Assembly (NCBI GenBank): GCA_043797265.1 | Contig: JAZDPV010000018.1 | Span: forward strand, 27,082 to 91,081 | Length of the DNA: 64,000 bases | Origin: an archaeon | GTDB lineage: Archaea; Nanobdellota; Nanobdellia; Pacearchaeales; GW2011-AR1 | Reading direction: 5' to 3' | Position numbers and translations under genes: made by a program | Part shown: positions 1 through 64,000 of the stretch, one piece after another | Layout: the number at the start of each line of letters is the position of its first letter | How positions within the stretch are numbered: position 1 is the first letter of the stretch | The notes under the pieces: model-generated | The model's input: the letters and a program-made list of their open reading frames with translations, nothing else | The model's database searches: none | What the model was told of the DNA's origin: nothing

Positions 1-62
1 CGCCGCCAGGAAAGAAAGTTGGGATGATTAGACCGAGAAGGACGGGGAGGAAGAAGAGATGA
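1..62 (+). CDS. rpl2: 50S ribosomal protein L2, C-terminal fragment (runs off window)
   Basis: Frame from nt 3 reads PPGKKVGMIRPRRTGRKKR*, the conserved uL2 C-terminus; lies upstream of S19. Confidence 0.9.
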   Translation, partial: PPGKKVGMIRPRRTGRKKR

Positions 63-169
63 AATCTTTGATTTCATCAGTTCGCTTCGCTGGAAGTTGG
101 AAGTTCGCTTCGCTGGAAGTGGGGCTTCGCCCGACCTGGATTATATTTGGCTTGGAGGGATTTAGCTAA
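59..169 (+). other. Bridging mini-ORF (36 aa) / hairpin-repeat insert between rpl2 and rps19
   Basis: ATG 59 overlaps L2 TGA; MKSLISSVRFAGSWKFASLEVGLRPTWIIFGLEGFS*; TAA ends 1 nt before S19 ATG; hairpin 58-78; 23-bp-period repeat. Confidence 0.6.
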
Positions 170-170
170 G

Positions 171-563
171 ATGGCGGAATTAATTAAGAGGAGCAAGGAT
201 AGGTTTTATCGAGGGAAGAAAGTCGCGGATTTGAAGGATGTTGATATTCGGGAATTTGCGAAATTGACGAAGGCGAGAGCGAGACGGGCGTTGTTGAGAA
301 ATTATGATATTGTCGAGGCGCTTGTGAAAAGATGGGAGAGATATAATGTGAAGAAGAAACCGATAAGGACGCATAATCGGGAAATTGTAATTGTGCCGAA
401 GATGATTGGATGGACTATTGGAGTTTATAATGGGAAGGAATTTTTGAAAGTTGTTATTAGTGAGGAGATGTTGGGGCATCGGCTGGGAGAGTTTGCGATG
501 ACGAGGAAGGTTGCTAAACATACAAGCATTGGAGCGAAGAAGGCGCCGAAGGAAAATGGATAA
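171..563 (+). CDS. rps19: 30S ribosomal protein S19
   Basis: IRTHNRE, VYNGKEF, MLGHRLGEFA motifs; ATG 171 after GGAGGG. Confidence 0.95.
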   Translation: MAELIKRSKDRFYRGKKVADLKDVDIREFAKLTKARARRALLRNYDIVEALVKRWERYNVKKKPIRTHNREIVIVPKMIGWTIGVYNGKEFLKVVISEEMLGHRLGEFAMTRKVAKHTSIGAKKAPKENG

Positions 564-1068
564 AGAAAAAACTGGCGAGATTGAAAAAGAAGTTGTTTCC
601 GAAGAGAAGAAAGAAGAGAAGAAAGATGTGAAGAAAGAAGTCGTGAGGGGGAAAGTTGTGAAGAAAAATATGGCATTCGCGAGAGGGGCTGGGTTGAATG
701 TTTCGCCGAAGCAATGTATTTGCATTTGCAAAGTTATTCGGGGGAAGAATCCGGATGTTGCTGTTGCGCGGCTGCAGGATGTTATCGACGGGAAAGGGGT
801 TATCCCGATGGCTGGGCTGGAAGTCGGGCATAGAAAAGGCAAGGGGCTGGCGGGCGGGAGATTTCCGAAAAATGCGTGCAATGCTGTTATAAATATTGTG
901 AAGCAGGTTGCGGCGAATGCTGTCGTTGCCGGAATTGAGAATCCGGTGATTGCTGTTGCCAAGGCTGATAGGGCATCGGCTCCGTTCAGGCGTGGAGGGC
1001 GAAGAGCGAAGAGATGTAATCTTTATTTAGAAGTGAGAGATAAAACTAAATTGGCGGGGAAGAAATAG
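556..1068 (+). CDS. rpl22: 50S ribosomal protein L22
   Basis: VSPKQ..ICKVIRGK, GRFPKNA motifs; operon position. Confidence 0.93.
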   Translation: MDKEKTGEIEKEVVSEEKKEEKKDVKKEVVRGKVVKKNMAFARGAGLNVSPKQCICICKVIRGKNPDVAVARLQDVIDGKGVIPMAGLEVGHRKGKGLAGGRFPKNACNAVINIVKQVAANAVVAGIENPVIAVAKADRASAPFRRGGRRAKRCNLYLEVRDKTKLAGKK

Positions 1069-1766
1069 TGGAAGAAAAAGCGTTTGTTGGAGTGCGAAGG
1101 GATGAGTATAATATTCGGGAATTTGTAAAGCGGATGTTTGGGATGGGGAAAGTTTCGCGAGTGAGGATTGAGTATACTCCGGTTGGCGAAAAGGTTGTCG
1201 TGGCGACGCATAGACCTGGTTGGATTATCGGGAAGGGCGGGGAAAAAATTAATGAGTTGACCGAAATTTTGAAGAAGCGGTTTAAGATGGAGAACCCGCA
1301 TGTTGATATCGAGGAGATTATGAAGCCCGAGTTTGATGCTCAACTGGTTGCCGACGACATTGCTTTGACGCTCGAGAGATTTGGGGCGCAAAAATATAAG
1401 GCGTCGAGTTATCGGGCTTTGGATAGAATTAAGAAAGCGGGGGCTTGGGGGGCTGAGTTGAGATTGTCAGGGAAACTGCCGAGCGACAGGGCGCGGAGTT
1501 GGAGATTCGCGTTTGGTTATTTGAAGAAAACTGGCGACGCTGCGAGTGTTGTTGATAGGGCTGAATCTGTTGCTGTTACAAAGCAGGGCGTTGTCGGGAT
1601 TAAGGTTGCGATTTTGGCTCCGGGGGTTAAGGTTTATGACCAGATTGTAATTGACGAGGATTTTATGAATCAGATTAAGAAAAACGCGACATTTGAGGAA
1701 GTTGAGGAGACGGTTAAGAAAAAGAAAAGAAGTGTGAAGAAAAAAATTAAGGAGGGTAGGAAATGA
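1068..1766 (+). CDS. rps3: 30S ribosomal protein S3
   Basis: KH domain RPGWIIGKGG; GAELRLSGKL; GVVGIKV. Confidence 0.95.
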   Translation: MEEKAFVGVRRDEYNIREFVKRMFGMGKVSRVRIEYTPVGEKVVVATHRPGWIIGKGGEKINELTEILKKRFKMENPHVDIEEIMKPEFDAQLVADDIALTLERFGAQKYKASSYRALDRIKKAGAWGAELRLSGKLPSDRARSWRFAFGYLKKTGDAASVVDRAESVAVTKQGVVGIKVAILAPGVKVYDQIVIDEDFMNQIKKNATFEEVEETVKKKKRSVKKKIKEGRK

Positions 1767-1957
1767 TGGCGGAGAAGAAAATGACGGTTAAGGAAATAGA
1801 TAAGAAGATTATGGACTTGAAGATTGAGTTGCTGCGGAATCCGACGAAAAAGGGAAAGATTAAAAGGGAAATTGCGCGGCTTCTTACCATGGGGAACCGA
1901 GAGAACAGAGAATTAAAAATGAAGACTTTAACTAAACTGGAGGATGCGAAGAAGTAA
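1763..1957 (+). CDS. rpl29: 50S ribosomal protein L29
   Basis: KIKREIARLLT motif; follows S3. Confidence 0.85.
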   Translation: MMAEKKMTVKEIDKKIMDLKIELLRNPTKKGKIKREIARLLTMGNRENRELKMKTLTKLEDAKK

Positions 1958-2256
1958 TGGATATTTGTCCGAAGTGTGGACTGCCTTTGGCGGCGTGTGT
2001 CTGCGGCGAGATTGCCAAGACGCAACAACAAATTGTTGTGAAGACCGAAAAAAGGCGTTTCGGAAAAGTTAATACGATTATAACCGGATTTGATAATGGC
2101 GTCGACGTTAAGGATCTCGCGAAGCGGCTCAAAATGAAGCGGGCTTGCGGTGGCACGACGAAAAACAATGTTATCGAATTACAGGGAAATCACAAAGGTC
2201 ACATTAAACCGATTTTGGTTGAAATAGGATTTAGTGAAAATCAGATTGACGATTAG
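1957..2256 (+). CDS. sui1: Translation initiation factor SUI1/aIF1
   Basis: CPKCGLP..CVC, RRFGK, ACGGT, IELQGNH. Confidence 0.93.
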   Translation: MDICPKCGLPLAACVCGEIAKTQQQIVVKTEKRRFGKVNTIITGFDNGVDVKDLAKRLKMKRACGGTTKNNVIELQGNHKGHIKPILVEIGFSENQIDD

Positions 2257-2285
2257 CGCGTTTGCGTGAGGTGATAGAGAATAGA

Positions 2286-2633
2286 ATGGCAGAGAAAAAG
2301 GTAAGGAAGAAAATAGAAATAAAGGTCGAATGTAAAGATAGACTTTGTCCTCGGCATGGGGATAGGAAGTTGAAATTGAGGGGGCGGGTTTTTGAGGGGG
2401 TTGTGATTAGAAAATTTCCGAGGAGAGTCACGATTGAGTTTGAGAGGATGTTGAAGTTGCCGAAGTACGAGAGATATGAGAAAAGGAAAACCAAGATTCA
2501 CGCGAGATTGCCGGATTGCATGAAGGATGAAGTTGCCGTTGGTGATTTGATTTTGATTGCGGAGACGCGACCAATTTCGAAGATGATTCATTTTGTTGTT
2601 TCGAAAGTTGTTCGGAAGGGGGCGGGGGAATGA
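2286..2633 (+). CDS. rps17: 30S ribosomal protein S17
   Basis: CPRHG, LRGRVFEGVV, KYERYEKR, ETRPISK; start may be GTG 2271. Confidence 0.95.
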   Translation: MAEKKVRKKIEIKVECKDRLCPRHGDRKLKLRGRVFEGVVIRKFPRRVTIEFERMLKLPKYERYEKRKTKIHARLPDCMKDEVAVGDLILIAETRPISKMIHFVVSKVVRKGAGE

Positions 2634-2707
2634 GATATGCTTTGATAGAAAAAGGGCTTCGCCAAATTTTATTTAATGTTTTGGAGGTAGAAAATGAAGG
2701 CGATTAG
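2630..2707 (+). other. Bridging mini-ORF (25 aa) after rps17
   Basis: ATGA overlap with S17 stop; MRYALIEKGLRQILFNVLEVENEGD*; stop overlaps ATG 2694; contains GGC-TTC-GCC hairpin. Confidence 0.55.
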
Positions 2708-2900
2708 TGCGCATCATGAGTATAAGGTGGGACTTAATTCTGGTAATTGGTATGGGGTTAGAGAGAGCGGGTTGCCGAGTGATAGAGAAGTTATTGGGGA
2801 TTTAGAGGATGATAATAGTGTTTTTGCCTGTGGTCTTTTTGGCATTGGTACATCTAAAATAAAAAAACCTAAAGCGAGGAATGAAAATGAAGGCGATTAG
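2694..2900 (+). CDS. 68-aa orphan ORF inserted at the rpl14 start, bounded by a 20-bp direct repeat
   Basis: GAAAATGAAGGCGATTAGTG at 2690-2709 and 2883-2902; GGAGGT RBS; begins MKAIS like L14. Confidence 0.6.
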   Translation: MKAISAHHEYKVGLNSGNWYGVRESGLPSDREVIGDLEDDNSVFACGLFGIGTSKIKKPKARNENEGD

Positions 2901-3288
2901 TGGGCGGGTGACGAGGGGGTTGAATATTGGGAGTTTGGTTGATGCGTGTGATAATAGCGGGGCGCGGATTGTAAAAATTGTGGCGGTGAAACACGGGAAG
3001 ACGTCGAAGGGACGGCAGGGTTATGCGAAGGTTGCGGATTGGGTGAAGGTTTCGGTGAGAAAGGGAGACCCGAAGATGAAGGGCGAGGTTTTTGATGCGG
3101 TGGTTGTTCGGCAGAGAAAATCGTGGCGAAGAAACACGGGCGAGAGAGTTTGCTTTTCGGATAATGCGGTTGCGTTGTTCAAGGACGAGAAGGGAAATCC
3201 GAAGGGGACGCAGATTAAGGGTGCGGTCGCGAGGGAAGTTCAGGAAAGATGGAAAGAAGTCGCTAAAATTGCGGGGAGTGTTTATTGA
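2887..3288 (+). CDS. rpl14: 50S ribosomal protein L14
   Basis: DNSGAR, AVVVRQRK, FSDNAVAL, KGTQIKGAVARE. Confidence 0.96.
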   Translation: MKAISGRVTRGLNIGSLVDACDNSGARIVKIVAVKHGKTSKGRQGYAKVADWVKVSVRKGDPKMKGEVFDAVVVRQRKSWRRNTGERVCFSDNAVALFKDEKGNPKGTQIKGAVAREVQERWKEVAKIAGSVY

Positions 3289-3431
3289 TGGGAAAATTAA
3301 AAATTTTCCCATGGGGATACGAGAAACTTTGTTTCTCGAGGGGATATGGCTTCGCCATGGAGATAGACGCTTCGCGTCGGGTGATTGCGCTTCGCGCGGG
3401 TGAATGGAGGAAAGATGAAGTCGAAATTTAA
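3288..3431 (+). other. Bridging mini-ORF (47 aa) with five triloop hairpins between rpl14 and rpl24
   Basis: TGATG overlap; open to TAA 3429-3431 inside L24 5' end; hairpins 3288-3312, 3320-3338, 3346-3358, 3366-3378, 3387-3397. Confidence 0.6.
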
Positions 3432-3936
3432 TAAATCGTGGAATGCGAGTGTGAAGCCAAGGAAACAGAGGAAGTTTTTGGTGAATGCGCCGAATCACAT
3501 TAGGCGAAAGTTGATGGGAGCGACGCTGGATAAGAGATTGAGGGCGAAGCATGGGGTGAGGAGTATTGAAGTTCGGAAGGGCGATGAGGTCAAGGTTATG
3601 AGAGGGAAGTTTGCGAAGAAGCAAGGGAAAGTTGGGGGGGTTGATGTTAAGAATTGCCGGATTCAGATTGATGGATTACAAAGAGAGAAAAAGGGTGGAG
3701 AGAAAGTTATGACGTGGTTCCATCCGTCGAGTGTGAAGATTGTTGTTTTGGATGATAGTGATAAAAGACGGTTTAAACGGAAAGGTTTGGAATCTGGGAA
3801 AGTAAAATTAAGAGAGGGGAAAAATGGCTCACGGATGAACACGGATGAGCACGGATTAAAGAATAAGGAAAATAGAAAAGTTGATAGAATCGTTAAGGGG
3901 AAAATAGATAAAATGGAAAAGGAGATTAAGAAATAA
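3415..3936 (+). CDS. rpl24: 50S ribosomal protein L24 with repeat-derived C-terminal extension
   Basis: [24 protein letters not shown]; extension of roughly 50 aa contains CACGGATGAR repeats. Confidence 0.93.
3830..3859 (+). repeat. 3 x 10-bp tandem repeat CACGGATGAA-like
   Basis: CACGGATGAA/CACGGATGAG/CACGGATTAA preceded by AATGGCT; second copy at 5166-5195. Confidence 0.8.
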
Positions 3937-4595
3937 TGGCGCATATAAAGAAAACTGAAATGCCGACGCTGTGGCCGATTTCGAGAAGAGGGAAGAGAAA
4001 GAGATTTATCGCTGTTCCTGCTCACGCGACTTCGAAGGGAATTAGTTTGTTGTTTTTACTTAGAGATGTTTTGAGAGTTGTTGAGACGAGGAAAGAAGCG
4101 AGATATATGACGCTGAATGGGATGGTCAAAGTTAATAATGTTGTTCGGAAGGATGAGAATTTTCCGGTTCAGGTGTTCGATGTGTTAGGGTTAGAGAAGG
4201 GTGGATTGAATTATAGATTAGAGATTGTTAATGGAAAGTTTAGGTTGAATGAAATATCCGAGAAAGAGGCTGGGGAAAAAATTGTGAAGATTTCCGGGAA
4301 AAAGGTTTTGGGCAAGGATAAGATTCAGATGAATTTGGATGATGGGCAGAATGTTTTGAGCGGGGAGAAATTTTCCGTCGGTGATTCGGTTTTGTTTAAT
4401 ACGAAAGAGAAAAAAGTTGTGAAAATTTTGCCGTTAAAGAAGGGGGCAAAAGTTGAAATTGTTTTGGGAAAGCACGCGGGGGACAAGGGCGAGTTGGTTG
4501 GGTTTGAAGATTTGGCCCGCGGGCGGAATTATGAAATTAAATTGGGGGACAAGATTGTGAGATTGCCTTACAAAACTATCTTGGTGATTGGATGA
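3936..4595 (+). CDS. rps4e: 30S ribosomal protein S4e
   Basis: HIKK..MP..WPISR, LLRDVL, FPVQVFDV, GKHAG. Confidence 0.95.
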   Translation: MAHIKKTEMPTLWPISRRGKRKRFIAVPAHATSKGISLLFLLRDVLRVVETRKEARYMTLNGMVKVNNVVRKDENFPVQVFDVLGLEKGGLNYRLEIVNGKFRLNEISEKEAGEKIVKISGKKVLGKDKIQMNLDDGQNVLSGEKFSVGDSVLFNTKEKKVVKILPLKKGAKVEIVLGKHAGDKGELVGFEDLARGRNYEIKLGDKIVRLPYKTILVIG

Positions 4596-4618
4596 TGGGG
4601 GTAGACGATAGATGGTAG
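4592..4618 (+). other. Bridging mini-ORF (8 aa) made of 7-bp repeats
   Basis: ATGA overlap with S4e stop; MMGVDDRW*; TAG overlaps L5 ATG 4612; TAGACGA-TAGATGG-TAGATGG units. Confidence 0.45.
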
Positions 4619-5154
4619 ATGGTAATAATGTGATGAGAGAAATAAAACTGGAGAAGGTTATTTTGAATATCGGGGGCGTCGAGGATAAATTGAATAGAGG
4701 GGCGATTTTGCTGGAGAAAATTTCGGGGAAGAAAGTGGTGAAGGTCAAGGCGACAAAGAGGATTCCGAGCTGGAATGTTCGGCCGGGACTTGAGGTTGGT
4801 GTCAAGGTTACGTTGAGGGGCGACGACGCGCTGGAGATGGTGAAGAAGTTGTTGCCGGCGATTGATAATATTTTGAAGGAGAAGCAGATTCAGGATAATT
4901 GTTTTTCGTTCGGGATTCATGAGTATATCGAGATTCCGGGAGCTGAGTATATTCGGGAAGTTGGGATTATGGGGTTCGAGGTGACGGTTGTTTTTAGCCG
5001 GGCGGGAAAGAGTGTCGAGCAGAAAAAAATTAAGCGAGGCAAGATGCGAAGGTCGGTTGTGACGAGGAAGGAAATTGAGGATTATGTTGTAGATAAATTT
5101 GGGACGGAAATTTTGCGGAAGGAAAAGAAGTTGGAGGGGGAAGATGAGGAATAG
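4612..5154 (+). CDS. rpl5: 50S ribosomal protein L5
   Basis: MREIKLEKVILNIG, GVKVTLRG, FSFGIHEYIEIPG. Confidence 0.96.
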   Translation: MVDGNNVMREIKLEKVILNIGGVEDKLNRGAILLEKISGKKVVKVKATKRIPSWNVRPGLEVGVKVTLRGDDALEMVKKLLPAIDNILKEKQIQDNCFSFGIHEYIEIPGAEYIREVGIMGFEVTVVFSRAGKSVEQKKIKRGKMRRSVVTRKEIEDYVVDKFGTEILRKEKKLEGEDEE

Positions 5155-5236
5155 AAATAATGGCTCACTAATGAACACGAATGAACACAGATTTAAATTA
5201 AATAGGGAAGTTGGGGGAGGATATGACGTCGAGTGA
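5144..5236 (+). other. Bridging mini-ORF (30 aa) with 10-bp repeats between rpl5 and rps14
   Basis: ATG 5144 after GGAGGGGG; MRNRNNGSLMNTNEHRFKLNREVGGGYDVE*; stop overlaps S14 start. Confidence 0.55.
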
Positions 5237-5453
5237 TTGGAGGAAGATAACGAAGCAGTTGAGGGGGAAGCCGGCGGTGTTGAAAAAGTTTTTGAAACAT
5301 AATAAACCGAAGGCGAGGAAATTTGGCGTCGCTGTTAATAAATGCGAGGTTTGCGGGCGGACCGGGGCTCATATATCAAGTTATAATCTAAATTTGTGCC
5401 GACATTGTTTCAGGGAATTGGCGGTTGAATTGGGGTTTAAGAAATACTCATGA
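5223..5453 (+). CDS. rps14: 30S ribosomal protein S14 (zinc-binding)
   Basis: CEVCGR...LNLCRHCFRE..GFKKY. Confidence 0.95.
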   Translation: MTSSDWRKITKQLRGKPAVLKKFLKHNKPKARKFGVAVNKCEVCGRTGAHISSYNLNLCRHCFRELAVELGFKKYS

Positions 5454-5503
5454 GAAGGAAAATAGATAATAGAAAATTGGAAATAGGAGGAAATTTCAGA
5501 TGA
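5450..5503 (+). other. Bridging mini-ORF (17 aa) with 7-bp repeats between rps14 and rps8
   Basis: ATGA overlaps at both ends; MRRKIDNRKLEIGGNFR*; AAATAGA/TAATAGA/AAATTGG/AAATAGG units. Confidence 0.6.
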
Positions 5504-5871
5504 GTCATGATGTTGTTGCGGACGGGTTGAATCAGATAATGAACGCGAAAGCGGTGGAGAAGGGTGAGGTTGTGATTAGACGGGGTTCGAAAGTTTTGGT
5601 TAAATTATTTAAGATGATGAAAGAGTTGGGGCATATTGATTATAAGATTGAGGACGGGGATATTATTGTCAGGATTTTGAAGTTAAATGAATGCCGGGCG
5701 GTGAAGCCGAGATATTTTGTCGGGGTTGATGGGATTGACAGGTACCTTAGGAGATTTTTGCCGTCGAGAAATTTCGGAACTTTAGTTATTTCTACGAACA
5801 AGGGATTGATAACGCACAAGGAAGCTTTGAAATTAAATATTGGGGGAAGCGTTGTTGCTTATTTTTACTGA
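5500..5871 (+). CDS. rps8: 30S ribosomal protein S8
   Basis: DVVADGL..IMNA, AVKPRY, LVISTNKGL.TH, GGSVVAYFY. Confidence 0.95.
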   Translation: MSHDVVADGLNQIMNAKAVEKGEVVIRRGSKVLVKLFKMMKELGHIDYKIEDGDIIVRILKLNECRAVKPRYFVGVDGIDRYLRRFLPSRNFGTLVISTNKGLITHKEALKLNIGGSVVAYFY

Positions 5872-6452
5872 TGAATAAAGATTTGATGAGAGAGATTGAA
5901 ATTCCGACGGGGGTTGAAGTTTGTGTTAACGGGAATGAGGTTGTTGTGAGAGGGAGCGGAAAGGAGTTGAGAAAAAGTTTTGATAAAGGGAAGGTTGTGA
6001 TTGAAGTCAAGGACGGGAAAATTGTTTTGAGTGTTTCGGGGGCGAGTCGTCGGGAATCGAAGATGATTGGAACGATTTGGGCGCATTTGAAAAATATGAT
6101 TAAGGGAGTTGGCGAAAATTTTGTTTATGAGCTGGAGATTTGCAATATTCATTTTCCGATGAACGTTTCCGTTGTTGAAACAACGGAAAAGGGTACAGGC
6201 ATCAGGAATCAGAATTCAGGCAAGGTTGTGATTAAAAGTTTTTTGGGGAGAGTGAAGGAGAGAGTTGCGCGGATTATGCCGGGGGTGAGTGTTGAAGTGA
6301 AAGGGAATAAGATTGTCGTTAGTTCAGGAGACATTGAGGCGGCAGGACAGACCGCGGCGAATTTAGAGAAAGCGACGAGGCTGGTTGGTCGGGATAGGAG
6401 AGTTTTTCAGGATGGAATTTACATAACTAAAAAACCTTATAGGAATATTTAA
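5871..6452 (+). CDS. rpl6: 50S ribosomal protein L6
   Basis: HFPMNV, FLG, AGQTAANLE, DRRVFQDGIYI. Confidence 0.96.
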   Translation: MNKDLMREIEIPTGVEVCVNGNEVVVRGSGKELRKSFDKGKVVIEVKDGKIVLSVSGASRRESKMIGTIWAHLKNMIKGVGENFVYELEICNIHFPMNVSVVETTEKGTGIRNQNSGKVVIKSFLGRVKERVARIMPGVSVEVKGNKIVVSSGDIEAAGQTAANLEKATRLVGRDRRVFQDGIYITKKPYRNI

Positions 6453-6453
6453 G

Positions 6454-6804
6454 ATGGAAAGAAAGAAGCCGAAATTTTTGAGGAAGGACTGGCACAAGGA
6501 AATTAAACTCGGGAGGACGGTGAAGAAATTGCGGAAGTGGCGGGCGGCGAAGGGGAGACATAACAAGATTAGATTGAGTAGGAGAGGACAGTCGCGGAGG
6601 CCGAAGATTGGATGGTCATTAGGGGGCAGTAGGAAGGGAGTTGGTGGTAAGTATGTTTTGAATTTGAAGGATTTATCGTCGGTAAAAAAAGGTGAGGGAA
6701 TTTTGATTGGGGCCGTTGGGGGGAAGAAGAGAAAGGAAATTGTTGCGAAGGCGAATGATATGGCTGTTAAGATTTTGAATAAATATAAGGTGGTGAAAAA
6801 ATGA
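6454..6804 (+). CDS. rpl32e: 50S ribosomal protein L32e
   Basis: KPKFLR, KWR..KG.HNKIR, VGGKKR. Confidence 0.92.
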   Translation: MERKKPKFLRKDWHKEIKLGRTVKKLRKWRAAKGRHNKIRLSRRGQSRRPKIGWSLGGSRKGVGGKYVLNLKDLSSVKKGEGILIGAVGGKKRKEIVAKANDMAVKILNKYKVVKK

Positions 6805-7205
6805 ATTTGGCTAAGCGAAAAGAGTTGGCGGCGAAAGTTTTTGGGGTCGGGAAAGGCCGGATTATTTTTGTGAAAGATAATTTACCTGAAATTAAAGAGG
6901 CGATTACGCGGATGGATATTATTGATTTGCATAAATCGGGAGCAATTAAAATTAGAGAGATTAGGGGACGGAAGAAAATTGTGAGAAGGCGACATAGAAG
7001 AAGAGTTGGAAAAGTTAAAGGGAAGGTTAGTGATAAGAAGGCGGAGTATGTGATAATCACGAGGAAGTTGCGGAAGTTTGTGAGAGGATTGGTGAGGGCG
7101 GGAAAAATTAAGAGAGAGAGAAGCGGGGAAATTCGGAAAGAGATTCGAGCGCGGAAGTTCAAGAGCAAAAGACATCTTAAAGAAATTTTGGAGGAAGGGG
7201 AATGA
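6801..7205 (+). CDS. rpl19e: 50S ribosomal protein L19e
   Basis: LAAKVFGVGKGRI, IKEAITR.DI, FKSKRHL. Confidence 0.93.
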   Translation: MNLAKRKELAAKVFGVGKGRIIFVKDNLPEIKEAITRMDIIDLHKSGAIKIREIRGRKKIVRRRHRRRVGKVKGKVSDKKAEYVIITRKLRKFVRGLVRAGKIKRERSGEIRKEIRARKFKSKRHLKEILEEGE

Positions 7206-7279
7206 AAGTTTTGGCGGGGCTTTGCCCGAGGTTGTTTGGCGGCGGAAGGAATTTAAATGATGGTTTGAGGGGATTGTGA
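7202..7279 (+). other. Bridging mini-ORF (25 aa) between rpl19e and rpl18
   Basis: ATGA at 5' end, TGATG at 3' end; MKVLAGLCPRLFGGGRNLNDGLRGL*; GGGC-TTT-GCCC hairpin. Confidence 0.6.
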
Positions 7280-7776
7280 TGGCAGGATTAAGGACGATGA
7301 AGCGAAGGAGAAAGGAAGGGCGGACGGATTACAAGTTGAGACTGGGGCTGTTGAAGAGCGGGTTGCCGAGGATTGTGATTAGAAGGACGAACAAATATTT
7401 TATCGTGCAGGCGGTCGAGAGTGTTGAGGCACAGGACGGGGTTGTCGCGACTATTAGTTCGAAGGAGTTGTTGAAATATGATTGGGATGAGAAGAAGGGC
7501 GGGAGTTTGAAATCTATTCCGGCTGGATACCTCACGGGTTTTTTATTCGCCAAGAAACTGAAAAATAAAAACAAGTATATTGTTGATTTAGGGATGGCCC
7601 GGACCGAGAAAGGATGCAGGGTGTTTGCCGTCGTCAAGGGGTTGATTGATGGTGGCGTGAACATTGATGTTGATGAAAAAGTTTTTCCGTCTGGGGAAAG
7701 ATTGGCGGGTGAGCATTTGGAAGACGGGATTAAAGAAATGATTGTAAAAGTTCGGGAGAAATTGAGGAATGGCTAA
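7279..7776 (+). CDS. rpl18: 50S ribosomal protein L18
   Basis: RRRKEGRTDY..RL.LLKS..PR.VIRRTNK; GEHL. Confidence 0.95.
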   Translation: MAGLRTMKRRRKEGRTDYKLRLGLLKSGLPRIVIRRTNKYFIVQAVESVEAQDGVVATISSKELLKYDWDEKKGGSLKSIPAGYLTGFLFAKKLKNKNKYIVDLGMARTEKGCRVFAVVKGLIDGGVNIDVDEKVFPSGERLAGEHLEDGIKEMIVKVREKLRNG

Positions 7777-8605
7777 GAAAAAAGTTGCGGGGGATGCAGA
7801 CGTCAAGGAGCAGTTGGAGGAGATGGTTGATGTGGTGGACGCCAAGGAGAAAGTGGAAGAGGAAAAGGTGTCGAAGGAATTTGACGAGAAGGCGAAGGTC
7901 GAGGAGAGGAGTGAATTTAAACGGGAGACGAAAGAGGAAAGATTTGCGAGAGAAGATTACGAGAAGTTGGAGAGATGGATACCGAGGACTGAGTTGGGGC
8001 GCAAGGTCAGGGCGGGGAAAATCAAGGATATTGACGAGATTTTGAAGGATGGGAAAAAAATTATGGAGTCGGAGATTGTTGATTTGCTGGTTCGTGGTTT
8101 GAAGGTGGACACTTTGTTTATCGGGCAGGCGAAGGGAAAGTTTGGCGGAGGGAAGAGACGGGCGTTCAGGCAGACGCAGAAGAAAACGAAGGAAGGAAAT
8201 GTTTTGACTTTTGGAGTGATGGCTGTTGTTGGCGATGAGCATGGGCACGTTGGGCTTGGTTATGGGCGAGCGTCTGAGACATTGCCGGCGAAGGAAAAAG
8301 CGATTAGGAAAGCGAAATTGAGTATTGTGAAAATTCCGAGGGGGTGTGCGAGTTATAATTGTTCGTGTGATGGGGAACATAGTATCCCCTTGGCCGTCGA
8401 GGGGAAATGCTCTTCAGTGGTTATTAAGTTGATGCCAGCGCCTCAGGGAACGGGGTTGGTTGTTGGGGACGAGATGAAAAAGATTTTGAGGATGGTCGGG
8501 ATAAAGGATGTCTATAGCCAGACCGAGGGAAAAATCAGGACGACGTTTAATGCGGCGAAAGCGTTGATGGTTGCGTTGAATAAATTGAATGAGGTGAGAA
8601 TATGA
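7769..8605 (+). CDS. rps5: 30S ribosomal protein S5
   Basis: WIPRTELGR, VVGDEHGHVGLG, PAPQGTGLV. Confidence 0.96.
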   Translation: MAKKKVAGDADVKEQLEEMVDVVDAKEKVEEEKVSKEFDEKAKVEERSEFKRETKEERFAREDYEKLERWIPRTELGRKVRAGKIKDIDEILKDGKKIMESEIVDLLVRGLKVDTLFIGQAKGKFGGGKRRAFRQTQKKTKEGNVLTFGVMAVVGDEHGHVGLGYGRASETLPAKEKAIRKAKLSIVKIPRGCASYNCSCDGEHSIPLAVEGKCSSVVIKLMPAPQGTGLVVGDEMKKILRMVGIKDVYSQTEGKIRTTFNAAKALMVALNKLNEVRI

Positions 8606-8679
8606 AAATCGTAGATTTTCATGGTGATAATCGTTTTGCGATTGGATGTATGACTTTGTCATGGGTGGTTGTGAGATGA
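8602..8679 (+). other. Bridging mini-ORF (25 aa) with three triloop hairpins between rps5 and rpl30
   Basis: ATGA overlaps at both ends; MKIVDFHGDNRFAIGCMTLSWVVVR*; ATGAAAATC-GTA-GATTTTCAT. Confidence 0.62.
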
Positions 8680-9017
8680 TATTGGTCGTGAGGATTGCGG
8701 GGCAGGCGAGGAAGAAGGCGAAGGATAGTGAGACCTTGAGGCGGTTGAGGTTGGGAAAGAAGTTTAGTTGTATTCTTGTCGACGAGAAAGATGATGTGAG
8801 GATAGGGATGGTGCGAGCGGTGGGATACATGGTTGCTTACGGGAAAGTTGAGGACGATTTTGTGAAAGAGTTGAAGAAGATGCGGAAAGACAAGGATGGG
8901 GTTTATTTTTTGCATCCGCCTCGAGGTGGGTTTAAGAAGAGTTCGAAAGTTGCGACGCCGAAGGGAATCCTTGGGAAAAATGAAGATATCACTAAATTAG
9001 TGGAGAGGATGTTATGA
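8676..9017 (+). CDS. rpl30: 50S ribosomal protein L30
   Basis: VVRIAG, TLRRLRL, LHPPRGGF, LVERML. Confidence 0.93.
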   Translation: MILVVRIAGQARKKAKDSETLRRLRLGKKFSCILVDEKDDVRIGMVRAVGYMVAYGKVEDDFVKELKKMRKDKDGVYFLHPPRGGFKKSSKVATPKGILGKNEDITKLVERML

Positions 9018-9118
9018 AAAAATCGGGGATTTTTTCGGGCGTTAGGTTGCTTCGCTTGTGGGTGTTGGGTCACTTCGCTTGTGGGAACTTGAGTAACATT
9101 GCGGGAGTATTAAGATGA
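9014..9118 (+). other. Bridging mini-ORF (34 aa) between rpl30 and rpl15
   Basis: ATGA overlaps at both ends; hairpin GAAAAAATC-GGG-GATTTTTTC; CTTCGCTTGTGGG twice with 23-bp period. Confidence 0.62.
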
Positions 9119-9564
9119 GAGTTCATAAGAGGAAGAAGTCATCGAGAATTCGTGGGGGAAAAACTTGCGGGTGGGGATTTAGGCAGAAGCACAAGGGGCA
9201 TGGGAATAAAGGTGGGACTGGAATGGCTGGGAGCGGGAAGAGGGCGGACCATAAAAAACAATCTGCGTTGATGTCTGATGAGAAAGGGCAGTATTTTGGG
9301 AAGCAGGGGGCGACGTCGCGAGGAACAAAAAAGAAAAAATATGAAAAAATTAATTTGTGCGATATTCGGGCTAACTTTGATGGGAATAAGATTGATTTGA
9401 GTAAGCATAAGATTCTTGGGAAGGGCGAAGGGTTTAAGGCGGAAATTTTGGCGAAGAGCGCGAGTGTGAGCGCGATTGAAAAGATGGAGAAGGCGGGTGG
9501 TCGAATTCTTATTGTGAATTCGAAGAAATCAGGTGTCAGAAATCAGGTGTCAGAGGAAAATTAA
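9115..9564 (+). CDS. rpl15: 50S ribosomal protein L15
   Basis: RGGKTCGWG...GGTGMAG, KILGKG, AIEKMEKAGG. Confidence 0.95.
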   Translation: MRVHKRKKSSRIRGGKTCGWGFRQKHKGHGNKGGTGMAGSGKRADHKKQSALMSDEKGQYFGKQGATSRGTKKKKYEKINLCDIRANFDGNKIDLSKHKILGKGEGFKAEILAKSASVSAIEKMEKAGGRILIVNSKKSGVRNQVSEEN

Positions 9565-9611
9565 AGTTAATTCTACAAAACTTTATAAAAGAATTTTATG
9601 TTCATTAAATC

Positions 9612-10988
9612 ATGGGCTTAAAATGGTTATTGCATAATTTGCCTGAGGTTCGGGCGCCGACGGAGAAGAAGGTTAGTTTTAATGTTAAATTGAAATGGAC
9701 ACTGGTTATTTTGGTTGGGTTTTTTGTTCTTTGCAATATTCCGTTGTTTGGCATTACAGAGAGTGCGTTGTCGCGGTTTGAGTATTTGGCGATTTTGTTG
9801 GGAACGGATTTTGGTTCGATTATTTCGCTGGGTATTGGGCCTATCGTCATGGCTTCGATTATTTTGCAATTGTTGAATGGAGCGGGGATTTTGAATATTG
9901 ATACGAATACCGACGAGGGCAAGAAGTTTTTTCAGGGGGTGCAGAAATTGCTGGTTTTTGCGTTTGTGATTTTTGAGTCGATGGTTTATGTTTTGATGAG
10001 AGGGATTGCGGCCGAACCGGGTTTTGCGGGGCTTGTTATTTTTCAATTGATTATCGGGGGGCTCTTGATTGTTTTTATGGACGAGGTTGTGCAGAAGTGG
10101 GGCTTTGGTTCGGGGGTTAGTTTGTTTATTGCGGCCGGGATTGGGTGGAGATTGTTTGCTCAGTTGTTCCAGTTTATCGGGCCGACTGGGGCGTTTGAGG
10201 CGACTGGTAAAGTTTTAGCGATTGTTGCCGCGATTATTTCTGGAGGGGCTGGGACGGGGACTGAGGTTTTGAGAAATTTATTTCCGATTATTGCTACTGC
10301 TGTTTTGTTTTTGGCGGTTGTGTTTGCGCAGAGTTTGAAGGTCGAGATTCCGCTGGCGTTTGACAGGATTCGCGGGCATTCGGTAAAGTGGCCGCTGCAA
10401 TTTTTTTATGCGGGGGTTATTCCGGTGATTTTGGTTTCGGCTTTGGTTGCTAATTTGCAGTTGTTTGCGTCGCTGTTGCAGAATTGGCTGGGGCACGCGA
10501 CTTTCCTCGGTGGATTTAGTTCGGGCGGGCAGGCAATTTCGGGTTTGTCTTTTTGGGTTCACTCTACTCCTATTTTGGAGACAATTATCACCGGGAGTTT
10601 TAGATGGATTTATGCCGGGCAGGCGGTGGTTCATATTTTGTTTTATACTTTGTTTTCGATTGTGTTTTCTTTCTTTTGGGTCGGGACTTCAGGGATGGAC
10701 GCGAGGAGTCAGGCGAACAAGATTGTTCATTCTGGGATGAGCATGCCGGGGTTTAGGAAGGACGAGAGAGTTTTGGAATCGATTTTGAAAAGGTATGTGA
10801 CGCCGTTGACAGTGATGGGTGGTGCGGCGATTGGGCTTTTGGCATCGGTGGCGAACTTGCTTGGGGCGTTAGTTGGCGGGACGGCGATTCTTTTGGCGAT
10901 TATGATTTTGTATCAGTTGTATCAGAACATCGCGCAGCAGCATGCGGTCGACATGAATCCGGCGCTCAAGGGTTTCTTTGGTGCTTGA
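9612..10988 (+). CDS. secY: Preprotein translocase SecY
   Basis: LGIGPIVMASIILQLL, KWGFGSGVSLFIAAG, PGFR; about 10 TM segments. Confidence 0.97.
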   Translation: MGLKWLLHNLPEVRAPTEKKVSFNVKLKWTLVILVGFFVLCNIPLFGITESALSRFEYLAILLGTDFGSIISLGIGPIVMASIILQLLNGAGILNIDTNTDEGKKFFQGVQKLLVFAFVIFESMVYVLMRGIAAEPGFAGLVIFQLIIGGLLIVFMDEVVQKWGFGSGVSLFIAAGIGWRLFAQLFQFIGPTGAFEATGKVLAIVAAIISGGAGTGTEVLRNLFPIIATAVLFLAVVFAQSLKVEIPLAFDRIRGHSVKWPLQFFYAGVIPVILVSALVANLQLFASLLQNWLGHATFLGGFSSGGQAISGLSFWVHSTPILETIITGSFRWIYAGQAVVHILFYTLFSIVFSFFWVGTSGMDARSQANKIVHSGMSMPGFRKDERVLESILKRYVTPLTVMGGAAIGLLASVANLLGALVGGTAILLAIMILYQLYQNIAQQHAVDMNPALKGFFGA

Positions 10989-10991
10989 GCG

Positions 10992-11026
10992 CAGTTGGTA
11001 GTGAGTAGTTTTTAGTTGGTAGTGTT
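10992..11026 (+). repeat. 5 x degenerate 7-bp repeat (YAGTNNN)
   Basis: CAGTTGG TAGTGAG TAGTTTT TAGTTGG TAGTGTT. Confidence 0.7.
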
Positions 11027-11108
11027 TAAAGATAAGGCAACTTTGTTGCCGATTTTTTTGACTTGGCTACTTGGATGAATTTATATATTTTGATTTGTTT
11101 TATTTTTT

Positions 11109-11474
11109 ATGTGGGATTATAAAAAACTTGATGTTTGGAAGAGGGCGATTGATTTGATTCCTGTTGTTTATGAGTTGACGAAGAAGTTCCCAAAGGAAGA
11201 GTTGTATGGACTTGTTTCTCAAATGAGGAGAGCGTTTGTTAGTGTTTCTGCGAATATAGCGGAAGGGTGTGGGAGAAGGACTGTTAAAGATTATGTTTCT
11301 TTTTTGTATAATGCTTTGGGGAGCGTGAAAGAAGTTGAGAGCGAGTTGTATGTTTGTGAAAAGTTGGGATATATTTCTGGGAATAAATTGGATGATTTAT
11401 TGAAAGAATTAGATGAGATTGGGAAAATGATTGTTGGTGTTATTAGTTATGTTTCTAGTAAAAATATTGAATAG
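11109..11474 (+). CDS. Four-helix-bundle protein (23S rRNA-IVP / Avd-like family)
   Basis: YKKLDVWKRA, FPKEELYGLVSQMRRA..SVSANIAEG.GR, ALGS..E. Confidence 0.9.
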   Translation: MWDYKKLDVWKRAIDLIPVVYELTKKFPKEELYGLVSQMRRAFVSVSANIAEGCGRRTVKDYVSFLYNALGSVKEVESELYVCEKLGYISGNKLDDLLKELDEIGKMIVGVISYVSSKNIE

Positions 11475-11508
11475 ACAAATTTAAAAAGAAATTTTTGTTG
11501 TTGATTGT

Positions 11509-11907
11509 ATGACATTGAGTGAGGTGATGATTGCGAGCCCGAGGGTTTCTATCGCCGTTGTTTCGGTGATTGTGACTTTTGTTTCGACGTTGGCGCATAA
11601 GTGGTTGACGAATCAGGAGCATATGAAAAGTTTGAAGGCGAGGCAGAAGGAGATTCAGAAGGAATTGAGGGGATGTAAGGATGTAAATATTATGAAAGAG
11701 TTGAACGCGGAGATGATGAAGTTGACTGGGGTGATGATGAAGTCGTCGTTTCGTCCGATGTTCGTGACGATAATTCCGTTTTTGATTTTGTTCGCGTGGT
11801 TGAGAAATATTTTCACGCCGACGATGAGCTCGATGTGGATTTGGTATTATCTTGGATTTTCAATAGTTGCTTCGATTATTTTAAGGAAGATTATGAGGGT
11901 TGCGTGA
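11509..11907 (+). CDS. DUF106 / EMC3-TMCO1 (Oxa1 superfamily) membrane protein
   Basis: TM-coiled coil-TM; MKSSFRPM..TIIP, WIWYY; usual position after secY. Confidence 0.85.
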   Translation: MTLSEVMIASPRVSIAVVSVIVTFVSTLAHKWLTNQEHMKSLKARQKEIQKELRGCKDVNIMKELNAEMMKLTGVMMKSSFRPMFVTIIPFLILFAWLRNIFTPTMSSMWIWYYLGFSIVASIILRKIMRVA

Positions 11908-12709
11908 TTTTTTTAATAAATTGTTTTGGGGTTAAGATTCCGAATTCGGAGATTACGCCTGTTAAATTTTTTAATTTTGTCTTGTCGAAGGCGGGATTGA
12001 TGACTTGAATTTTTTTGTTTCGTTTGTCCCAAACTTCTTTCGAAGAACGTTTTTCTATTTTGATTTTTCTTGTGAATTTTTGTGAGACGGCGCAAGTGTA
12101 TCTTGGGATATTGTGAAGTTTTGCGAGTTTAACTAAAGTGTTTGTTCCGATTTTATTTGCTAAATATTTTTTTGTTATTGCGTCGGCGCCGAAGAGAAAT
12201 AGGTCGCATTTTTTCAGGGATTGTTCGGCAGCGAGGTCGGGAGAAATTATTACTTTGATTTTTGCTTTGGCTAAATCTTTGGCTGTTTGCCGTCCTTGTA
12301 ATAATGGTTCGACTTCAGTTGTGTAGACGACGAAATTCTTTTTTTGTTTTTTCTTGGCGTATTTTAAAATGTCAATTACCGTCGATGAATGGCAGTGGGT
12401 GTAGATGTTCATGTTGTTTTTGATTAGTTGCGCTCCTTTTTTCGCGATTTTGTCGTGAGATTTTTTCAGGTCTGATAGAAATTTTTTTGCTGTCAGATGC
12501 GGGCGTTTTGATTTTAGAAGAAGTTTTATTGCGTTTTGCATTAGTGGTTCGGTCGGTCGTGTCCTGAGAATTTTTTTTGCGGATTGTTTTGTCGGAATTA
12601 GAAGGAAAGCTTTGATGCCAGCTTTGGCTACATTTTCGGCTCCTTGAATTTTTATTGATTTAATGTCGTCGAGAATTTTGTTGAATTGTTTTATCGGGGG
12701 CTTTTTCAT
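11891..12709 (-). CDS. Ribose-1,5-bisphosphate isomerase / eIF-2B alpha-like
   Basis: IQGA, RPTEP, THCHSSTV, GADAI, NKIGT, NPAFD. Confidence 0.85.
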   Translation of the reverse strand: MKKPPIKQFNKILDDIKSIKIQGAENVAKAGIKAFLLIPTKQSAKKILRTRPTEPLMQNAIKLLLKSKRPHLTAKKFLSDLKKSHDKIAKKGAQLIKNNMNIYTHCHSSTVIDILKYAKKKQKKNFVVYTTEVEPLLQGRQTAKDLAKAKIKVIISPDLAAEQSLKKCDLFLFGADAITKKYLANKIGTNTLVKLAKLHNIPRYTCAVSQKFTRKIKIEKRSSKEVWDKRNKKIQVINPAFDKTKLKNLTGVISEFGILTPKQFIKKITQPS

Positions 12710-12778
12710 TTAATATTAATTAATGTTGGTATAAATATTTAACCAATAATTTATATATGTCTTTGTTTTCTTGTTTGC

Positions 12779-13633
12779 ATGATTGAGATGTTGGTTAAGC
12801 CGAAGCGGGCCGAGAGGCGTCCGTGGGAAATGTTTTTTATCGGGATGTTTTATGCGTCGGTGGCTTTGCTTTTGGTGATGTTTGTTTTCGGGAAGGATTC
12901 TATTTTGAAAGAGGGGTCGGGTTTATTGATTGTGATTTTCACGGTGGTTTGTTGTCTGCCGTTTATGTATTATATTATTAAATTAGAAGAGGGGAAGGAT
13001 GTGGAGATTAGTGATTCGGGGCGGTTGATTAAAGAGCATTCGAAAGCTCTTTATGCGTTGATGTGGTTGTTCCTTGGATTTGTTATTGCGTTCGCGTTTT
13101 GGTATATTGTTTTGCCGGAGTCGGCGGGGCAGAATTTTAATTTTCAGATAAAAACTTTTTGCGCGATTAATAGTCCGTCGCATTATAATTATTGCTTAGA
13201 GCAGCACGGGATTCCTGTTGCGACTGGTGCAGCGACGGGGACTACTGCGATTTTGAATATTTTTTCTAATAATATTTATGTTTTGATTTTTACGATTTTG
13301 TTTTCGCTTGCATTTGGGGCTGGGGCGATTTTTATTTTGGTGTGGAATGCGTCGGTTATTGCGTCGGCTATTGGGATTTTTGCGAAAGAAAACTTAATGA
13401 GTTTACCGATTGGGGTTTTGAGATACATGATTCATGGGATTCCTGAGATTGGGGCATATTTTGTGGGAGCTTTGGCTGGGGGGATTATTTCCGTCGCTGT
13501 TATTCGGAGAGATTTGAAAGGGGAAGGGCTTTGGAGAATTCTGCAAGATTCATTGCTGATGATAATTATTGCGATTGGGATTTTGTTTGTGTCTGCTTTT
13601 GTTGAGGTTTATTTTACGCCGTTGTTGTTTTAG
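12779..13633 (+). CDS. SpoIIM (DUF95) family membrane protein
   Basis: IFSNN, ILVWNASVI, HGIPEI, SAFVEVY. Confidence 0.8.
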   Translation: MIEMLVKPKRAERRPWEMFFIGMFYASVALLLVMFVFGKDSILKEGSGLLIVIFTVVCCLPFMYYIIKLEEGKDVEISDSGRLIKEHSKALYALMWLFLGFVIAFAFWYIVLPESAGQNFNFQIKTFCAINSPSHYNYCLEQHGIPVATGAATGTTAILNIFSNNIYVLIFTILFSLAFGAGAIFILVWNASVIASAIGIFAKENLMSLPIGVLRYMIHGIPEIGAYFVGALAGGIISVAVIRRDLKGEGLWRILQDSLLMIIIAIGILFVSAFVEVYFTPLLF

Positions 13634-13676
13634 TTAATTTAGTTAATTTTTTAAGGGATGATTTGTAGATTAAATC

Positions 13677-14663
13677 ATGGAATATTTGTTTTTGATTTCA
13701 GTGTTGGTGAGTTTTTTGCTGACGATTTTGGTTTTGCCGAAGTGGATTAAGAAATGTCGCGCGATTGGGATGGTTTGGGAAGATATGAACAAGTTTGGGC
13801 ATCCGAAAAATGTTGCAGCGTCGGGTGGAGTTGTTGTGGTTATGGCGTTCGTGCTTGGGGTTTTGTTTTATCTTGCTTTGAAAACATTTGTTTTTAGCGG
13901 GACGATTAAAGCTTTGGAAATTTTTACTTTACTTAGTGTTGTTTTGATTTTGGGGTTTGTTGGATTGACTGATGATTTGCTGGGATGGAAAAATAAAGGG
14001 CTGTCCGTGAATATTCGGCTTTTGCTTGCGGTCGTCGCGTCGATTCCCCTGGTTGTTATTAATGCTGGGAGTCATCTCATGAATGTGCCGATTTTTGGGG
14101 CGGTTGAATTTGGGGTTTTGTATCCGTTGGTTTTAATCCCGTTGGCTGTGGTCGGCGCTTCCACGACTTATAATTTTTTGGCGGGATTTAACGGGCTTGA
14201 GGCGGGGCAGGGAATTTTGATTTTGGGGTTCTTGTCTTTTGTTGCTTATGCCACTGGGGCGGGCTGGCTTGCGGTCGTCGGACTTTGCATGGTTGGGGCG
14301 TTGATTGGATTTTATTGTTTTAACAAAACACCGGCTTCAGTTTTCCCGGGGGATATTATAACTTATGTGATTGGAGCGTTGATTGCGGGGATGGCTATTC
14401 TTGGGAATTTTGAGAAAGTTGCTTTTGTTGTTTTTATTCCGTATATTATCGAGGTTATTTTGAAACTTCGCGGTGGGCTGAGAAAGCAATCGTTTGGTGT
14501 GCCTATGAAAAATGGGAAGTTGAAATTGCCTTATGATAAAATTTATGGGCTTGAGCATTTGGCGATTTGGGTTTTGGGTTCTGGCGCGACGGAAAAGAAA
14601 GTTACTTACTTGATTCATGTGTTTCAGATTTTGTTCATCTTGATTGCGTTTTTGATGTTGTGA
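13677..14663 (+). CDS. UDP-GlcNAc:dolichol-phosphate GlcNAc-1-P transferase (AglH/GPT, MraY-like)
   Basis: EDMNK, GLTDD, NFLAGFNGLEAG, VFPGD; adjacent to aglB. Confidence 0.85.
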   Translation: MEYLFLISVLVSFLLTILVLPKWIKKCRAIGMVWEDMNKFGHPKNVAASGGVVVVMAFVLGVLFYLALKTFVFSGTIKALEIFTLLSVVLILGFVGLTDDLLGWKNKGLSVNIRLLLAVVASIPLVVINAGSHLMNVPIFGAVEFGVLYPLVLIPLAVVGASTTYNFLAGFNGLEAGQGILILGFLSFVAYATGAGWLAVVGLCMVGALIGFYCFNKTPASVFPGDIITYVIGALIAGMAILGNFEKVAFVVFIPYIIEVILKLRGGLRKQSFGVPMKNGKLKLPYDKIYGLEHLAIWVLGSGATEKKVTYLIHVFQILFILIAFLML

Positions 14664-14697
14664 GAATGTTTTTAAATGGGAATGGATATTTGAATTG

Positions 14698-17388
14698 ATG
14701 GAGTATAATGATATAAAAAAATTTGTTTTAGAAATTGTATCTAATAAAAAATATCAGTGGATAGCGACGGTAATTGTTTTTTTGATTGTATTATTTGTAA
14801 GTTCTTCTATTAGGACTTCAAACTGGGATTTACTAAATGATTCGACGACGGGAGAAAAAATTCCGATGGCGCTTGACCCGTTTTATTTTTTGAGGGTTGC
14901 TGAAACTATTGTTGAAAATAATGGAGCGCTACCGCAGTTTGATATGATGAGGGCTGGTGGCATTGGTGTAGAATGGTCTTCAGAAATAATGCCTCAGGTT
15001 GTTGTAGAATTATGGAAGATGTCTAGTATTTTTGGGGATTATACACTGAGGGAGGTTGATGTTTTTTCTCCTGTTTTATTTTTTGGGATTGGTTTGGTTT
15101 TATTTTTTATTTTGGTTTATGTTTTGACAAATTCTAAATTTGCGGGGGTTTTAGCGTCGACGTTTTTGGCTTTTGCTCCGGCTTATCTTTATAGAACTAT
15201 GGCTGGATTTGCGGACCATGATGTGATTGGGATGATTGGGTTTTTTGGAACATTATTGATTTTTAGTTTATCTATGAATTATTTAGATAAAATGAAGGAT
15301 AGAAATTTTATTGGAGTGGGAATTTATGGAGTTGTACTCGGGGCGTTAACTGCTCTTGTTATTGCAACATGGGGTGGTGCTACTACTTTTCTTTTTATAA
15401 TTATTCCTTTTGGATTTTTATTGTTTTGGATTGTCAAACTTAAAGATAAAAAAAGTGTAATTGGGGATGTTGGAATTTTATTTTATGTTTCTTGGGTTAT
15501 TTTTACTATTGTTTTTGCAATGTTGCTTGGTTATAATGCGATGAATGTTATTAATAGATTCATTAGTTCGACTGGAATTATTGGAGCTGCAACACTTGGG
15601 TTTATTGTTTTAGACAGAATTTTTATTGCCATTGAAGACAAGATTAAAACGAGAAAATATAATGAGAAATATCGAATATTATATGTACTGGGAATTTTAA
15701 TAATGGCTAGTTTTTTTGTGCTTCCATTGATAGGTAAGAATATTTTTGGTTTTTTGTGGGAAATTATAAATCGGTTACTCAATCCTTTTTGGGAGGCGTC
15801 GAGACTTGATATAACCGTTGCTGAGAATGCCCGAACTTATCTGACTAGTTGGATTGTAAATACTGGGAAGACCATGTTTTATTTGTTTCTTGCTGGGATT
15901 GTTTTTATAGGGATTGGATTTGTTAAAAATATTAAATCTATAAAGAATAAAATTTTGCTTTTATTTGGATTTTTGTTTATGGTTTCTGGAATATTGTTTA
16001 GCCAGATTTCTCCAAGTTCTGTTTTAAATGGAGCCAAGATTTTTGGCTTGAGTGGTTTATTTTATTTGGGTGGTTTTGGGATTTTTGCTTATTTATTTTT
16101 TAAGATATATTTCGAGGGTTGCGTTGATATTAATCCTATGATTATCGTTCTTTTTTCTTGGATGTTTGTAATGCTTGTTACTGGGAGGTCTACTGCTCGA
16201 ATGTTTTTTGTTATAGCGCCATTTGTATGTTTTTGTGCGGCATATTTTGTAATTATGATTTTTAGATATTCTCAATTAAAAAGTAAGGATGAGGTATGGA
16301 ATGTGTTGGTGATAGGACTTTTGATAATTTCTATTGTGGCCTCTTCGTTTGTTATTTATTCTTCTTATGGTTCTGCTTCTGAGCAGGCTAAGTATATGGG
16401 ACCTTCGGCGGATGAGCAATGGCAACGAGCAATGGCGTGGGTTCGGGAGAATACTTCAAAGGATAGTATTTTTGCGCATTGGTGGGATTATGGATATTGG
16501 GTTCAGACTCTTGGAGAAAGAGCGACGATTGCCGACGGGGGGCATGCTCAATCGCGATTTGATGGTAATCATAAAATAGGAAGATATGTTTTGACAACTC
16601 CATCTCCCGAGACCGCTCTTAGTTTTTTTAAGACTTTTAATATTGATTATTTTTTAATTGATTCTACTGATCTGGGGAAGTATCCCGCGTATTCTGCTAT
16701 TGGTGGAGGGAATGGGAGTGATGCGATGGACAGGTATGCGGTGATTCCTGTGATGTTGGCTGATGCGAAACAGACAAGGGAAACTGCTAATGGGACAATG
16801 ATTGTATATGGTGGGGGTTCTTATTTGTTTGAAGATATTGTTTATAATCAGAGTGGAAAAGATATATTCTTGCCCTCGGGAAAAGCAGCTCTTATTGCAA
16901 TTGTTATGGAGTTGAATGGTAATTCTTTGGGCCAGCCCGAAGCTGTTTATATTTATAATAATATTCAAACTCGAATCCCTGTTCGGTATGCTTATGTAAA
17001 TGATCAATTGATTGATTATGGGGATGGGCTTGATGTTGTGATAGATATAATTCCTGTGGTTGATGGAAGTGGGACAAATCGAATGGGTGCTGTGATTTAT
17101 TTATCTCAAAAGGTTTCGAAGAGTTTGTTTGCGCAGTTGTTTTTACTGGACGATGCGTTTGGAAATTATCCCACAATTAAAATTGCGCATACTGAGCCGA
17201 ACTTGGTTGTTACTGCCATGAAGGCTCAAGGAGTTGATGTTGGTGATTTTGTTTATTATCAAGGGTTTAGGGGCCCAATTAAGATTTGGGATGTTCGTAA
17301 TATTCCTGAAGAAATTAAAATTGTTGAAAAATTTAAGGAGCCGTTTAATGGAACGTTTGGGGCTTTGGATGGTATTGAATTTAAATAA
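14698..17388 (+). CDS. aglB: Oligosaccharyltransferase AglB (STT3)
   Basis: DPFY, RTMAGFADHD, TVAE, WWDYGYW, DLGK. Confidence 0.95.
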   Translation: MEYNDIKKFVLEIVSNKKYQWIATVIVFLIVLFVSSSIRTSNWDLLNDSTTGEKIPMALDPFYFLRVAETIVENNGALPQFDMMRAGGIGVEWSSEIMPQVVVELWKMSSIFGDYTLREVDVFSPVLFFGIGLVLFFILVYVLTNSKFAGVLASTFLAFAPAYLYRTMAGFADHDVIGMIGFFGTLLIFSLSMNYLDKMKDRNFIGVGIYGVVLGALTALVIATWGGATTFLFIIIPFGFLLFWIVKLKDKKSVIGDVGILFYVSWVIFTIVFAMLLGYNAMNVINRFISSTGIIGAATLGFIVLDRIFIAIEDKIKTRKYNEKYRILYVLGILIMASFFVLPLIGKNIFGFLWEIINRLLNPFWEASRLDITVAENARTYLTSWIVNTGKTMFYLFLAGIVFIGIGFVKNIKSIKNKILLLFGFLFMVSGILFSQISPSSVLNGAKIFGLSGLFYLGGFGIFAYLFFKIYFEGCVDINPMIIVLFSWMFVMLVTGRSTARMFFVIAPFVCFCAAYFVIMIFRYSQLKSKDEVWNVLVIGLLIISIVASSFVIYSSYGSASEQAKYMGPSADEQWQRAMAWVRENTSKDSIFAHWWDYGYWVQTLGERATIADGGHAQSRFDGNHKIGRYVLTTPSPETALSFFKTFNIDYFLIDSTDLGKYPAYSAIGGGNGSDAMDRYAVIPVMLADAKQTRETANGTMIVYGGGSYLFEDIVYNQSGKDIFLPSGKAALIAIVMELNGNSLGQPEAVYIYNNIQTRIPVRYAYVNDQLIDYGDGLDVVIDIIPVVDGSGTNRMGAVIYLSQKVSKSLFAQLFLLDDAFGNYPTIKIAHTEPNLVVTAMKAQGVDVGDFVYYQGFRGPIKIWDVRNIPEEIKIVEKFKEPFNGTFGALDGIEFK

Positions 17389-17451
17389 AATTGTATTTGG
17401 GACGTGGGCATGTTAAGAAAATTATAAAAGGTATGGTAGTTTGTAGTAAAA

Positions 17452-18558
17452 ATGAATTTGATTAAAATTTTTTTACAGTTTCCGTGGAGATATACTGATT
17501 CTTCTTATTATAAATATTTGAGGGAATTTCCACTAAAGAAAATTAGATATATTAATGAAAAAGATTTTAAATTTATTTTGAATAAGAATGAATTAAAAGT
17601 GAATAATTGGATAAAACAGTTAATAAAAAGATTAATTATAAAGTTTTGTTCGTCTATGTCGAATGCACATTATACGAGAATTAATAAAGAATACGATTTA
17701 ATTCATTGTGCTCATTGTATTAGTAAAAATAAAAGTCCATGGGTTTGCGATATAGAATTTGTTGGTCAGTTTTGGGCGTCCGGACTTTGTGGGAATTCTT
17801 CTTCTAAAAAGCATATTATAAAATATATAATGGGGCCTTATTGCAAAAAAATTCTTGCATGGTCTAAATGGACTAGGAATGGAATTTTAAAAGAGTTCCC
17901 TGAAATCGAATGCAAATTAGATATTCTTTATCCAGCTGTTCCTCTTCGGGAGATGAAAAAACGTTCTTATTTAAAAATAAATTTGCTTTTCATTGGAAGA
18001 AATTTTGAGTTAAAAGGTGGCGTGGTTGCATTGGATATTTTTGATAAATTGACAAAAAAATATGATAATGTTAGCGCTACAATAGTTTCTGATGTCTCTA
18101 ATGAAATTATTAAAAAATATGAATTAAATAAAAAGATTTTGTTTTGCGGGTTGATGCCCCATGAAAAACTTTTTAAAGAAATTTATCCCAGGGCAGATAT
18201 TTTTGTTTATCCTACTTTTTCTGATACTTTTGGATTTGCTATTTTGGAAGCTCAATCTTTTGGATTACCTGTTGTGGCAATGAAAACTCGATCGACTCAT
18301 ACTATTAAAGAAACAATTTCCGAGGGGAAAACTGGTTTTATTGTTGAGAATTTAGAAGCTGATGCGGTTAATAAAATTGCCTCTGAAGAAGTTAAAAATC
18401 AGATAACTGGGAAAATTGAGGGGTTAATTACTAATAAAAAAAAATTGGGTGATATGTCGAAAAATTGCGTAAGAGAAATTGGGAGTGGGAAGTTTTCTAT
18501 CAAAAAAAGGAATAAGAAATTAAAAAAGATTTATAGTGAGGCATTAAAATCTGAATAA
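17452..18558 (+). CDS. GT4 family glycosyltransferase
   Basis: LFIGR..KG, DIFVYPT.SDTFG..ILEAQSFGLPVV. Confidence 0.88.
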   Translation: MNLIKIFLQFPWRYTDSSYYKYLREFPLKKIRYINEKDFKFILNKNELKVNNWIKQLIKRLIIKFCSSMSNAHYTRINKEYDLIHCAHCISKNKSPWVCDIEFVGQFWASGLCGNSSSKKHIIKYIMGPYCKKILAWSKWTRNGILKEFPEIECKLDILYPAVPLREMKKRSYLKINLLFIGRNFELKGGVVALDIFDKLTKKYDNVSATIVSDVSNEIIKKYELNKKILFCGLMPHEKLFKEIYPRADIFVYPTFSDTFGFAILEAQSFGLPVVAMKTRSTHTIKETISEGKTGFIVENLEADAVNKIASEEVKNQITGKIEGLITNKKKLGDMSKNCVREIGSGKFSIKKRNKKLKKIYSEALKSE

Positions 18559-18619
18559 ATTTATCTTATAGGCATATTTTGAACTGATAACTATATAAAA
18601 TCATTTTAAATATATTGAC

Positions 18620-19549
18620 ATGGAACAATTTCGAACTCCCATTCTTTATTTGGCTTTTAATCGTTTAGATGTAGTTAAAAAAACATTTCCGATAATTGTG
18701 AGACAAAGGCCAAAGAAGTTATTTGTAGCAGTTGATGGGCCTAGAACAAAAGAAGAAAAAAAGAAAACAGATGCTGTGAGAAAATATATTTTAGATAGCA
18801 TAGACTGGAAATGCGAGATGAAAACCAGATTTTTGAATAAAAATTTAGGATGCAAAAATGCAGTTTCTTTAGCAGTAGATTGGTTTTTTAAGAATGTAAA
18901 AAGGGGAATAATTTTAGAGGATGATTGTGCGCCAAGTGAAAGTTTTTTTAAATTTTCTGAAGAAATGTTGAATAGGTATGAAAAAAGTTCAAGGGTATTT
19001 AGTATAAATGGGTATAATTTTTTAAAGAAATTAGATATTAAAGAATCTTATTATTTCTCAAAATATTATGGATGTTGGGGATGGTCAACCTGGAGAGATA
19101 GATGGTTTGCTCAAGATAAAACATTAAATGATTATATAAATGATGTAAAAACTGGTAAATTTAAAAAAATATTTAAAAACCCAATTGAAAGAATTTGGGC
19201 GAAGAGTGGATTTCAAGATGCTTTATTGGGCAGGGTTAGTGCATGGGATTATTCCTTTGGATATTGGCATTTTAAAAATAATGGGTTATGTATAAAACCA
19301 AAGATAAATCTTCTAGAAAACATAGGATTTATGAAGGATTCAACACATACTTCAGGAAATTTTATAGATAACAAGTTTTATTGCTTTAGAAAATATGAGT
19401 TAAAATTTCCCTTAATACATCCAAAAGAAATAAAAGTAAATTCGAGTGATTCAAGAAGGTTTTTTTTAAAAATTTTATTAAGGGTGTTTCTAAAAAAAAT
19501 ATTTTTTTATAGGCGACTTGGGAATTGGGTTATATTTAAAAAATTATAG
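18620..19549 (+). CDS. GT-A nucleotide-diphospho-sugar transferase
   Basis: PILYLAFNR, AVDGPR, GIILEDDC, WGWSTW, NIGF. Confidence 0.8.
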   Translation: MEQFRTPILYLAFNRLDVVKKTFPIIVRQRPKKLFVAVDGPRTKEEKKKTDAVRKYILDSIDWKCEMKTRFLNKNLGCKNAVSLAVDWFFKNVKRGIILEDDCAPSESFFKFSEEMLNRYEKSSRVFSINGYNFLKKLDIKESYYFSKYYGCWGWSTWRDRWFAQDKTLNDYINDVKTGKFKKIFKNPIERIWAKSGFQDALLGRVSAWDYSFGYWHFKNNGLCIKPKINLLENIGFMKDSTHTSGNFIDNKFYCFRKYELKFPLIHPKEIKVNSSDSRRFFLKILLRVFLKKIFFYRRLGNWVIFKKL

Positions 19550-19555
19550 TTTGCA

Positions 19556-20326
19556 TTATTTTTTTATCATTATGCCTATGTGATCGTTATTTGTTATAGT
19601 TCCTTTTTCGGGCTTATCTTTCAAGAAATTTGTGCATGCCTTCTCTACCCCGGGTAAAAATTTCCATTGATAATCGTGAATTGCAATCCTGGAATTTGTA
19701 ACCATTTTGGGATAAACCTTATTAAAGCTATCAAGGATTGAGGTATAAAAATCACCATCAAAAAATGCAAAAGCTATTTTCTCAGGATATTCTTCATTGG
19801 GTATTTCTCCAAACCATCCCGTATGGATTTTAGGCAATTTTAATTTTGCAAGTTTGAAATTATTAATGAGAACTTCTTTTTCTTTTTTACAAGATCCCTT
19901 TTCATATTGATATTCGGTATTACTTTTATCTTTATTATCTTTTTCTGGCAATCCCTCAAAAGAATCATAAACATGGAATTTTTTATTGGTCCTATAATAA
20001 TCAAGCAATTTTTGAATAAATAAAGAAGTTGTTCCGGCATTACAACCCAATTCGACGATATCTCCTTCGACATTGTCATCTAGTACTTTTTTTAAATTAG
20101 TTAAAATAATTCTCATATGGTTCTCTGAAACCATTCCTGAAAGAATCATTGGATAATCCAGTAGTAGTTTTTCGATAATATTTTTATTTTTTGTAATTCT
20201 AAAAATTATCCTTTTAGGGGTTTTTTCGATTTTTTTTAATTTTAAATAACCATATGTATAAGTTGCCCTAGTAATTCTAAAAATTTTTGGGTATTGTTTT
20301 AAGAATGTGATATATTTTTGATTCAT
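19556..20326 (-). CDS. TylF/MycF family O-methyltransferase
   Basis: EGDIVELGC, YDSFEGLP, GWF, DGDFY, HDY. Confidence 0.88.
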   Translation of the reverse strand: MNQKYITFLKQYPKIFRITRATYTYGYLKLKKIEKTPKRIIFRITKNKNIIEKLLLDYPMILSGMVSENHMRIILTNLKKVLDDNVEGDIVELGCNAGTTSLFIQKLLDYYRTNKKFHVYDSFEGLPEKDNKDKSNTEYQYEKGSCKKEKEVLINNFKLAKLKLPKIHTGWFGEIPNEEYPEKIAFAFFDGDFYTSILDSFNKVYPKMVTNSRIAIHDYQWKFLPGVEKACTNFLKDKPEKGTITNNDHIGIMIKK

Positions 20327-20480
20327 TATGATTTATATTCTTAGTTATTTATAAGCATATTGCTTAATTAAATATTTTTATTAAATCAATTAAGGTGATA
20401 GAAAAGTTTTATAAAAAGGGGTGATGTTGGTTCGCAATGGGGAAGCTGTTTAAAAATATAAAGAGGGGGATTGTAATTGG

Positions 20481-21416
20481 ATGAAAATTAAACAATTACA
20501 ATTTATAATTAAAAATAAAGAATTGACTCTTCATGGGTTTGAAGTAGAAAATCTTTTTAGAACATTAAAATTCAATTATATCAAAGCAATTTTTAATGAT
20601 AAATGGAGTTGTTTAAATAAAAATAAAATGATAAAGATTTTATTAATTGCATTTACAAGAAAGTTATTTGGAAAACGAGGAATAACCCCCGAAATGCAAC
20701 GCGAAATTATGCCATATATAGCAAATATTGTAGATAAAGATATTCTTTTTATTAAGGTGATTTTTGATAATAATAAAAATTTGGTTTTTGATACACTGGA
20801 TATAAACACAATTGATATATTGTACGATATAAATGATATTATTTATAAAAACCAATATAATATTTCGAAAGAGAATATGAAGGATAAGGTTGTAGTTGAT
20901 TGTGGGGCAAACAAAGGAGTATTTAGTTTGTTTGCTGTTTTTCTCGGTGCTAAGAGGGTGTATTCTTTTGAACCAGTTAGTTTGTCTTATGCAAATATGG
21001 GAAAATCGATTAATTTAAATAAAGCAGAAGAAAAGATTTTTACATTTAAAAAAGCATTAGGAGAAAATAAATATAAAGATATTGTTTCATTTAGATATAC
21101 TGGAGATGGCGGGGGACGGATCGACAATGAATTTCAATCTAAAAAGGATTGGAAAAATGAACCAGTAGAAGTTATAAGATTAGATGATTGTAAGTTGGGA
21201 AAAATTGATTTTATAAAAATAGATACGGAAGGATTTGAAGCCAATGTTTTAAGGGGAGCAATGAAAAAAATAAAAAAATACAAGCCGATTCTTTCTTTTA
21301 GTGCATATCATAAACCAGAAGATAAAAAAGAATTACCTGAATTGGTAAATAGTATTAGACTAGATTATAAAATTGAATTAAATAAATTTTCTGAAGAAGT
21401 TTTTTATTGCTCGTAA
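20481..21416 (+). CDS. FkbM family methyltransferase
   Basis: VVDCGANKG.FS, SFEP, FIKIDTEGFE..VLRG. Confidence 0.88.
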   Translation: MKIKQLQFIIKNKELTLHGFEVENLFRTLKFNYIKAIFNDKWSCLNKNKMIKILLIAFTRKLFGKRGITPEMQREIMPYIANIVDKDILFIKVIFDNNKNLVFDTLDINTIDILYDINDIIYKNQYNISKENMKDKVVVDCGANKGVFSLFAVFLGAKRVYSFEPVSLSYANMGKSINLNKAEEKIFTFKKALGENKYKDIVSFRYTGDGGGRIDNEFQSKKDWKNEPVEVIRLDDCKLGKIDFIKIDTEGFEANVLRGAMKKIKKYKPILSFSAYHKPEDKKELPELVNSIRLDYKIELNKFSEEVFYCS

Positions 21417-21439
21417 AAATTAGTTTTGGAAAATATATA

Positions 21440-22048
21440 TTAGAGATGGTTTGTTTTGTCTAATAATTTTTCAGGGGTTTGAGTTAAAAATGATACATTC
21501 CTTTTTATTTTGTTTATATTCCAATTCCACCATTTGAGTTTGAGTAATTTTTTGATTGTTTTTTCATCAAATCTTTTTCTGATTGTTTGACATGGGCTCC
21601 CTATTACAATTGAATAAGGTTCGACGGATTTGGCTACGACCGCCCCTGCTCCTATTATTGCTCCGTCTTTTATCTCTACTCCGGATAAAATCGTTGCATC
21701 TTGACCAATCCACACATCATTTCCGATTGTGACATTTCCTTTGGAAAATTCTGTCTGGACATCTCCCCAATTAAGTCTTTCTTTAAATGGATAAGTGGAA
21801 ATTTTATTTGTTTTATGTTCTCCTCCGAGAAATATTTTAACTCCTTCTGCAATAGAACAAAATTTTCCAATTTTGAGATTATTGGTTGAATTATATTTTA
21901 ATATTCTCGGTGTCCCATAGGTGAATTCTCCAATATTATATTTGCTAAATAAGGGATCATCTTTGGTTTGTAATAGCGGGTTGAAAAATCTTTTAATTTT
22001 CGATATTAATATTATGATTTTTGTATTAATTTTTTTTATAGGTCCCAT
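21440..22048 (-). CDS. CatB/Vat-related hexapeptide O-acetyltransferase
   Basis: IGKFCSIA, STYPF, IGNDVWIG, WWNW. Confidence 0.9.
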   Translation of the reverse strand: MGPIKKINTKIIILISKIKRFFNPLLQTKDDPLFSKYNIGEFTYGTPRILKYNSTNNLKIGKFCSIAEGVKIFLGGEHKTNKISTYPFKERLNWGDVQTEFSKGNVTIGNDVWIGQDATILSGVEIKDGAIIGAGAVVAKSVEPYSIVIGSPCQTIRKRFDEKTIKKLLKLKWWNWNINKIKRNVSFLTQTPEKLLDKTNHL

Positions 22049-22159
22049 ACTTTTTATTATACAGGGGGATATATAAATTTTTATATTGGAAGAGTTTATT
22101 AGATTAATTTTTTGAGTTTTTATAGTAAAATATATAAGAAAGATTATTTTCTATTGTTT

Positions 22160-23092
22160 ATGAAAAATAAAGTTTCAGTAATAATATTAAATTGGAATGG
22201 AAGCAAAGATACATTGGAGTGTTTAGATAGTTTGTTTAAATCGGATTTTTTGGATTATGAGGTAGTGTTAGTAGATAATGCTTCTTCTGATAAATCGGTT
22301 GAAGAATTTGAAAAAATAAAAAATAAGCGAGTAAGATTAATTTTTAATGAAAAAAATCTTGGATTTGCTTTAGGATTTAACAAAGCGGTCAAGAGTATTT
22401 TAAATAAAGAATCAAAATATGTAATGATATTAAATAGTGATGTGATTGTTGATAAATTTTTTTTGGGAAGATTAGTGGGGCTAATGGATAAAAATGATGA
22501 TGTTGCGATTGCGTCGCCGGTGGTTTATGATTATTATAATAAGAAAGAGTTGAGTAAAATGGATTTTCCAGGAAGATTTAATTTAAAAAATGGCGGAGGG
22601 GAGCCATGGTTTAAGGATGCTGATGAAATAAGGAAAATAAAAAATTCTTTTAAAGTTGATTATGGGTGTGGTTCCTGTTGGATAATAAGAAAAAAAATCG
22701 TGAAAGATGTTGGATTTTTTAATGAGAAATTTTTTGCTTATGCGGAAGAAATTGATATGGCAATGAGATTGAAAAAGAGTGGATATAATTTTTATATTAA
22801 TCCGAATTCTAAGATTTGGCACAAAGTTGGATCAGCGTCGGGTAAAATTTTGGGGTTTAGACTTTATTACTCAATAAGGAATATGATTTGGATAGAGAGG
22901 ATTCATGCGACGAGAAAAGAGTTTTTGTTTTTTGTTTTGAATTTTTGTTTTAAAAAATTTCCAAAAAATGTTTATAATATATTGACGCAAAAAAACAAGT
23001 TAGTGAATTTATTTAAATTTACAAAAGCGATAATTGATGGATTTTTTAAGAAGAAAGAGAAATTTTGTTCTAGTAAATTTTATATGATTTAA
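22160..23092 (+). CDS. GT2 family glycosyltransferase
   Basis: IILNWNG, VDNAS, LNSD, FFAYAEEID. Confidence 0.9.
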   Translation: MKNKVSVIILNWNGSKDTLECLDSLFKSDFLDYEVVLVDNASSDKSVEEFEKIKNKRVRLIFNEKNLGFALGFNKAVKSILNKESKYVMILNSDVIVDKFFLGRLVGLMDKNDDVAIASPVVYDYYNKKELSKMDFPGRFNLKNGGGEPWFKDADEIRKIKNSFKVDYGCGSCWIIRKKIVKDVGFFNEKFFAYAEEIDMAMRLKKSGYNFYINPNSKIWHKVGSASGKILGFRLYYSIRNMIWIERIHATRKEFLFFVLNFCFKKFPKNVYNILTQKNKLVNLFKFTKAIIDGFFKKKEKFCSSKFYMI

Positions 23093-23126
23093 TAAGTTTT
23101 ATTAAGGATATTTTTATATTTTCAGT

Positions 23127-23954
23127 ATGAAAAACAAGATAAAGGTTTTTAAGAAAAAGGCAGACGAGTTGTCTAATTTGGAGGATAAACAAGAGAAAAA
23201 TCGTTTGTGGTGGGAGTCTTTGCCCATGACTTATCAAGACTGGGGTAGTAAGGAGAGAATTCCGAAGACGAAAGGAGATTTTTTAATAGCGGAGAAGGAG
23301 CTATTGAATAGTAAATTTTTAAGTGAGTTTGATTTTGGAAAATTTTCAGGAAAGTCAGTTTTGGAGATAGGTTGTGGGGTAGGCGCAGCGAGTTGTTTGT
23401 TCGCAAGAAATGGAGCTAATGTGACGGCTTTAGACATAACTAAACAGGCGATGGAAATCACAAGGGCGAACGCCAAAATTCAGGGTGTAAAAATTAAGAT
23501 GTTAAACCAAGATGTGGAGAAAATGACATTAGAAAATAAAGATTTTGATTTTATTTTTTCTTGGGGTGCGTTGCATCATTCGAAGAATACAATTAAGGCT
23601 TTTGAAAATGTTGCAAGGATCCTTAAAAAAGGGGGTAGGGGTTTGATAATGGTATATAATAAAAATAGCGCAAGATATTATATCAATGGATTGAATTGGC
23701 TTTTTCTTAAGGGGAAATTGTTTAGGGGGTATAATTTGGAAACTGTTCAGGATTTTTATACTGATGGATATTATCATAGACATTTTACCCTAAGAGAATT
23801 GAGGGAAGAACTTGAGAAATTTGGGCTTAAGTGTAATAAAATAAGTATAACTCATATGGGTTACAAAATGTTGCCGTTCGTTCCGAGGAGAATTGAGCAA
23901 TGGGTAAAGGATAATTATGGTTGGTTGTTGGTTGCGGAATTTGAAAAAAGATAA
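23127..23954 (+). CDS. Class I SAM-dependent methyltransferase
   Basis: VLEIGCGVG, FDFIFSWGALHH, RILKKGG. Confidence 0.88.
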   Translation: MKNKIKVFKKKADELSNLEDKQEKNRLWWESLPMTYQDWGSKERIPKTKGDFLIAEKELLNSKFLSEFDFGKFSGKSVLEIGCGVGAASCLFARNGANVTALDITKQAMEITRANAKIQGVKIKMLNQDVEKMTLENKDFDFIFSWGALHHSKNTIKAFENVARILKKGGRGLIMVYNKNSARYYINGLNWLFLKGKLFRGYNLETVQDFYTDGYYHRHFTLRELREELEKFGLKCNKISITHMGYKMLPFVPRRIEQWVKDNYGWLLVAEFEKR

Positions 23955-23992
23955 ACATGTAATTTTAAAAACTCTATTATCCCTATTTTTTT

Positions 23993-25798
23993 ATGTGCGG
24001 AATAAATGGATTTAATTTTGTAAATAAAACAATTTTAAAAGAAATGAATGATTCTCTTTTTCATAGGGGCCCGGATGCTTCGGGAGAATTTTTAGATGTG
24101 AAGTTGAAGTTGTCTTTGGGGCAACGTCGTCTTTCTGTAATTGACATTTCAGAGAAAGGTGCTCAGCCGATGACTTATTCTCATAAAAAAAGGAGTGCGA
24201 CAATAACGTTTAATGGAGAAATTTACAATTTTCAAGAGATAAAAAAGGGATTAGTTGGGAAGGGATATAAATTCAGGTCGGCTTCAGATACAGAAGTTAT
24301 TCTTGCTTCATATTTAGAATGGGGGAAGGATTGTGTTAAAAAATTTAATGGTATGTGGGCATTTTGTATATATGATTCACAAAAGAAAATTCTTTTTCTT
24401 TCAAGGGATAGGGTTGGGGAAAAACCTCTTTATTATTATTTTGATAGGGGAAAATTTATTTTTTCGTCGGAGATTAAGGGAATATTAAAACATGATATAT
24501 CCCAAAAGTTGAATGAGGATGCTATTGATTTGTATTTTTCGTTGGGTTTTATTCCTGCGCCATATTCAATTTATAAAAAGATTCAAAAATTAGAACAAAG
24601 GCAATCTTTAATTTTTGATTTAGATAAAAAAGAAATTAAAAAAGAGTACTATTATGATTGGCCGGATTTTAATCCGATAAAGGATAAATTAAAATTGAAA
24701 AAGGATTTTAATGATTTGATGATGAATTCTGTGAAGATGAGAATGATTTCAGATGTGCCACTGGGGGCTTTTCTTTCAGGGGGATTAGATTCGTCAACCA
24801 TCGTAAATTACGCAAAAAAGTTTAATCAAAATATAAATACGTATTCAATAGGATTTGAGGGTTGTTTAGATGAGACACCGAGAATAGATATTTTGAAAAA
24901 ACATTTTGGGACGAGGCATCATCATAAATACTTTAAAGAAAGAGATTTCCGGGAAATGCTTAAGGATATTTTTTGTTATTATGATGAGCCCCTCGCTGAT
25001 TATTCGATGTTTCCGACGAGAATGCTTTCGAAATTTGCAAGGGAAAGATTGACTGTTTCTTTAAGCGGTGACGGAGGGGATGAAATCTTTGGAGGATATC
25101 CGAGATACAAGATGGCTTATCGAATGGAAATTTTGAGAAAAATACCTTATGTTATTAGAAAGATGTTGATGTGTTTGCCATTTGATAAATTAAAAGAAGG
25201 GCTAAGATTAAGTTTTCTTCCGAGAGAAACCTTTTATTCAGAAGCTAGAAAAAATTATTATAAACCAAAAATAACAAAAGATATTTTATCAAGTAAATTA
25301 AAAGGGTGCCTACGAAGAGCTAATGGGAATTTGGTGGAAGCTATTCGCCTAATGGATATAGAATTTTATACGTTACCAGATAATTTTTTGATGAAAGTAG
25401 ATAGGGCATCAATGATTAATTCCCTGGAAGTTCGTTGTCCTTTTTTGGATTATAGGTTGATTGAATATTCAATGAGATTGCCGACGAGATATAAAGTTTC
25501 TTTGTTTGGGGAAAAGACATTTTTTAAAGAAATAATATCTGGGTTTTTGCCTAAGACAATAATAAAGAAAAAGAAAATGGGGTTTACTCCGCCGATTGGG
25601 GAATGGATGCAAAAAGATAATTATAAAAAAAAACTGAGTGCGATGCTGGGCAATCTCTATAAAAAGAAAATTATTTCTAAGCAGTGGTTCGATTTTTATA
25701 AAAAAGAAATTTTTTCGTGTAATTTGATGGTTCCAAATAATTATAAAATAAGATTATTTTTGTTTTATAGATGGTGCAAATATTGGAAGGTTATTTGA
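23993..25798 (+). CDS. asnB: Asparagine synthase-like glutamine amidotransferase (probably glycan amidation)
   Basis: MCGI, HRGPD, FNGEIYNF, LSGGLDSS, SGDGGDE, KVDRASM. Confidence 0.93.
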   Translation: MCGINGFNFVNKTILKEMNDSLFHRGPDASGEFLDVKLKLSLGQRRLSVIDISEKGAQPMTYSHKKRSATITFNGEIYNFQEIKKGLVGKGYKFRSASDTEVILASYLEWGKDCVKKFNGMWAFCIYDSQKKILFLSRDRVGEKPLYYYFDRGKFIFSSEIKGILKHDISQKLNEDAIDLYFSLGFIPAPYSIYKKIQKLEQRQSLIFDLDKKEIKKEYYYDWPDFNPIKDKLKLKKDFNDLMMNSVKMRMISDVPLGAFLSGGLDSSTIVNYAKKFNQNINTYSIGFEGCLDETPRIDILKKHFGTRHHHKYFKERDFREMLKDIFCYYDEPLADYSMFPTRMLSKFARERLTVSLSGDGGDEIFGGYPRYKMAYRMEILRKIPYVIRKMLMCLPFDKLKEGLRLSFLPRETFYSEARKNYYKPKITKDILSSKLKGCLRRANGNLVEAIRLMDIEFYTLPDNFLMKVDRASMINSLEVRCPFLDYRLIEYSMRLPTRYKVSLFGEKTFFKEIISGFLPKTIIKKKKMGFTPPIGEWMQKDNYKKKLSAMLGNLYKKKIISKQWFDFYKKEIFSCNLMVPNNYKIRLFLFYRWCKYWKVI

Positions 25799-26882
25799 AA
25801 AATTTGAAAAATTTCTTCTCATATTTTTTTATCTCAAACTCTTTTAGAAATTTTCTTCTTCCTGTTATGCCCATTTTTTCCCAGTTTTTATGTTCTAAGA
25901 TTTTTTTTACGATTTCTTCACTGGTATTTTCATTTAATAAAAATCCCGTTCTCCCCTCATTGATGATTGAAGGAATTGCTCCTTCTTTGTTTGCAATTAT
26001 TGGGACTCCAAACATATAGGCTTCAATTAATACTTTCCCGAAAGTGTCCATCCCTGTTGGAAGAACTAAGCAATTTGCTTTTTCTAAGAATTTGTTTTTT
26101 TCTTTGCCTGTTTTTTTACCATGCGCGAATACCCCTTTTTTTAATTCATTTCTCTTTACAAAATCGGTAAAATATTCCTCATCGTTTTTATTTAGCCAAC
26201 CTCCAACAAAATCACATCTAAAATTAAACTTTTTCTTATTTAAAATTTCACAAGCATCTAATAGATTCATCCATCCCTTGGTTTTATCCATATTTGACAA
26301 AAATAAAATATTAAACTGCTTATTTTTCTTTCTCTTTAAAAGAATATTTTTTAACTCATTGTTAGAAACTTCATTTTTTACAGCATTGGGTAAAACTCTT
26401 ATATCTTTCCTTAGAATAATTCCTCGAAGATCGTTAATTAATTCTTTTCCCAAAACAATAGCCTTATTCTCCCTATAGATGTCTTTTAATAGTTTCCTTC
26501 CAATAACACTTTTCCAGGTTTTTTTTAAAATTCTACTTCTAATATGGAATAAGATTTTTCCCTTCCGATGTTTCTTAATTTCACGGACAAACAACCAATC
26601 CCGGATTAATCCAAAAGAATAAGTGGCGGGAACAAAATAGATAAAATCTGGTTTAAATTCTTTGATTATTTTTTTAATTTGTTTTTTGACATAAAATATT
26701 CCTTTAATTTTTTGCGAATTAATTTTTCCTACATCTGCTATATCTTTGGAATAATTTAATTTAATGTTTTTAACTTGGAATTTGTCGGATTCCTTTAAAA
26801 TATTTAGACACATTTTGCTGGATACTGCGCTTCCGTAATGCGGTGGAGGAAGGGGGCTTAAAAATAAAATTTTCTTTTTCAT
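25791..26882 (-). CDS. GT4 family glycosyltransferase
   Basis: PLPPP, LFLSN..KG, DTFGKVLIEA..GVP. Confidence 0.88.
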   Translation of the reverse strand: MKKKILFLSPLPPPHYGSAVSSKMCLNILKESDKFQVKNIKLNYSKDIADVGKINSQKIKGIFYVKKQIKKIIKEFKPDFIYFVPATYSFGLIRDWLFVREIKKHRKGKILFHIRSRILKKTWKSVIGRKLLKDIYRENKAIVLGKELINDLRGIILRKDIRVLPNAVKNEVSNNELKNILLKRKKNKQFNILFLSNMDKTKGWMNLLDACEILNKKKFNFRCDFVGGWLNKNDEEYFTDFVKRNELKKGVFAHGKKTGKEKNKFLEKANCLVLPTGMDTFGKVLIEAYMFGVPIIANKEGAIPSIINEGRTGFLLNENTSEEIVKKILEHKNWEKMGITGRRKFLKEFEIKKYEKKFFKFFK

Positions 26883-26932
26883 ATATTTTGATGAATAGAA
26901 ATGATTTTAAATAGTATTGTGTCTTTGATTTG

Positions 26933-28189
26933 ATGATATTGTATTTTGATAATTTGATAACGAATATTCCCTTAAACCCTGGAATATACACCGACCTTGA
27001 TGCGATAAGGGATTCCTGCAAATCTTATTCAACAAGAGATAGATATGATGTTACTCTGTACACTTTGGCAAGTTATGCAGAAATAGATTGGGAGGAGGTG
27101 GTGATTGTGTATGAGTTTGGAAAGGATATGGTTGAAAGAAAAAAAGAATTTGAAAAGTTTGTTAAGGCTTTTTGGCCAAAGGCTTATTTGTTTTATGGGA
27201 GAAGTGATAATCAAAAAAAATTTCAGGAGAGGTTGAGATTTATTAATAAATTAAAGGGTGATTGGATTTTTTACGCTGGGAATAATGATCATCCTTTTGT
27301 TGCTCCAAATAAAAATCTTTTAAATTCTTGTTTAATAAAAGCAAAGTTACTAGCTAAAAAAAACAAGTATGTTTCCATTAGTTTTTCTCATTTTTGGGAG
27401 ACGTACCATATGTCGAAAAAGGGTTCTGCTTATCGTGATTATATGTCTTTGCGTCCAAAAATACTGGAAGAAAATGATGACTATTTTATTTGTTTATTTT
27501 ATGAAATATGGGGACATTCTATGCAAATTTTTAATAAAAAATTAATGAATTATATGTTGTTTTCTGAAGATTTGGGGGATGGTGTCTTTAAAAAAATAGA
27601 AGAAATTACATGGCACGAAAAAATGAAAAATAAAAAGATAAATCAAATTTCAGTGATACCGAAAGATGTTCTTTGCGATCACTTTGATGGTTATGGTCAT
27701 ACAAAAAATTCTCTTTTCCCTGTTCCAACGGATATATTTCCTCCTCTATTTATTCCTAGTGGATTTTTTGAAAATAAAATAAAAATTCGTTATGGGTATA
27801 ATGATTATAAGGAGGGATGGGTTAATGTTAATCCCCTAATTAGAAAATATAAATTTCAAGATAAGAATGGGATTGATTTGAAAATTTCGATTGATGAAAT
27901 CCCCCTATTCTGGGAAAAGAGAATTAAAAAGGTAGACGTTAATCCGAATTTAAATGAAAAACTTGTCAATAAAAAAAGAGGGGAGATAAAAAGAAAAATG
28001 AGAGATTCGTATGGGCCAATTAAAAAAAGGAGTTGTAGATATCGCTTAAAGTATAAAATTATTTCTGGTAATTACTTACCTTATTGCGTAGTGGCCCTTT
28101 TGAGAAAAAATTGGTTAATAAAAAAAGTGCGTCGAAGATTTTTTGCCAAGGTAAAAAAAGAGCTTGAAAATAATATGAAAAGTTTTTAA
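26933..28189 (+). CDS. Hypothetical protein, possibly divergent GT-A fold
   Basis: Long ORF in glycosylation island; WIFYAGNNDHPF and CDHFDGY motifs; no confident family. Confidence 0.55.
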   Translation: MILYFDNLITNIPLNPGIYTDLDAIRDSCKSYSTRDRYDVTLYTLASYAEIDWEEVVIVYEFGKDMVERKKEFEKFVKAFWPKAYLFYGRSDNQKKFQERLRFINKLKGDWIFYAGNNDHPFVAPNKNLLNSCLIKAKLLAKKNKYVSISFSHFWETYHMSKKGSAYRDYMSLRPKILEENDDYFICLFYEIWGHSMQIFNKKLMNYMLFSEDLGDGVFKKIEEITWHEKMKNKKINQISVIPKDVLCDHFDGYGHTKNSLFPVPTDIFPPLFIPSGFFENKIKIRYGYNDYKEGWVNVNPLIRKYKFQDKNGIDLKISIDEIPLFWEKRIKKVDVNPNLNEKLVNKKRGEIKRKMRDSYGPIKKRSCRYRLKYKIISGNYLPYCVVALLRKNWLIKKVRRRFFAKVKKELENNMKSF

Positions 28190-28211
28190 AAATTGTTTGA
28201 TATTTATCAAA

Positions 28212-29375
28212 TTATAAAAAGATGCATTCAATATTGGGATTTATGTCTTTAATTTGTTCAGATATTTCCTGATTAAATTGCACGGCGTTTAAAAAAATTC
28301 TTAAATTATTTCTATCTTTGGTAATAATATCTTCGGGTTTTCTGCATATAAGGTTTGTTCCATAAAGTCTTTTGTTTTGTTTTGGCGGACTATTATCCAA
28401 AACTCCTTTGAAAATTTTTTCGTCGAGACCGTAGGCAAAAAGTGGGTGGGCAATGAGACTTGCTCCGAATAGCCAGTTTTCTTTATCTGGTTTTGCGAAT
28501 GTTTTTACTTTATTAATTCTTTCTAAAATTCTTTGTCCGTATTGATCAATCATTTTTTTCGTGTATTCTTTCATGTCGCTTAATTCGTATGATGATGGAT
28601 GATCAATTTTTTCCGCAACAATCTGGATTGAGTAGTCAGTATAAAAAGATATTTCTTTGATATGAAATCCGTGTTTTAGATGCAATTGAATCCAATGTAA
28701 ATTTGTACAAACTGATGTGTGTTCAAAATTTAATACATTCCCATATCCTTTTGAAAAATTATATTCTTGATTTGGGACAGTGGTGATTAGTAGCCCCCCA
28801 TTTTTTAATGCTTTTCGTGAATTCTCAAAATATTCATTAAAATCCATGAAATGTTCTAGGGTGTGGCATGAGATAATTGTGTCAAATTTTTCTTTGAGTT
28901 CTTTTGCGGTTTTACTATTAAAGAGGCCGTTATGCACAATTACATTTTCTCGTGGACCAAAGTAAAGTGGGTCAAATACTTCAACCCCAGAACTATAATA
29001 ACTTAATAATCGTTGAGTAATTTTCCCTTGCCCGGCACCGATTTCTAAAATTCTTCCACTTTTGTGATGTTTTTTTATTAATTCAAAAAGTGAATTATAT
29101 TGCGCTTCCCAAAACTTTCCTATTCCATCAGCATGAAAAATTTCATATAAAACTTCTGGGTCGATGATATCTTTTAGCGTTATGAGCCCACAGTCTTCGC
29201 AAATGCAAATGTTTATTGGGGCGAATTTGTCGTCTTCTCTTGGGGTGTCGATGCAAATCGGCAGAATTGGCATTTTTATATTTACGTGTGGTGGGATGCT
29301 TTCTGAGAGATTAGGAGAAGAACAAGCTGGGCATTTTGTTCTTTGGCTGATGTGTTTTGAAATTTCTTTTTCCAT
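28212..29375 (-). CDS. NDP-sugar C-methyltransferase-like SAM methyltransferase
   Basis: N-terminal CPAC...CEDCG zinc site, LEIGAGQG, HTLEH, EH, LDNSP.KQ..LYGT. Confidence 0.75.
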   Translation of the reverse strand: MEKEISKHISQRTKCPACSSPNLSESIPPHVNIKMPILPICIDTPREDDKFAPINICICEDCGLITLKDIIDPEVLYEIFHADGIGKFWEAQYNSLFELIKKHHKSGRILEIGAGQGKITQRLLSYYSSGVEVFDPLYFGPRENVIVHNGLFNSKTAKELKEKFDTIISCHTLEHFMDFNEYFENSRKALKNGGLLITTVPNQEYNFSKGYGNVLNFEHTSVCTNLHWIQLHLKHGFHIKEISFYTDYSIQIVAEKIDHPSSYELSDMKEYTKKMIDQYGQRILERINKVKTFAKPDKENWLFGASLIAHPLFAYGLDEKIFKGVLDNSPPKQNKRLYGTNLICRKPEDIITKDRNNLRIFLNAVQFNQEISEQIKDINPNIECIFL

Positions 29376-29412
29376 TTTTTTATATAATAAAATATTATTA
29401 TAAATTTATGCT

Positions 29413-30825
29413 TTATTGTTCGAATTCTTGTCTTAGCTCTATTAATCTTTCTCTTGATGGGTGAGGCGGGGATGGAAGGTCTAGAACTGGAGCTCTGAAA
29501 AAATTGACTCCTTGGTCTTTGAATTCGTGGTCTTTGTCTATATAGCCTTTTTTGATACAAAGTTCTCTAATTTCAGTTCCGGGAAATGGGTGTAAAAATC
29601 TGACGGAGAATCTATCTGGCTGAACTCTTTTGTGTAAGGCGATTGTTTCTTTTATCATTTCTTCTGTTTCGCTAGGGAAACCAATCATATAATAGGCTGC
29701 GACTTTCATGCCCTCTCTCCTTATTGCTTCTACGGCTTCTTCGATAACTCCGTCTCTCATTGGTCGATTTAATACGTTTTTTCTTAAATCTGCATTCCCT
29801 GATTCCATGCCCATAGCTACCATTTTGCATCCCATCTCGGCTAAAATTTTTGCTTTTCCAGATTCCCCAATAAGGTTTTCGGGGCGGCTTTGAGTAAAAA
29901 AGCCGACGCCTATATTCCCTTTATATAATTCTGCAAATTTTTCAAAATCTTTTCGAGGCATTGCTGTTACATTTTCGTCAATGAGTTGAATGTGGGTAAA
30001 TCCGGGTTCTTGTTTTTTCCCCATCATTCTTCTGATGTTTTCTTCTGGACTAAAAAATCTATAATTTCCTGGTTGAATGTCCCCTGGGGCTTTCATTTTG
30101 TGTAGTGCAGAATTTATGCAATAGCTGCATTTGTGGGGACACCCTCTACTCCATTCAAAAAATCCGTAGTTTTCTATTTTGCCTTCGAATGGGCGAATCC
30201 TATGTTTTTCGCTTAATAAGCTCCAGTCTGGGTCGGGGGTTTCGTCCATATGGAGAATGGGATAGCGAGAGTTGGTAATGATTTTGCCATTGTTTGTCTT
30301 CGTAACAAGATTTGGAATATTTGAAGTGTCTTGGTTTGTTTCTAATCTTTTTACTAATTCTAAAAGTGGTCTTTCTCCCTCTCCTACGCAAACATAATCG
30401 ATTGCGGGATTTTGGATTGCTTCATATGGGACGACGGTTGCGTGTGAGCCTCCAATGATTACTGGAATTCCAAGTTTTCTTTTTGTTGGTAGAATGAAAT
30501 CGGTTAATGAATGAAATTCGAAAGAAGTTGAAGTAGCGGCAATTAAATCTGGTTTGTATTTTTCTACTTCTTCGTGAAATTTTTCTGTTAAGTCGACTGT
30601 TTCTCTTGTGTGGTCATATCCTGCAACTTTTTTGTATCCCCCTTTTTTACCTTGTCTTATGTCTATATCGTCCTCTAAAAAAGGAGAATTTTTATCTCGA
30701 TAAAATGTTGTATCGAATACCTTGGCTTCTATGCCGTTTCTTTTCAAAGCTCCTCCGAGGGTAGCTATTGATATAGGCATGAATCCGCCCTCTACCCGGT
30801 TGTGATAGACAAATATTACTTTCAT
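29413..30825 (-). CDS. B12-binding-domain radical SAM protein
   Basis: GGSHAT, VGEGE, SRGCPHKCSYC, GMESG, YMIGFP.ET. Confidence 0.9.
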   Translation of the reverse strand: MKVIFVYHNRVEGGFMPISIATLGGALKRNGIEAKVFDTTFYRDKNSPFLEDDIDIRQGKKGGYKKVAGYDHTRETVDLTEKFHEEVEKYKPDLIAATSTSFEFHSLTDFILPTKRKLGIPVIIGGSHATVVPYEAIQNPAIDYVCVGEGERPLLELVKRLETNQDTSNIPNLVTKTNNGKIITNSRYPILHMDETPDPDWSLLSEKHRIRPFEGKIENYGFFEWSRGCPHKCSYCINSALHKMKAPGDIQPGNYRFFSPEENIRRMMGKKQEPGFTHIQLIDENVTAMPRKDFEKFAELYKGNIGVGFFTQSRPENLIGESGKAKILAEMGCKMVAMGMESGNADLRKNVLNRPMRDGVIEEAVEAIRREGMKVAAYYMIGFPSETEEMIKETIALHKRVQPDRFSVRFLHPFPGTEIRELCIKKGYIDKDHEFKDQGVNFFRAPVLDLPSPPHPSRERLIELRQEFEQ

Positions 30826-30910
30826 TTTGTTATTGTTTTTTTTTATGCTTTATATATGTGTGTATGGTTCAGAATAATTATTTTTATAAACTAAATAGGG
30901 GTGGATTATT

Positions 30911-31729
30911 ATGGTTGGTTCAACATATGGTTTGTTTATTGGAGAACTTGTTTCTGTAAGTTTGAATTATTCTATTCCTTCTCATCTTGAAAATTTAAGT
31001 GGTGATGAAAATTTAAGAAGGGTTGATTTGGAAAAATTGTCTGGGGAGTTGGTTTTGGCGGGTTCGTCCCTGGAGAAAAAGAAATCTGAGGGAACTATTT
31101 GGAGGATGGGATTCCCTGGAATGATTTTGGATGTTAATCATATTGGTCAAGCGAGATATGGAGAATTGACTGTTGATGTTTCGCCGATACATCCGCATAG
31201 AGCTGATTTGGCCTATAAGGGGGATAAATCTCTTTCGAGGACACCTGTTCCTTTGACTGTTGGTGCGATGCTTTTGGACGATGAGGGGAATGAGGTTTTG
31301 GCTGTTCGGGGTGGGAAGGTTGAGAGTGGGAAGGTTGTTTCTTTTCCTGGAGGACATGTGGATTTTGAAAATCCAAGAGTTGAGAGTCCGGTCGCAGGTT
31401 TGTATCGAGAATTTTATGAAGAAGTTGGGATGAAGTTTGATTCTTCAAACCATAAGGCTTCTTTGATTGGGGTTATGAACAATAGTGATACTAAAGGGAT
31501 AAATGTACTTTATGCTCTTAAAACACCGTCCTCATTTAAAGAAATAGAGGACTCTTGGAGGAATGCGGGGGATAGATTTGAGCATGATTTGCTTTTCCCT
31601 GCTACTGGGTCGGATTTGAAAAATCTTGCGAAAGATGGGAAGATGACTCGTGGAGGTAGGGAGCTTGAGACAACTCCTTTTTTTAAGGATGTCTTTTCTC
31701 GTTATTTAGATTTTAAGAGTTTGGTTTAA
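30911..31729 (+). CDS. NUDIX hydrolase-like protein
   Basis: FPGGHVD...REFYEEVG Nudix box. Confidence 0.7.
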   Translation: MVGSTYGLFIGELVSVSLNYSIPSHLENLSGDENLRRVDLEKLSGELVLAGSSLEKKKSEGTIWRMGFPGMILDVNHIGQARYGELTVDVSPIHPHRADLAYKGDKSLSRTPVPLTVGAMLLDDEGNEVLAVRGGKVESGKVVSFPGGHVDFENPRVESPVAGLYREFYEEVGMKFDSSNHKASLIGVMNNSDTKGINVLYALKTPSSFKEIEDSWRNAGDRFEHDLLFPATGSDLKNLAKDGKMTRGGRELETTPFFKDVFSRYLDFKSLV

Positions 31730-32433
31730 TCTCCGGTATATCCATCACCGAAGGGATAATTTTTTATTGAATATTCGTAGGCTTTTGGTGTGCCTGTGTC
31801 AAACCATGTAAAATTTTTTACTTTTAATCCTTTTTCGAGAAGTGGTTGCATACCATTTGAAATTTGAATTTCTCCGTCGATTATGCGATTATTTTTTTCT
31901 AAGGCGTCCCAAAATGGTTCATAGTCTTTGACGCCCAGTACTCCGATGTAAGCATATTTGTTGTCGGTTTTTATTTTATCGTCTATTCTGATAACGGTAT
32001 CTTCGTTTAGTTTGACGGAACAAAATCTTTCTGAGTCTTTTATTTGAGCTTTGGAAATGCCTAGCCAATTTGAATCTGGGCAAGTGATGGTTTCTTTTAC
32101 CAGGGTATCTCCTGCGATGTGTACAAATGGGCACATTAGATGATTTTTGCATGAGAGTAATGAGTATCCCGCCCCTGAGCCCTCTCCGACGTATGGGCTC
32201 ACTTCAACGAATGTTAGTTTTCTGTTTGGATATGCGGTTTTTAGAAATGTGATTAGGGATTCTTTTTTGTGGCCCACTGCTATTACAATTTCTATATTTT
32301 CGGGGAATTTTTCTATTATATGGCAGATGGTTGGCTTTCCTCTTACTGGGAGTAAAACTTTGTTGAGATGCTGGCTAAAATGTTGCATTCGACTACCGAC
32401 GCCTGCTGCCAAAATGCATACTTTGTAATCCAT
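31726..32433 (-). CDS. Sugar-phosphate nucleotidyltransferase (NTP_transferase)
   Basis: MDYKVCILAAGVGSRM, NKVLLP, AGD, WFDTGT; likely start 32433. Confidence 0.85.
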   Translation of the reverse strand: MDYKVCILAAGVGSRMQHFSQHLNKVLLPVRGKPTICHIIEKFPENIEIVIAVGHKKESLITFLKTAYPNRKLTFVEVSPYVGEGSGAGYSLLSCKNHLMCPFVHIAGDTLVKETITCPDSNWLGISKAQIKDSERFCSVKLNEDTVIRIDDKIKTDNKYAYIGVLGVKDYEPFWDALEKNNRIIDGEIQISNGMQPLLEKGLKVKNFTWFDTGTPKAYEYSIKNYPFGDGYTGD

Positions 32434-32526
32434 TTTTATATTTGATTTATTTGATTTATAAATTTTTGTGGTAAACCAAATGATATAAATGATTTTAAAG
32501 GGTAGATATTTGGTGGATAATATAAA

Positions 32527-33264
32527 ATGGGAAAAAATAAATATTTGTCCTTGGGGGGTAAAGCTATTTTGATAACTGGTTCTTCTCGTGGGATTGGGGC
32601 AGCGACAGCAAGATTGGCGAAAGAGTATGGGGCCAATGTGATTTTGCATGGGAGGACTGATTCTGAATATTTAAGGGAATTATCAAATGAGCTTGATTCT
32701 AACTATATTTTTTGTGATGTTGGCGATGAAGATGAGGTGAGAAAAAAAGCTAGGGGTTTGGAGGTAGATGTTTTGGTAAATAATGCGGGGATTAATCCGT
32801 CGAAGACCTTTATGGAATTAACAAATAGCAACTGGAGAGATATTTTTGAAACAAATGTTTTTGGAACTGTTAATTTTTCAAAAGCGGTTATCCCTGGGAT
32901 GATGGATAGGGGGCATGGAAAAATAATTAATATAGCTTCTGCTAAGGGTTATTTACATGTTCGTGGAAAACCAGCTTATGCTGCTTCAAAGGCGGCGATT
33001 ATGAGATTGACTTCTAGTATGGCTGAAGAATTTGCACCCTATATTTTAGTTAATGCTGTTGCACCAGGTTTTACTGAAACGAAAATGACTAAGAATACTA
33101 TGTCCTCTAAAATTCAGGAACAGATAAATAAAATACCTCTTAGGAGAATAGCCAATCCAAAAGAAATAGCGGAAGTCATTTTGTTTTTAGCAAGTGATAA
33201 ATCGAGTTATATTACGGGGCAAACTATCGTTGTTGATGGGGGGTTTAGTATTGCAAGTGGCTAA
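32527..33264 (+). CDS. SDR family oxidoreductase
   Basis: TGSSRGIG, NNAG, YAASK, NAVAPG, VDGG. Confidence 0.92.
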   Translation: MGKNKYLSLGGKAILITGSSRGIGAATARLAKEYGANVILHGRTDSEYLRELSNELDSNYIFCDVGDEDEVRKKARGLEVDVLVNNAGINPSKTFMELTNSNWRDIFETNVFGTVNFSKAVIPGMMDRGHGKIINIASAKGYLHVRGKPAYAASKAAIMRLTSSMAEEFAPYILVNAVAPGFTETKMTKNTMSSKIQEQINKIPLRRIANPKEIAEVILFLASDKSSYITGQTIVVDGGFSIASG

Positions 33265-33278
33265 AACGGAAAAAATTT

Positions 33279-33560
33279 TTATTTTCCGCAATAGCTTTCT
33301 CCATAAGGATAGTTTTTCTTTGCGTGTTCATATGAATTTGGAGTTCCATTGTTGTACCATGTAAAGATTTTTGCCTTGAGCTCGATTTCTTTTAATTTTT
33401 GAAGTCCATTTGAAACTTGAATTTCTCCGGTAATAATTTCTTTATTTTCTTTAAAGGCATCCCAAAAACTTTTATAATCATAAATTCCTAAAGGACCAAT
33501 ATGTGCGTGTTTATTGTTTGTTTGAATTTTTTGTGATTTATTTCCATAATTAATTAGCAT
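33279..33560 (-). pseudogene. C-terminal duplicate fragment of the nucleotidyltransferase at 31726-32433
   Basis: DYKSFWDA, GEIQVSNG, FTW..GTP, KNYPYG match the paralog C-terminus; no N-terminal LAAG. Confidence 0.7.
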
Positions 33561-33604
33561 GAAGGGGATTTTTAAACACTTGTATGTTTGGTTGTTTGGT
33601 TATT

Positions 33605-33910
33605 TTAAATGAATTTTCTTTTCCAATCAAGTATGGTTTTTCGTGTAATTCTTACTCTAAAAGTTTTGTTTAGATAATAAACTGTTTGTCCTAAGCTTGA
33701 ACCTTCTTCTAATATTTTTATAGCACTTTTTATAATAATAGGGGAATATCTGAATTTTTTAAAACTATTGTCTATTGTAAAACGTTTCCGACAATTTTTA
33801 CATCGATAAATTTTTTTTTCTATAGAAATATTTTTTCTTATTTGAGCAAAGCGTATATTCTTAGAATTGCAATGAGGGCATTTTTTTAGATTTTTATTCA
33901 AATCAAACAT
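33605..33910 (-). mobile_element. IS1/IS6-like transposase N-terminal zinc-ribbon + HTH fragment
   Basis: CPHCNS...YRCKNCRKRF, then SL......TILDW; no DDE domain follows. Confidence 0.65.
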
Positions 33911-33993
33911 TTTTTATTAAATTTTATTCGAATATATAAATTTATCGATAACTAAACAAATATTTATATATTAAAACATTTTGTTGTGTAGAG

Positions 33994-35622
33994 ATGAAAT
34001 ATAAGGTTTGTATTCTTGCTGCTGGAGAAAACAAACATGTTAGTTATGCTGAAAATTTTCATGTTGCGCTTCTTCCTATTGGGACAAAGGCGGCCATTAG
34101 CAAGATAATTGATAAATTTCCGGAAGATATTGAGATTATTATTGCTGTGGGGTATAATAGTGATTTGATTAAAAATTTTATAAATATGGTTTACCCGAGA
34201 AAAAATATAACTTTTGTTGATATTGCGAATTATTCTGAGCCGGGTTCTGGGCCGGGACGGTCTTTGTTGATGTGTAAGAATCATTTAATGTGTCCATTTA
34301 TTTTTACTTCTGCAGATACTATAGTTTCTGAAGAAATCCCGGAGCCGACCAAAAATTGGATTGGGGTTTCTCGGATTTCTGATTCCGCAGAGTATTGTAT
34401 GGCTGAAGTTGAAAATAATGTTGTGACAAAATTTTATGTTAAGATTCCTACCCCGATGCTTTTGAAGATATCTAAAAATTATAAAACAATTTTGAATAAT
34501 GCATTTATTGGCATGGCGGGGGTACATGATTATGATGTTTTTTGGGATGGGCTTGAGAGAAATCAAGAATTGGTTGCGAAAAAATTGCAGGTTTCAAATG
34601 GTCTTTCTGAATTAATTTCTCATTGTATAGAAGCCATTCCTTTTTTTAACTGGTTTTATGTTGGAAATGAAGCGGGATATAATTTTGCTAATAGATTTTT
34701 TGAGAAGAATCCCGTTATTATTAAGCCGGATGAGTTTATTTATTTTGAAAACGGGAAGGTAATAAAATATTTTAAAGATAAAGAAATTGTTAAGCAAAGA
34801 ATTGAAAGGGCATTTAGGCTTCGTGGAATTGTTCCTGAGATAGTTGATAAATCAGATAATTTTTATTCCTATGATTTTATTGAAGGACAAACCCTCTCAA
34901 AAATTAATGATGTCAAGGTGTTTCGAGAATTATTGGGATTTTGTGAAGATACTATTTGGCAAAAGAAAGAACTGAATGATGCTGATATGAGGAAGTTTTT
35001 TCAAGGTTGTAAAAAATTTTACTATGATAAAACGATGGATCGGATTGATAAGTTTTATCGGGAAAATAAAATCGAAGATAGGGAAGAAATAATTAATGGC
35101 GAAAGAGTTCCTCGCCTAAGAGAATTACTTAAGCAACTTGATTGGGAGAAAATTTCCCAGGGGGTTCCAACGATTTTTCATGGAGATATTCAGCCAGAAA
35201 ATATTTTAATTTGTAAGAAGGGATTTCGGTTAATTGATTGGAGACATAATTTTGCTGGTAACATAGAATATGGAGATATTTATTATGATTTTGCCAAGTT
35301 GCATCATGCGCTTGTTGTAACTCATGATGTAATAAGGAAAAATCAGTTTGATATTCAGAGTAATAAAGATATTATTGGTTATGATTTTTTTATGAAAAGT
35401 AATTTAATGGAATATAAGGATATTTTCGAAAAGTTTGTTGCTGATAAAGGTTATGATTTGGATAAATTGAAGATACTCAGCGCTTTGACTTTTTTAAATA
35501 TTGCACCATTACATCATTTGCCTTATAATAAGTTTCTTTATTATCTTGGGAAATATAGTTTATTTAAGGAAATCGGTCACAATAATTCTTATAAACTAAA
35601 AAATATGGCGGGTAGTGTTTAA
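33994..35622 (+). CDS. Nucleotidyltransferase fused to APH/choline-kinase-like domain
   Basis: N-terminal KVCILAAG, SAD; C-terminal FHGDIQPENIL, LIDWR, GDIYYDFAK. Confidence 0.82.
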   Translation: MKYKVCILAAGENKHVSYAENFHVALLPIGTKAAISKIIDKFPEDIEIIIAVGYNSDLIKNFINMVYPRKNITFVDIANYSEPGSGPGRSLLMCKNHLMCPFIFTSADTIVSEEIPEPTKNWIGVSRISDSAEYCMAEVENNVVTKFYVKIPTPMLLKISKNYKTILNNAFIGMAGVHDYDVFWDGLERNQELVAKKLQVSNGLSELISHCIEAIPFFNWFYVGNEAGYNFANRFFEKNPVIIKPDEFIYFENGKVIKYFKDKEIVKQRIERAFRLRGIVPEIVDKSDNFYSYDFIEGQTLSKINDVKVFRELLGFCEDTIWQKKELNDADMRKFFQGCKKFYYDKTMDRIDKFYRENKIEDREEIINGERVPRLRELLKQLDWEKISQGVPTIFHGDIQPENILICKKGFRLIDWRHNFAGNIEYGDIYYDFAKLHHALVVTHDVIRKNQFDIQSNKDIIGYDFFMKSNLMEYKDIFEKFVADKGYDLDKLKILSALTFLNIAPLHHLPYNKFLYYLGKYSLFKEIGHNNSYKLKNMAGSV

Positions 35623-35623
35623 A

Positions 35624-36445
35624 ATGGTAAAAAAATTAATTGATGAAACTTCGCGTTATCGTTTTGAAAGGATTTACGAAGGAGGGAGTAATATGTGTGA
35701 GTTAGGATCTACTGATAAATTATCAACTACATTTATTCATCATGGGAGCGTTGCGTTGCGTTTCCCATCGCAAAAGAATCGCGGAGAAGTATTTAAACTT
35801 TCTCAAGGGCAGGGATTTATTCTTGCGCCAGGAATTTCATGCAGCCTCTATAATTCTGGAAGACTTGTTGCATATACTGTTTCTTCAAAAATTGATCGAG
35901 AAAGTCCAATAGTTGAAATTATAGAATTTGAAAGCGATAGGAAAGAGGTTGTTTTGGGGGATTTTAGGATTATTAGAGATCCGAAGAGGGTAGAAAAACC
36001 GTGGGGACATGAGTTGTGGGTAAGTTGGTTTATGAATCATCATGTATTGAAACAAATTGGGATGAGTAAAGGTATGCAATCAAGTTTGCAATTCCATCGA
36101 GAAAAACTTGAGACAAATTACCTCGAAAGTGGACGCGCTGACGTGATCGAAGGATATAAATTAAATCCCTTAACTCCCGAGGAAGAGGTGCTAAAATCTT
36201 TAGATGGGATTAATTTTGATGAATATAAAAAAAGAATGTCTCCTGGGGATCATTGGACCTCCCAGGCAGGAACGGCGCATCGAGTAATGGCGGTTACGGA
36301 TTATTTGGCGTATGAAGTTTCAACGCCAGAGTTGGATGATGTTATTAGATTACAGGATGATTCGTGTAGAAATTCTGGGAGGATTGATTCTGAACATATG
36401 GTAGCTGGAGGTAAAAAATGGGAAAAGACAGAAGGGGGAAGCTGA
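35624..36445 (+). CDS. Cupin / mannose-6-phosphate isomerase type II-like protein
   Basis: VEKPWGHE, SLQFHREKLET, HRV, EVSTPELDDVIRLQD. Confidence 0.8.
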   Translation: MVKKLIDETSRYRFERIYEGGSNMCELGSTDKLSTTFIHHGSVALRFPSQKNRGEVFKLSQGQGFILAPGISCSLYNSGRLVAYTVSSKIDRESPIVEIIEFESDRKEVVLGDFRIIRDPKRVEKPWGHELWVSWFMNHHVLKQIGMSKGMQSSLQFHREKLETNYLESGRADVIEGYKLNPLTPEEEVLKSLDGINFDEYKKRMSPGDHWTSQAGTAHRVMAVTDYLAYEVSTPELDDVIRLQDDSCRNSGRIDSEHMVAGGKKWEKTEGGS

Positions 36446-37740
36446 TTCAACTTTATATTAATGAAAAGAGAAAAATTTTAGATACTTTTCCGGTGAAAAA
36501 TGTGGTTGATGCTGCTAATTTAGTAGTGAGTACTTATCTTAATGATGGCACTGTTTTTTCTTGTGGGAATGGAGGAAGTGTCTCTTATGCTGAATGTTTG
36601 GATCTTTATTTATCGAATCATCCGTTCGTAAGAAATGATAAGGGCCGCCCTCTTTCAGAGGATGTTAAAAGATTAAGAACTTATAATTTAACTTCTTCAA
36701 GTGGGGATTTAACGGGAATAGCTAATGATTTTGGGTTTGGGTTTGTGTTTGGGAACCAATTAGAGGCTCAAAGAATAAAGGAAGGTGATTTAGTAGTGGG
36801 TTTTACTAGTAGTGGAAATACGAAGAATGTTTTATATGCTTTTGAGATAGCGAAGAAACATAATGCAAAGACTTTCGTTATAACAAAAGGCAGTGGGGGA
36901 AGCGCAAAAGATTTGGCTGATTTGTGTATTGCAATTCCTGGCGATTCTAATTTCCCAGGACAAATAGGTAAGAATAATAATTGTTTCCACTATGAAGATT
37001 CAATAATGTCTATTATCCATATGATTACTGGTCTTCTTAAGAAAAGAATCCAGCAAATTTATGGACATAAAGAAGATTCGGGGAAAGCCTACTTATTTGA
37101 TTGCGAATTGGTTCGTCTTTATTTAAAGGAGGCGAAAGAGTGTTTGGATAATTTCCCAGTGAGTGATGTTTCTAATATGGCAAAAATGATAGAAGAAGCT
37201 TATTTCAATGGGGGTTCTTTGTATTTGTGTGGAAATGGTTCTAATGCAACTTTGTTGGGGAATTTAAGTTGCGACCTTGGAATACATCCCTTTGTTGGGG
37301 AAGATAAATCTAAATCTAAGTTTGATGATGTAAAAAGATTTAGAGTAGTAAATCTTGCCGATTCGGGTTCAAGAATTTCGGGTTATGCGAATGATTATGG
37401 TATTAGAGAAATATTTAGCCAACAACTAAGAAATCTTAGAATCGGAAGGGATGATTTAGTAATTGGATTTACTGGAAGTGGAAATTCTTCTAATATTCTT
37501 GAGGCATTTAGAGTAGCAAAAAAACATCAATCAAAAACTGTGGGGATCATGAGAAGGGAGAGCGGTTGTGTAGAAGAATTGAGTGACTTATGTATTAAAG
37601 TTTCTACTGACTCAGAATTCCCAGGACAAATGGGAAAAAATCAAGGCAATTTTCATTATGAAGATTCTCTTTTGAGTATTAGCCATATTGTTACGGGGAT
37701 ATTATTATCTAGAATTGAGGAGATTAATTCAAAAGATTAA
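36418..37740 (+). CDS. Tandem double-SIS phosphoheptose isomerase (GmhA-like)
   Basis: Two copies of CGNG, ANDF/YG, GFT.SGN, FPGQ.GKN..FHYEDS. Confidence 0.85.
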   Translation: MGKDRRGKLIQLYINEKRKILDTFPVKNVVDAANLVVSTYLNDGTVFSCGNGGSVSYAECLDLYLSNHPFVRNDKGRPLSEDVKRLRTYNLTSSSGDLTGIANDFGFGFVFGNQLEAQRIKEGDLVVGFTSSGNTKNVLYAFEIAKKHNAKTFVITKGSGGSAKDLADLCIAIPGDSNFPGQIGKNNNCFHYEDSIMSIIHMITGLLKKRIQQIYGHKEDSGKAYLFDCELVRLYLKEAKECLDNFPVSDVSNMAKMIEEAYFNGGSLYLCGNGSNATLLGNLSCDLGIHPFVGEDKSKSKFDDVKRFRVVNLADSGSRISGYANDYGIREIFSQQLRNLRIGRDDLVIGFTGSGNSSNILEAFRVAKKHQSKTVGIMRRESGCVEELSDLCIKVSTDSEFPGQMGKNQGNFHYEDSLLSISHIVTGILLSRIEEINSKD

Positions 37741-38622
37741 ATGGGAAACATAGATAAAAACACAATTGATTTATTGAAAGAGATTGCAAAAGATATTAGA
37801 AGAAGAACTTTAACTTCAATTTATACGGCAGGATCTGGTCATTATGGGTCTTCTTTGTCTTGGTCGGAGATAGCTTCAACTCTTTTTTTCCATGAGATGA
37901 AACTTAACGCGAAAAGTTCACGAGCAAGATTTGCGTGCCCCCCCGTTGAGATTTCTAATTCTTTAGAAAGAGATGTTTTTATTTTATCTAAAGGCCATGG
38001 GGTTCCGACATTGTATTCTGTAATTTCTATTTTGAATCCTAAATATATCTCTCGGGAAAATATTTTAACCCTGAGAAAAATGGGTAGTCCTCTTCAAGGC
38101 CATCCCGTTAGGAATCTTTTGCCTTTAATTGATGCTAGCACTGGGTCTTTAGGTCAGGGATTATCCATAGGTGCGGGAATTGCATATGCTATTAAACAAA
38201 AAGGGGAAGACAGAAGGGTGTATGTTTTGCTTGGAGATGGAGAAATTCAAGAAGGGCAAAATTGGGAAGCATTTATGTCTTCTGCAAATTTGAGATTGGA
38301 AAATTTGACGATAATTGTTGATAAAAATAACTGCCAATTAGAAGGCCCTATTGGGGGAAAAATGCCGTTGGAAAATTTGCCAAATATCTTAGATTGTTTT
38401 GGTTTTTATGTTCAGTGTGTTGATGGTCATAATGTTCCACAAATATTAGATTCTTATGAAAATGCCAGACAAACATCTCTAAGAACTGGGAGGCCATCAT
38501 TCATAATTGCTAATACCGTAAAGGGGAAGGGGGTTTCGTTGATGGAAAGGGAACCTTGGAAGTGGCATAGTAAATTAATGGATGTCGATGATTATCTTGT
38601 TGCAATGAGGGAGTTAGAATGA
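37741..38622 (+). CDS. Transketolase N-terminal (TPP-binding) subunit
   Basis: GSGH, LSKGH, LQGHP, TGSLGQG, GDGEIQEG. Confidence 0.92.
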   Translation: MGNIDKNTIDLLKEIAKDIRRRTLTSIYTAGSGHYGSSLSWSEIASTLFFHEMKLNAKSSRARFACPPVEISNSLERDVFILSKGHGVPTLYSVISILNPKYISRENILTLRKMGSPLQGHPVRNLLPLIDASTGSLGQGLSIGAGIAYAIKQKGEDRRVYVLLGDGEIQEGQNWEAFMSSANLRLENLTIIVDKNNCQLEGPIGGKMPLENLPNILDCFGFYVQCVDGHNVPQILDSYENARQTSLRTGRPSFIIANTVKGKGVSLMEREPWKWHSKLMDVDDYLVAMRELE

Positions 38623-39566
38623 CCGTATTAGAAAGAATTGCTACCAGAGATGGCTTTGGAAAGTCTTTGTTAGAAAATGGCGGTGATTTGAAAATCATTG
38701 TTTTTGGCTGTGATTTAACTGTGGCAACAAATACTAATGGTTTTGCAAAAAAATTCCCTAAGAGATTTTGTGAAGTTGGGATTCAAGAACAAAATGCTAT
38801 TGGAATGGCTGCGGGTTTAGCGATTGAAGGTTTTAGGCCCGTTGTTCCAAGTTTTGGATCTTTTATTACAGGAAGAGCTTATGAGCAAATAATGATATCT
38901 TTGGGATATAATGATGTGGGTGCTTTAATTGTGGGAACTCATTCTGGATTGGCGATAGGAAAAGATGGTCAGACGCAGATGGGAATTACTGATATTAATG
39001 TAATGAGGGGGATTCCTAGAATGGAAATTTTTCAGCCAGCAGATGCCATAGAAGCACGCCAAATAACTGATTATTTGCTTAGGGCTTCTAATTTAGCTTA
39101 TTTGAGATTGTCAAGGACCCCCTCTCCTTTTGTTTTGCCCGAAGATTATAAATTTGAATTTAATAAGGCGAAGATACTTAGGGGCGGGAAAAATTTAATC
39201 TTTATAGCAAGTGGTGATACTGTATACAATTGTTTGGAGGCCTCAAAGGAACTGTATAATCGCGGAGATATTGATTCGTCAGTAATCAATGTTTCTACCT
39301 TAAAACCAATTGATGAAGAAACGATTCTTGATTGTGCTAGAAAAGTCAAGGGCATTGTTATAGTAGAGGATCATTCTACGATAGGGGGATTGGCTACAAT
39401 TGTTTCTGAAGTAATTACTAAATATGGCGTAGGAACTCGGGTAAAAAGTATAGGCATTGAAGGATTTGGGGAAAGTGGTGACCCAAAAGATTTATATGAA
39501 AAACACGGGATGAATGTTGGAGGGATAATAAAAACTGCTTTAAATTTTTATGAAAATTTAGATTAG
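38619..39566 (+). CDS. Transketolase C-terminal subunit
   Basis: GIQEQN.IG.AAGLA, RAYEQI, DGQTQ, LKPID, VEDH. Confidence 0.92.
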   Translation: MTVLERIATRDGFGKSLLENGGDLKIIVFGCDLTVATNTNGFAKKFPKRFCEVGIQEQNAIGMAAGLAIEGFRPVVPSFGSFITGRAYEQIMISLGYNDVGALIVGTHSGLAIGKDGQTQMGITDINVMRGIPRMEIFQPADAIEARQITDYLLRASNLAYLRLSRTPSPFVLPEDYKFEFNKAKILRGGKNLIFIASGDTVYNCLEASKELYNRGDIDSSVINVSTLKPIDEETILDCARKVKGIVIVEDHSTIGGLATIVSEVITKYGVGTRVKSIGIEGFGESGDPKDLYEKHGMNVGGIIKTALNFYENLD

Positions 39567-39616
39567 ATTCTGAAAGTGTAGTTAATAGAATAAAGAATCC
39601 CCCCTTGATGGAGTTT

Positions 39617-40084
39617 TTATGAGTTGGGGTTTTTGAAGAAAAATTTATTAATTCTTATACATGCGTCACAAACCGCACCTTCTCCTGATTTTGGAACGGT
39701 TACAAAATCTGCGGCCCTTTTTGCTTCAATTCTTGCGTTTGCGGGAGCAATGCCGATTTTACAGGCCTTGATTATTGGCGCATCAAATATTCCATCTCCC
39801 ATAAAAATGGTATTTTCGAATCCAAATTTTTCTTTTATATAAGAATACCTCTCTTGTTCGGCTACGAGTTCTATCGGGTACCCCATATCATCAATTCTTT
39901 TTTTTGAGATTGGGAATCCCGTTTTATCGGCTGTTATAAAAAATATATTAACCTTGTCTTTGATTAGTTTTAACCCATCGGCATCGTGAGCCCCAAAAAT
40001 TTTATATTCTTTTCCATCTTTGGAATATAAAAATTGTCCTGTGGTCATAACGCCATCTATATCCAATACAAAATTCATTTTCAT
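39617..40084 (-). CDS. KdsC-like HAD phosphatase
   Basis: LDIDGVMT, DADG, MGDGIFD, SGEGAV. Confidence 0.85.
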   Translation of the reverse strand: MKMNFVLDIDGVMTTGQFLYSKDGKEYKIFGAHDADGLKLIKDKVNIFFITADKTGFPISKKRIDDMGYPIELVAEQERYSYIKEKFGFENTIFMGDGIFDAPIIKACKIGIAPANARIEAKRAADFVTVPKSGEGAVCDACIRINKFFFKNPNS

Positions 40085-40135
40085 GAATTTTTTTATTAAA
40101 TTTGTTTTATTAAAATATATGTGTTAAAATATATA

Positions 40136-40819
40136 TTATATTTTTTTGATTTGTTTTAAATACTTTAATGCAACAAAACTTTTCCAGACTTTTTTCCAAG
40201 AATATTTGAAATCAGTGATTAATCTATATGCCCATTCTACTCCCAATCTTCTAAATATTGTTGGAGATTCTTTCTTCTTTTCTAGCAAGAAATCCATTGC
40301 TGCGCCCACGGTGAAATAGAATGTTGGGTATTTTTTATACAATTGATTTGCCAAAATCTCTTGTTTTGGATTTCCAATGCATATCCAAATATATTTTGGT
40401 TTTATTTTTTTTAATTTGTTTAGGATTGTTTTTTCTTCTTTTTTTGGAAAAATTATTTCTTTTATATATGGCGGATTGTGTGTTTGAGAATTTTTTAGTT
40501 TTGGGAATTTTTTTATTAATATTTTTAGGTCTCTTTCTGATGGTCCAATGAAGAAATGTTTTTGATTATTACTCAACTTCTTTTCAAAGAAATTTTTTGT
40601 GAAGGATGGTCCCCTGATTTGTTTTATCCGTAAAAATAAACTTATCGTTTTCCCGTCTGGAAAGATGAAATTATTTGGGGAGGTTATCGCTTTTTGAAAA
40701 ATTGGTTCATGATTGAATAGGTATATGGAATATAGATTTTGGAAATTTAAGATTCCATTTTTATTAGATCTCATAATTTCTTCTGGTGTTTTTTTTGTAA
40801 AAACTATTTGTTTTTTCAT
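40136..40819 (-). CDS. WecB/TagA/CpsF family glycosyltransferase
   Basis: PDG, GP, IGNPKQE, VGAAMDF, GVEWAYRL. Confidence 0.85.
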   Translation of the reverse strand: MKKQIVFTKKTPEEIMRSNKNGILNFQNLYSIYLFNHEPIFQKAITSPNNFIFPDGKTISLFLRIKQIRGPSFTKNFFEKKLSNNQKHFFIGPSERDLKILIKKFPKLKNSQTHNPPYIKEIIFPKKEEKTILNKLKKIKPKYIWICIGNPKQEILANQLYKKYPTFYFTVGAAMDFLLEKKKESPTIFRRLGVEWAYRLITDFKYSWKKVWKSFVALKYLKQIKKI

Positions 40820-42172
40820 TTTCTAAAGAGTATCAAGCCACCAAGGTATCCTAATCTACTTATGATTGTTGCGATACATACTCCTATAACTGCATAGGAC
40901 ATTGAATACATTAGCCCAATGTTAATAAATATGTAATTTAAAACAACATTAAGAATTGTTGAGGATATTAATAATATTGAAATTATTTTTGTTCTCTTTT
41001 GGCTGATATAATATGCATTATAAAGTGAGATTAGTGGGAAAGTAACTATTAAAATTGTGAGATATTGAAAGTATATTGTTGATTCTACATAAGAATTTCC
41101 GTAGATTACATTAATTAATAGTTTGGCAGTTAAAATGGTGAATATTAGTATTATGATTGATATTGTGAATGTGGTGTTTTTTATTTTTTTAAATCCTCTT
41201 TCTAGCTGATTGCCCTTCATTCGTGAAAAAATTGGGAAAAGTGCCGATGAAGAAACACTTAAAATTGCCGTTATTGAAGAAACAAGATTAAGGGCTGCTT
41301 GATAGAATCCTATAAATTTTGAGCTAATGTAATGCCCTAGCATAAAAATGTCGATATACCCGAAGAAAAGCCCTGAAATGGCAATTGTACTTAGTAGTGT
41401 AATAAATTTCCAAAGTTTTTTTCTCTCTTTTTTTGTTAGTTTTTGTTTCTTAATATTTTTAAAGGGGTTGTGAGACAAAAAATAAATTAGATAATAAGTC
41501 CCTGTTAATATAAACGTAGCCGATAGTCCAATAAACATCCAGAAAAGAATTATATCATTGTTTGATGTTTTCGAGATTAATAATAGAATAAGTAGTGGCA
41601 GAATTATTAATTTAGAAATTTGTAATATTAATTCTCCTATAAATCCTACTTTAAAATTGTTTTTTGAAATGAAAATCACCTCGAGAAAATTGTATAATGT
41701 AGATAGTGGGAGATATATTGCTCCAGCGAGTAGAGCATAAAAAATTGGTTTTTGATAGTAGTTATTTGCGAGCCATCTTGCTAAAATTAAAATAATTAAG
41801 GATGCAAATATAACTAATCTAATCTTGATTTTACTTATATAATTAAAATATGCTTTTGCTTTTGCTTTTTTTTTTGTCGATTGTTTTAGAAACAAAGGTT
41901 AGCATGGTTGTAGAAATACCTAAATCTGAAAATGCAGAAATTAAAAGTATTGTTGATAGAGCTAGCCCATATAAACCAAAGAGTTCTGGCATTAATAATC
42001 TGGCAATTATAATTGTGAATATTATCGACCCTATTTTTGCTGTTAGTGTTGTTGCAAGTTGATAAGTTGAGTTTTTTATTGCTTGTCCAGAATTTCCCTT
42101 AAGGTCTCTTCTTTTTATTCTTCCGAAAATTACCCTTATTTCTTTGGCTTCTTTTTTTATAGCATTGTCCAT
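40816..42172 (-). pseudogene. Wzx/MOP flippase split by a frameshift at an A10 tract
   Basis: 41843-42172 (ARLLMPELFG, SDLGI) and 40816-41895 (DIFMLG, IGFYQAA, LNYIFI) overlap across T10 at 41866-41875. Confidence 0.8.
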
Positions 42173-42182
42173 AGTTTTGTGT

Positions 42183-43724
42183 TTATTCTTCTATTTGTTT
42201 TGCGATGTCGGCGAACGCTGGTCGTGAGATTAAAATTCCTGTCGTGATTCCAATTAGTGTTGTTACCGCGAAACCTTTTAATAGTCCTGCTGATGTTGCG
42301 CCTACTCCCATAAAACTTAGGAAGCCCGTTAATGGTATCATTGCGACGAATGTTACAGTAAAAGCTGTGACAATAATAAATAATGCTTTCTTGATTCTTT
42401 GTTTTAGCGATTCAAATTTGTCTCGTGCTTCGTCGAGAATGACTAACTGGTCATCTACTCCTGTTCCAATCGCGGCGATAATTCCTGCAATTGATGGGAG
42501 ATCGAGATTCCATCCTATTAATGTTGCAACTCCGAGAATCATTAAAATTTCTGATAAAGATATTGTAATTAATGTGAGCGATATTTTAATATTTCTGTAT
42601 CGGACAAATGTGACGAGCGAAACGGTTACGATTGCGAAGATACCTGCCAAGAATAATTGTTTTGTAAATTGTTTGCCGAGGTTGGGGGATATCTTGTCTA
42701 TCTTTACAATTTCAAGCTTGAACGGAAGTGAACCTGTGATTAAAATTGTTTGAAGTTTTTTCATCTCGAGTTTTGCAGATTCTATTGCTTCGTTTCTTGT
42801 CGTGCCCGAGCCCGAGCCAGATATTTGGATTTGAGTTGCGACGTTGCCCTTCAAGTCTGCCCCGATGTTTAACGACGATGTTAATTTTTCGTCGATGTAG
42901 AAATCAAGTTGTTTGCTGAGATATGAGCCATTAATTGATAATTTGTTTGTAATGTCGGCGTGTCTTTGAGCGGCTTCTTCACTTAGAAAAATTACGAATC
43001 GAAAGTTGCACGCTTCTCCTTCTTGAACTGCAAAACATTCTGATATGAATGCGTCTTGGCCTGTTCGTCCGACGTGGGTTATGTCTTCTTCCCCTCCGAT
43101 GAAAACTGTTTCGTTACCGATTTTGGCTTCAAATTTTCCTTGTTTTGCGATTAGTTCTTCTAAATCATTTGGTGATGAACCGGCGATTTCGATGCCCATT
43201 AAATTTTCGCCAGAAGAAGTTGTAGCTTTAAAAAATTTAACGTCGGATAAGCCATAAACATTTAGTCTCTCTTCTGATACTGCGATTAAATCATTTAGTT
43301 GTGCGTCGTTTAGTGGGATGTCTGCTTTGATGAATGCTCTTGCGCCACCACGAAGGTCAAGCCCTGTTTTAATTCTTGTTAATGGAATTTTTTCTACTGA
43401 TATATCGTTGATTATTTCTTTTGTAAATAAATCTATGATTTCGATTTCCTTGGTTTGGATTGTTAGTTTTTGTGTTTCGTTTTCGGCTAAATTGTTTAGT
43501 GAGGATAGTGCTGAGGCGTAATCTTCAATTGAGTTGATTGGTTGTTCGTTAATTGATTGTATCGTCATGCCTTCTCGGAGCCCGTCCTGGAATATTGTCG
43601 AATTTTGTATGACTGATTTTACGATTATTCCTTTTTCAAATATTGTGGGCGGGAATGAAAAAATTGCGATTAGAGAAAGTAGGACCGCTATAATTAATAT
43701 CCAAATTTTGAATGTTATTTTCAT
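42183..43724 (-). CDS. secD: Protein translocase subunit SecD
   Basis: GLDLRGG, RLNVYGL, GSLP, LPSIAGIIAAIGTGVDD. Confidence 0.93.
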   Translation of the reverse strand: MKITFKIWILIIAVLLSLIAIFSFPPTIFEKGIIVKSVIQNSTIFQDGLREGMTIQSINEQPINSIEDYASALSSLNNLAENETQKLTIQTKEIEIIDLFTKEIINDISVEKIPLTRIKTGLDLRGGARAFIKADIPLNDAQLNDLIAVSEERLNVYGLSDVKFFKATTSSGENLMGIEIAGSSPNDLEELIAKQGKFEAKIGNETVFIGGEEDITHVGRTGQDAFISECFAVQEGEACNFRFVIFLSEEAAQRHADITNKLSINGSYLSKQLDFYIDEKLTSSLNIGADLKGNVATQIQISGSGSGTTRNEAIESAKLEMKKLQTILITGSLPFKLEIVKIDKISPNLGKQFTKQLFLAGIFAIVTVSLVTFVRYRNIKISLTLITISLSEILMILGVATLIGWNLDLPSIAGIIAAIGTGVDDQLVILDEARDKFESLKQRIKKALFIIVTAFTVTFVAMIPLTGFLSFMGVGATSAGLLKGFAVTTLIGITTGILISRPAFADIAKQIEE

Positions 43725-44734
43725 TGTTTCTCTATGTACCATTTAATTATTGAAGTGTTTGTGACCCATGTGTTGAAGATGTCAAAGACGAGGCCAATTA
43801 AAAGAATTATAAAAATTTGGTTCAGAACTGATTCAAATCGGAAGACGATGATGAGTGCCGCCGTGATTGCTATAATAGAAGTGACTGTCATTGTTATTCC
43901 GGTTTTGAATGCGCCGAAAAGTGCTCTGTTTGTGCTTTCGTGTTTTTTAATAAGTCGCGTCGTCAGAAGAATATCGGTGTCGACGGAATAACCGATAAGC
44001 ATTAAGAACGAAATCACGCCGGCCGTTGAAAGTTTTATGCCGAGAAAATTGACAACTGCGAGTGTCATGGTAATGTCGGCGAAGGCGCATAACATAACTG
44101 CGAAAGCTGGGACTGAATTTTTAATGTATAATCGGATCAGAATTGTTGCGAAAGCAAGGAAAATAATTGCTGACGCGATAGGGTTAATTGACAAGAAAAA
44201 ATTTCCCATGAAAAATCCGAGCGCGATATTTAGGATTATTGTCCAGAATTTTGTTTTCGCGCCCTTTGAAAAAATAATGAAAACCACGGAGGACATCCAA
44301 AAAAAAGCAATAAGAACCGCAACTATGAGTTGCTTGTAAAAATCAGCCGAGAGTGATGCCGACGTTGTTTCTTCTGACGCGCCGTTTTCTGTTGTTAATT
44401 GGTAGCCGAGAGTTTCTTCTAAAATTGATTTTAGCGATTCTATATTTTGTTCGTTGACTGTGATTACTAATTGAATTTGGTTGCCGACGTTATCAGATAT
44501 TGTTTTTATTTCAAAATCAGATATTGTTTGTGAGATTGTGCTGGCTAATTCTTGCTGAGTAATTTGAGTTTTGATTGTGATTGTAGTTCCGCCGGTCAGG
44601 GAAACGTCCTTGTTAATTATGTCGCCGGTTTGGAGGTAAAATATTGTTATGTAGATTAGAGATATTGATAAAATTATGGCTGGAATAATGAGGAGTTTTC
44701 TGTAATTTTTGTTGTACCAGCGTCCGAATCTCAT
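43721..44734 (-). CDS. secF: Protein translocase subunit SecF
   Basis: LTGGT, LMLIGYSVDTDILLT, TGITMT. Confidence 0.93.
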   Translation of the reverse strand: MRFGRWYNKNYRKLLIIPAIILSISLIYITIFYLQTGDIINKDVSLTGGTTITIKTQITQQELASTISQTISDFEIKTISDNVGNQIQLVITVNEQNIESLKSILEETLGYQLTTENGASEETTSASLSADFYKQLIVAVLIAFFWMSSVVFIIFSKGAKTKFWTIILNIALGFFMGNFFLSINPIASAIIFLAFATILIRLYIKNSVPAFAVMLCAFADITMTLAVVNFLGIKLSTAGVISFLMLIGYSVDTDILLTTRLIKKHESTNRALFGAFKTGITMTVTSIIAITAALIIVFRFESVLNQIFIILLIGLVFDIFNTWVTNTSIIKWYIEKQ

Positions 44735-44824
44735 GGTATTTTATGGTGGGAGTGGTTTTAAAGTCTTTTGGGAATGTAGACTTGGTATACAAATGTTTAT
44801 ATGTATTGGTACCCTTAATTTTTA

Positions 44825-45157
44825 ATGCCATATAAGGATGTAGATAAAAGGCGAGAGTTTAGAAGGAAGTGGTATGCGAAAAATAAGAAATCTGAAATTG
44901 CACATGTTAGGAGGAGAAAACTGGAAATTTATAAATGGTTTTTAAAATATAAATCTGGACTTAAATGTTTGAAATGTGGGGAGTGCCATGTCGCAACGAT
45001 TGATTTTCACCATAGGGTTGGCGAGAAGGAGAATAATATTTCTAAGATGGTAGCTGAAGGATATTCGATTGATAGAATTAAAAAAGAGATTGAAAAGTGT
45101 GAGGTTTTATGCACAAATTGTCATCGAAAAATTCATTTTAAAAACAATAAGGTTTAA
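44825..45157 (+). CDS. Free-standing HNH endonuclease-like protein
   Basis: CLKCG...DFHH...EIEKCEVLCTNCHRKIH. Confidence 0.8.
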   Translation: MPYKDVDKRREFRRKWYAKNKKSEIAHVRRRKLEIYKWFLKYKSGLKCLKCGECHVATIDFHHRVGEKENNISKMVAEGYSIDRIKKEIEKCEVLCTNCHRKIHFKNNKV

Positions 45158-45183
45158 AATATTAAATTAGATATTTATTTTGT

Positions 45184-45289
45184 GCGTGGATAGTATAATG
45201 GTTAGTATAACTGGTTTCCAAATACTTAGTTCCAAAAGAATTAGATATGAAAATACCAGTTGATCGGGGTTCGAATCCCCGTCCGCGCA
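45184..45289 (+). tRNA. tRNA-Gly(TCC) with 34-nt intron at 37/38 (45221-45254)
   Basis: Acceptor GCGTGGA/TCCGCGC, T arm CGGGG-TTCGAAT-CCCCG; BHB with TTTC/GAAA helix and 3-nt bulges; intron folds as a hairpin. Confidence 0.9.
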
Positions 45290-45305
45290 TTTTAATCAAT
45301 AACTT

Positions 45306-45313
45306 TTTATATA
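45306..45313 (+). promoter_or_regulatory. TATA box for tRNA-Leu/Arg transcript
   Basis: TTTATATA 29-22 nt upstream of the duplicated tRNA 5' end at 45335. Confidence 0.5.
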
Positions 45314-45437
45314 AACATTTCTCAGTAATTTTGTGAGGAGATGCCTACGCTATTTGCGATTTGCATTTGCTCAAGATAGAGAAGATTCGGTTCGCAAAAG
45401 CGAATCGCTCGGTCAAACTGTTTGACCGTAAATTAAC

Positions 45438-45520
45438 GAGGAGATGCCGGAGTGGTCAAACGGGCCAGACTCAAGATCTGGTGGCTTATGCCTACGGGGG
45501 TTCGAATCCTCCTCTCCTCA
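45438..45520 (+). tRNA. tRNA-Leu(CAA)
   Basis: GAGGAGA/TCTCCTC acceptor, CCAGA-CTCAAGA-TCTGG, long variable arm. Confidence 0.93.
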
Positions 45521-45537
45521 TTTGTCAAGGATAAATT

Positions 45538-45613
45538 GCTCTCGTAACTCAGCCTGGATTAGAGTGCGTCCCCCCTAAGGACGAAGTCGTAGGTTCAAAT
45601 CCTACCGAGAGCG
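45538..45613 (+). tRNA. tRNA-Arg(CCT)
   Basis: GCTCTCG/CGAGAGC acceptor, CGTCC-CCCCTAA-GGACG, GTAGG-TTCAAAT-CCTAC. Confidence 0.88.
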
Positions 45614-45646
45614 TTAAGTTTATAAAATGGAATTTTATTGAATTGT

Positions 45647-45755
45647 TAGACGGCCATAGTAACTTGGTCACACCCGATCCCATTCCGAACTCGGAAGTTA
45701 AGCTTGTTACGTTCGTGTTTGTACTGTCTTTGATGGGAAGGCACGGAGCTGTCTG
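45647..45755 (+). rRNA. rrf: 5S rRNA (stand-alone)
   Basis: CGGCCATAG, CCCGATCCCATTCCGAACTCGGAAGTTAAG, GTACTG..GGGAA; helix I TAGACGGC/GCTGTCTG. Confidence 0.92.
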
Positions 45756-45782
45756 CTTATTATATAAATAAATAATTTAATT

Positions 45783-45980
45783 TTAGAATTTCTTGAACTT
45801 ATTAATTAATTCGAGAGTGTCGGTTTGGCCGAGGAATTGGGCGCGGCAGCAATATCGTTTTAGGCCGAGTTCGTCGAGGGCATCTTTTTGGGATTTACCT
45901 AATTTGATTAGTTCTTTGTATTTTGCGTAGAGATGGGCGACTGGTTTGCCGCAACTGAAGCATCTTATTGGGATTATCAT
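45783..45980 (-). CDS. rpoN: RNA polymerase subunit N (Rpo10)
   Basis: MIIPIRCFSCGK, LDELG..RYCCR. Confidence 0.96.
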   Translation of the reverse strand: MIIPIRCFSCGKPVAHLYAKYKELIKLGKSQKDALDELGLKRYCCRAQFLGQTDTLELINKFKKF

Positions 45981-46051
45981 AGATGGTAAGTGAAAATTTG
46001 GTTTATAAAACTTATGGGTAATTTTATATAGAAGATTTCTATTTGATTTAG

Positions 46052-46804
46052 ATGAGAGAGGCGAAAGAGGTAATTCGGTTAAGGGATGTTTCGAAATTTT
46101 ATCCGATGGGTGATTCGGTCGTGAAGGCGTTGAATGGGATTAATTTTAAGGTTTACGAGGGAGAGTTTGTCGCGATAATGGGACCGTCGGGTTCGGGAAA
46201 ATCGACCGCAATGAATTTGGTTGGGAGTTTGGATATGCCGACACACGGGACGATTTATTTGGATGGTGGGGATATTTCTGAGTTGAGTGAGTCTGATTTG
46301 GCGCAAATTCGGGGAAGGAAGATTGGTTTTATTTTTCAGTCGTTTAATCTGATTCCGAATTTGACGGTTAAAGAGAATGTGATGTTGCCGATGATGTTTC
46401 AGGGGGCGAGTATTGAGGAGCGGACGAGGAAGGCGGAGGAGTTGTTGAAGTTGGTTGAGTTAGGGGATAGAATGGACCATTATCCGGGAGAGATTTCTGG
46501 TGGGCAGATGCAGAGAGTTGCGATTGCGCGGAGTTTGGCGAATGACCCGGAAGTTATTCTTGCCGACGAGCCGACTGGGAATTTGGATAGTAAGACCGGG
46601 GCGATTGTTATGGATTTTTTGGAGAAGTTGCACAAACGGGGGAAGACAATTATTATGGTTACTCATGATCCGGATTTGGCCGAAGAGTATGCGGAGGTTG
46701 TTTACTGGTTGAAGGATGGGGCGCTGGAGAAAGTGACGAAGAGGGTTGGTAAGAATTTTGTTGATGTCACGAAGCGGAAGAAAGAAGCGCATGAGGTGAA
46801 GTGA
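46052..46804 (+). CDS. MacB/LolD-type ABC transporter ATP-binding protein
   Basis: GPSGSGKST, ISGGQMQRVAIAR, LADEPTGNLD, VTHD. Confidence 0.95.
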   Translation: MREAKEVIRLRDVSKFYPMGDSVVKALNGINFKVYEGEFVAIMGPSGSGKSTAMNLVGSLDMPTHGTIYLDGGDISELSESDLAQIRGRKIGFIFQSFNLIPNLTVKENVMLPMMFQGASIEERTRKAEELLKLVELGDRMDHYPGEISGGQMQRVAIARSLANDPEVILADEPTGNLDSKTGAIVMDFLEKLHKRGKTIIMVTHDPDLAEEYAEVVYWLKDGALEKVTKRVGKNFVDVTKRKKEAHEVK

Positions 46805-48021
46805 TGAATCTTGATTATTTGATTCTTGCATTGAAGAATTTGAAGCATCGGGGGATTCGGTCGTGGCTGACTTTGCTCGGGATTTTTATTGGAGTGACGG
46901 CGGTTGTTTCTTTAATGAGTCTGGGGGCCGGGTTACAGGCGGCGGTTGGGGCTCAGTTTGGTATTAGTTCGACGCAAGCATTAACTATTCAGGCTGGGGG
47001 GTTGAATTCTTTTGGTCCTCCTGGGAGCGGGGCTGTGAATCCATTGACGAGAGAGGATGCGATGGCTATAGAAAAATTAAGCGCTGTAGAATTTGCGACG
47101 CCGAGAAATATTGAGACGATTAAAATAGAATTTAATGACAAGATTGTTATTGGGAATGCTTTAAGTGTTGACGATAATAGGGAGCAAGAAATGTATGAGA
47201 CTATGGGTTTAGAAGCGGCGCAGGGGAGAATGCTTCAATCGGGAGATTTGGGGAAAGTGATTATTGGAAGCAGCCTCGCTGATGGTGGGAAAAATGGATT
47301 TGATGAAGATATTGTCCCGGGTAAAACTATTTTAGTTCAGGATGAAAAATTTAAGGTGATAGGTATTCTTAAAAAAATGGGGAGTTTTACTATTGATGGA
47401 ATTGTTTTCATGTATGATGATGATTTGAATGGCTTGATGAATTATGGCGACGAGGTTGATATTATTGGCGTGAAGGTGAAAGATAAAGATTTGATGGACA
47501 AGGCGGTTGAAGAAATTAGTAAGTTGTTGAGGGAGAGGCGTGATGTTAAAGTTGGCGAGGAGGATTTTGAAATATCCACACCGGAATCGATGTTGGAAAC
47601 TGTGAATAGTATTCTTGGCGGGGTTCAAGCTTTTATTATTATTATAGCGTCGATTTCGATTTTGGTCGGGGTGATCGGAATTGTTAATACGATGACGACT
47701 TCGGTTTTGGAGAGGCGGAAAGAAATTGGAATTATGAAAGCGATTGGCGCAAGAAATAGCCAGGTGTTTATGCAATTTTTTTTTGAGTCGGGAATGCTTG
47801 GGTTAATAGGAGGATTGGTTGGTGTTGTTTTGGGGACGTTGGTCGGAGTCGTTGGGGTTATGAGTATTAATAGTTTTCTTGGAGCGGAACTTTCTCCGAT
47901 GATTGATTTTGTATTGATAGGCGGAGCGTTGGCTGGAAGTTTTGTGATTGGTGCCGTTGCTGGAATTGTGCCCGCGATGAATGCTGCTAAACAAAATCCG
48001 GTGGAGGCGCTGAGGGGATGA
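46804..48021 (+). CDS. MacB/FtsX-like ABC permease
   Basis: RSWLTLLGIFIG, SVLERRKEIGIMKAIGA, PVEALR. Confidence 0.93.
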   Translation: MNLDYLILALKNLKHRGIRSWLTLLGIFIGVTAVVSLMSLGAGLQAAVGAQFGISSTQALTIQAGGLNSFGPPGSGAVNPLTREDAMAIEKLSAVEFATPRNIETIKIEFNDKIVIGNALSVDDNREQEMYETMGLEAAQGRMLQSGDLGKVIIGSSLADGGKNGFDEDIVPGKTILVQDEKFKVIGILKKMGSFTIDGIVFMYDDDLNGLMNYGDEVDIIGVKVKDKDLMDKAVEEISKLLRERRDVKVGEEDFEISTPESMLETVNSILGGVQAFIIIIASISILVGVIGIVNTMTTSVLERRKEIGIMKAIGARNSQVFMQFFFESGMLGLIGGLVGVVLGTLVGVVGVMSINSFLGAELSPMIDFVLIGGALAGSFVIGAVAGIVPAMNAAKQNPVEALRG

Positions 48022-48131
48022 AATCTTTGATTTTATCCTCAAGGGTATTGGGGCGCTTTGCTTGTTGGTATTGGGGCGCTTTGCTTGTTGGTGATTTAAG
48101 TAACTTGAGGATACTGAAAAATGGTGATTAG
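48018..48131 (+). other. Bridging mini-ORF (37 aa) between the two permeases
   Basis: ATGA overlap; MKSLILSSRVLGRFACWYWGALLVGDLSNLRILKNGD*; stop overlaps ATG 48121; 2 x 23-bp tandem 48044-48089. Confidence 0.6.
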
Positions 48132-49332
48132 AAAAGAGAGTGTGAAGTATTCGTTGAATAATATTTGGAAGAGTAAGGCGAGGAGTATCCTTACTGTTTT
48201 GTCGATTTTTGTCGGGATTGCTACGATTTTTATTTTTGTTAGTTTCGGGTGGGGACTTTATGATTATGTCGATGAGTTTACTTCTTCGTCTTCGGCAGAT
48301 AAGTTGATGATTATGCCAAAAGGGGTTGGGGCTCCAGGGCTGGATAATACATTTAAACTTTTAGATAATGATTTGCGGGCGATTGAAAACACGCCGGGAG
48401 TTTACGAAGCGACTGGGGTATATATGGGCGTCGGGGAAGTTGTACAAAATGATTTGAGGAAGTATGTTTTTGTTACGAGTTATGACCCGGATTTGCCGTT
48501 GGTTATGGAGATTTCTAATATTGATGTGATTGAGGGGCGCGCTCTTCGTGCTGGGGATTCTGGGAAGGTTACGCTTGGATATAATTATTTAGTTAAGAAT
48601 AAAATTTTTCCAAAGGCGTATGCTCTTAATAGCAAGATTGAGGTGCAGGGACAAGAGCTTCGGATTATTGGGTTTTATGAATCTGTTGGTAACCCTCAGG
48701 ATGATTCTAATATTTATGTTACTAATGATTTTATGGCGGAGCTTTATCCTGAAAAGAATCTTTCTTATGGGATGATTCTCGCGCGGGCAGACAAGGACAA
48801 TGTCGATGAGGTTGGGACAAGAGTTGAAAAAAAATTAAGGCAAGAGAGAGGTTTGGACGAGGGAAAAGAAGATTTTACCGTTGATTCGTTTGCTAGTTTA
48901 TTGGAATCTTATATGATTGTTTTGGATATTATTATTGGGTTTATTCTTTTGATTGCGTTTATTTCAATTATTGTGTCGGCGGTTAATACTGCGAACACAA
49001 TGATTACGTCGGTGCTGGAAAGGTTTAAGGAGATTGGGGTTTTGAAATCTATTGGCGCTCGGAATTCTGAGATTTTTAAAATATTTTTATTTGAGTCTGG
49101 GTTTCTTGGATTTGTTGCTGGCGTTATTGGGGTTTTGGCTGGATGGGGTGCGACAAATTTAGGGGCGAGAGTTTTGGATAATCTTGGATATGGTTTTCTT
49201 AGTCCGCATTATTCTTGGACTTTGTTTGTTGGATGTATTTTATTTGCGACGCTGACTGGGGCGATTTCTGGAGTTGTGCCGGCGTGGAGAGCGAGCAAGA
49301 TTAATGCCGTGGATGCGTTGAGATATGAGTAG
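48121..49332 (+). CDS. MacB/FtsX-like ABC permease
   Basis: RSILTVLSIFVG, SVLERFKEIGVLKSIGA, DALRYE. Confidence 0.93.
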   Translation: MVIRKESVKYSLNNIWKSKARSILTVLSIFVGIATIFIFVSFGWGLYDYVDEFTSSSSADKLMIMPKGVGAPGLDNTFKLLDNDLRAIENTPGVYEATGVYMGVGEVVQNDLRKYVFVTSYDPDLPLVMEISNIDVIEGRALRAGDSGKVTLGYNYLVKNKIFPKAYALNSKIEVQGQELRIIGFYESVGNPQDDSNIYVTNDFMAELYPEKNLSYGMILARADKDNVDEVGTRVEKKLRQERGLDEGKEDFTVDSFASLLESYMIVLDIIIGFILLIAFISIIVSAVNTANTMITSVLERFKEIGVLKSIGARNSEIFKIFLFESGFLGFVAGVIGVLAGWGATNLGARVLDNLGYGFLSPHYSWTLFVGCILFATLTGAISGVVPAWRASKINAVDALRYE

Positions 49333-49334
49333 AA

Positions 49335-50168
49335 TTATTTTTTGTTTTTGGATTTTTTTCGTCTCTTGTAAACCCAATAAACAATGCCCACGATTATTAT
49401 AATTGAAACGATGTATGTCCAGATTGACGTTGTTGATTGGTCGGCTTTTCGGTCTGTGAAATATGCTGAATCGAAAGTTATTGTTTTTGTGATGGTTCGT
49501 CGCACGTTTATCGCGTCGGAATATGTTAACTCTAATGTTATTTCTCCGTCGGATGGAATTGCTTCGAAATCTGCTGTCGTGTATTCATTTGAATCGAGGT
49601 CCCCGACGATGTTCCGGCTTGCGCCTTTTATTATTATATTTTCTTGTTTTGGTATTTCGATTGTCAGAGCTTCGATGTTGGATTCTTTGACATTTAAAAT
49701 TTCTAATGTTAATTCGTTTGTTGTGTAGTCATAGTTTTTGATGCTTACTTCGAAATCTGCTCGGACGTCTTCGATTTCGAGATTAAACGTTGCTATTTGC
49801 GGAGCGTCTCCTTTGTTTTGCATTTTGGCTTCGATTGGGTTCGCGCCGTTAAGCGCTTCCGGGTCGACTCTCACTTCATATGGGACCAATATGCTTGATT
49901 GATAGTTTCTAATGTAATCTGTTTGGTCAAATTTTCTTAGACCTAATTCGCCTGGGTTGAATTTTATTGGATAGTTTTCGAGGAGGTTGAATGTTATGTC
50001 GTTGCAATCCGCGCCGTTTATTCCTTCGATTTGGAAAACGAGTTTGACGTAGTCGCCGGGAACGGCTGGGTATGGATCTTGATTAAGCAGCGTTGTTGTT
50101 AAATCGCATGCTGCCGACGCTATTGTTAATGATAGCATTAGTAAAATTGGTATTGCTCTTTTTTTCAT
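49335..50168 (-). CDS. Secreted COG1361/S-layer-like protein with C-terminal TM anchor
   Basis: Signal peptide, QDPYPAVPGDYV, IVGDLDS, C-terminal TM + KRRKK. Confidence 0.65.
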   Translation of the reverse strand: MKKRAIPILLMLSLTIASAACDLTTTLLNQDPYPAVPGDYVKLVFQIEGINGADCNDITFNLLENYPIKFNPGELGLRKFDQTDYIRNYQSSILVPYEVRVDPEALNGANPIEAKMQNKGDAPQIATFNLEIEDVRADFEVSIKNYDYTTNELTLEILNVKESNIEALTIEIPKQENIIIKGASRNIVGDLDSNEYTTADFEAIPSDGEITLELTYSDAINVRRTITKTITFDSAYFTDRKADQSTTSIWTYIVSIIIIVGIVYWVYKRRKKSKNKK

Positions 50169-50299
50169 TGTGATATTTATCAAAGTTTATATTTAAGGTT
50201 TGTGATTATTATTTGTATGTAAAAATTTAAAAAGCATATTCGACAGGGAGATGACTAAGTAAGTTGAAGACTTTGGTTTTCATTTTACTAAGTAAAAAG

Positions 50300-50596
50300 A
50301 TGGTGAAGAAATGTATTTATTGTTCTGCGAAGATTAATGATGGTTCGGTCGTGGATATGTGCGATGGGTGCATGTATCAGGTTTGGGGGGAGAAGATGGC
50401 GAGGGCGATTGTTGAGAATATGGAAAAGGAAAGGGTAAAAGGGAATTTAAATCTGGGAAATGTCGGTGGGATATTGGGTGCTGGGCGAATTGGCGAGGCT
50501 GGAAGAAATTTTAGGGAATCTCTCCCGGAGATTAAGGTTGAAGAAATTGACGCCGAAGATGCGCGGGATGGGTTTGTTTTTGAGAAAGGTTTTTAA
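50300..50596 (+). CDS. Hypothetical zinc-finger protein
   Basis: CIYC...CDGC..VWGEKM. Confidence 0.55.
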
Positions 50597-50667
50597 ATGA
50601 GATTTTTGTTGGGTTGTTAGGATAGAAATGTCCGAGTGTTACAGCGAATGGTTCTGTAATTTTTAAA

Positions 50668-50919
50668 ATGGCGAGGCTGAGAAAACATGTTAGAGAGAAT
50701 GGGAAGGTAAGGCTTAGTGGGTACTTTAAAAAATTTGATGACGGGAGCAGAGTTGGGGTTGTGATGGATTGTGGAGTTCGGGCTTCGTTCCCGAGGAGAT
50801 TGCGCGGGATGAGTGGAGAAGTCGCCGGGAGCCGTGGGAATTTTAAATTAATTAAAATAAAGGACGGGAACAAACTGAAAACCTTTGTTATTCATCCTGT
50901 TCATTTGAGGAAGTTGTAA
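50668..50919 (+). CDS. rpl21e: 50S ribosomal protein L21e
   Basis: G..G.V.GSRG, IKDGNK.K.FVIHPVHL; precedes rpoF. Confidence 0.88.
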   Translation: MARLRKHVRENGKVRLSGYFKKFDDGSRVGVVMDCGVRASFPRRLRGMSGEVAGSRGNFKLIKIKDGNKLKTFVIHPVHLRKL

Positions 50920-51225
50920 ATGGCGGTGAAAGAAGAGACGCCGATTACTTTGGCTGAAGTTGTGGCTTCTGTTGGAGATTCTGATAAAGCCGTTGCTATC
51001 AAAAAATTTATTAAAGATTTTAATAGGATGAACATCGAGAAAGCGAGAGAGATAAGGGGCGCATTGAAGGGACTTGATTTGATTAAACTTAAAGATGAGC
51101 ATATTGTAAAAATTGTTGATTTTATGCCGAGTGATGCGACCGAGTTAAATAAAGTTCTTGTAGAAGTTTCGCTGGACGGGGAAGAAGTAACTAAAATTCT
51201 GGAAGTTGTGAAAAACTTCAAATAG
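50920..51225 (+). CDS. rpoF: RNA polymerase subunit F (Rpo4)
   Basis: PITLAEV, KIVDFMP...EL; L21e-rpoF-DUF655 synteny. Confidence 0.85.
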   Translation: MAVKEETPITLAEVVASVGDSDKAVAIKKFIKDFNRMNIEKAREIRGALKGLDLIKLKDEHIVKIVDFMPSDATELNKVLVEVSLDGEEVTKILEVVKNFK

Positions 51226-51234
51226 GCGATGGTG

Positions 51235-51360
51235 AAAGTAACATTAGAAATGTTTCATGTAGTCGCTTGCCCAGCCGTGGAGGTGGAAAATGACTAAAGT
51301 AACATTAGAAATGTTTCATGTAGTCGTTTGTCCAATTGCGGAGGTGGAAAATGACTAAAG
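51235..51360 (+). repeat. 61-bp tandem duplication carrying two 22-aa bridging mini-ORFs (51229-51297, 51290-51358)
   Basis: AAAGTAACATTAGAAATGTTTCATGTAGTCG...GGAGGTGGAAAATGACT twice. Confidence 0.85.
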
Positions 51361-51887
51361 AAGAGCATGCAATTATTTTAGATTTTTTACCTTATGGTTA
51401 TCCATTGGATAAAAAAATGATGCCGTTGGCTCAGGCGATTGGAGTGGCTGGGCTCACGCTTTTACAATTAGTGCCTCGACGCGGGGAACGATTTGAAATC
51501 GGGGAGAAGGTTTATATCGGCGAGGGGAAGCGAGACAAGGTGCAATATATTCTTGGCAGATGTCCTCGGGAAAAGTTGACTGAGACGGCGAAGGTTCAAT
51601 TGGAAAGTTTTGTTGAGGAAATTGTTAAAGGTAATGAAGAAAGATTTGTGAAATTTTTTAATGAAGCACAAGCTATAAATACCCGACTTCACCAGTTTGA
51701 GTTGCTTCCTGGACTTGGGAAAAAGCATACCAAGGCGATTCTTGATGCCCGTGGCGAGAAGATGTTTGAATCTTTTGATGATATTAAGAAGCGAGTTTAT
51801 AATATGCCGGTGCCGGGGAAAATTATTGAGAAAAGAATTATGGAGGAATTGACAGAAATGCAAAGACATAATCTGTTTGTATTTTGA
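51351..51887 (+). CDS. DUF655 family RNA-binding protein
   Basis: ILDFLP.G, AQAIG, VYIG.G.R.K, RLHQFELLPGLGKK. Confidence 0.9.
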   Translation: MTKEEHAIILDFLPYGYPLDKKMMPLAQAIGVAGLTLLQLVPRRGERFEIGEKVYIGEGKRDKVQYILGRCPREKLTETAKVQLESFVEEIVKGNEERFVKFFNEAQAINTRLHQFELLPGLGKKHTKAILDARGEKMFESFDDIKKRVYNMPVPGKIIEKRIMEELTEMQRHNLFVF

Positions 51888-52381
51888 TGGAAGAAAAGAA
51901 AAAATTTGAGAAGAAAGAGAAAGACGATGTTATACTGGTTAGAGTGCTCGGGCGGGATATTCGTGGAGATATTAAGTTGAGTTCTGCTTTGACGAAAATT
52001 AAGGGAATTTCTTGGATGTTTTCTAACGCTGTTTGTAAGATTTTGGACATGGATAAAAACAAAAGAATTCAAGATTTTGACAAGAAGGAACTGGCAAGGA
52101 TTGAAGAATTTATGAAGAGTCCTGACGTGCCGGGGTTTTTGAAAAATCGGCGGAAGGATTTTGACGACGGGAAAGACAGACATATTAGCGGCGTTGATTT
52201 GAAGCTGAGAACTGAGTTTGATGTGAAGAGACTGAGAAAAATTCGTTCTTATCGCGGGGGAAGGCATGCTGTGAATTTGCCGGTTAGGGGACAAAAAACA
52301 AGGTCGCATTTTAGACATAATAGGAAACCGTCTGTTGCGAGTGCTAAAAAAAATAGAAAACAGGATGGGAGTTCTAAATGA
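51887..52381 (+). CDS. rps13: 30S ribosomal protein S13
   Basis: LTKIKGI, NRRKD, YRG.RH..NLPVRGQKTRS. Confidence 0.96.
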   Translation: MEEKKKFEKKEKDDVILVRVLGRDIRGDIKLSSALTKIKGISWMFSNAVCKILDMDKNKRIQDFDKKELARIEEFMKSPDVPGFLKNRRKDFDDGKDRHISGVDLKLRTEFDVKRLRKIRSYRGGRHAVNLPVRGQKTRSHFRHNRKPSVASAKKNRKQDGSSK

Positions 52382-52422
52382 TTAAATTTTTTGGGAGGAT
52401 GATTTCTGATGGGCGATATTAA
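52378..52422 (+). other. Bridging mini-ORF (14 aa) between rps13 and rps4
   Basis: ATGA overlap; MIKFFGRMISDGRY*; stop overlaps S4 ATG 52409. Confidence 0.45.
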
Positions 52423-52927
52423 GAAAAAACGGAAGTTGTTTAGCCGGCCAAAGAAACCGTTTGATAGAGCAAGGATGGATGAGGAGAATGTTTTGATAAA
52501 AAAATATGGATTGAAAAATAAGCGTGAGATTTGGAAAGCAAAAAGCGCTGTGTCGAAATTCAGACGGAGAGCGAAGGATTTAATTGGGGAGGACGCTGGG
52601 GAGCAACAGATTTTTTTTGATAAGTTGAACAGGATGGGATTTAATGTCCATAGTATCGCTGACGTTTTGGCTTTGACTGAAGAAAATTTATTTGAGAGAA
52701 GATTGCAGACTTTTTTGTTCAAGAAAAAAATGGCGAACACCGCAAGACAGGCGAGGCAGTTAATTGTTCATAAAAACGTTTTGGTCGACGGGAAAACTGT
52801 GAATATACCTTCCTTTGTTGTGACAAAAGAATTTGAGGGAAAAATTGCTGTTAGACCTAAACGAGAAAAACAAGAAAAGAAAGTGGATGAAACCAGAGGG
52901 GAGGTTGTTAAAGATGGCGAAGAGTGA
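52409..52927 (+). CDS. rps4: 30S ribosomal protein S4
   Basis: MGD, YGLKNKREIW, ERRLQT, ARQLIVH. Confidence 0.96.
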   Translation: MGDIKKKRKLFSRPKKPFDRARMDEENVLIKKYGLKNKREIWKAKSAVSKFRRRAKDLIGEDAGEQQIFFDKLNRMGFNVHSIADVLALTEENLFERRLQTFLFKKKMANTARQARQLIVHKNVLVDGKTVNIPSFVVTKEFEGKIAVRPKREKQEKKVDETRGEVVKDGEE

Positions 52928-53300
52928 GGAGAATGTTGGGATATTGAGTATTTATGCGAGTTTTAATAATACAATTGCGACGATGACAGATTTGGCGGGG
53001 AACACGATTGGGCGGGTTTCCGGCGGACAGATTACGAAGCATGATAGAATGAGGGCAAACCCGACGATTGCGATGTTTATTGCGAAAAGGATACAGGATG
53101 TTTGTCGAGATTATAAGATTAAGGATTTGTATGTGAGGATGAAGGGGCAGACGGGAGCGAGCGGGATTGGGCCGGGGGCGCATGCGATTGTTAAGACATT
53201 AACAAAAGAAGGATTTAGGATTTTGAGTATTACTGAGACGACTGCTGTTCCTCGTGGCGGGCCGAAGAAGAAGGGCGGGAGAAGAGGGAGGCGAGTTTAA
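52914..53300 (+). CDS. rps11: 30S ribosomal protein S11
   Basis: IYASFNNT..TDL.G, GPGA, GGRRGRRV. Confidence 0.96.
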   Translation: MAKSEENVGILSIYASFNNTIATMTDLAGNTIGRVSGGQITKHDRMRANPTIAMFIAKRIQDVCRDYKIKDLYVRMKGQTGASGIGPGAHAIVKTLTKEGFRILSITETTAVPRGGPKKKGGRRGRRV

Positions 53301-53410
53301 TGAAATCAAAGATTTTATTATGGTGGTCTGCATTTGGTCTTCGGTGGCTGGAGATAAATAACAAGTATAAATTTATAAATTGGGAAATGGATGGAACGAT
53401 ATGGAAATGA
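53300..53410 (+). other. Bridging mini-ORF (36 aa) between rps11 and rpoD
   Basis: TAATG overlap; MKSKILLWWSAFGLRWLEINNKYKFINWEMDGTIWK*; TGA overlaps ATG 53407; hairpin AATGAAATC-AAA-GATTTTATT. Confidence 0.6.
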
Positions 53411-54108
53411 TTGAGAATAGCGACGAGAGAATGGTTTTTGTTGGTGATGTCGATGTGAGTTTGGCGAATGCGATTCGGAGAAGCGTGGGAGAAATCCCGA
53501 TTTTGGCGATTGACGAATGTGATATTTACAAAAATGATTCGGCGCTTTATGATGAAATTATTGCTCATCGGCTTGGGCTTGTAAGCTTGAAGAACCAGAA
53601 GATGAAGTCGGGGCAGAGTGTTGAAATGAAGATGAAAGCAAAAGGGAAAGGTGATGGGATTGAAGTTATGGCTGGGCTGCTTGGTGATGATATTATTTAT
53701 CCTGAGACCCCGATTGTTTTGCTTGGGGACAAACAAGAGCTTGAGTTGGTTGCGAGGGCTAAAGCCGGGAAGGGGAATGAGCATGCGAAGTTTATGCCGG
53801 GGGTTATTTTTTATAAGCATTTGCCGAAGATTAAAGTTTCGGGTGAGGGGGAAAAGCATAGTGAGTTAGCGAATTTATATCCTGATGTTTTTGAAATGTT
53901 TGGGGATAAATTAAGGGTTAAGAATGCTGCGGCCTGTGATTTTGACGACGAGGACATGAAAAATTATCCTGGGGTTAATATTGAGTTTGGCGACGATTTG
54001 GTTTTTATGATTGAATCGTGGGGGCAGATTGGAGTTAAGGATGTTTTTATTGAAGCATGTAAGGCTTTGAAAGGAAATCTTTCTGAAGTCTTGAAAGTAG
54101 TTAAATAA
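53401..54108 (+). CDS. rpoD: RNA polymerase subunit D (Rpo3)
   Basis: ANAIRR, NDSALYDEIIAHRLGL, EHAKF, ESWGQ; start 53401 or 53407. Confidence 0.95.
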   Translation: MEMIENSDERMVFVGDVDVSLANAIRRSVGEIPILAIDECDIYKNDSALYDEIIAHRLGLVSLKNQKMKSGQSVEMKMKAKGKGDGIEVMAGLLGDDIIYPETPIVLLGDKQELELVARAKAGKGNEHAKFMPGVIFYKHLPKIKVSGEGEKHSELANLYPDVFEMFGDKLRVKNAAACDFDDEDMKNYPGVNIEFGDDLVFMIESWGQIGVKDVFIEACKALKGNLSEVLKVVK

Positions 54109-54147
54109 GTGTTGGATATTTTATCTAATATTTTGTCCGCGGGTAGT

Positions 54148-54230
54148 GAGGAAATGCCGGAGTGGTCAAACGGGGCGCGTTAAGGGCGCGTTGGCTTATG
54201 CCTGCGGGGGTTCGAATCCTCCTTTCCTCA
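54148..54230 (+). tRNA. tRNA-Leu with AAG anticodon
   Basis: Colinear with tRNA-Leu(CAA); anticodon arm GCGCG-TTAAGGG-CGCGT. Confidence 0.85.
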
Positions 54231-54393
54231 TATGGACGGAGAATTCGAAACACGGGGTTCGATACCCCTTCGGGGCACGAGGACCTGCGAGCAGGTACCC
54301 CTTCGGGGCACGAGGACCTGCGAGCAGGTACCCCTTCGGGGCACGAGGACCTCTTCGAGGATCCTCTTTTCCTCATATGGACGGAGAATTCGA
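54216..54393 (+). repeat. 33-bp direct repeats (tRNA 3' end + flank) enclosing 2.7 x 33-bp hairpin tandem repeat
   Basis: ATCCTCYTTTCCTCATATGGACGGAGAATTCGA at 54216 and 54361; unit TACCCCTTCGGGGCACGAGGACCTGCGAGCAGG at 54263, 54296, 54329 (partial). Confidence 0.9.
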
Positions 54394-54402
54394 TAAAACA
54401 AA

Positions 54403-54765
54403 ATGGAAATAAAAATAAGTAAAACAAAAATTGAGAAGCGAATGAAACGCAAAATGGATGTTTCGTTAGTTGAAACTATAATTAGGTTGAAGAAAACGAA
54501 CCCCGTCGTGGCGAAAGAGTTGGCGCGGCCGAAGCGTCGGTGGCCTGCTGTGAATTTGAAAGATATTGATATGGTCAAGGGCGATGTGTTAATTGTGGGA
54601 AAAGTTTTGAGTGCGGGGGATTTGAGTGGGGCGAAGAAGATTGTGGCATGGGCGGCGTCGGGGAAAGCGCTTGAGAAAATAAAGGGAGTGAAGGGAAGTT
54701 TTGTTACGATTGTTGACGAGATGAAAAAGAATCCTGAATTAAATGGTTTTGATATTTTGAGATAA
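54403..54765 (+). CDS. rpl18e: 50S ribosomal protein L18e
   Basis: LARPKRR..VNL..I, VGKVLSAG, SGKALEKI. Confidence 0.9.
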   Translation: MEIKISKTKIEKRMKRKMDVSLVETIIRLKKTNPVVAKELARPKRRWPAVNLKDIDMVKGDVLIVGKVLSAGDLSGAKKIVAWAASGKALEKIKGVKGSFVTIVDEMKKNPELNGFDILR

Positions 54766-54986
54766 TGGGAGAGGTAGAATATTCTGGGATTGTGCAGGTG
54801 AGGGCGCGAGATGGGGATGTTACAAATTATTTTTTTCATGATTATCCTTCGTTCATTTTTGCGGCTGATTTTGGGAATGAACCTTGTGGGGAAGAGAGAA
54901 GGTCTTGTTTAGAGGATGGCCTAGTGCCAGAAAAATTATTGGAACAATATGTTGAAATTAGCAGATGGAGGAAGTGGGGGGAATGA
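54765..54986 (+). CDS. 73-aa orphan ORF bridging rpl18e and rpl13
   Basis: TAATG overlap at 5' end and ATGA overlap at 3' end; no recognisable family. Confidence 0.6.
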   Translation: MGEVEYSGIVQVRARDGDVTNYFFHDYPSFIFAADFGNEPCGEERRSCLEDGLVPEKLLEQYVEISRWRKWGE

Positions 54987-55396
54987 TAAAAATAATTTAT
55001 GATGGCGAGGGTTGTGTTTTTGGTAGGTTGGCGTCGGTGGTTGCTAAGGATTTGTTGAAGGGGGATTTTGTTGATGTGATTAATTGTGAGAGGGTTGTTA
55101 TTTCGGGGGACAAGAAATTATTTGTTGAGAAAATTTTAGCGAAGAGGAGAATGGGGAGTGGTGGTTCATTGAAGGGACCGAAATATATTCGGCAATCGGA
55201 CAGATTGGTTAAGAGGATGATTCGTGGGATGTTGCCGTGGGACCGGGCGAGGGGGCGCGGGGCATTTAAGAGATTGAGATGTTATGTTGGGGATGGTGGC
55301 TTGAAAGATGAGGATTTGAAAAATATTGTTAAATTAAGCCACAAGAAGCCGATGAAATATTTTGCGATTAAAGAAGCCATGGAGTTGTTGAAATGA
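54983..55396 (+). CDS. rpl13: 50S ribosomal protein L13
   Basis: GRLASVVAK, NCE..VISG, RMIRGMLP..RGR.A..RL. Confidence 0.96.
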   Translation: MIKIIYDGEGCVFGRLASVVAKDLLKGDFVDVINCERVVISGDKKLFVEKILAKRRMGSGGSLKGPKYIRQSDRLVKRMIRGMLPWDRARGRGAFKRLRCYVGDGGLKDEDLKNIVKLSHKKPMKYFAIKEAMELLK

Positions 55397-55797
55397 TGGA
55401 TAAAATTATTGTTTCGGGGAAGAGGAAGACTGCGATTGCGAAGGCGACGATTGAAGCGGGTGATGGGGTTGTAACTTTTAATAAGAGGCCGTTGAATTTT
55501 TTGACAGAGATGCAGAGGTTGGAGATTAGTGAGCCGTTAATTATTGCGAAGAATGTTCTTGGAAGTTTAAATTTTAATATTGCCTTGAATGTTAAGGGTG
55601 GTGGTATAGAGTGTCAAGTTGAGGCTGGGCGGTTGGCGATTGCGAAGGCGATTGTGAAATTTGTTGGGAACGAAAATCTTAGAAATGCTTTTTTGGCTTA
55701 TGATAGAAACATGTTGGTTGCCGATACCCGACGGAAAGAGACATGTAAACCCGGGGATTCGAAGGCGAGGGCGATGAGGCAGACGAGTTTCCGTTGA
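55393..55797 (+). CDS. rps9: 30S ribosomal protein S9
   Basis: SGKRKTAIA, VKGGG, YDR.MLV.D.R.KE, QTSFR. Confidence 0.96.
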   Translation: MMDKIIVSGKRKTAIAKATIEAGDGVVTFNKRPLNFLTEMQRLEISEPLIIAKNVLGSLNFNIALNVKGGGIECQVEAGRLAIAKAIVKFVGNENLRNAFLAYDRNMLVADTRRKETCKPGDSKARAMRQTSFR

Positions 55798-55818
55798 AAT
55801 AAAAATGTGGTGTTCCGC

Positions 55819-56367
55819 TTAAGATGGGGCTTGGCTTTTTTTTCTCGGTCTTAGATAAGTTTTAAGTTTTCTTTGGACGGCATAGAAAATTTCTGGCGAG
55901 ATGAGTGGTTGATGGTCGGCTTTGTGAATTTTGCCATCGAATTTTATTTCGCCGAGATAGGTCCGGTTTGTGAGGACTTTTTTTAAACCGTTAATTGAAA
56001 GTGAAAAATTTTTTGCGAGAGAATTGAGGGAGTAATTTCTGGCAAGGAATGTTTTAAAGAGAGAATGAACTCGGATTGCGTTTTCATTTGGGATTAGGTT
56101 TCCGTTTGTAACATCGTAGCCAAGTGGTGCTCTTGTTACTAATTTACCGACGCTGGCCATTTTTTGCATCCCTTGTTTTTGTTTCTGCCCTTTTGACTGA
56201 TTGTATTTTCTGAATGTGTCGAGTTTTTCCCAATCAATTTTTTCTGAGATATAATTTTGGAAATCGTATATTTTTTCTGGTGCGAACGCTGCACAAATCC
56301 CGCATAATGGGCTTCCGAATATTGTTTTTTCTTTTTTGTCGATGTAGCCACATTTTTTGCAGGTCAT
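55819..56367 (-). CDS. Zinc finger + serine-recombinase-type DNA-binding domain protein (no catalytic domain)
   Basis: CKKC..CGIC; APLGY, LTNRTYLG, HQPLIS.EIF..VQ. Confidence 0.7.
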   Translation of the reverse strand: MTCKKCGYIDKKEKTIFGSPLCGICAAFAPEKIYDFQNYISEKIDWEKLDTFRKYNQSKGQKQKQGMQKMASVGKLVTRAPLGYDVTNGNLIPNENAIRVHSLFKTFLARNYSLNSLAKNFSLSINGLKKVLTNRTYLGEIKFDGKIHKADHQPLISPEIFYAVQRKLKTYLRPRKKSQAPS

Positions 56368-56416
56368 ATAGTTAGATGAGAGGAGAATTTATAAAATGTT
56401 TTGTGCTGGATTTTTA

Positions 56417-56851
56417 ATGGGAAGAATGTTGAAAATTTTTGGCGTTGTTTTTTTAGTTTTAGTTGTGTTGATTGCTGGGGCTGGATTTTATTTTTATAAT
56501 TATTATGTTTTTAAGACGGTGAGGGTTTGTGTTGGGGAGGGTGCTGATAGTGGGACGTTTTGTAATTTAAGTTCGGATTGCATTGATTTTATCCGTGAGC
56601 AGGGGATTGATATTAATTTAAGTGGTGTACCGGATTTTGTCGACGAGATTTTTCAGAAAATTGTTAATAAGGCAGTTTATTGCAATGACACTTGTTTTGT
56701 TGGGAATGTCCGAGGATTAAGTTCTGATATGCAAAAATTAGGGACGATAGATTCTTGTGAAAATAATGAAGTTGAGTTTGTGATTGATATTCGAGGGAAG
56801 GAAGGAATTGAAATTTTTAGATATTTGAGACAAAGAAATGAAATCGTTTAG
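56417..56851 (+). CDS. Membrane-anchored Cys-rich hypothetical protein
   Basis: N-terminal TM, six Cys. Confidence 0.55.
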   Translation: MGRMLKIFGVVFLVLVVLIAGAGFYFYNYYVFKTVRVCVGEGADSGTFCNLSSDCIDFIREQGIDINLSGVPDFVDEIFQKIVNKAVYCNDTCFVGNVRGLSSDMQKLGTIDSCENNEVEFVIDIRGKEGIEIFRYLRQRNEIV

Positions 56852-56890
56852 TATATAAATTTTTAAAAAGATTATTTTGTTTTTTTTATT

Positions 56891-57472
56891 ATGAGGGAAC
56901 TAACTTTATATGTTGGTGGAGATGATTCTAATCATGCCGGGGAAACAAAGGGGGAAATTATTGTCAGCGCTTTTTCTTTTTTGGATGGAGAGGATGGGAT
57001 TGTTCATCCTGGTAATAAGAGAGATTGTAGCAGGGCATTGTCTTATGTTTCAAAAGAGGGAAGAGATTGGAGATTTACTATCAGGGCTGGGGATCAGCAT
57101 CGACGATGTAGCCAAAATGTTCCAATAATTTTACCGACATTAATAAGTCATTATATTCATAGTATTCGTGATTCCTTGGATGGTGAAGTTGTGAAGGTTT
57201 GTGCATTTGCAGATGGTGAAGTCCAACGCGAAGAAAAAACGAGATTTATTGATGCTATAATGGATATCCCTGAATTTGAATATTTGGAAAGTGTCTCGAT
57301 TTTGGGATTTGTGAAAAAAAGAGTCACGCGTGGTTGTGGATTTTCAAAAAGTTATGAATGCCCGAGATTGGTTTGGGTGGCTGACTCGATTGCGAGCTGG
57401 CTTTTTAGAAATTATTCCATTCAAGATTTATTTAAACATTCTAATATGATTGTTCCTTATGTCGACAAATAG
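56891..57472 (+). CDS. RNase H-fold (DUF3800-like) hypothetical protein
   Basis: VGGDDSN...AFADGE...VADSIASWLF acidic pattern. Confidence 0.5.
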   Translation: MRELTLYVGGDDSNHAGETKGEIIVSAFSFLDGEDGIVHPGNKRDCSRALSYVSKEGRDWRFTIRAGDQHRRCSQNVPIILPTLISHYIHSIRDSLDGEVVKVCAFADGEVQREEKTRFIDAIMDIPEFEYLESVSILGFVKKRVTRGCGFSKSYECPRLVWVADSIASWLFRNYSIQDLFKHSNMIVPYVDK

Positions 57473-57513
57473 ATTTTTATAGTTGATTTGTTTGTTATTT
57501 TTGGAGGTGTTGG

Positions 57514-57771
57514 ATGTTTAAAATTTTGGAAGGTGTGGATCAGTGGATGGTTTTTTCGATGAAGTTGGCGACGATATCTTTCGTACTTATTGTTTTGAAA
57601 ATTTGGGGCGGTGCGATGAGGTGGGTTGTTGATACAAATGTTTGGTGGTTTGTTTTGGCTTTTGTAATTTTTGCGTTGAGGGCAGGGATGGGGACTGAAT
57701 GTTGTAGAAGAAAAATCACTAAAGTAAAAGTTGTCAAAAAAAAGATTGCCAGAAGGAAATCTAAAAGGTGA
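57514..57771 (+). CDS. Small two-TM membrane protein
   Basis: GGAGGTG RBS; two hydrophobic segments; basic tail. Confidence 0.6.
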   Translation: MFKILEGVDQWMVFSMKLATISFVLIVLKIWGGAMRWVVDTNVWWFVLAFVIFALRAGMGTECCRRKITKVKVVKKKIARRKSKR

Positions 57772-58596
57772 TTAATCGTTTAGTGTTTCTATTGGTGATT
57801 TTATTTTTTTGAGTTCTCCCGTCGAGATGTGGGTGTAAATTTGTGTTGTTGAAAGATTGGAATGTCCGAGAAGTTCTTGAATTTTTCTGATATCAATTCC
57901 ATCTTCGAGAAGGTGTGTCGCAAAACTGTGTCTTAAGGTATGGCAATGCACTTTTTTTAATCCAGTTCTTTTTGCGACCGATGATACTATTTTTTGAATA
58001 TTTCTGGTTGAAAGTTTGCCGTTTTGTCCCGTGAATAAATATTCTTCATTTTTTTGTTTCTCGGCTTGATATTGTAAATCTTCTGTTAGAAATTCTGGTA
58101 TATTGAAAATTCTGTCCTTGTTTCCTTTTGCTTGTCTTATGTGCCCTATTTTTTCTGGGAAATTTAAATCTGAAATTTTTAAATTTGTTAATTCGGAAAC
58201 TCTGAATCCGCAAGCGTACATTAGGCTTATCATAAGTTTTGATTTTTCGGTTTTGATTTCATTAATAAGTTTTTTGATTTCTTTTTTTGAAAGAGTTGTC
58301 GGCATTTTATTTTCTTTTTTTGGGCGCTTAATCGTCGCTGTGATGTTGTTGTGGAATATTGTGAAATATGCGTATTTAATTGCGGAAAGAAAAATGGTTA
58401 TTGATGCTGCGGCTTTGTTGGTTAAATTTTCTGAGATGAAAAATTTGACATCTTCGGTTGTTATTTGGTCCGGTTGTTTTTTTGTGAAGTTTATTAAATC
58501 TTGGTTTGATTTTATATAATTTCTTATTGTGTATTTGGAATTTTTCGATATTTTGAGTTCGACTTCAAGTTTTTTTAAAAATTCGTTTGTGTCCAT
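57772..58596 (-). CDS. xerA: XerA-like tyrosine recombinase
   Basis: GFRVSE, KGNKDR, HTLRHSFATHLLE, LGHS.LSTTQIYTH. Confidence 0.9.
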   Translation of the reverse strand: MDTNEFLKKLEVELKISKNSKYTIRNYIKSNQDLINFTKKQPDQITTEDVKFFISENLTNKAAASITIFLSAIKYAYFTIFHNNITATIKRPKKENKMPTTLSKKEIKKLINEIKTEKSKLMISLMYACGFRVSELTNLKISDLNFPEKIGHIRQAKGNKDRIFNIPEFLTEDLQYQAEKQKNEEYLFTGQNGKLSTRNIQKIVSSVAKRTGLKKVHCHTLRHSFATHLLEDGIDIRKIQELLGHSNLSTTQIYTHISTGELKKIKSPIETLND

Positions 58597-58664
58597 TTAT
58601 TTATATTACTGAAGTGTTTATATTTTTTGGGATAAGTTTTTATAGGATAAAATTATATATTTTG

Positions 58665-58925
58665 ATGGATAAAAAAATGTTCAGAGCGATTTGTGCTAGT
58701 TGTGGCGAGGAGTGCGATATTCCATTTGAGCCGACGGAGGGGCGACCCGTTAAATGTGATAATTGTTTTAAGGAGGGGCGAGGAGGATTTGAGCATGGCA
58801 GAAATCGTCGAAGAGATTTTAATGTTGTTTGTGCTAAGTGTGGGCGAGCGACAACTGTCCCATTTAAACCGGTGCGTGGAGACCCTGTTCTTTGTAGAAA
58901 TTGTTTTGGCAAAAAGGTTGCCTAA
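58665..58925 (+). CDS. Tandem CxxC-x17-CxxC domain protein
   Basis: CASCG..IPFEP..GRPVKCDNCF and CAKCG..VPFKP..PVLCRNCF. Confidence 0.88.
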   Translation: MDKKMFRAICASCGEECDIPFEPTEGRPVKCDNCFKEGRGGFEHGRNRRRDFNVVCAKCGRATTVPFKPVRGDPVLCRNCFGKKVA

Positions 58926-59202
58926 TTAGATTTCGTTTAACCGAATAACTATTATATTACTTTATTTATTTTTGGATTATTGAGATTTACCGTCGCTGAT
59001 TTGAATTTTTATAAATTATGTTTTTTGAGAATATTTATGCTCACTTTTTTAAAAAAATGGATTTTGTTAACTCTCACTTTTTGGTTTAATTTTTAATAAA
59101 TTTTGTTGGAATTTTTGGAATTTTAGTGAAAGGATGGGTTTTATTTGGTTTTGTTAAAAAAGTTTATCAGAATGGCTTAAATTTGATGTGTGGTTGTTTA
59201 AT

Positions 59203-59679
59203 TTATTGATTATTGGGGTTATAAAAAAGAAGTTTTTCATCGATTGGTGTGTCAAATCCTTTTTCTTTGAGAATTTGGAAAATTTCGTTACGGAAATTGA
59301 GATTATGAATCATGCGATGATGATTGGGGCAAAGGCCTATAAGGTTTTTTGGGGAATTATTTTTTTTATTGGTGTCTATATGGTGTATGTCGACGATTTT
59401 GTCAAAGTCGCAAATAGCACATTGTTTCGTAACTTTCCTAAAAGTTTTAAGGTCTATATTATTTTTTTTGCGCTGATTATATGCTTTGTTTTTATCGAGG
59501 TGAAAAATGTAGTTATAGCAGCCAGCGCAAAAATTTTTGGCATGGATGTTGATTTTCCGTTTACATCGTCTGCATATTGCAAATTTTGGTTGCCATTTGA
59601 TTTTTTTATAACAAGTGTAGCAAAGCCCCTTGGCGTGATGTTCTTTTTCTTGATTGCAATTGATGCATTTTTTTATCAT
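59203..59679 (-). CDS. HNH endonuclease with N-terminal zinc-finger repeats
   Basis: CINC..HHAKGLCYTCY repeat; CAIC..DIHHID..NN..NL..LCPNHH..IH. Confidence 0.82.
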   Translation of the reverse strand: MIKKCINCNQEKEHHAKGLCYTCYKKIKWQPKFAICRRCKRKINIHAKNFCAGCYNYIFHLDKNKAYNQRKKNNIDLKTFRKVTKQCAICDFDKIVDIHHIDTNKKNNSPKNLIGLCPNHHRMIHNLNFRNEIFQILKEKGFDTPIDEKLLFYNPNNQ

Positions 59680-59751
59680 GTTAAAAAATAGCGTTCGTAC
59701 ATTAAAAACCTTGTGCAAACGGGTTTTTTTCGTTCGTTTTATTATGTAAGA

Positions 59752-59779
59752 ACGGCGTACAATGTATATTATGCGAACT
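59752..59779. promoter_or_regulatory. dif-like Xer recombination site
   Basis: ACGGCGTACAA-TGTATA-TTATGCGAACT: 11-6-11 layout, same 6-bp core as E. coli dif, 1.2 kb from xerA. Confidence 0.6.
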
Positions 59780-59825
59780 TATGGGAAATTTATGGAGAAT
59801 TAATAATTTTGATTTTAAATTGAGA

Positions 59826-60248
59826 AGAAATCTACATCCTTGAAGATGTAGTCTTCCTGATAAGTATTTATTTCTAAACACTTTGTTTTTTATATCGATA
59901 TAAAATGTTTTGGGAGCCAGAGAACGCAAAACTTCTTAAAGCTTGCACTCGACGTTCAGCGACGAGAAACGAAATAAAAATAATCGAATTGAATGTTCAG
60001 CCCGAGCATGTTCATTGTATTGTTCTTATAAAATTCAGTGTTTCAGTGTCGAGAATTTTACAGATTTTAAAGAGCGGTTCTTCGAAATTGTTTTTTGAGC
60101 ACAAAAAAATAAGACTTCAATATCCTCGAGGGCATTTGTGGAGCAGGAGGAAATTTGCGAGTTCTGTTGGATTTGTGCAACTTGACGTCGTGAAGGACTA
60201 TGTTAGAAATCAGTAGGAAACTCCACGCTTTAGTGTGGAGAGTATGTC
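59826..60248 (+). mobile_element. tnpA: IS200/IS605-family remnant with 5'-truncated tnpA (59905-60216)
   Basis: YRYKMF, PEHVH (HUH), LW, VKDYVRNQ; hairpins CTACATC-CTTGAA-GATGTAG (59832-59851) and CTCCACGC-TTTA-GTGTGGAG (60221-60240); ends approximate. Confidence 0.8.
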
Positions 60249-60371
60249 GTTTATATTTACCTGCTCTTCTGACTATTAAATTTTGTTGATATACTTGGAC
60301 GTTGTGCACAAAGGTTAGGTTGATGCAATGATGTTTTAATAAAAAATAAAAATAAAAAATAAAGTTTGTGT

Positions 60372-60563
60372 TTATTTGTTAAAAATTGCTATAATTAAGC
60401 TCAGAATTGCGCCGATTACTACAACCCATCCGGCTATAACTGTTATTATTGCTGGGATTGCTGGGATTGTTAATGTGCCGTCAATCATACCCGAACCGAC
60501 TGCAAGAGCTGATATAATCCCGATTATCCAGGTTAATATCCCAACTAAATTGCCTTCTTTCAT
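60372..60563 (-). CDS. Small two-TM membrane protein
   Basis: AGGAGG RBS; WIIG..LAVGSGM..L.IP, AGWVVV. Confidence 0.7.
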   Translation of the reverse strand: MKEGNLVGILTWIIGIISALAVGSGMIDGTLTIPAIPAIITVIAGWVVVIGAILSLIIAIFNK

Positions 60564-60575
60564 TTTTTACCTCCT

Positions 60576-60869
60576 TTAAAAATTTTTTTTTCTCCCTGTG
60601 ACAAAATGGAAAAATATCATCGTCACAATGAATGATATAAGGAGTGTTATTATGTATGCGTCGGTGAGTAATGTTGTATAGCCGAAATATTCTTTAATTA
60701 AATTTGGGTTTTTAATCAAATCTGGATTTAATGAACAGGCTACCCATTTGTGAATTGGACTTGGTATATTTGGGGCGATTCTACATGGAATAATTGGCAC
60801 GAATATTGATATCATTAATATTGCTATAGAAATAATTCCTGAGTATATTAACTTATTTTTGAATTGCAT
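60576..60869 (-). CDS. Small membrane protein
   Basis: TM-IPC..P..W..CSLNPD..YFG-TM. Confidence 0.65.
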   Translation of the reverse strand: MQFKNKLIYSGIISIAILMISIFVPIIPCRIAPNIPSPIHKWVACSLNPDLIKNPNLIKEYFGYTTLLTDAYIITLLISFIVTMIFFHFVTGRKKNF

Positions 60870-61199
60870 ATTTTTGCATAGTTTTTGAAGTTTATAATTG
60901 TTTGGTCTATTGATTTTTAATATTTTTTGATATGTTTAGACACGAATTTAATGTTTTTTAGTATTCAAATTGTATTAAATTATTATTTAAACGACTGTTT
61001 AAAATTAAATATTTAATTAGTAAAACATTTTTGTTTTTATTGACTATAAAAATTGATGTTTATAGATTAAACAGATTAAAATTTTTGATGTTTAAATGGT
61101 TGTTTTAAAGTGGTTTTGGGGTTAAAATGGTGTTTTTGGGTGTTAGTTGTTTAAACAACGCGAAAGATTTATAAAGAAAGTTGTTTGAATAAATGCAAG

Positions 61200-61802
61200 A
61201 TGTTTGGTTTATTTGGGCACAGAAAAAGAATTAATGAGTTAAAACTTGAGATTCGAGATTCTTTTGATTATGTTAAAAAAGATTTTAATAAAGTTGGTGA
61301 ATGGATTCGACATCTCGACGACAAACATGGTTCTTATGAAAATGAGATTGCTGAAATAAAAAATCAAATTTTAGCTATTCAAGATGATCTAATGGGGCTA
61401 AAAGATTTTGTTTCTTTTTTTAGTTCACAGTGGCCTAGGGGTTTATTTAAACAATCTCGAACAGATGAGGTAAAACAAACGATGGGGGGTGGTGCCCAAT
61501 CACTTGTCCAAACACCCGTTCAAACTAATATTTTAAATAATCTTACAATAATGGAAAGGGCTATTGTTTGGACATTATTAAATTCTGAAATGAAATTAAG
61601 TTATGAGGATTTGGCCACATTACTCGGGAAAGATAAAAGTACTATAAGGGGTCAAATTAATACAATAAGGCAAAAAAATAATGATGTTATTTTAGAAACT
61701 CGTGAAATAAATGGGAAAAAAAGGGTATATATTCCCGATAATATTAAATTTAGTTTAATAAAGGGATTAAAAATTAAAATAAATAAAAAAATTGAAAAGT
61801 GA
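61200..61802 (+). CDS. Coiled coil-linker-winged-HTH protein
   Basis: SFDYVKKD coiled coil; VQTPVQT linker; LSYEDLA.LLGK.KSTIRGQIN.IR. Confidence 0.75.
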   Translation: MFGLFGHRKRINELKLEIRDSFDYVKKDFNKVGEWIRHLDDKHGSYENEIAEIKNQILAIQDDLMGLKDFVSFFSSQWPRGLFKQSRTDEVKQTMGGGAQSLVQTPVQTNILNNLTIMERAIVWTLLNSEMKLSYEDLATLLGKDKSTIRGQINTIRQKNNDVILETREINGKKRVYIPDNIKFSLIKGLKIKINKKIEK

Positions 61803-61984
61803 GAGTTAGAAGTGCGTTTTTTATTTTAAATATTTTGGGATTTCCGAGTTAAAATAAGAAGAGTGAGAGAATTAGATTAGAACTTGCCTAAATATGAGAG
61901 ATTTAGGGTTATATAAATAGAATAATGTGGGATAGAGAGATAGTCGTTTAACCGAACAATTATTTAATTATTAAGAATTATGTG

Positions 61985-62624
61985 CTATAATTTTCGTAAA
62001 TTTTGAATTGTAGATAAAGTGGTTATATTCTTAAGATATTGAGAGATTTTTAGGAGAATAATCTTGTTATTTTTTTTTATTTTTTCGATTGGAATACCCT
62101 TTTTTGTAAGTTTATTGATATAATCACGTATAGATGATTCACTGAGGTTGGTTTGGTTTGCGAGTGTACGATAAGTGATTTCGATATTATTTTCTTCTTC
62201 TAGAGTATAAAGGGTGCTAAAAATAAACATTTCTTGTGGAGTTAAGTGTTTAAATTTAAGTCGAATTCCTTTTTTTATATTATCAAGTGATTCAATTATA
62301 TTATTTACTTGTTTAAATTCGGAAGAAGATGTATTTTGATTTAAATTGTGTGTTTGTTGGTGTGTTTGTTGGTGTGTTTGTTGGTGTGTTGGAACCCCAT
62401 TGCTTCTTGTGGAACTATTTATATTTTGTTGGTATATGCTCTCTATTGGCAAAATATATGTCGGGTTGGTGTGTTGGTGTGTTGGTGTGTTGGTGTGTTG
62501 ATTCTGGGTTATGTGTTGGTTTGGTGTGTTGGTGTGTTGATTGAAATTTTAATTGTAAAATTTCGTTTTTTAAAAATTGTATATCTTCTTTTATCTTAAA
62601 AAAGGCTTCTTTTATTGGATCCAT
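61985..62624 (-). pseudogene. Coiled coil-linker-winged-HTH protein split by a frameshift in a repeat tract
   Basis: N part MDPIKEAF.KIKEDI (62415-62624); C part LTPQE..ITYRTLA...LSESSIRDYINKL..KGIPI (61985-62452). Confidence 0.7.
62348..62540. repeat. 12-bp (TGTGTTTGTTGG) x3 and 8-bp (GTTGGTGT) x4.5 tandem repeats
   Basis: Read directly; perfect 8-mer run at 62465-62500. Confidence 0.9.
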
Positions 62625-62686
62625 ATTTGATTTAAATTGGTGTTGTTTTTATTTTTAATTGTTTTTTAAAATATATTTTTATTATA

Positions 62687-62956
62687 TTATTGATGTTGTT
62701 TGTAAACATTGTGGGCCTTGTTTGAAATGCGCCATCTTTCTCTGCGAGAATATTGAAATCCCTGGGGATTTTTAATGATTTTTATAATTAATTCTTTTTT
62801 TTCGAGTTTTTTTAATAAGTTTTTTGTAAATTCTTCGTCTCGCGCAATTTCTTTTGCTATTTCTGATGTAAAAATTTGTTTTGGGAATATTAAAAAAAGA
62901 TATGATAAAATTTGTTCTGATATTTTTTCAATTTTTTGTTGAGATATTTTTGGCAT
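62687..62956 (-). CDS. Small winged-HTH protein
   Basis: ILSYL...FTSEIAKEIARDEEF..LL..LE, KNPQG..Y.RR.RW. Confidence 0.7.
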   Translation of the reverse strand: MPKISQQKIEKISEQILSYLFLIFPKQIFTSEIAKEIARDEEFTKNLLKKLEKKELIIKIIKNPQGFQYSRRERWRISNKAHNVYKQHQ

Positions 62957-63019
62957 TTGATATTTAGATTTTTATTTAATTATTTTAAGGGTCGCTTGTT
63001 TAATTTAATTTATATTGTA

Positions 63020-63100
63020 CGCCCACACCCCGAATCGAACGGGGATACCCGAAAGGGTCGCGGGTTCGAGCCGCGTGCAATACCATTATGCGATGTGGGC
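63020..63100 (-). tRNA. tRNA-Ser(CGA)
   Basis: GCCCACA/TGTGGGC acceptor, CGCGG-CTCGAAC-CCGCG, long variable arm, G73. Confidence 0.88.
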
Positions 63101-63126
63101 ATATAATATAAAAACAATATCTTTTA

Positions 63127-63537
63127 TTAATTATTTGGTTTTTCTTGAAAATTAACCGTTGGGAATTTGATGTGGATTGGCAACCCAAGCTCTTCTTCTA
63201 TCTCGAATGCTTTTATTGAGGCTTTTTGTATTATTAAATTGGTTATTGTAATATACTCTGGTGTATTAAATTTTTTTTCTTCTTGTAATTTAATAATATC
63301 TTTTATTGTTTTAGTGTTTGAGGATAAAAAAATAATGCCCCCTATTGATATTTTACCTAAATCTAAGTAATCTATATCAAAAATGTATTCTATTTTTATA
63401 ATTTCTTTTGTTTCTTTAATTTTTTCGATTTTTTGTATTTTTATATTGGTTTTTAATTCTATTTTACCATTAAAGTTTGGATTTCTTTCTGCATTTATTT
63501 TTATTATTTTTGAGTTGATTAATTTCATTTCTGTCAT
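63127..63537 (-). CDS. Hypothetical protein
   Basis: 136-aa ORF; KINAER and EELGLP..I.FP motifs. Confidence 0.65.
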   Translation of the reverse strand: MTEMKLINSKIIKINAERNPNFNGKIELKTNIKIQKIEKIKETKEIIKIEYIFDIDYLDLGKISIGGIIFLSSNTKTIKDIIKLQEEKKFNTPEYITITNLIIQKASIKAFEIEEELGLPIHIKFPTVNFQEKPNN

Positions 63538-63572
63538 TTTAGTGTTTAATAAAATTGTTTATAATTTATTTA

Positions 63573-63827
63573 TTATAAAAGATCTTCTTCGGATACTACG
63601 ATAAAATCTCCTACTGCTATAACTGAGTTATATGGTATTAACGCTTCTTTTTCTTTTGTTCTTTCAAGTGATAAGTTTATTGTGTATGTTGTCAAATCTT
63701 TTAAAACTATATGAATTAATTCTCCTGTTCTTGCTTCAAATGTTATATCTTTAACTATACCTAATTTTTTACCTTCTTTTGTGACTATTTGTTTTCCTAA
63801 GAGTGCTTTAAATGGTTTTTTATCCAT
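63573..63827 (-). CDS. PRC-barrel domain protein
   Basis: LLGK.IVT.EG..LG.V.DI.F..TGEL, IPY..V.AVGDFIVV. Confidence 0.88.
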   Translation of the reverse strand: MDKKPFKALLGKQIVTKEGKKLGIVKDITFEARTGELIHIVLKDLTTYTINLSLERTKEKEALIPYNSVIAVGDFIVVSEEDLL

Positions 63828-64000
63828 GGTTTGTTTAGATATAAATTGTTTATAAACTTTTCTTTTAACTTTTATTTATTATAAATAGTAAAATATTGAT
63901 TATTTTTAAAAACGTGACCCTTTGGTTTCTTATGGAAAGTTTTTTAAAAGTTTGTTTAATAATTATTTTTTGTTTAAAGTTTTTATTTATAAATATTTAT

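Follow-up and report, generated by a model that had tools for sequence, protein, structure and literature searches.

Why should the gaps between the genes of a ribosomal-protein operon hold short open reading frames that begin on one gene's stop codon and end on the start codon of the next? The question arises from a 64,000-nt stretch of an archaeal genome (the window; the genome is G000), in which a sequence-only reading had listed ten such mini-ORFs. The coordinates of all ten were confirmed in the window sequence (Table 1). The statement that each ATG overlaps the upstream stop holds for eight of them, seven with an ATGA start (59, 2630, 4592, 5450, 7202, 8602 and 9014) and one with TGATG (3288), and not for those at 2694 and 5144; a stop/start overlap or a distance of only a few nucleotides at both ends is found for eight of the ten in the window and is also seen in relatives. 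ATGA at both ends of three spacers was likewise confirmed (S14>S8, S5>L30 and L30>L15). In five window spacers the coupled frame is the single open one of the three, and the upstream stop is TGA at 8/10 spacer-bearing junctions versus 3/9 abutting ones. The TATA-like boxes reported for the spacers L15>secY and secY>next gene are present, and the relay pattern is absent from both. The intra-operon spacer SUI1>S17, which carries no relay ORF and was missing from the earlier list, is conserved in the three closest relatives.

Table 1. Putative relay ORFs and associated features of the window (end, position of the ORF end relative to the next start, in nt)
Feature	Positions	Strand	End	Remarks
ORF L2>S19, 36 aa	59..169	+	-2	ATGA on L2 stop; ends 2 nt before S19 ATG
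SUI1>S17 spacer, 29 nt, no relay ORF	2257..2285	+		Shine-Dalgarno-like GAGGTGAT
S17>L14 chain, first of two ORFs, 25 aa	2630..2707	+	+13 (ATG 2694)	ATGA on S17 stop; 14-nt overlap with next ATG
S17>L14 chain, second link, orphan ORF, 68 aa	2694..2900	+	+19/+13 (ATG 2881/2887)	Ends within L14 start region
ORF L14>L24, 47 aa	3288..3431	+	+16	TGATG start
CACGGA tandem module in L24 C-terminal tail	3820..3860	+		Module and frame as in L5>S14 spacer
ORF S4e>L5, 8 aa	4592..4618	+	-15 (to 4633) or +6 (in-frame ATG 4612)	ATGATG on S4e stop
ORF L5>S14, 30 aa	5144..5236	+	+13	ATG begins 8 nt before L5 stop codon
ORF S14>S8, 17 aa	5450..5503	+	+3	ATGA both ends
L6 in-frame 13-aa insertion versus 7 relatives	6174..6226 (approximate bounds)	+		NNTCAGG-type short repeats
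ORF L19e>L18, 25 aa	7202..7279	+	0	ATGA start; stop TGA overlaps L18 ATG (TGATG)
ORF S5>L30, 25 aa	8602..8679	+	+3	ATGA both ends
ORF L30>L15, 34 aa	9014..9118	+	+3	ATGA both ends; 97-nt element
L15>secY spacer	9565..9611	+		TATA-like TTTATAAA; no coupled ATG, no Shine-Dalgarno motif
ORF in 99-nt spacer elsewhere in window, 37 aa	48018..48131	+		ATGA hairpin, build like L30>L15
ORF in 100-nt spacer, 36 aa	53300..53410	+		TAATG start; ATGAAATC..GATTTTAT hairpin

The origin of the spacers was addressed by aligning the operon to its relatives, a check proposed with the sequence-only reading. The comparison set consisted of 46 loci from the same genus, in which gene starts were set by homology to the proteins of G000. 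The genes of most of these loci abut at -4, -1 or +1, with conserved termini on the flanking proteins; the same junctions measure 46-253 nt in G000, and the spacers are lineage-specific. Taken together, the sequence comparisons show that the spacer DNA was inserted and that the elements are mobile. The idea that an insert takes over the original ATG does not always apply; an ATGA or TAAAATG is in many cases supplied by the element itself.

In general, the short inserts are sense-oriented mosaics whose building blocks are CACGGA repeats, arrays of CTTCG-loop hairpins and a 5' hairpin placed on the ATGA. The L2>S19 relay ORF, for example, combines a 5' hairpin (ATGAAATC-TTT-GATTTCAT) with two 23-nt GTTCGCTTCGCTGGAAGT repeats, the L14>L24 spacer a 5' hairpin with a hairpin array that has TTC/TTT loops and GGGGATA in two of three linkers, and the L5>S14 spacer, in which the relay frame is the sole open one, contains a CACGGA-type module at 5156-5196. 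All 16 CACGGA repeats (16/16) and 99 intergenic hairpins with TTY loops lie in sense orientation, versus 20 such hairpins in antisense. Hairpins are enriched (177 versus 15-38 for control loops), and 48 of the 177 fall within called genes. The description of the spacers as hairpins and tandem repeats is partly correct: a strong 5' hairpin including the relic AUG was predicted in four of eight folded spacers, and overall folding z-scores were significant only for L14>L24 (-2.4) and S5>L30 (-4.1). In the predicted fold of the latter, the AUG coincides with the 5' hairpin, and the L30 start is locked into a second helix.

The existence of an insertion-element family, also put forward from the sequence, is supported by the recurrence of the modules across the genome, where they are found on eight or more contigs, and at different junctions in different genomes. 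One 15-member cluster spans six junctions in ten genomes; it includes two copies at different junctions of a single relative that are 98.9% identical over 90 nt and flanked by TAA...TAATG. Homologues of the 97-nt L30>L15 element are the equally long spacer in G057, the S5>L30 spacer of G054 and a part of the 473-nt S5>L30 spacer of G035. The ORF at 48018, which contains two GGGGCGCTTTGCTTGTTGG units and a TAAGTAACTTGAGG stretch, resembles it in build, and no alignment between the two was found. Whole elements occur singly and only their internal modules of 10-23 nt are in tandem. Spacer modules are also read in frame inside L4, L6 and L24.

Are these frames open more often than expected? When a spacer was counted as bridged if it was fully covered by one ORF or by a series of coupled ORFs, 10 of the 11 spacers of the G000 operon qualified, compared with 3.4 expected from shuffles, as did 87 of 95 spacers in the relatives (31/33 versus 7.3 expected in the class of 61-150 nt); eight of these 95 and SUI1>S17 of G000 lack a relay by this definition. 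A test for single ORFs, applied in the 46 relatives to those spacers whose ATG lies at -3..+4 relative to the stop, returned 77 of 82 bridged, namely 12/12 at 25-60 nt (5.5 expected), 26/26 at 61-150 nt (7.4 expected) and 39/44 at 151-700 nt (0.1 expected), with its five failures being chains of two or three coupled ORFs. Since the relatives are kin and share some spacers, such counts overstate the number of independent events. Real sequence served as a further control: among 49 spacers of 40-150 nt, exactly one frame is open in 33 and none in one, and the open frame is the one with the stop-coupled ATG in 32 of the 33. Of 28 spacers running from ATGA to ATGA, 24 keep the phase. Across the whole of G000, the count against shuffles suggested with the sequence-only reading gave 28 bridged spacers among 68 same-strand spacers with a stop-coupled ATG (12.4 expected, z 5.6); outside the operon, the majority of such spacers are unbridged (40 of the 68 genome-wide). 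By these counts, open in-phase frames are far above chance in G000 and in its genus. Four loci representing other families within the order have 13 spacers, none of them bridged, and the rule is thus genus-specific.

The open frame also persists when the inserts change. Among homologous spacers at the same junction, nine of twelve length changes preserve the frame and three do not. The S5>L30 spacer measures 70, 88, 94 and 97 nt in G000 and its three closest relatives, always in phase, and the 46-nt S14>S8 spacer of G000 and G057 is internally rearranged and open in both, with a peptide that is not conserved. Long inserts in relatives are serially coupled orphan ORFs, 54-138 aa in length. The 68-aa ORF of the window has its ATG 61 nt past the S17 stop, overlaps the end of the preceding mini-ORF by 14 nt and begins with a duplicated L14 start, a 20-nt direct repeat at 2690 and 2883.

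We consider it probable (roughly 0.6) that these ORFs form a termination-reinitiation relay preserved by selection. Short, sense-oriented mosaic elements would have inserted recently, landing precisely on the stop/start junctions of an operon whose genes are tightly coupled; the inserts of relatives include orphan ORFs as well. Each insert would have been kept open, either within a single frame or across two or three chained frames, with the relay frame starting on or a few nucleotides from the upstream stop (ATGA, TRATG or TAAnATG) and stopping on the next start. A ribosome terminating on the upstream gene would reinitiate at the coupled AUG, translate across the insert while melting its hairpins, terminate on the AUG of the next gene, often near a Shine-Dalgarno-like motif, and reinitiate there. 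The relay would restore a coupling that is otherwise lost once a spacer reaches about 20 nt; according to PMC10666635, termination-reinitiation in Haloferax volcanii and E. coli nearly disappears when genes lie about 20 nt apart. A Shine-Dalgarno-like motif precedes the downstream start in 70% of relay spacers, so independent initiation is possible. A search of RNA runs turned up none that contains this stretch. The earlier proposal that an insert persists only if it relays the ribosome fits the comparative statistics, including the phase of the ATGA..ATGA spacers; that the frames are translated and that the relay is the selected function is what we infer from them.

Several other explanations have to be weighed. 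The spacers are G-rich, C-poor and stop-poor, and this composition by itself keeps a dinucleotide-shuffled spacer open with a probability of 0.23-0.51; two spacers of the window have a second frame that is nearly open as well. The joint probability for eight window spacers, 10^-3.7, is moderate and post hoc; the pattern itself is strongly replicated in the relatives (31/33) and genome-wide. With the frame control (32/33) and the phase test (24/28) added, chance composition retains a negligible probability and was rejected, being contradicted by the single-ORF, phase, chain and frame-control tests. The elements could instead be selfish DNA that is compatible with reading frames and has no relay function: possessing one readable frame, they would be tolerated anywhere, including inside genes, coupling would be a by-product of insertion duplicating an ATGA or TAA target, and the downstream gene would use its own Shine-Dalgarno motif. 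The same modules in frame within L4, L6 and L24, the CACGGA module with its one open frame by construction, the duplicated start regions (the repeat at 2690/2883 and relic L30 and L6 N-termini in relatives), the TAA...TAATG flanks of the nearly identical copies and the Shine-Dalgarno-like motifs agree with this. An insertion mechanism leaves unexplained, however, why modules were later gained and lost with the frame intact, why unrelated inserts at a given junction are all in phase, why there are chains of two to three ORFs each coupled to the next, and why the sole open frame is the stop-coupled one in 32/33, and we regard this explanation as unlikely.

Translation of the spacer may also have been selected because ribosomes cover the mRNA rather than because they are delivered, by preventing premature transcription termination or cleavage, or by unfolding hairpins in which the next start is hidden. 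Untranslated RNA is a target of archaeal termination factors, the frames span the whole spacer length, the L30 start is sequestered in the predicted S5>L30 helix, and many downstream starts have a Shine-Dalgarno motif of their own. The sequences fit both cover and relay and do not separate them; covering alone does not require that an ORF ends precisely on the next start (+3, 0, -2 nt), and we hold it to be distinctly unlikely. That the ORFs encode functional small proteins belonging in the operon, as implied by the "hidden micropeptide set" of the sequence-only reading, is very improbable, and the short peptides bear no sign of function as micropeptides. They are what results when hairpins and tandem repeats are translated, singletons make up 63 of the 85 bridging peptides, and the peptide of S14>S8 is not conserved. 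Searches with 45 long ORFs gave a single weak TPR match in Pfam and none in PHROGs, and a 138-aa orphan found no homologue among the 48 other genomes of its genus and no look-alike in the Atlas. Points on the other side are a roughly 100-aa family that four relatives share at L30>L15, with invariant residues and a pLDDT of 86.7 in one of five models, and seven synonymous versus six non-synonymous codon changes (counted manually) between the L30>L15 peptides of G000 and G057. The 68-aa ORF has coding-like codon usage and a 37% identical homologue at the same junction in G048; it has no Pfam match and no confident fold (pLDDT 44.8).

Relay ORFs of this kind are not without precedent, although the sequence-only reading did not recognise them as described: the principle is known from the mycobacterial MIRUs as portrayed in PMC12548453. 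That account covers short ORFs that "deliver" ribosomes as well as MIRUs, whose ORF is coupled to the neighbouring gene at -4 nt, a coupling believed to allow insertion with little effect on expression (Supply et al. 1997, via PMC12548453). Compared by description, MIRUs are the closest precedent, and the present case may be seen as an archaeal variant of their principle. Both are dispersed short repeats between co-directional operon genes, with ORF ends overlapping the flanking stop and start. The host here is an archaeon, however, and where a MIRU is one unit of 40-100 bp in tandem arrays, the elements described here are mosaics of hairpin modules and 10-23-nt repeats, without whole-unit arrays of variable copy number; they also occur within genes, read in frame, and in series with orphan ORFs as long as 138 aa. 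Their dyad symmetry is strong, a feature that MIRUs are not known to have.

With overlapping gene pairs that use termination-reinitiation, the locus shares ATGA/TGATG at both mini-ORF ends and junctions of -4, -1 and +1 throughout the operon in the genus; the pairs of Huber et al. (2019, 2023) are real genes that lose coupling with distance and have no relay, whereas here a non-conserved filler ORF lies between coupled genes. REP/BIME elements of enterobacteria may offer a parallel, as gene-oriented mosaics of short hairpins within transcribed intercistronic DNA, but REPs are extragenic, untranslated and RAYT-linked, while the elements here are kept as ORFs, some with modules in frame. Among 49 genomes of the genus, a Y1 transposase occurs in just 12, and the insert-rich G012, G015, G036, G041, G054 and G057 lack it; the only Y1_Tnp of G000 lacks the first 24 profile positions and its flanking hairpins are unrelated. 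No TnpB was found. Rickettsia palindromic elements (RPE) are palindromic repeats inserted in frame in Rickettsia protein genes. By description they resemble the modules within L4, L6 and L24; RPE are known for insertion in genes, and the bridging of stop/start junctions is a feature of the elements here that RPE are not known for.

Together, these data provide replicated comparative evidence that termination-reinitiation coupling may constrain genome evolution in an uncultured archaeal lineage: in its most conserved operon, nearly all extra DNA appears to stay within one continuous translation chain. They would carry the MIRU principle beyond mycobacteria into Archaea, through hairpin-rich elements of presumably unrelated sequence, and they flag dozens of unannotated, putatively translated frames and orphan genes. 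We tentatively suggest, as a possibility that we still consider doubtful, that the ribosomal superoperon of this DPANN genus obeys a "no untranslated gap" rule, under which every insert has to be read as a relay frame at ribosomal-protein rates and the operon acts as a nursery for de novo proteins. If so, the first stage would be represented by frames of 8-64 aa built from repeats, and later ones by the orphan ORFs (54-138 aa) that occupy many junctions in relatives, with one orphan already a conserved family that has a confident model in one of five predictions. The operon may thus serve as a natural system for asking over what distance ribosomes can be relayed and whether forced translation of inserts seeds new genes.

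The spacers of the ribosomal protein operon proved to be inserted DNA, as the sequence-only reading had proposed. The operon was fetched from 46 of the 49 genomes of the genus, and its genes were placed by tblastn with the proteins of G000, the genome that holds the window. At the junctions where G000 has 46-253 nt, stop and start lie -4, -1 or +1 nt apart in most relatives, with the reservation that starts in the relatives were set by homology, that the genomes are metagenome assemblies and that an N run adjoins the junction in one relative. Most relatives have abutting genes here, and conservation of the flanking proteins reaches the junction on both sides (C-terminus upstream, N-terminus downstream). 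The spacers are therefore insertions. Other genomes carry insertions of their own at other junctions.

In G000, a genome of 625 kb in 18 contigs, the operon lies at the beginning of the window (see the table). Pfam supports 17 of the 19 operon products tested; no match at E <= 1e-5 was obtained for L22 and L29, whose names come from gene order. The coding strand is strongly G-rich and C-poor, with a GC skew of about 0.5 across the first 10 kb and of 0.4-0.56 over the operon. Over the whole window (1-64000), GC content ranges from 0.46 to 0.26 (e.g., at 18-28 kb, 40-42 kb and 58-64 kb), a pattern suggestive of islands that differ in origin. The hairpin and T run that follow secY look, from their sequence, like a terminator. 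In one DNA run, which may be the source sample, some contigs contain exact matches to spacers; no RNA run was listed as containing the stretch.

Coordinates of features in the window and immediately upstream of it
Feature	Position	Remarks
Ribosomal protein operon (archaeal)	1-10988	L2, S19, L22, S3, L29, SUI1, S17, L14, L24, S4e, L5, S14, S8, L6, L32e, L19e, L18, S5, L30, L15, secY
Mini-ORF	2630-2707	
Mini-ORF of 68 aa	2694-2900	
Hairpin array	3288-3414	same array in the relay ORF between L23 and L2
Spacer with exact contig match (example)	7158-7318	
Region 3' of secY	10989-11108	hairpin GGCAAC-TTT-GTTGCC, then T run, then TATA-like box ahead of next gene
IS200-like Y1 transposase ORF	59905-60216 (flanks 59820-60240)	single, truncated; first 24 profile positions missing
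Spacer between L23 and L2, just upstream of window	G000 C18:26306-26444	138 nt, relay ORF of 45 aa

All ten mini-ORFs described for the spacers of this operon were recovered at the coordinates given for them. Their ATG had been said to overlap the upstream stop codon, and this is true for eight (seven ATGA, one TGATG), but not for ORF 2694, which starts within the end of the preceding mini-ORF, nor for ORF 5144, which starts 8 nt ahead of the L5 stop codon. Their ends, said to fall on the next start or within about 17 nt of it, lie between 15 nt before and 19 nt after that start. ATGA at both ends was counted in three spacers, as reported. The mini-ORFs do not fill every gap: the 29-nt spacer SUI1>S17 (junctions are written as upstream>downstream gene) has GAGGTGAT and no such ORF. 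Spacers with a TATA-like box of their own had been set apart as lacking the pattern, and L15>secY as well as the spacer between secY and the next gene indeed have such boxes and no coupled ORF. Five spacers of the window are open in a single one of the three frames, always the coupled one. TGA serves as the upstream stop at 8 of the 10 spacer-bearing junctions vs 3 of the 9 abutting ones. The 68-aa ORF begins with a duplicated L14 start, has coding-like codon usage and a homologue with 37% identity at S17>L14 of another genome, G048; structure prediction gave no confident fold for it.

How often would such openness arise by chance? In dinucleotide-preserving shuffles the coupled frame stays open with a probability of 0.23-0.51 per spacer, and the product for eight window spacers, 10^-3.7, is suggestive of non-chance openness, although this test was post hoc and used loose criteria. 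For a genome-wide count, genes were called with a codon-usage model made for this analysis, which recovered the operon and yielded 715 genes covering 68% of the genome. An ATG lies within -3..+3 of the end of the upstream stop in 68 of the 368 same-strand spacers that measure 25-350 nt; 28 of the 68 are bridged, i.e., spanned by such relay ORFs, vs 12.4 expected (sd 2.8). When chains of ORFs are allowed, in which each restart ATG falls at -20..+6 relative to the stop before it and the final ORF stops at -17..+20 relative to the next start, 10 of the 11 spacers of the G000 operon, L23>L2 included, are bridged vs 3.4 expected; these coupling windows are tolerant.

The relatives contain 148 gaps of at least 25 nt. 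In 51, the coupled ATG shares its frame with the gene downstream, so that either an N-terminal extension is present or the start was called too far downstream; a further two include N. An ATG stands at -3..+4 of the stop in 82 of the other 95, and one ORF bridges 77 of these 82: 12/12 at 25-60 nt (5.5 expected), 26/26 at 61-150 nt (7.4 expected, sd 2.2) and 39/44 at 151-700 nt (0.1 expected). In the five failures, as in S17>L14 of the window, two or three ORFs stand in series, each one coupled to its successor. By the chain definition 87/95 are bridged, a count which, like the others, overstates the number of events, since related genomes are not independent of one another and have some spacers in common. 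The real sequences provide a frame control of their own: exactly one frame is open in 33 of 49 spacers of 40-150 nt and is the relay frame in 32 of these, only one of the 49 lacking any open frame. Phase is kept in 24 of 28 ATGA..ATGA spacers. Four loci from other families of the order have 13 spacers, none of them bridged, and the rule is accordingly genus-specific.

The short inserts are mosaics of dispersed modules. Module A is a hairpin in which the coupled ATG itself forms the 5' arm (e.g., ATGAAAATC-GTA-GATTTTCAT); B comprises arrays of hairpins in which the stem varies and the loop is C-TTY-G, some of them joined through GGGGATA-type linkers; C consists of 10-nt tandem repeats of the CACGGA type, after which a T run, GGAGG and the start codon usually come; and D of NNTCAGG repeats. 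Type B hairpins number 177 vs 15-38 for control loops, intergenic ones being sense in 99 cases and antisense in 20, and all 16 copies of module C are sense. The modules are also read in frame within L4, L6 and L24. RNA folding predicts hairpin A in 4 of 8 spacers and a helix sequestering the L30 start at S5>L30; overall folding energy was not significant in 6 of the 8 spacers folded, and ATG-initial hairpins are no commoner than hairpins that start with control trinucleotides. A CACGGA module also stands in frame at the L4 C-terminus just upstream of the L23>L2 spacer.

Sequence similarities indicate that the short elements move between junctions. One similarity cluster has 15 members at six junctions in ten genomes. 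The 97-nt L30>L15 element of G000 recurs at the same junction in G057 and at S5>L30 in G054, and a 44-nt match to it (84% identity) lies inside the 473-nt S5>L30 spacer of G035. Two copies in G034, at L19e>L18 and L22>S3, are 98.9% identical over 90 nt, each with TAA on its left and TAATG on its right. Frame was kept in 9 of 12 length changes among homologous spacers; S5>L30 in the four closest genomes measures 70, 88, 94 and 97 nt, all in phase. Spacers stay open even where the peptide is not conserved: S14>S8 is 46 nt long in both G000 and G057, yet internally rearranged.

Simple tandem duplication across the junction was considered as a general origin of the inserts. Duplicated start regions do occur at some junctions, but most mini-ORFs are unlike the neighbouring termini, and this origin was rejected. 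A Y1 (IS200/RAYT-like) transposase as mobiliser is likewise unsupported: its presence in 12 of the 49 genomes of the genus is unrelated to insert load, the flanks of the ORF in the window carry unrelated hairpins (CTACATC..GATGTAG and CTCCAC..GTGGAG), and no TnpB was found when sought. This ORF sits in an AT-rich stretch and adjoins an ORF in which an HNH-like motif was noticed by eye.

Longer ORFs have been inserted as well. At operon junctions of the relatives we counted 45 of 54-138 aa, all tightly coupled. BLASTP grouped them into one four-member family (about 100 aa, L30>L15, four genomes) and otherwise singletons; Pfam returned one weak TPR match for the 45 and PHROGs none. For a member of the L30>L15 family, a search of 5.8 billion proteins brought up only 2 near-identical homologues; one of five models of the family is beta-rich with a pLDDT of 86.7, and the fold search found no PDB match at E <= 0.001. 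The 138-aa orphan has no other match in the 49 genomes and no Atlas look-alike. Operons in G012, G015, G032 and G036 (loci L028, L032, L056 and L061) have orphan ORFs of 54-112 aa without family match at 3-9 junctions each.

Several further observations concern individual loci. In L037 (G022, another family), an inserted gene for a 179-aa HD-domain protein at L22>S3 has its ATGA on the stop of L22, and 21 nt separate its end from S3. At S17>L14 of L042/L043 (G048), there are two copies each of the S17 C-terminus (HFVVSGVVKKMEGKE) and of an L14-like start (MRA..) around an N run, either a junction-spanning duplication or an assembly problem. By eye, without alignment, L18 has a lineage-specific in-frame insertion of about ten residues relative to G000 in L044 (G057) and one of several tens of residues in L045 (G054); such insertions seem common in ribosomal proteins of this clade.

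Among the cases described in review PMC12548453, which speaks of short ORFs that 'deliver' ribosomes, the closest precedent is the mycobacterial MIRU, a dispersed operon repeat with an ORF coupled to the neighbouring gene. The present elements differ in their archaeal host, in their mosaic hairpin build without whole-unit tandem arrays, and in occurring also within genes and coupled in series with orphan ORFs. REP/BIME elements are alike in form but are untranslated, whereas translation is proposed for the present ones. The literature searched yielded no description of an archaeal or DPANN equivalent.

Of the starts that follow a relay spacer, 70% have a Shine-Dalgarno-like motif ahead of them, compared with 59% of abutting starts, 3% of secY starts and 19% of random positions; such motifs seem to accompany coupling and not to substitute for it. 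Operon genes in the genus are packed at -4, -1 or +1 nt, and in the reporter experiments described in PMC10666635 termination-reinitiation is almost lost, in an archaeon as in E. coli, once stop and start are about 20 nt apart. After an insertion the ribosomal gene downstream would thus lose its coupling, unless the ribosome were brought across the spacer. The proposal is that a ribosome terminating on the upstream gene would reinitiate at the coupled AUG, translate the insert and terminate on the start of the next gene.

Follow-up and report, generated by a model that had tools for sequence, protein, structure and literature searches.

How can operons whose genes are joined by tight stop/start overlaps, which are thought to fix the translation ratios of complex subunits, accommodate repetitive DNA between these genes? 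The question is raised by a 64,000-nt stretch of DNA (the window) from the 625-kb genome of a DPANN-type archaeon (G000), a very small genome whose most conserved operons harbour repetitive inserts of 70–160 nt; these retain a frame through which ribosomes could be handed over. The explanation that we consider best, and to which we give about an even chance, is that the inserts form a REP/MITE-like family at the stop/start junctions of operons and are tolerated because they relay ribosomes, as proposed below.

The GC skew of the genome is extreme (absolute values of 0.29–0.53 across all 18 contigs), and the G-rich strand holds nearly all genes. Gene starts were predicted with a heuristic gene caller made for this analysis, whose first codon model placed 886 genes on the G-rich strand and one on its complement; genes of the C-rich strand fall outside this model, and "intergenic" in the counts of units and hairpins therefore means outside G-strand genes. 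Comparisons were made with a set of 49 genus genomes including G000 (69–100% complete), and 40 further genomes from the same order were used as an outgroup search set.

Architecture of the inserts

Each copy comprises three parts. The 5' part is a hairpin of 7–12 bp, the 5' arm of which opens with an ATG that overlaps the stop codon of the preceding gene; A-poor tandem units with GCTTYGC cores or C-TTY-G triloop hairpins come next, and the 3' part carries GRCTTGG(G/C), an SD-like GGAGG and, overlapping or directly adjoining the next ATG, a stop codon. In the insert between L2 and S19 the 5' hairpin GATGAAATC-TTT-GATTTCATC occupies positions 58–78, with the L2 stop TGA (60–62) and the overlapping ATG (59–61) in its 5' arm. 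A mini-ORF of 36 codons (59–169; MKSLISS...) starts on the L2 stop and ends with TAA at 167–169, 1 nt before the S19 ATG (171). Downstream of the hairpin lie two 23-nt units AGTTCGCTTCGCTGGAAGT(T/G)GG (79–123), further copies of which are scattered through the genome and the genus, and the mini-hairpin GGGC-TTC-GCCC (122–132), which forms the latter half of the module AGTTCGCTTCGCTG...GGGCTTCGCCCG found again in several congeners. The 3' module (133–170) begins with GACCTGG..., carries the SD-like GGAGGG at 154–159 and ends with TAAG ahead of the S19 ATG; other copies have tails of the form GRCTTGG(G/C)...GGAGG...ATG, with which it can be aligned.

The other five inserts, all of which lie on the + strand as does the first, vary this scheme. 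Between L14 and L24 (3288–3414) the ATG hairpin (3288–3312) is followed by four C-TTY-G hairpins with differing stems (3320–3338, 3346–3358, 3366–3378 and 3387–3397), which are separated by GGRGATA spacers, and by a GGAGG end before the L24 ATG at 3415. The S5|L30 insert (8602–8675) has an ATG hairpin at 8602–8622 and two more small hairpins, one of them at 8650–8662, and the TGA of its mini-ORF overlaps the L30 ATG at 8676. The L30|L15 insert (9014–9118) contains a hairpin (9015–9037), 23-nt units (9037–9082) and a 34-codon mini-ORF, whose TGA overlaps the L15 ATG at 9115. Between two FtsX-like permease genes (48016–48131) the hairpin GGATGAAATC-TTT-GATTTTATCC (48016–48038) precedes two identical 23-nt units (48044–48089) in a tandem array that runs to 48092 (Tandem Repeats Finder: 48044–48092, period 23, 2.1 copies), and the mini-ORF (48018–48131) closes 10 nt inside the next gene (ATG 48121). 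The insert between S11 and RpoD (53299–53410) combines the hairpin AATGAAATC-AAA-GATTTTATT (53299–53319) with a GGTCTTCGG... hairpin; its mini-ORF (53300–53410) closes 9 nt inside RpoD (ATG 53401), and the ancestral TATA-like spacer is kept downstream of the insert. The stop codons and ATGs overlap as ATGA at 59–62, 8602–8605, 9014–9017 and 48018–48021, as TGATG at 3286–3290 and as TAATG at 53298–53302. By eye, TATA-like strings 20–35 nt before the next ATG accompany the inserts at 58, 48016 and 53299 and are not seen with those at 3288, 8602 and 9016.

All six hairpins of the preliminary description are thus present, including the three that it had listed as related (8602–8622, 9015–9037 and 3288–3312), and in every one the upstream stop and the ATG sit in the 5' arm, in agreement with its statement that the stem includes both. 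The 23-bp spacing that it had seen in three inserts also recurs there (79/102, 22 nt, 95%; 9037/9060, 23 nt, 83%; 48044/48067, 23 nt, 100%); as a general feature this period does not hold, with units of 7, 8, 17, 19, 20, 23 and 33 nt across the copies, and an array in the closest relative (G023) consists of 17 nt × 3. All units of an array are in direct orientation, without inverted pairs, and the arrays probably grow and shrink by slippage.

The GCTTYGC core is modestly enriched in the window (16 occurrences vs 9.65 ± 2.65 in shuffled sequences, with 2 of 100 shuffles reaching 16). Genome-wide, GCTTCGC is found 112 times on the G-rich strand, where base composition predicts 11.3, and 35 times on the other, and the longer CGCTTYGCTG has 23 occurrences on the G-rich strand (21 intergenic, at 14 loci) and one on the opposite strand. 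When hairpins with stems of 5 bp or more are grouped by triloop (719 in all), C-TTC-G (49) and C-TTT-G (36) are the two most frequent classes; G000 has 37 hairpin clusters of 2–5 hairpins each. With a minimum stem of 4 bp, C-TTY-G hairpins number 139, of which 57 fall within called genes. Hairpins that begin precisely with the A of the ATG (stem ≥ 7) were found for 8 of 60 stop-overlapping ATGs with a spacer of more than 30 nt, for 3 of 594 ordinary gene starts and for 64 of 13,654 ATG triplets overall. Folded as RNA and compared with shuffles, whole inserts gave z-scores of −0.99 (L2|S19, stretch 56–172), −2.51, −2.95, −0.82, −3.28 and −0.80, clear in three of six; with DNA parameters, five of six reached −2.2 to −7.2 on either strand, the stems being perfect Watson-Crick helices. 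Paired cells make up 89% of the hairpin alignment, a value that none of 500 shuffles reaches and that is weak because the rows had been picked as hairpins. Changes in the arms are kept paired, with ATC/GAT replaced by ATT/AAT between the G000 and G023 orthologues and AAATC/GATTT by AAGTC/GACTT in G041, and, on the evidence of sequence comparison, the 5' hairpin is maintained.

Two derivations of the end modules were considered. A foldback copy of the native start fits S5|L30 and L30|L15, where relatives have the native starts ATGAAAAT.. and ATGAAAAC.., and fails at L2|S19 (native ATGGCAGA) and at L14|L24 (native ATGAAATCGG vs ATGGGAAAATT in the insert). The similarity of the 3' module to the end of the upstream gene is only suggestive of a duplication; since the 3' module also stands before unrelated genes in other genomes, it was counted as part of the element.

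Distribution of the family and its empty junctions

The preliminary description had inferred a homologous, dispersed REP/MITE-like family, and copies are found both in G000 and in congeners. BLAST gave 10 matches within G000 and detected the family in 12 of the 48 other genus genomes, hence in 13 of the 49; with a covariance model of the ATG hairpin, 45 matches were obtained in 12 of the 49, and 10 genomes are positive by both searches. A 59-nt stretch on contig C12 is 90% identical, and the L23|L2 copy of G061 shares 86% identity over 58 nt with the L2|S19 copy of G000. Related copies in congeners also occur at L6|L32e, L3|L4, Rrp4|Rrp41 and RpoH|RpoB; the host operons, whose genes are co-directional, encode ribosomal proteins, RNA polymerase, the exosome, an ABC permease and VWA proteins, and the genes flanking the copies are those of subunits of complexes. 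An element in G050 and G041, upstream of a gene starting with MVEEKKK, was initially assigned to the orthologue of the window gene at 51887; this had no BLAST support, and Pfam places it at L6|L32e. The 5' and 3' modules move together among unrelated junctions, and the 3' module is common to the copies. Among the 40 other genomes of the order only 5 weak matches in 4 genomes were obtained, with about 2 expected by chance. In the ribosomal-protein operon, 11 C-TTY-G hairpins are present in G000, 5 in G023 and 0–1 in each of 18 other relatives. As far as these genomes tell, the family is restricted to part of one DPANN-type archaeal genus.

Orthologous junctions are empty in most congeners, where they read ATGA, TAATG or TAAGATG. 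The L30|L15 spacer is at most 14 nt long in 17 of 22 congeners, and the hairpin insert is present only in G000 and G023, with unrelated small genes at this place in four others. For L2|S19, 13 of 14 loci are empty, as is the junction in G061, and the same 5' hairpin fills it in G000 and G024; for L14|L24, 13 of 16 loci lack an insert, and the FtsX junction is empty in G005 and G061. Conversely, L6|L32e is empty in G000 and filled in G050 and G041. Comparison of the junctions indicates that the inserts are gains or losses rather than fixed features. Further copies therefore exist and empty junctions are the rule, and on these two points, whose absence the preliminary description had itself named as evidence against such a family, its proposal stands. 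Its suggestion that the element targets ATGA junctions is not supported in this form, as two of the ancestral sites are not ATGA overlaps: ancestral L2|S19 reads TAAGATG in 8 of 8 relatives shown, and ancestral S11|RpoD is a 44-nt promoter spacer. What the insertion sites have in common is the upstream stop codon, which survivorship can explain as well as targeting.

Bridging frames and a proposed relay of ribosomes

A feature that the preliminary description did not contain is the mini-ORF that bridges the insert from the stop-overlapping ATG to the next gene. Counting a mini-ORF as bridging when its end lies between −6 and +16 nt relative to the predicted start of the next gene, such frames were found in 16 of 43 ATG-on-stop spacers, compared with 2 of 86 control frames (Fisher p = 2e-7); the other 27 of the 43 spacers are without bridging. 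The same holds for copies elsewhere: among 21 covariance-model matches in relatives, none of which had been used for training, 13 have a long upstream ORF ending on the ATG, and in 11 of these 13 the frame bridges to a following ORF of 101 codons or more. The mini-ORFs have 24–54 codons and overlap the upstream gene as ATGA, TAATG or TGATG. Between G000 and G023 the L30|L15 mini-ORF differs by 15 substitutions, which fall on codon positions 1, 2 and 3 in numbers of 2, 5 and 8; this pattern does not read as a clear coding signal, and the encoded peptide is probably meaningless. Three further spacers of the window, all on the + strand, contain ATGA-started bridging mini-ORFs. The one between S17 and a 68-codon gene (2630–2707) has one GGGCTTCGCC motif and is without a 5' ATG hairpin, the S14|S8 spacer (5450–5503) is without a hairpin and its frame ends as ATGA on the S8 start, and the L19e|L18 spacer (7202–7279), a junction that is empty in G023, carries a GGGC-TTT-GCCC hairpin.

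These frames suggest how an insert could be passed by translating ribosomes. A ribosome that ends the upstream gene would already have melted the 5' hairpin; the same ribosome would reinitiate at the overlapping AUG upon termination, translate the mini-ORF through the hairpins, terminate on the start of the next gene and reinitiate there. In this way the insert would re-establish termination-reinitiation coupling, which a spacer of 100 nt would by itself abolish. A spacing of about 20 nt is reported to nearly abolish this coupling in Haloferax volcanii and in E. coli (PMC10666635), and a model in which coupling depends on RNA unfolding has been published (PMC12548453); the idea of the preliminary description, that the hairpin would hide the start until melted by a terminating ribosome, is consistent with this model. 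The proposed restoration of coupling would explain why inserts are tolerated even within the ribosomal-protein operon. Counting against the relay, one library screen, as described in PMC12548453, found coupling to be lowered by structure just after the stop codon. Moreover, most genes downstream of inserts have an SD-like motif of their own and RpoD has kept its promoter-like spacer, so that coupling may not be needed.

Alternative explanations and relation to known elements

A different account, which overlaps with the relay as to the origin of the inserts and differs from it on function, regards them as by-products at the DNA level: in a genome with strongly unequal treatment of its two strands, palindromes and units would arise by replication slippage, template switching or a hairpin-recognising enzyme, and the bridging frame would be a survivorship filter. 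We think this unlikely, though well worth keeping in view. It fits the extreme GC skew of all 18 contigs, the 23:1 strand ratio of CGCTTYGCTG, the 57 of 139 C-TTY-G hairpins inside called genes and the perfect Watson-Crick stems, which are more exceptional by DNA than by RNA rules; identical tandem copies (23 nt × 2.1, 100%; 17 nt × 3 in G023) point to recent slippage, and the complement of GCTTCGC, GCGAAGC, matches the GCGNAGC motif described as a very stable mini-hairpin DNA (PMC13037366). It does not account well for a 5' hairpin placed with nucleotide precision on stop and start codons (8/60 vs 64/13,654), for 5' and 3' modules that are conserved and move jointly among unrelated junctions, or for the compensatory change in an orthologous hairpin, and an SD motif with a stop/start overlap after it, as seen at the 3' end, is not predicted by mutation alone. 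The orientation of the copies does not decide between a role in RNA and one in DNA, since almost every gene is on the G-rich strand and no hairpin arrays are found near genes of the opposite strand.

The inserts could also act in the mRNA without any relay, as REP/BIME-like exonuclease barriers, processing sites or ribosome-stalling structures near the stop codon that tune the expression of neighbouring cistrons relative to each other. Such a role, which we regard as improbable, would suit arrays that are intercistronic and oriented with transcription, the exosome subunits Rrp4 and Rrp41 encoded in relatives, and the hairpin on the stop codon, given that REPs of E. coli, when located up to 15 nt from a stop, are reported to stall ribosomes and to lower translation (PMC12306157). 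It leaves unexplained why there is a frame that begins at the stop of one gene and ends at the start of the next, several copies consist of 2-bp GCTTCGC cores without an extended stem that would be weak in RNA, and the presence of the inserts at essential operons is erratic among close relatives. Open frames of 24–54 codons preceded by purine-rich sequence, and the location of several copies in ribosomal-protein operons, might finally be taken to mean that the mini-ORFs represent genuine genes for small proteins or that the inserts are conserved autoregulatory leaders of ribosomal proteins. This is highly improbable: the peptide sequences reflect the repeat units and vary freely from copy to copy, the element is also found in permease, RNA polymerase, exosome and VWA operons, and, as a strong argument, most congeners are without an insert at the same junction. 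Rfam gave nothing at the inserts by gathering threshold, and no match at E up to 1 in positions 1–9700 of the window.

How the inserts move was approached by comparison with known elements. REPINs of Enterobacteria and Pseudomonas are mobilised by RAYT Y1 transposases. The REP/BIME elements of these bacteria resemble the inserts in being short, G+C-rich palindromic units that are multi-copy, extragenic, arrayed in operons, often near stops, and variable between relatives; the inserts differ in their one-directional units (23:1), the lack of inverted REPIN pairs, the fixed 5' and 3' modules, the bridging frame and their archaeal hosts. A Y1_Tnp gene in the window (59878–60216) was rejected as mobiliser: the hairpins on either side of it are unique and do not resemble the arrays, and there is no co-occurrence, Y1_Tnp being present in 12 of 49 genus genomes (3 of 13 family-positive vs 9 of 36 negative). 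TnpB (PF07282) has no match in G000, no autonomous parent element with the same ends was found, and small ORFs beside two copies (G050, G061) belong to no Pfam family. With MITEs, Correia, ERIC and IS200/IS605-derived palindrome-associated elements the inserts share their small size, non-coding and hairpin-forming nature, dispersal, insertion polymorphism and empty sites, but their hairpin is at one end, and no terminal inverted repeats, clear target duplication or parent were seen. Inspection of 26 aligned copies revealed no terminal inverted repeats, the 5' ATGAAA... hairpin and the 3' GRCTTGG...GGAGG...ATG not being inverted copies. The flanks read ATGA...ATGA or ATG...ATG, in which these bases also serve as the functional stop and start codons, and at L2|S19 no more than 1 nt is ambiguous relative to the empty site. 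An IS200/IS605-type organisation is not apparent either, as the conserved hairpin is only at the 5' end and the bases 5' of TGAAA vary (GA, TA, AA, CA) except for the final A.

Rickettsia palindromic elements (RPEs) are in-frame inserts inside genes that become part of the protein. The inserts are similar to them as selfish-looking palindromic DNA that survives in a reduced genome by staying translatable, and differ in that they are intergenic, with start and stop codons of their own that overlap those of the adjacent genes; the comparison implies no relationship in sequence. The ATGA and TGATG overlaps at which termination-reinitiation has been described (Huber et al., 2019, PMC6728339; 2023, PMC10666635) are used at both ends of the mini-ORF and, apart from the two sites named above, at the empty ancestral junctions. 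In known pairs of this kind two real genes are coupled directly, whereas here the relay is proposed to run via a meaningless mini-ORF, for which, across an inserted spacer, no description was found in a literature search that included a review on translational coupling (PMC12548453). Similarly, in coupling by RNA unfolding (MS2 coat-lysis, f1 genes VII/IX, E. coli rpmI-rplT) the hidden start is that of a functional gene, whereas the start here would open the proposed relay frame, and the hairpin belongs to a repeated insert.

A further-reaching reading of the relay, possible if somewhat doubtful, is that the inserts represent a class of mobile "relay cassettes" adapted to translational coupling, which would provide their own upstream stop, a hairpin-gated start, a stop-poor body and an SD motif with a stop/start overlap. 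Cassettes of this kind could enter even the ribosomal-protein, RNA polymerase and exosome operons of a minimal archaeal genome without uncoupling them, and their expanding repeats could seed the fast-evolving small "bridging" genes that relatives carry at these junctions. The literature search found no published description of such repeat families in DPANN-type archaea, in which the family constitutes a dated, lineage-specific repeat burst. If the relay is true, it shows an entry route for selfish or error-born DNA into coupled operons, represents a natural design for long-distance translational coupling, and suggests a route by which new small genes originate between old ones.

Structure and setting of the inserts

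Positions 1-11000 are occupied by an archaeal-type ribosomal-protein operon, identified with Pfam, in which the genes follow the order L2 (ending at 62), S19, L22, S3, L29, SUI1, S17, a 68-codon ORF, L14, L24, S4e, L5, S14, S8, L6, L32e, L19e, L18, S5, L30, L15 and SecY. The source genome (G000; 625 kb in 18 contigs) has an extreme GC skew on each contig (absolute value 0.29-0.53), and 2-kb bins of the window range from 0.06 to 0.57. Between 26 and 44 kb the skew is still positive but lower (0.06-0.25), minus-strand genes are many and G+C falls to 27-38%. The six sites at which the preliminary description had placed ATG-containing hairpins are the junctions L2/S19 (58), L14/L24 (3288), S5/L30 (8602), L30/L15 (9016), a pair of FtsX-like permease genes (48016) and S11/RpoD (53299). 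All six are present, with the upstream stop and the ATG inside the 5' arm of the stem in each case, and the repeat spacing of 23 nt is seen at 79/102, 9037/9060 and 48044/48067, the last also by TRF.

The repeat core GCTTYGC is modestly enriched in the window (16 occurrences vs 9.65 ± 2.65 in shuffles, 2 of 100 of which reach 16); genome-wide the signal is strong, with 112 copies of GCTTCGC on the G-rich strand vs 11.3 expected, and 35 on the other strand. Among 719 hairpins with stems of at least 5 bp, C-TTC-G (49) and C-TTT-G (36) rank first and second of the triloop classes. A hairpin starts exactly on the ATG at 8 of 60 stop-overlapping ATGs followed by a spacer of more than 30 nt, compared with 3 among the 594 gene starts called and 64 among all 13,654 ATG triplets.

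An alignment of 26 copies from the source genome and eight relatives reveals three common parts: a 5' hairpin, a body of tandem units and a 3' module. The hairpin opens with ATG(A), as ATGAAATC-NNN-GATTTCAT and variants with stems of 7-12 bp. The body is A-poor (14.7% A vs 23.8% across all spacers) and consists of units of 7-33 nt, such as AGT(T/C)CGCTTCGCTGGAAGT, GGTGTTC, GGTGGTCG, and separate C-TTY-G hairpins with differing stems, split by GGRGATA. In the L14/L24 copy four perfect hairpins with unrelated stems and one common loop succeed each other. The 3' module runs from GRCTTGG(G/C) through an SD-like GGAGG to a stop and the ATG of the next gene.

Several further features lie within or next to the operon. 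The L15/SecY spacer (9564-9612) carries a AAAACTTTATAAA motif ~25-35 nt upstream of the SecY ATG, conserved in several congeners, that looks like an archaeal BRE/TATA promoter within the operon. The next gene, immediately 3' of SecY (11109-11474), belongs to PF05635 ("23S rRNA intervening sequence protein", also bAvd-like) and is preceded by a GGCAAC-TTT-GTTGCC hairpin with a T-run (~11033-11055). The decamer CACGGATGAA is repeated 2.7 times in the L24 gene region (3830-3856) and the decamer CACGAATGAA 2.3 times in the L5/S14 spacer (5166-5188), and similar ACACGGACCA units occupy a spacer on contig C2.

Empty junctions and movement

Judged by sequence comparison, the inserts are insertions and the family moves between junctions. 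Most of the orthologous junctions in congeners are empty, as the preliminary description had anticipated. L30/L15 measures no more than 14 nt, and is thus empty, in 17 of 22, with a hairpin insert in the relative G023 and unrelated small genes in G010, G012, G015 and G011. L2/S19 is empty in 13 of 14, and additionally in G061 as ATGA; G024 has the same 5' hairpin with another body, and G012 a 344-nt insertion. L14/L24 is empty in 13 of 16 (larger insertions in G012, G024 and G020), S5/L30 in 14 of 18 (filled in G023, G024, G022 and G020), and the FtsX junction in G005 and G061, with differing fillings in G024, G001 and G050 and a whole gene in G023. The closest relative, G023 (L15 83% identical, FtsX 92%), is without the L2/S19 and L14/L24 inserts and has its own at S4e/L5, and L6/L32e carries a copy in G050 and G041 and is empty in the source genome. 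A copy at L23/L2 of G061 shares 86% identity over 58 nt with the insert at 58, and contig C12 of the source genome holds a 90%-identical stretch of the same architecture.

The unrelated small genes at L30/L15 (loci L003, L006, L020 and L023; 290-590 nt) fit precisely into the gap from the L30 stop to the L15 start, and one is by eye a candidate metallo-beta-lactamase-fold protein (HxHxDH string). In loci L075 (G050) and L052 (G061) a small ORF without Pfam family (101 and 92 codons) separates the element from the next conserved gene, so that the element can serve as leader to a small gene cassette.

Further copies were likewise found: BLAST with the insert at 58 matches 13 of 49 genomes of the genus, and a covariance model built on the ATG hairpin gives 45 matches in 12 of the 49, with weak and rough E-values (0.0016-0.05); 10 genomes are positive by both. 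Forty other genomes of the order gave five weak matches in four genomes vs ~2 expected by chance. In the ribosomal-protein operon, C-TTY-G hairpins number 11 in the source genome and 5 in G023; each of the 18 other relatives has at most one.

Relation to known repeats

The insert family is of the small-palindromic-repeat kind and resembles REP/BIME and Rickettsia palindromic elements in the way it works. However, tests for membership place it outside REP/RAYT, and the inverted pairs of units that characterize the latter are absent from it. The only Y1_Tnp gene, considered as a RAYT-type partner, is an IS200-like transposase (59878-60216, plus strand; 112-codon open frame covering Pfam positions 12-121 of 121, possibly short at its N-terminus). 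It lies in an AT-rich island adjoining a tyrosine recombinase (57772-58596, minus strand) and an HNH-like ORF, and its unique flanking hairpins (~59831-59856 and 60217-60243) are unrelated to the inserts. Of the 13 genomes with the insert family 3 encode Y1_Tnp, as do 9 of the 36 that lack the family. Neither terminal inverted repeats (in the 26-copy alignment) nor a clear target duplication were found for the family, TnpB was not found in the genome, Rfam gave no match at the inserts, and literature searches (DPANN hairpin/intergenic repeats; MITE/archaea/coupling) found no account of such inserts. The observations of the preliminary description are confirmed, and its interpretation as a MITE/REP-like element targeting ATGA junctions, whose hairpin would hide the start until a terminating ribosome melts it, is partly supported.

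Other insert-like repeats are present. At 54147-54400, tRNA-Leu(AAG) precedes a ~140-nt insert in which a 33-nt unit with CCCC-TTC-GGGG hairpins is perfectly repeated 2.7 times. Past the insert, the final ~33 nt of the tRNA's 3' end plus flank recur (TTTCCTCATATGGACGGAGAATTCGA is present twice), and the arrangement resembles an insertion that produced a long target duplication. A 61-nt unit repeated 2.1 times (51235-51360) has the hairpin motif AAAGTAACAT-NNNN-ATGTTTCATG, also found on contigs C2 and C16 (oriented 46250-46350, 47130-47165 and 40480-40510) beside duplicated tRNA 5' ends, and is a second, different insert family.

The bridging frame

A home-made gene caller, which modelled G-strand genes only and covered 73% of the genome, yielded 388 spacers of 31-220 nt between co-directional genes; in 43 of them an ATG overlaps or adjoins the upstream stop. 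In 16 of the 43, the frame opened by this ATG ends between -6 and +16 nt relative to the next predicted start, whereas the other two frames do so in 2 of 86 cases (Fisher p = 2e-7). S5/L30 bridges too, with the L30 start placed by homology at 8676, as do the hairpin-less operon spacers S17/68-codon ORF and S14/S8 and the L19e/L18 spacer with its one GGGC-TTT-GCCC hairpin. As an independent check, 21 covariance-model hits in relatives were inspected, excluding the training set: in 13, an upstream frame of 72 codons or more terminates on the ATG, and 11 of the 13 bridge to a frame that is 101 codons long or longer. On the flanks lie L3/L4, L6/L32e, S11, Rrp4/Rrp41, RpoH/RpoB, VWA/DUF58 pairs and NTP_transf_2/OapB. 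Of the remaining eight hits, one is in G000 (C16; upstream frame of 27 codons only), and the others are non-ATG matches or the palindrome read on the reverse strand.

Ribosomes may be relayed across the insert by translating this mini-ORF, since a spacing of ~20 nt nearly abolishes termination-reinitiation (PMC10666635), an upstream ribosome can open a hairpin covering a start (PMC12548453), and the frame statistics fit. Against such a relay stand a library screen in which structure after a stop decreased coupling (PMC12548453), SD-like motifs of the downstream genes' own, a promoter-like spacer retained by RpoD, and RNA folding z-scores that are unremarkable in three of six inserts. The stems are perfectly Watson-Crick paired and more exceptional under DNA parameters (z -2.2 to -7.2 in five of six, on either strand), and the complement of the core, GCGAAGC, fits GCGNAGC, a very stable mini-hairpin DNA (PMC13037366). 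The strand does not separate the DNA and RNA readings, because the G-rich strand carries nearly all of the modelled genes. A compensatory change between orthologous copies in G000 and G023 (ATC/GAT to ATT/AAT) and a variant in G041 (AAGTC/GACTTC) favour a maintained hairpin; pair counts (89% paired, 0 of 500 shuffles) carry little weight, as rows were picked as hairpins and registers shift.

The FtsX junction of G001 (locus L108) has a 70-nt spacer without hairpin, in which a 24-codon frame opens at an ATGA overlapping the upstream stop and closes at a second ATGA that contains the next start, and the small genes at L30/L15 likewise span ATGA to ATGA, with a stop/start overlap at each end. As far as literature searches reach, the bridging-frame design is undescribed; because of these cases, bridging looks like a general rule of the genus, with the hairpin family as one kind of occupant.

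Follow-up and report, generated by a model that had tools for sequence, protein, structure and literature searches.

The window, a stretch of 64,000 nucleotides from contig JAZDPV010000018.1, belongs to the genome (G000) of a tiny archaeon from a genus of DPANN archaea labelled as Pacearchaeota/Woesearchaeota. Several operon junctions in the window possess inserts, and two kinds were distinguished. Class A inserts are modular repeats of 40-190 nt composed of a hairpin over the upstream stop codon, GT-rich tandem repeats and an SD ahead of the ATG. Class B inserts are orphan ORFs of 54-140 aa, for example the one at 54765-54986. The mini-ORFs reported at these junctions in an earlier note on this DNA were all found in a mechanical ORF list, their stop and start geometry was verified on the sequence, and the identities of their flanking genes were confirmed via Pfam. 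They are listed below together with two ORFs from the first operon of the window.

48018-48131, forward strand, 37 aa: class A bridging ORF between two FtsX/MacB permease genes
51229-51297, forward strand, 22 aa: first of two tandem family-1 units at the rpoF-DUF655 junction
51290-51358, forward strand, 22 aa: second family-1 unit at the rpoF-DUF655 junction
52378-52422, forward strand, 14 aa: ORF spanning the 27-nt S13-S4 spacer
53300-53410, forward strand, 36 aa: class A insert from the S11 stop to the rpoD ATG
54765-54986, forward strand, 73 aa: class B orphan ORF (orf73) at the L18e-L13 junction
50628-50666, forward strand, 12 aa: weak case upstream of L21e, not counted as bridging
54377-54412, forward strand, 11 aa: weak case overlapping the L18e start, not bridging
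3288-3431, forward strand, 47 aa: ORF in the first operon, spanning the 126-nt L14-L24 insert of four hairpins
2694-2900: orf68, class B, in the first operon

Coupling at both ends, as claimed for these ORFs earlier, was found at five junctions. Between the permease genes, the mini-ORF starts in an ATGA shared with the TGA of the first FtsX gene and runs to a TAG whose end is 8 nt beyond the second permease's ATG (48121), which has GAGGA 9 nt upstream. This insert contains a stop-spanning hairpin (GGGGATGAAATC ttt GATTTTATCCTC) and a perfect 23-nt tandem repeat (x2.1) at 48044-48092, and the spacer showed a fold z of -2.9. The rpoF-DUF655 junction is occupied by a family-1 tandem (61 nt x2.1, 90%). 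The first ORF starts 3 nt past the rpoF TAG and has its TAA 5 nt beyond the second unit's ATG, and the second ORF has its TAA 5 nt beyond the true DUF655 ATG (51351). The first ORF includes a hairpin at 51240-51254 (AACATTagaAATGTT), the second includes ATGACTAAAG, a copy of the DUF655 start, and GGAGGTGG is positioned 5 nt upstream of the DUF655 ATG. The S13-S4 ORF starts in an ATGA shared with the S13 stop, finishes 11 nt beyond the S4 ATG (52409) and contains the S4 SD (GGGAGGA); taken alone, this 14-aa ORF is within chance, frames in 25-60 nt spacers being open in 37% of cases. At the S11-rpoD junction, the S11 stop and the ORF start make up a TAATG, the ORF's TGA and the rpoD ATG at 53407 share an ATGA, and a hairpin (TAATGAAATC aaa GATTTTATTA) is present at 53298-53320. 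orf73 starts in a TAATG which includes the L18e stop and ends in an ATGA shared with L13, whose ATG is at 54983. The two cases which had been called weaker lacked 5' coupling. The ORF 50628-50666 stops 1 nt before the L21e ATG and starts 32 nt past the upstream stop, which is abutted by a separate 7-aa ORF (50597-50620). The ORF 54377-54412 is situated behind tRNA-Leu in a duplicated repeat segment, and its 5' end has no gene stop; the rpoD-L18e spacer contains tRNA-Leu in 8 genomes, and none of the eight has an ATG at the stop. The same architecture was observed in the window's first operon at 59-169, 2630-2707, 5450-5503, 7202-7279, 8602-8679 and 9014-9118.

Judged from the compared sequences, the mini-ORFs lie in lineage-specific insertions. 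The genes at the listed junctions overlap or are 1-2 nt apart in most genomes of the genus, in agreement with the earlier proposal that they overlap directly in relatives. In the S19-EMC3 operon (21 genomes), most junction cells ranged from -20 to +2, and the inserts were patchy and of unrelated sequence. The L21e-S9 operon (12 genomes) likewise showed mostly tight junctions with patchy inserts. The S13-S4 spacer is shorter than 25 nt in 8 of 12 genomes, and three of the four spacers of at least 25 nt are bridged; the L18e-L13 spacer is shorter than 25 nt in 6 of 10 genomes. In G023, the L14-L24 and L19e-L18 junctions overlap, the junction corresponding to 59-169 has a 1-nt spacer, and the rpoF-DUF655 site possesses two diverged family-1 units with both ORFs open. 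The permease-pair junction is tight (-4 to +1) in 15 of 27 evaluable genomes of the genus and expanded in the other 12. Eight of the expanded junctions contain a single bridging ORF, representing at least six different sequence types, and in a ninth (G008) a mini-ORF is relayed into an inserted gene.

In three operons pooled, 57 of 83 inserts showed a bridging ORF. These inserts, from genomes of one genus which are hence not independent, formed 70 sequence clusters and thus many independent insert types: 47 clusters were all bridged, 4 mixed, 13 not bridged and 6 in-frame extensions, and four cases scored as not bridged consist of two ORFs in series. In one set of 49 internal inserts (25-520 nt), an ATG is no more than 3 nt from the stop in 44, of which 40 are bridged; the other two frames were open in just 7/88. 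In the L21e-S9 set, 11 of the 14 inserts with an ATG are bridged, the other frames being open in 6/28. Promoter junctions (n=30) served as internal control and showed an ATG at the stop in 6 and bridging in 1. A TATA-like motif was present in 25/30 of them against 0/49 internal inserts, the two junction classes having been assigned after the sequences had been seen. The S11-rpoD junction is of the promoter type, with a TATA-like motif in 10 of 12 genomes, and is bridged in G000 only, where the ORF traverses the TATA-like box (~53364-53378) about 25 nt upstream of the rpoD start. Bridging at this junction may be incidental.

Genome-wide counts, based on an in-house gene caller trained on G-rich ORFs, gave 342 junctions with spacers of 25-300 nt in G000, of which 65 possess an ATG no more than 3 nt from the upstream stop. 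The ATG frame was open to the downstream start in 29/65 and the other two frames in 20/130 (Fisher p=1.9e-5), while 300 shuffles of these junctions gave 9.8 +/- 2.7 open frames with a maximum of 19. GTG/TTG-anchored frames were not enriched in G000 (5/72). Outside the window, in spacers of 61-300 nt, ATG-anchored frames were open in 11/29 compared to 32/343 no-start frames (p=1e-4), and the same was observed in G023 (13/39 against 24/340, p=1.2e-5). Spacers of 25-60 nt outside the window showed no enrichment (3/11 against 10/22). Of the 61-300 nt spacers, 222 lie outside the window and 17 inside; a bridging ORF was found in 11 (5%) and 6 of them, respectively. The 11 outside junctions include rpoH-rpoB, S12, S28e, gyrB, a restriction-modification pair and an AP-endonuclease-like gene; together with the bridged ABC-permease junction, they uphold the view that the pattern is not specific to ribosomal proteins. 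Comparison of G000 and G023 revealed 24 junctions which are tight in one genome and at least 25 nt long in the other; 4 are bridged, 3 of them in the ribosomal operon, a further 2 are in-frame extensions and 18 have no bridging ORF. Bridging ORFs were absent in five genomes from other families of the same order. The genome-wide effect is real but rare. The earlier note's interpretation is partly supported, its expectation of a probable genome-wide occurrence at coupled gene junctions being too broad.

The open frames could be a by-product of the origin and composition of the inserts, with no translational selection; the ATG would then be the old start or a target duplication, and GT-rich, A-poor repeats would be poor in stops. 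Family-1 units do copy the opening 7-10 nt of the gene downstream, ATG included, and the same module copies the first 14 nt of tRNA genes (tRNA-Val and one tRNA-like sequence), where no ORF is at stake. GGATGA is common to all insert-bearing permease junctions, and class A repeats are G/T rich. We nevertheless hold this explanation to be unlikely. Composition-preserving shuffles never reached the observed counts, the other frames were open less often than the ATG frame in all three sets given above, and no enrichment followed GTG or TTG. Complex, non-repetitive inserts of up to 360 nt are bridged as well, and orthologous inserts of G000 and G023, in which the tandem repeats have been wholly swapped, kept the bridging in both genomes.

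Coding periodicity was absent in class A ORFs (per-codon score -0.01, ORF frame best in 5/10), a point which also suits a by-product; the comparison set of small ribosomal genes scored 0.30, with the own frame best in 10/10. Class B ORFs showed a weak coding signature (mean 0.13, ORF frame best in 21/26, orf68 0.36), as expected if at least the longer ORFs, such as 54765-54986, were functional small proteins recruited into highly expressed operons, the overlaps being normal gene packing. All genes of these operons show the same style of overlap, one insert is a GNAT acetyltransferase, and three genomes possess ORFs of about 100 aa at the L30-L15 junction which are 28-35% identical and have a CGxGCAR N-terminus in common. 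However, 30 of 31 class B ORFs, orf73 among them, matched no Pfam family above the curated cut-off, and among 5.8 billion clusters orf73 matched only itself. The ORFs which G023 and G015 possess at the L18e-L13 junction are 22-31% identical to it with many gaps, and the Atlas model of orf73 has a pLDDT of 0.42. Between G000 and G056, orf68 retained its frame in both with a dN/dS of 0.87, compared to 0.03-0.35 for 20 flanking genes with a computable ratio (dS was not computable for L29 and EMC3). Class A products are low-complexity repeat translations. Overall, an origin of the mini-ORFs as recruited proteins appears improbable.

The stop-embedding hairpins have stems of 8-14 bp and 3-nt loops, and a hairpin of at least 6 bp was found at 64/380 junctions against 5% of control positions within genes. 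Stem sequences vary among copies with the pairing kept, fold z-scores of -2.9, -3.35 and -2.15 were obtained for three spacers, and element motifs are strictly co-oriented with the genes (CACGGA repeats, 28 sense and 0 antisense). These features, along with a degenerate Y1 transposase gene within the window, would suit structured RNA or DNA elements, such as hairpins for processing or stability of cistron 3' ends, protein-binding repeats or REP-like mobile palindromes, in which the ORF is incidental. Structure leaves unexplained why one specific frame should be free of stops, folding in two of five class A spacers did not exceed that of shuffled sequences (z -0.5 and -0.6), and the inserts matched no Rfam family. 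A Y1 transposase was found in 12 of 49 genomes of the genus and was absent from the element-bearing genomes G023, G019, G050 and G046, which are incomplete. As a full account such elements are very unlikely, and they are compatible with, not exclusive of, a translational role of the frame.

On balance, it is moderately probable that the mini-ORFs are reading frames of lineage-specific insertions at ancestrally overlapping, coupled operon junctions and act as relay ORFs which preserve the coupling; a bridging ORF running from upstream stop to downstream start probably keeps the translation of both genes linked. Each surviving insert opens with an ATG on or beside the upstream stop (ATGA, TAATG or TAAnATG). 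This ATG therefore occupies the place where the downstream gene formerly started, following the SD-like purine run which ends the upstream gene. The frame stays free of stops until one overlapping or abutting the relocated downstream start, which usually has its own GGAGG. A ribosome ending the upstream gene would restart on the mini-ORF, read through the inserted DNA, melting hairpins, stop at the downstream start and restart there. Coupling would thus survive an insert which otherwise leaves 40-500 untranslated bases between the genes, and frame-less inserts would be purged by selection where coupling matters most, in ribosomal protein, RNA polymerase and transporter genes. From sequence we infer translation of the mini-ORFs, reinitiation, and selection rather than element design as the cause of the pattern. 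Against the relay, a good SD precedes the downstream ATG in most inserts, and de novo initiation could make coupling unnecessary. Most expanded junctions outside the three operons are unbridged, as the G000/G023 comparison and the 61-300 nt spacers showed. The S11-rpoD ORF crosses a promoter-like box; rpoD is probably leaderless, and coupling there should not matter. Class A elements start with (A)TGAAA(A)TC in many places, so that the ATG may be part of the element itself and not selected. The family-1 ATG resembles a duplicated gene start, the same module duplicating tRNA starts.

Gene pairs which overlap are described as translationally coupled by termination-reinitiation (Huber et al. 2019, PMC6728339; Huber et al. 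2023, PMC10666635), and both mini-ORF ends show the same -4 (ATGA) and -1 (TAATG/TGATG) overlaps. An unbridged insert would be expected to uncouple the genes, because a spacing of ~20 nt is described as nearly abolishing the coupling in H. volcanii and E. coli (Huber et al. 2023, PMC10666635). The known cases join two real genes directly, whereas here a third, apparently product-less ORF is interposed, sometimes two in series.

The closest known analogue is the MIRUs (mycobacterial interspersed repetitive units), described in PMC12548453 after Supply et al. 1997 as elements which insert at start codons and whose ORF is coupled at -4 nt. Both are short repeated units, often in tandem, between co-directional operon genes, both seemingly insert at start codons with ORF ends coupled to the neighbours, and the end-coupled ORF is read as a means of inserting with little effect on expression. 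MIRUs belong to another domain of life, and a sequence relationship is not expected. Unlike them, the archaeal elements are modular and heterogeneous (stop-codon hairpin, changing GT-rich repeats, CACGGA repeats, SD), turn over between species ~77% identical in protein sequence, grade into non-repetitive orphan ORFs of up to ~140 aa and are concentrated in ribosomal-protein operons. Short upstream ORFs which feed ribosomes to a coupled gene are represented by IncB-type rep leader ORFs (cited in PMC12548453) and by synthetic coupling cassettes. As proposed here, the short ORF serves solely to deliver a terminating ribosome to the start codon which follows. Those ORFs have their own ribosome-binding site at the transcript 5' end, whereas the present mini-ORFs are 5'-coupled to the upstream gene. 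REP/REPIN elements with RAYT transposases and Rickettsia palindromic elements are also dispersed palindromic repeats of compact genomes, tolerated because they leave expression or reading frames undisturbed. The archaeal elements differ from these in having no consistent Y1 transposase partner (12/49 genomes), and they are situated between genes, not inside them, with a bridging ORF between two cistrons as the defining feature.

The genome under study is assembled in 625 kb and 18 contigs, and the window is positions 27082-91081 of contig C18. Near the junctions considered here, Pfam gave the gene order L21e, rpoF, DUF655, S13, S4, S11, rpoD and L18e, followed by a 73-aa ORF without Pfam assignment (orf73), L13 and S9. 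In the first 12 kb of the window the gene order is S19-L22-S3-L29-SUI1-S17-(orf68)-L14-L24-S4e-L5-S14-S8-L6-L32e-L19e-L18-S5-L30-L15-SecY. The features needed first are the following.

2694-2900: orf68
46052-49332: ABC ATPase and two FtsX/MacB permeases (Pfam)
54147-54231: tRNA-Leu(AAG)
54765-54986: orf73

An earlier note had listed eight mini-ORFs running from an upstream stop to a downstream start, and all eight were present in a mechanical ORF list. The claimed coupling was borne out at five junctions (the permease pair, rpoF-DUF655, S13-S4, S11-rpoD and L18e-L13), and the two weaker cases at 50628 and 54377, which lack upstream coupling, were set aside. The 5' junction is ATGA at 48018 and 52378 and TAATG at 53300 and 54765. 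The rpoF-DUF655 relay at 51229 begins 3-4 nt from the stop, and in the same-genus relative G023 this junction is likewise a two-ORF relay. At the 3' end, ATGA was found at 53407 and 54983, and the other mini-ORFs stop 5-11 nt past the downstream ATG. By hand count, about 29 of 40 bridged inserts in the 21-genome set stop within -4 to +1 of the end of the start codon. These 4-nt and 1-nt overlaps or very short distances match the geometry of termination-reinitiation coupled cistrons. An alternative genetic code or read-through of the upstream stop was dropped as an explanation, as the upstream proteins end where those of the relatives do. Two tiny ORFs in series were also noted before L21e (50597-50666). 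The first, of 7 aa, directly follows the upstream stop (TAAATG) and the second, of 12 aa (50628-50666), begins 7 nt after it and ends 1 nt before the L21e ATG; the pair may be due to chance or be a degenerate relay.

The inserts were grouped as short modular repeats (class A) and longer orphan ORFs (class B). Tandem Repeats Finder detected 23 nt x2.1 (100%) in 48018-48131 and 61 nt x2.1 in 51229-51358. The two 22-aa ORFs of the latter stretch are two copies of one unit, each with GGAGGTGGAAA at its end, joined to a repeated DUF655 start, ATGACTAAAG. In family 1 (about 56-61 nt) a gene-start duplicate comes first; it is followed by the hairpin AACATTrrAAATGTTTCAT, some 12 nt, GGAGG and then AAAATG. 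Family 2 (about 80-190 nt) opens with (A)TGAAA(A)TCnnnGA(T)TTTCAT across the upstream stop, and this hairpin is followed by short GT-rich tandem repeats and a terminal Shine-Dalgarno sequence (SD). Its members include 48018-48131, 53300-53410 and a copy at position 59, and the motif ATGAAATCnnnGATTTyAT matched without mismatch at 59, 48018 and 53300. Similar repeat modules are present on contigs C2, C12 and C16 as well as in relatives. The inserts of class B, orf73 among them, are ORFs of 54-140 aa with non-repetitive sequence. At many junctions, the upstream stop lies within a hairpin of 8-14 bp with a triloop; such hairpins are also predicted by folding, and their stems vary in sequence with pairing kept. 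Rfam at gathering thresholds reported tRNAs and 5S rRNA alone in the whole window, with no match in the spacers.

Two tandem family-1 modules lie 5' of a tRNA-Val (C2, about 10579-10760, minus strand), the second with compensatory stem changes. Another lies 5' of a tRNA-like sequence (C16, about 40470-40560), with a similar case on contig C25 of G023. Ahead of each of these copies, the first 14 nt of the tRNA are repeated, and the ATG of family 1 is accordingly best read as the copy of a gene start. Just before the actual tRNA-Val gene there is also a sequence complementary to the 5' end of this tRNA.

The genus comprises 48 further genomes. The L21e-S9 region was compared in 11 same-genus genomes with 65-81% DNA identity. 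At rpoF-DUF655, S13-S4, S4-S11 and L18e-L13, most genomes have gene overlaps or gaps of 1-7 nt; some carry inserts, and these are of recurring types. At L18e-L13, the relatives G023 and G015 possess ORFs of 64 and 79 aa, each coupled at both ends. Presence/absence polymorphism of the inserts among relatives is clear. The S19-EMC3 operon was taken from 20 relatives, with orthologues located by tblastn. Junction distances there are mostly -20 to +2, and the inserts have a patchy distribution and sequences that vary from genome to genome. With six in-frame N-terminal extensions excluded, 49 internal inserts of 25-520 nt were counted. An ATG lies within 3 nt of the upstream stop in 44 of the 49, and 40 of these 44 frames reach the downstream start; the remaining two frames were open in 7 of 88. 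In two of the four failures, a second inserted ORF comes after the class A mini-ORF, making a relay in series. In the L21e-S9 region (12 genomes), 14 of the 18 internal inserts have an ATG within 3 nt; 11 of these are bridged, and other frames are open in 6/28. Orthologous class A inserts of the genome under study and G023 keep the 5' hairpin and have entirely different tandem repeats, and both are bridged.

A promoter-like box was found about 25 nt before the ATG at L15-SecY, SecY-IVP, SecY-EMC3 and IVP-EMC3. Among the 30 promoter junctions, a class whose boundary was drawn after seeing the sequences, six had an ATG at the stop and one was bridged; a TATA-like motif occurred in 25/30 of them vs 0/49 internal inserts. 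S11-rpoD shows such a motif in 10 of 12 genomes and is bridged in the genome under study only. The rpoD-L18e junction, which contains the tRNA, had an ATG at the stop in 0/8. At the permease junction, 15 of 27 evaluable genomes were tight and 12 expanded. Of the 12, eight are each spanned by one bridging ORF, a ninth relays into an inserted gene, and three are unbridged, two of which carry a 23S-rRNA-IVP gene cassette. Among the eight bridges is a GNAT gene of 140 aa with coupling at both ends. Pooled, 83 inserts represent 21 junction types and 70 sequence clusters. By cluster, 47 were all bridged, 4 mixed, 13 unbridged and 6 in-frame extensions; by instance, 57 were bridged, 12 had an ATG but were unbridged, 7 had no ATG and 7 were extensions.

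The 23S-rRNA-IVP genes (PF05635, bAvd-like) were observed as cassettes at differing junctions, namely SecY-EMC3 and, in G023 and G015, the permease pair. They have TAG-rich short repeats (TTAGC / GTAGT) upstream and are not ORF-bridged.

11109-11474: 23S-rRNA-IVP cassette of the window; further cassettes occur in relatives at loci L184, L204 and L052

In the relay model, the mini-ORF would start where translation of the downstream gene was ancestrally initiated, and its frame would carry ribosomes over the insert to the relocated start. The junction data fit this model, which is judged a fairly probable reading on sequence grounds, with both translation of the mini-ORFs and reinitiation putative. 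According to PMC10666635, termination-reinitiation coupling is almost abolished at about 20 nt distance, and this distance dependence makes the selective logic of a relay plausible. Three points count against it: SDs precede the downstream genes, many inserts beyond the operons studied are unbridged, and S11-rpoD is bridged although it is a promoter junction. The ATG and the open frame may be either selected or built into the elements.

The closest known case is MIRU, which, according to PMC12548453, inserts at start codons and carries a coupled ORF. Like MIRU, the present elements are repeats of short units (from tens of bp to about 100 bp), often tandem and at several loci. They are placed between genes of the same direction within an operon, as judged from Pfam and from junctions that are tight in relatives, and they hold a co-oriented ORF with its start on the upstream stop and its stop on the downstream start (40/44 and 11/14; 57/83 pooled). 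Mobility with insertion at start codons, a further trait of MIRU, is a possibility for these elements: the inserts are polymorphic and family 1 duplicates the gene start, and no transposition mechanism or partner enzyme was found. Unlike MIRU, they are archaeal, modular, of rapid turnover and concentrated in information-processing operons, and they grade into orphan ORFs resembling proto-genes. The likeness is best taken as functional analogy and not as membership by descent. If the relay holds, the elements would be the archaeal equivalent of MIRU, with an independent evolutionary origin. Among the papers that a literature search listed, none describes such elements in Pacearchaeota or DPANN.

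The earlier note had expected the pattern at coupled junctions across the genome. Genome-wide counts were made with a home-made gene caller trained on G-rich ORFs and blind to C-rich-strand genes. It gave 342 same-strand junctions with 25-300 nt spacers, 65 of them with an ATG at the stop. The ATG frame was open in 29/65 vs 20/130 for the other frames (p=1.9e-5), and shuffles gave 9.8 +/- 2.7 open ATG frames vs the 29 observed. The signal is concentrated in the window, where 6/17 spacers of 61-300 nt were bridged vs 11/222 outside. The expected spread was found in part. Outside the window, ATG frames were open in 11/37 vs 7/74 for other frames (p=0.012), 0/500 shuffles reached 11, and at frame level the excess was 11/29 vs 32/343 start-less frames (p=1e-4); the low share of bridged spacers there (11/222) and of inserts in the comparison with G023 (4/24) speaks against a general rule. 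Short spacers outside the window showed no enrichment (3/11 vs 10/22). The result was replicated in G023 (539 kb), with 14/41 ATG frames vs 8/82 others (p=0.002), and 9/34 vs 6/68 after removal of its two ribosomal-operon contigs. The 11 outside junctions include rpoH-rpoB, the gene before a KH-domain (NusA-like) protein, S12, S28e and gyrB; among the bridged pairs are a PD-(D/E)XK nuclease with an Eco57I-type methylase and an AP-endonuclease-like gene with an IVP gene. GTG/TTG as alternative mini-ORF starts were not enriched in the genome under study (5/72) and weakly enriched in G023 (12/77). As a genome-wide divider, the TATA motif was rejected (bridging 3/50 with TATA vs 22/292 without, p=1); beyond the curated junctions, the motif is too unspecific.

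The two genomes share 181 conserved gene adjacencies, and 24 of these are tight in one and 25 nt or more apart in the other. The four bridged inserts among them are three of the ribosomal operon and one 37-aa hydrophobic ORF; of the rest, two extend a gene in frame and 18 lack an ATG at the stop. A wider reach into other DPANN genomes, for which the earlier note had proposed a scan, was not supported by the L21e-S9 operon of five genomes from other families of the same order, where junctions are mostly tight and the few A-rich spacers gave 0 bridged cases.

Coding status was assessed by a same-strand frame-discrimination score per codon, for which held-out long genes gave 0.36. The small ribosomal genes of the window scored 0.30, with the ORF frame best in 10/10. 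Class A mini-ORFs scored -0.01 (best in 5/10) and the class B orphans of relatives 0.13 (best in 21/26). The score of orf73, 0.15, lies between genes and class A ORFs, and that of orf68 was 0.36. At the curated cut-off, 30 of 31 class B ORFs had no passing Pfam family. For orf73 there was no Pfam family, a search of 5.8 billion protein clusters gave itself alone, and tblastn found no relative in a scan of genome contigs. It shows 22-31% identity with the ORFs at the equivalent junction of G023 and G015, and DNA-level alignment with G023 was impossible. Its Atlas model (pLDDT 0.42, pTM 0.27) is of low confidence, with no feature hit. Neither a homologue nor a domain was thus found that would place orf73 among conserved small proteins. 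Between the genome under study and the relative G056, orf68 is 40% identical with the frame intact in both, and its dN/dS is 0.87; 20 neighbours with a computable ratio gave 0.03-0.35. Class A pairs with G023, pooled over 73 codons, gave dN/dS of 0.39 vs 0.64 and 0.83 in the shifted frames, and 25 of 59 differences fall at third positions; the sample is too small to carry weight, and one pair in it is probably misaligned.

The inserts, if translation has to pass through them, could be kept open by selection for coupling with the peptide drifting freely, forming a standing nursery for new genes; this further proposal is considered rather improbable. If true, class A bridges derived from repeats would lengthen and diverge to become the orphan class B ORFs (54-140 aa). 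Such ORFs would be expressed as strongly as ribosomal proteins from the outset, and some would later gain a function; the L30-L15 family, which shares a conserved CGxGCAR motif, would exemplify this. A plausible route for de novo gene birth would thereby be given. The suggested rule is that entry of DNA into a tightly coupled operon requires a relay reading frame in the insert. Some 50 independent insert types follow it in ribosomal and transporter operons and promoter junctions do not, which would offer a natural experiment on the in vivo weight of termination-reinitiation coupling. For annotation, dozens of 'hypothetical small proteins' in DPANN ribosomal operons may be bridges without a product.

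No transposition mechanism or partner enzyme was found for the inserts in a search for Y1 and TnpB, and TnpB was not found in the genome under study. REP/RAYT was tried as a general explanation, for which a Y1 transposase should be consistently present; the window does hold one, the single copy of the genome under study.

59203-59718, minus strand: HNH-like zinc-finger ORF
59878-60213: Y1 transposase, IS200-type, N-terminally degenerate (PF01797, E=2.9e-23, HVH motif kept)

PF01797 occurs in 12 of 49 genus genomes and in none of the element-bearing G023, G019, G050 and G046; with genomes 69-100% complete, these absences are unproven. REP/RAYT was dropped, as Y1 is missing from several element-rich genomes and the copy here is degenerate. 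This copy sits in a low-GC island (59203-60241), and the hairpin CTACATCcttgaaGATGTAG upstream of it (about 59833-59852) resembles that of family 1.

Some further repeats were recorded. Tandem CACGGAyyA motifs occur at 3830-3856 and 5166-5188 and on C2, C12 and C16, just 5' of T-runs and SDs. Paired occurrences number 28 in the genome under study and 15 in G023, all sense and 0 antisense, and may be a protein-binding or translation-control site. Another recurring module, TACCCTCAC, about 25 nt and GGTTGGGGCA, was found in junction inserts of G050, G024 and G046 (spacers of L052, L187 and L047) and was not seen in the window. A perfect 33-nt x2.7 tandem repeat lies 3' of tRNA-Leu(AAG) (54263-54352, Tandem Repeats Finder), and the 3' end of this tRNA plus CATATGGACGGAGAATTCGA forms a direct repeat at about 54217-54249 and 54362-54394. 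Partial tRNA duplicates were seen in the tRNA-Leu spacer of G022 and G011, and the downstream repeats may be the scar of an integration event or the remnant of something intron-like.

GC skew has a magnitude of 0.29-0.53 in every contig, with uniform sign along the window. It is equally extreme in the contigs of G023, and ranges from -0.14 to +0.10 in five genomes of other families of the order. Each contig looks unidirectional, with 705 of 707 called genes on the G-rich strand, a count from our own caller, which is biased towards G-rich ORFs. Among the very few candidate genes opposing the general direction is the following.

55819-56367, minus (C-rich) strand: 182-aa ORF with a weak Recombinase-domain match (PF07508, E=1.1e-6)
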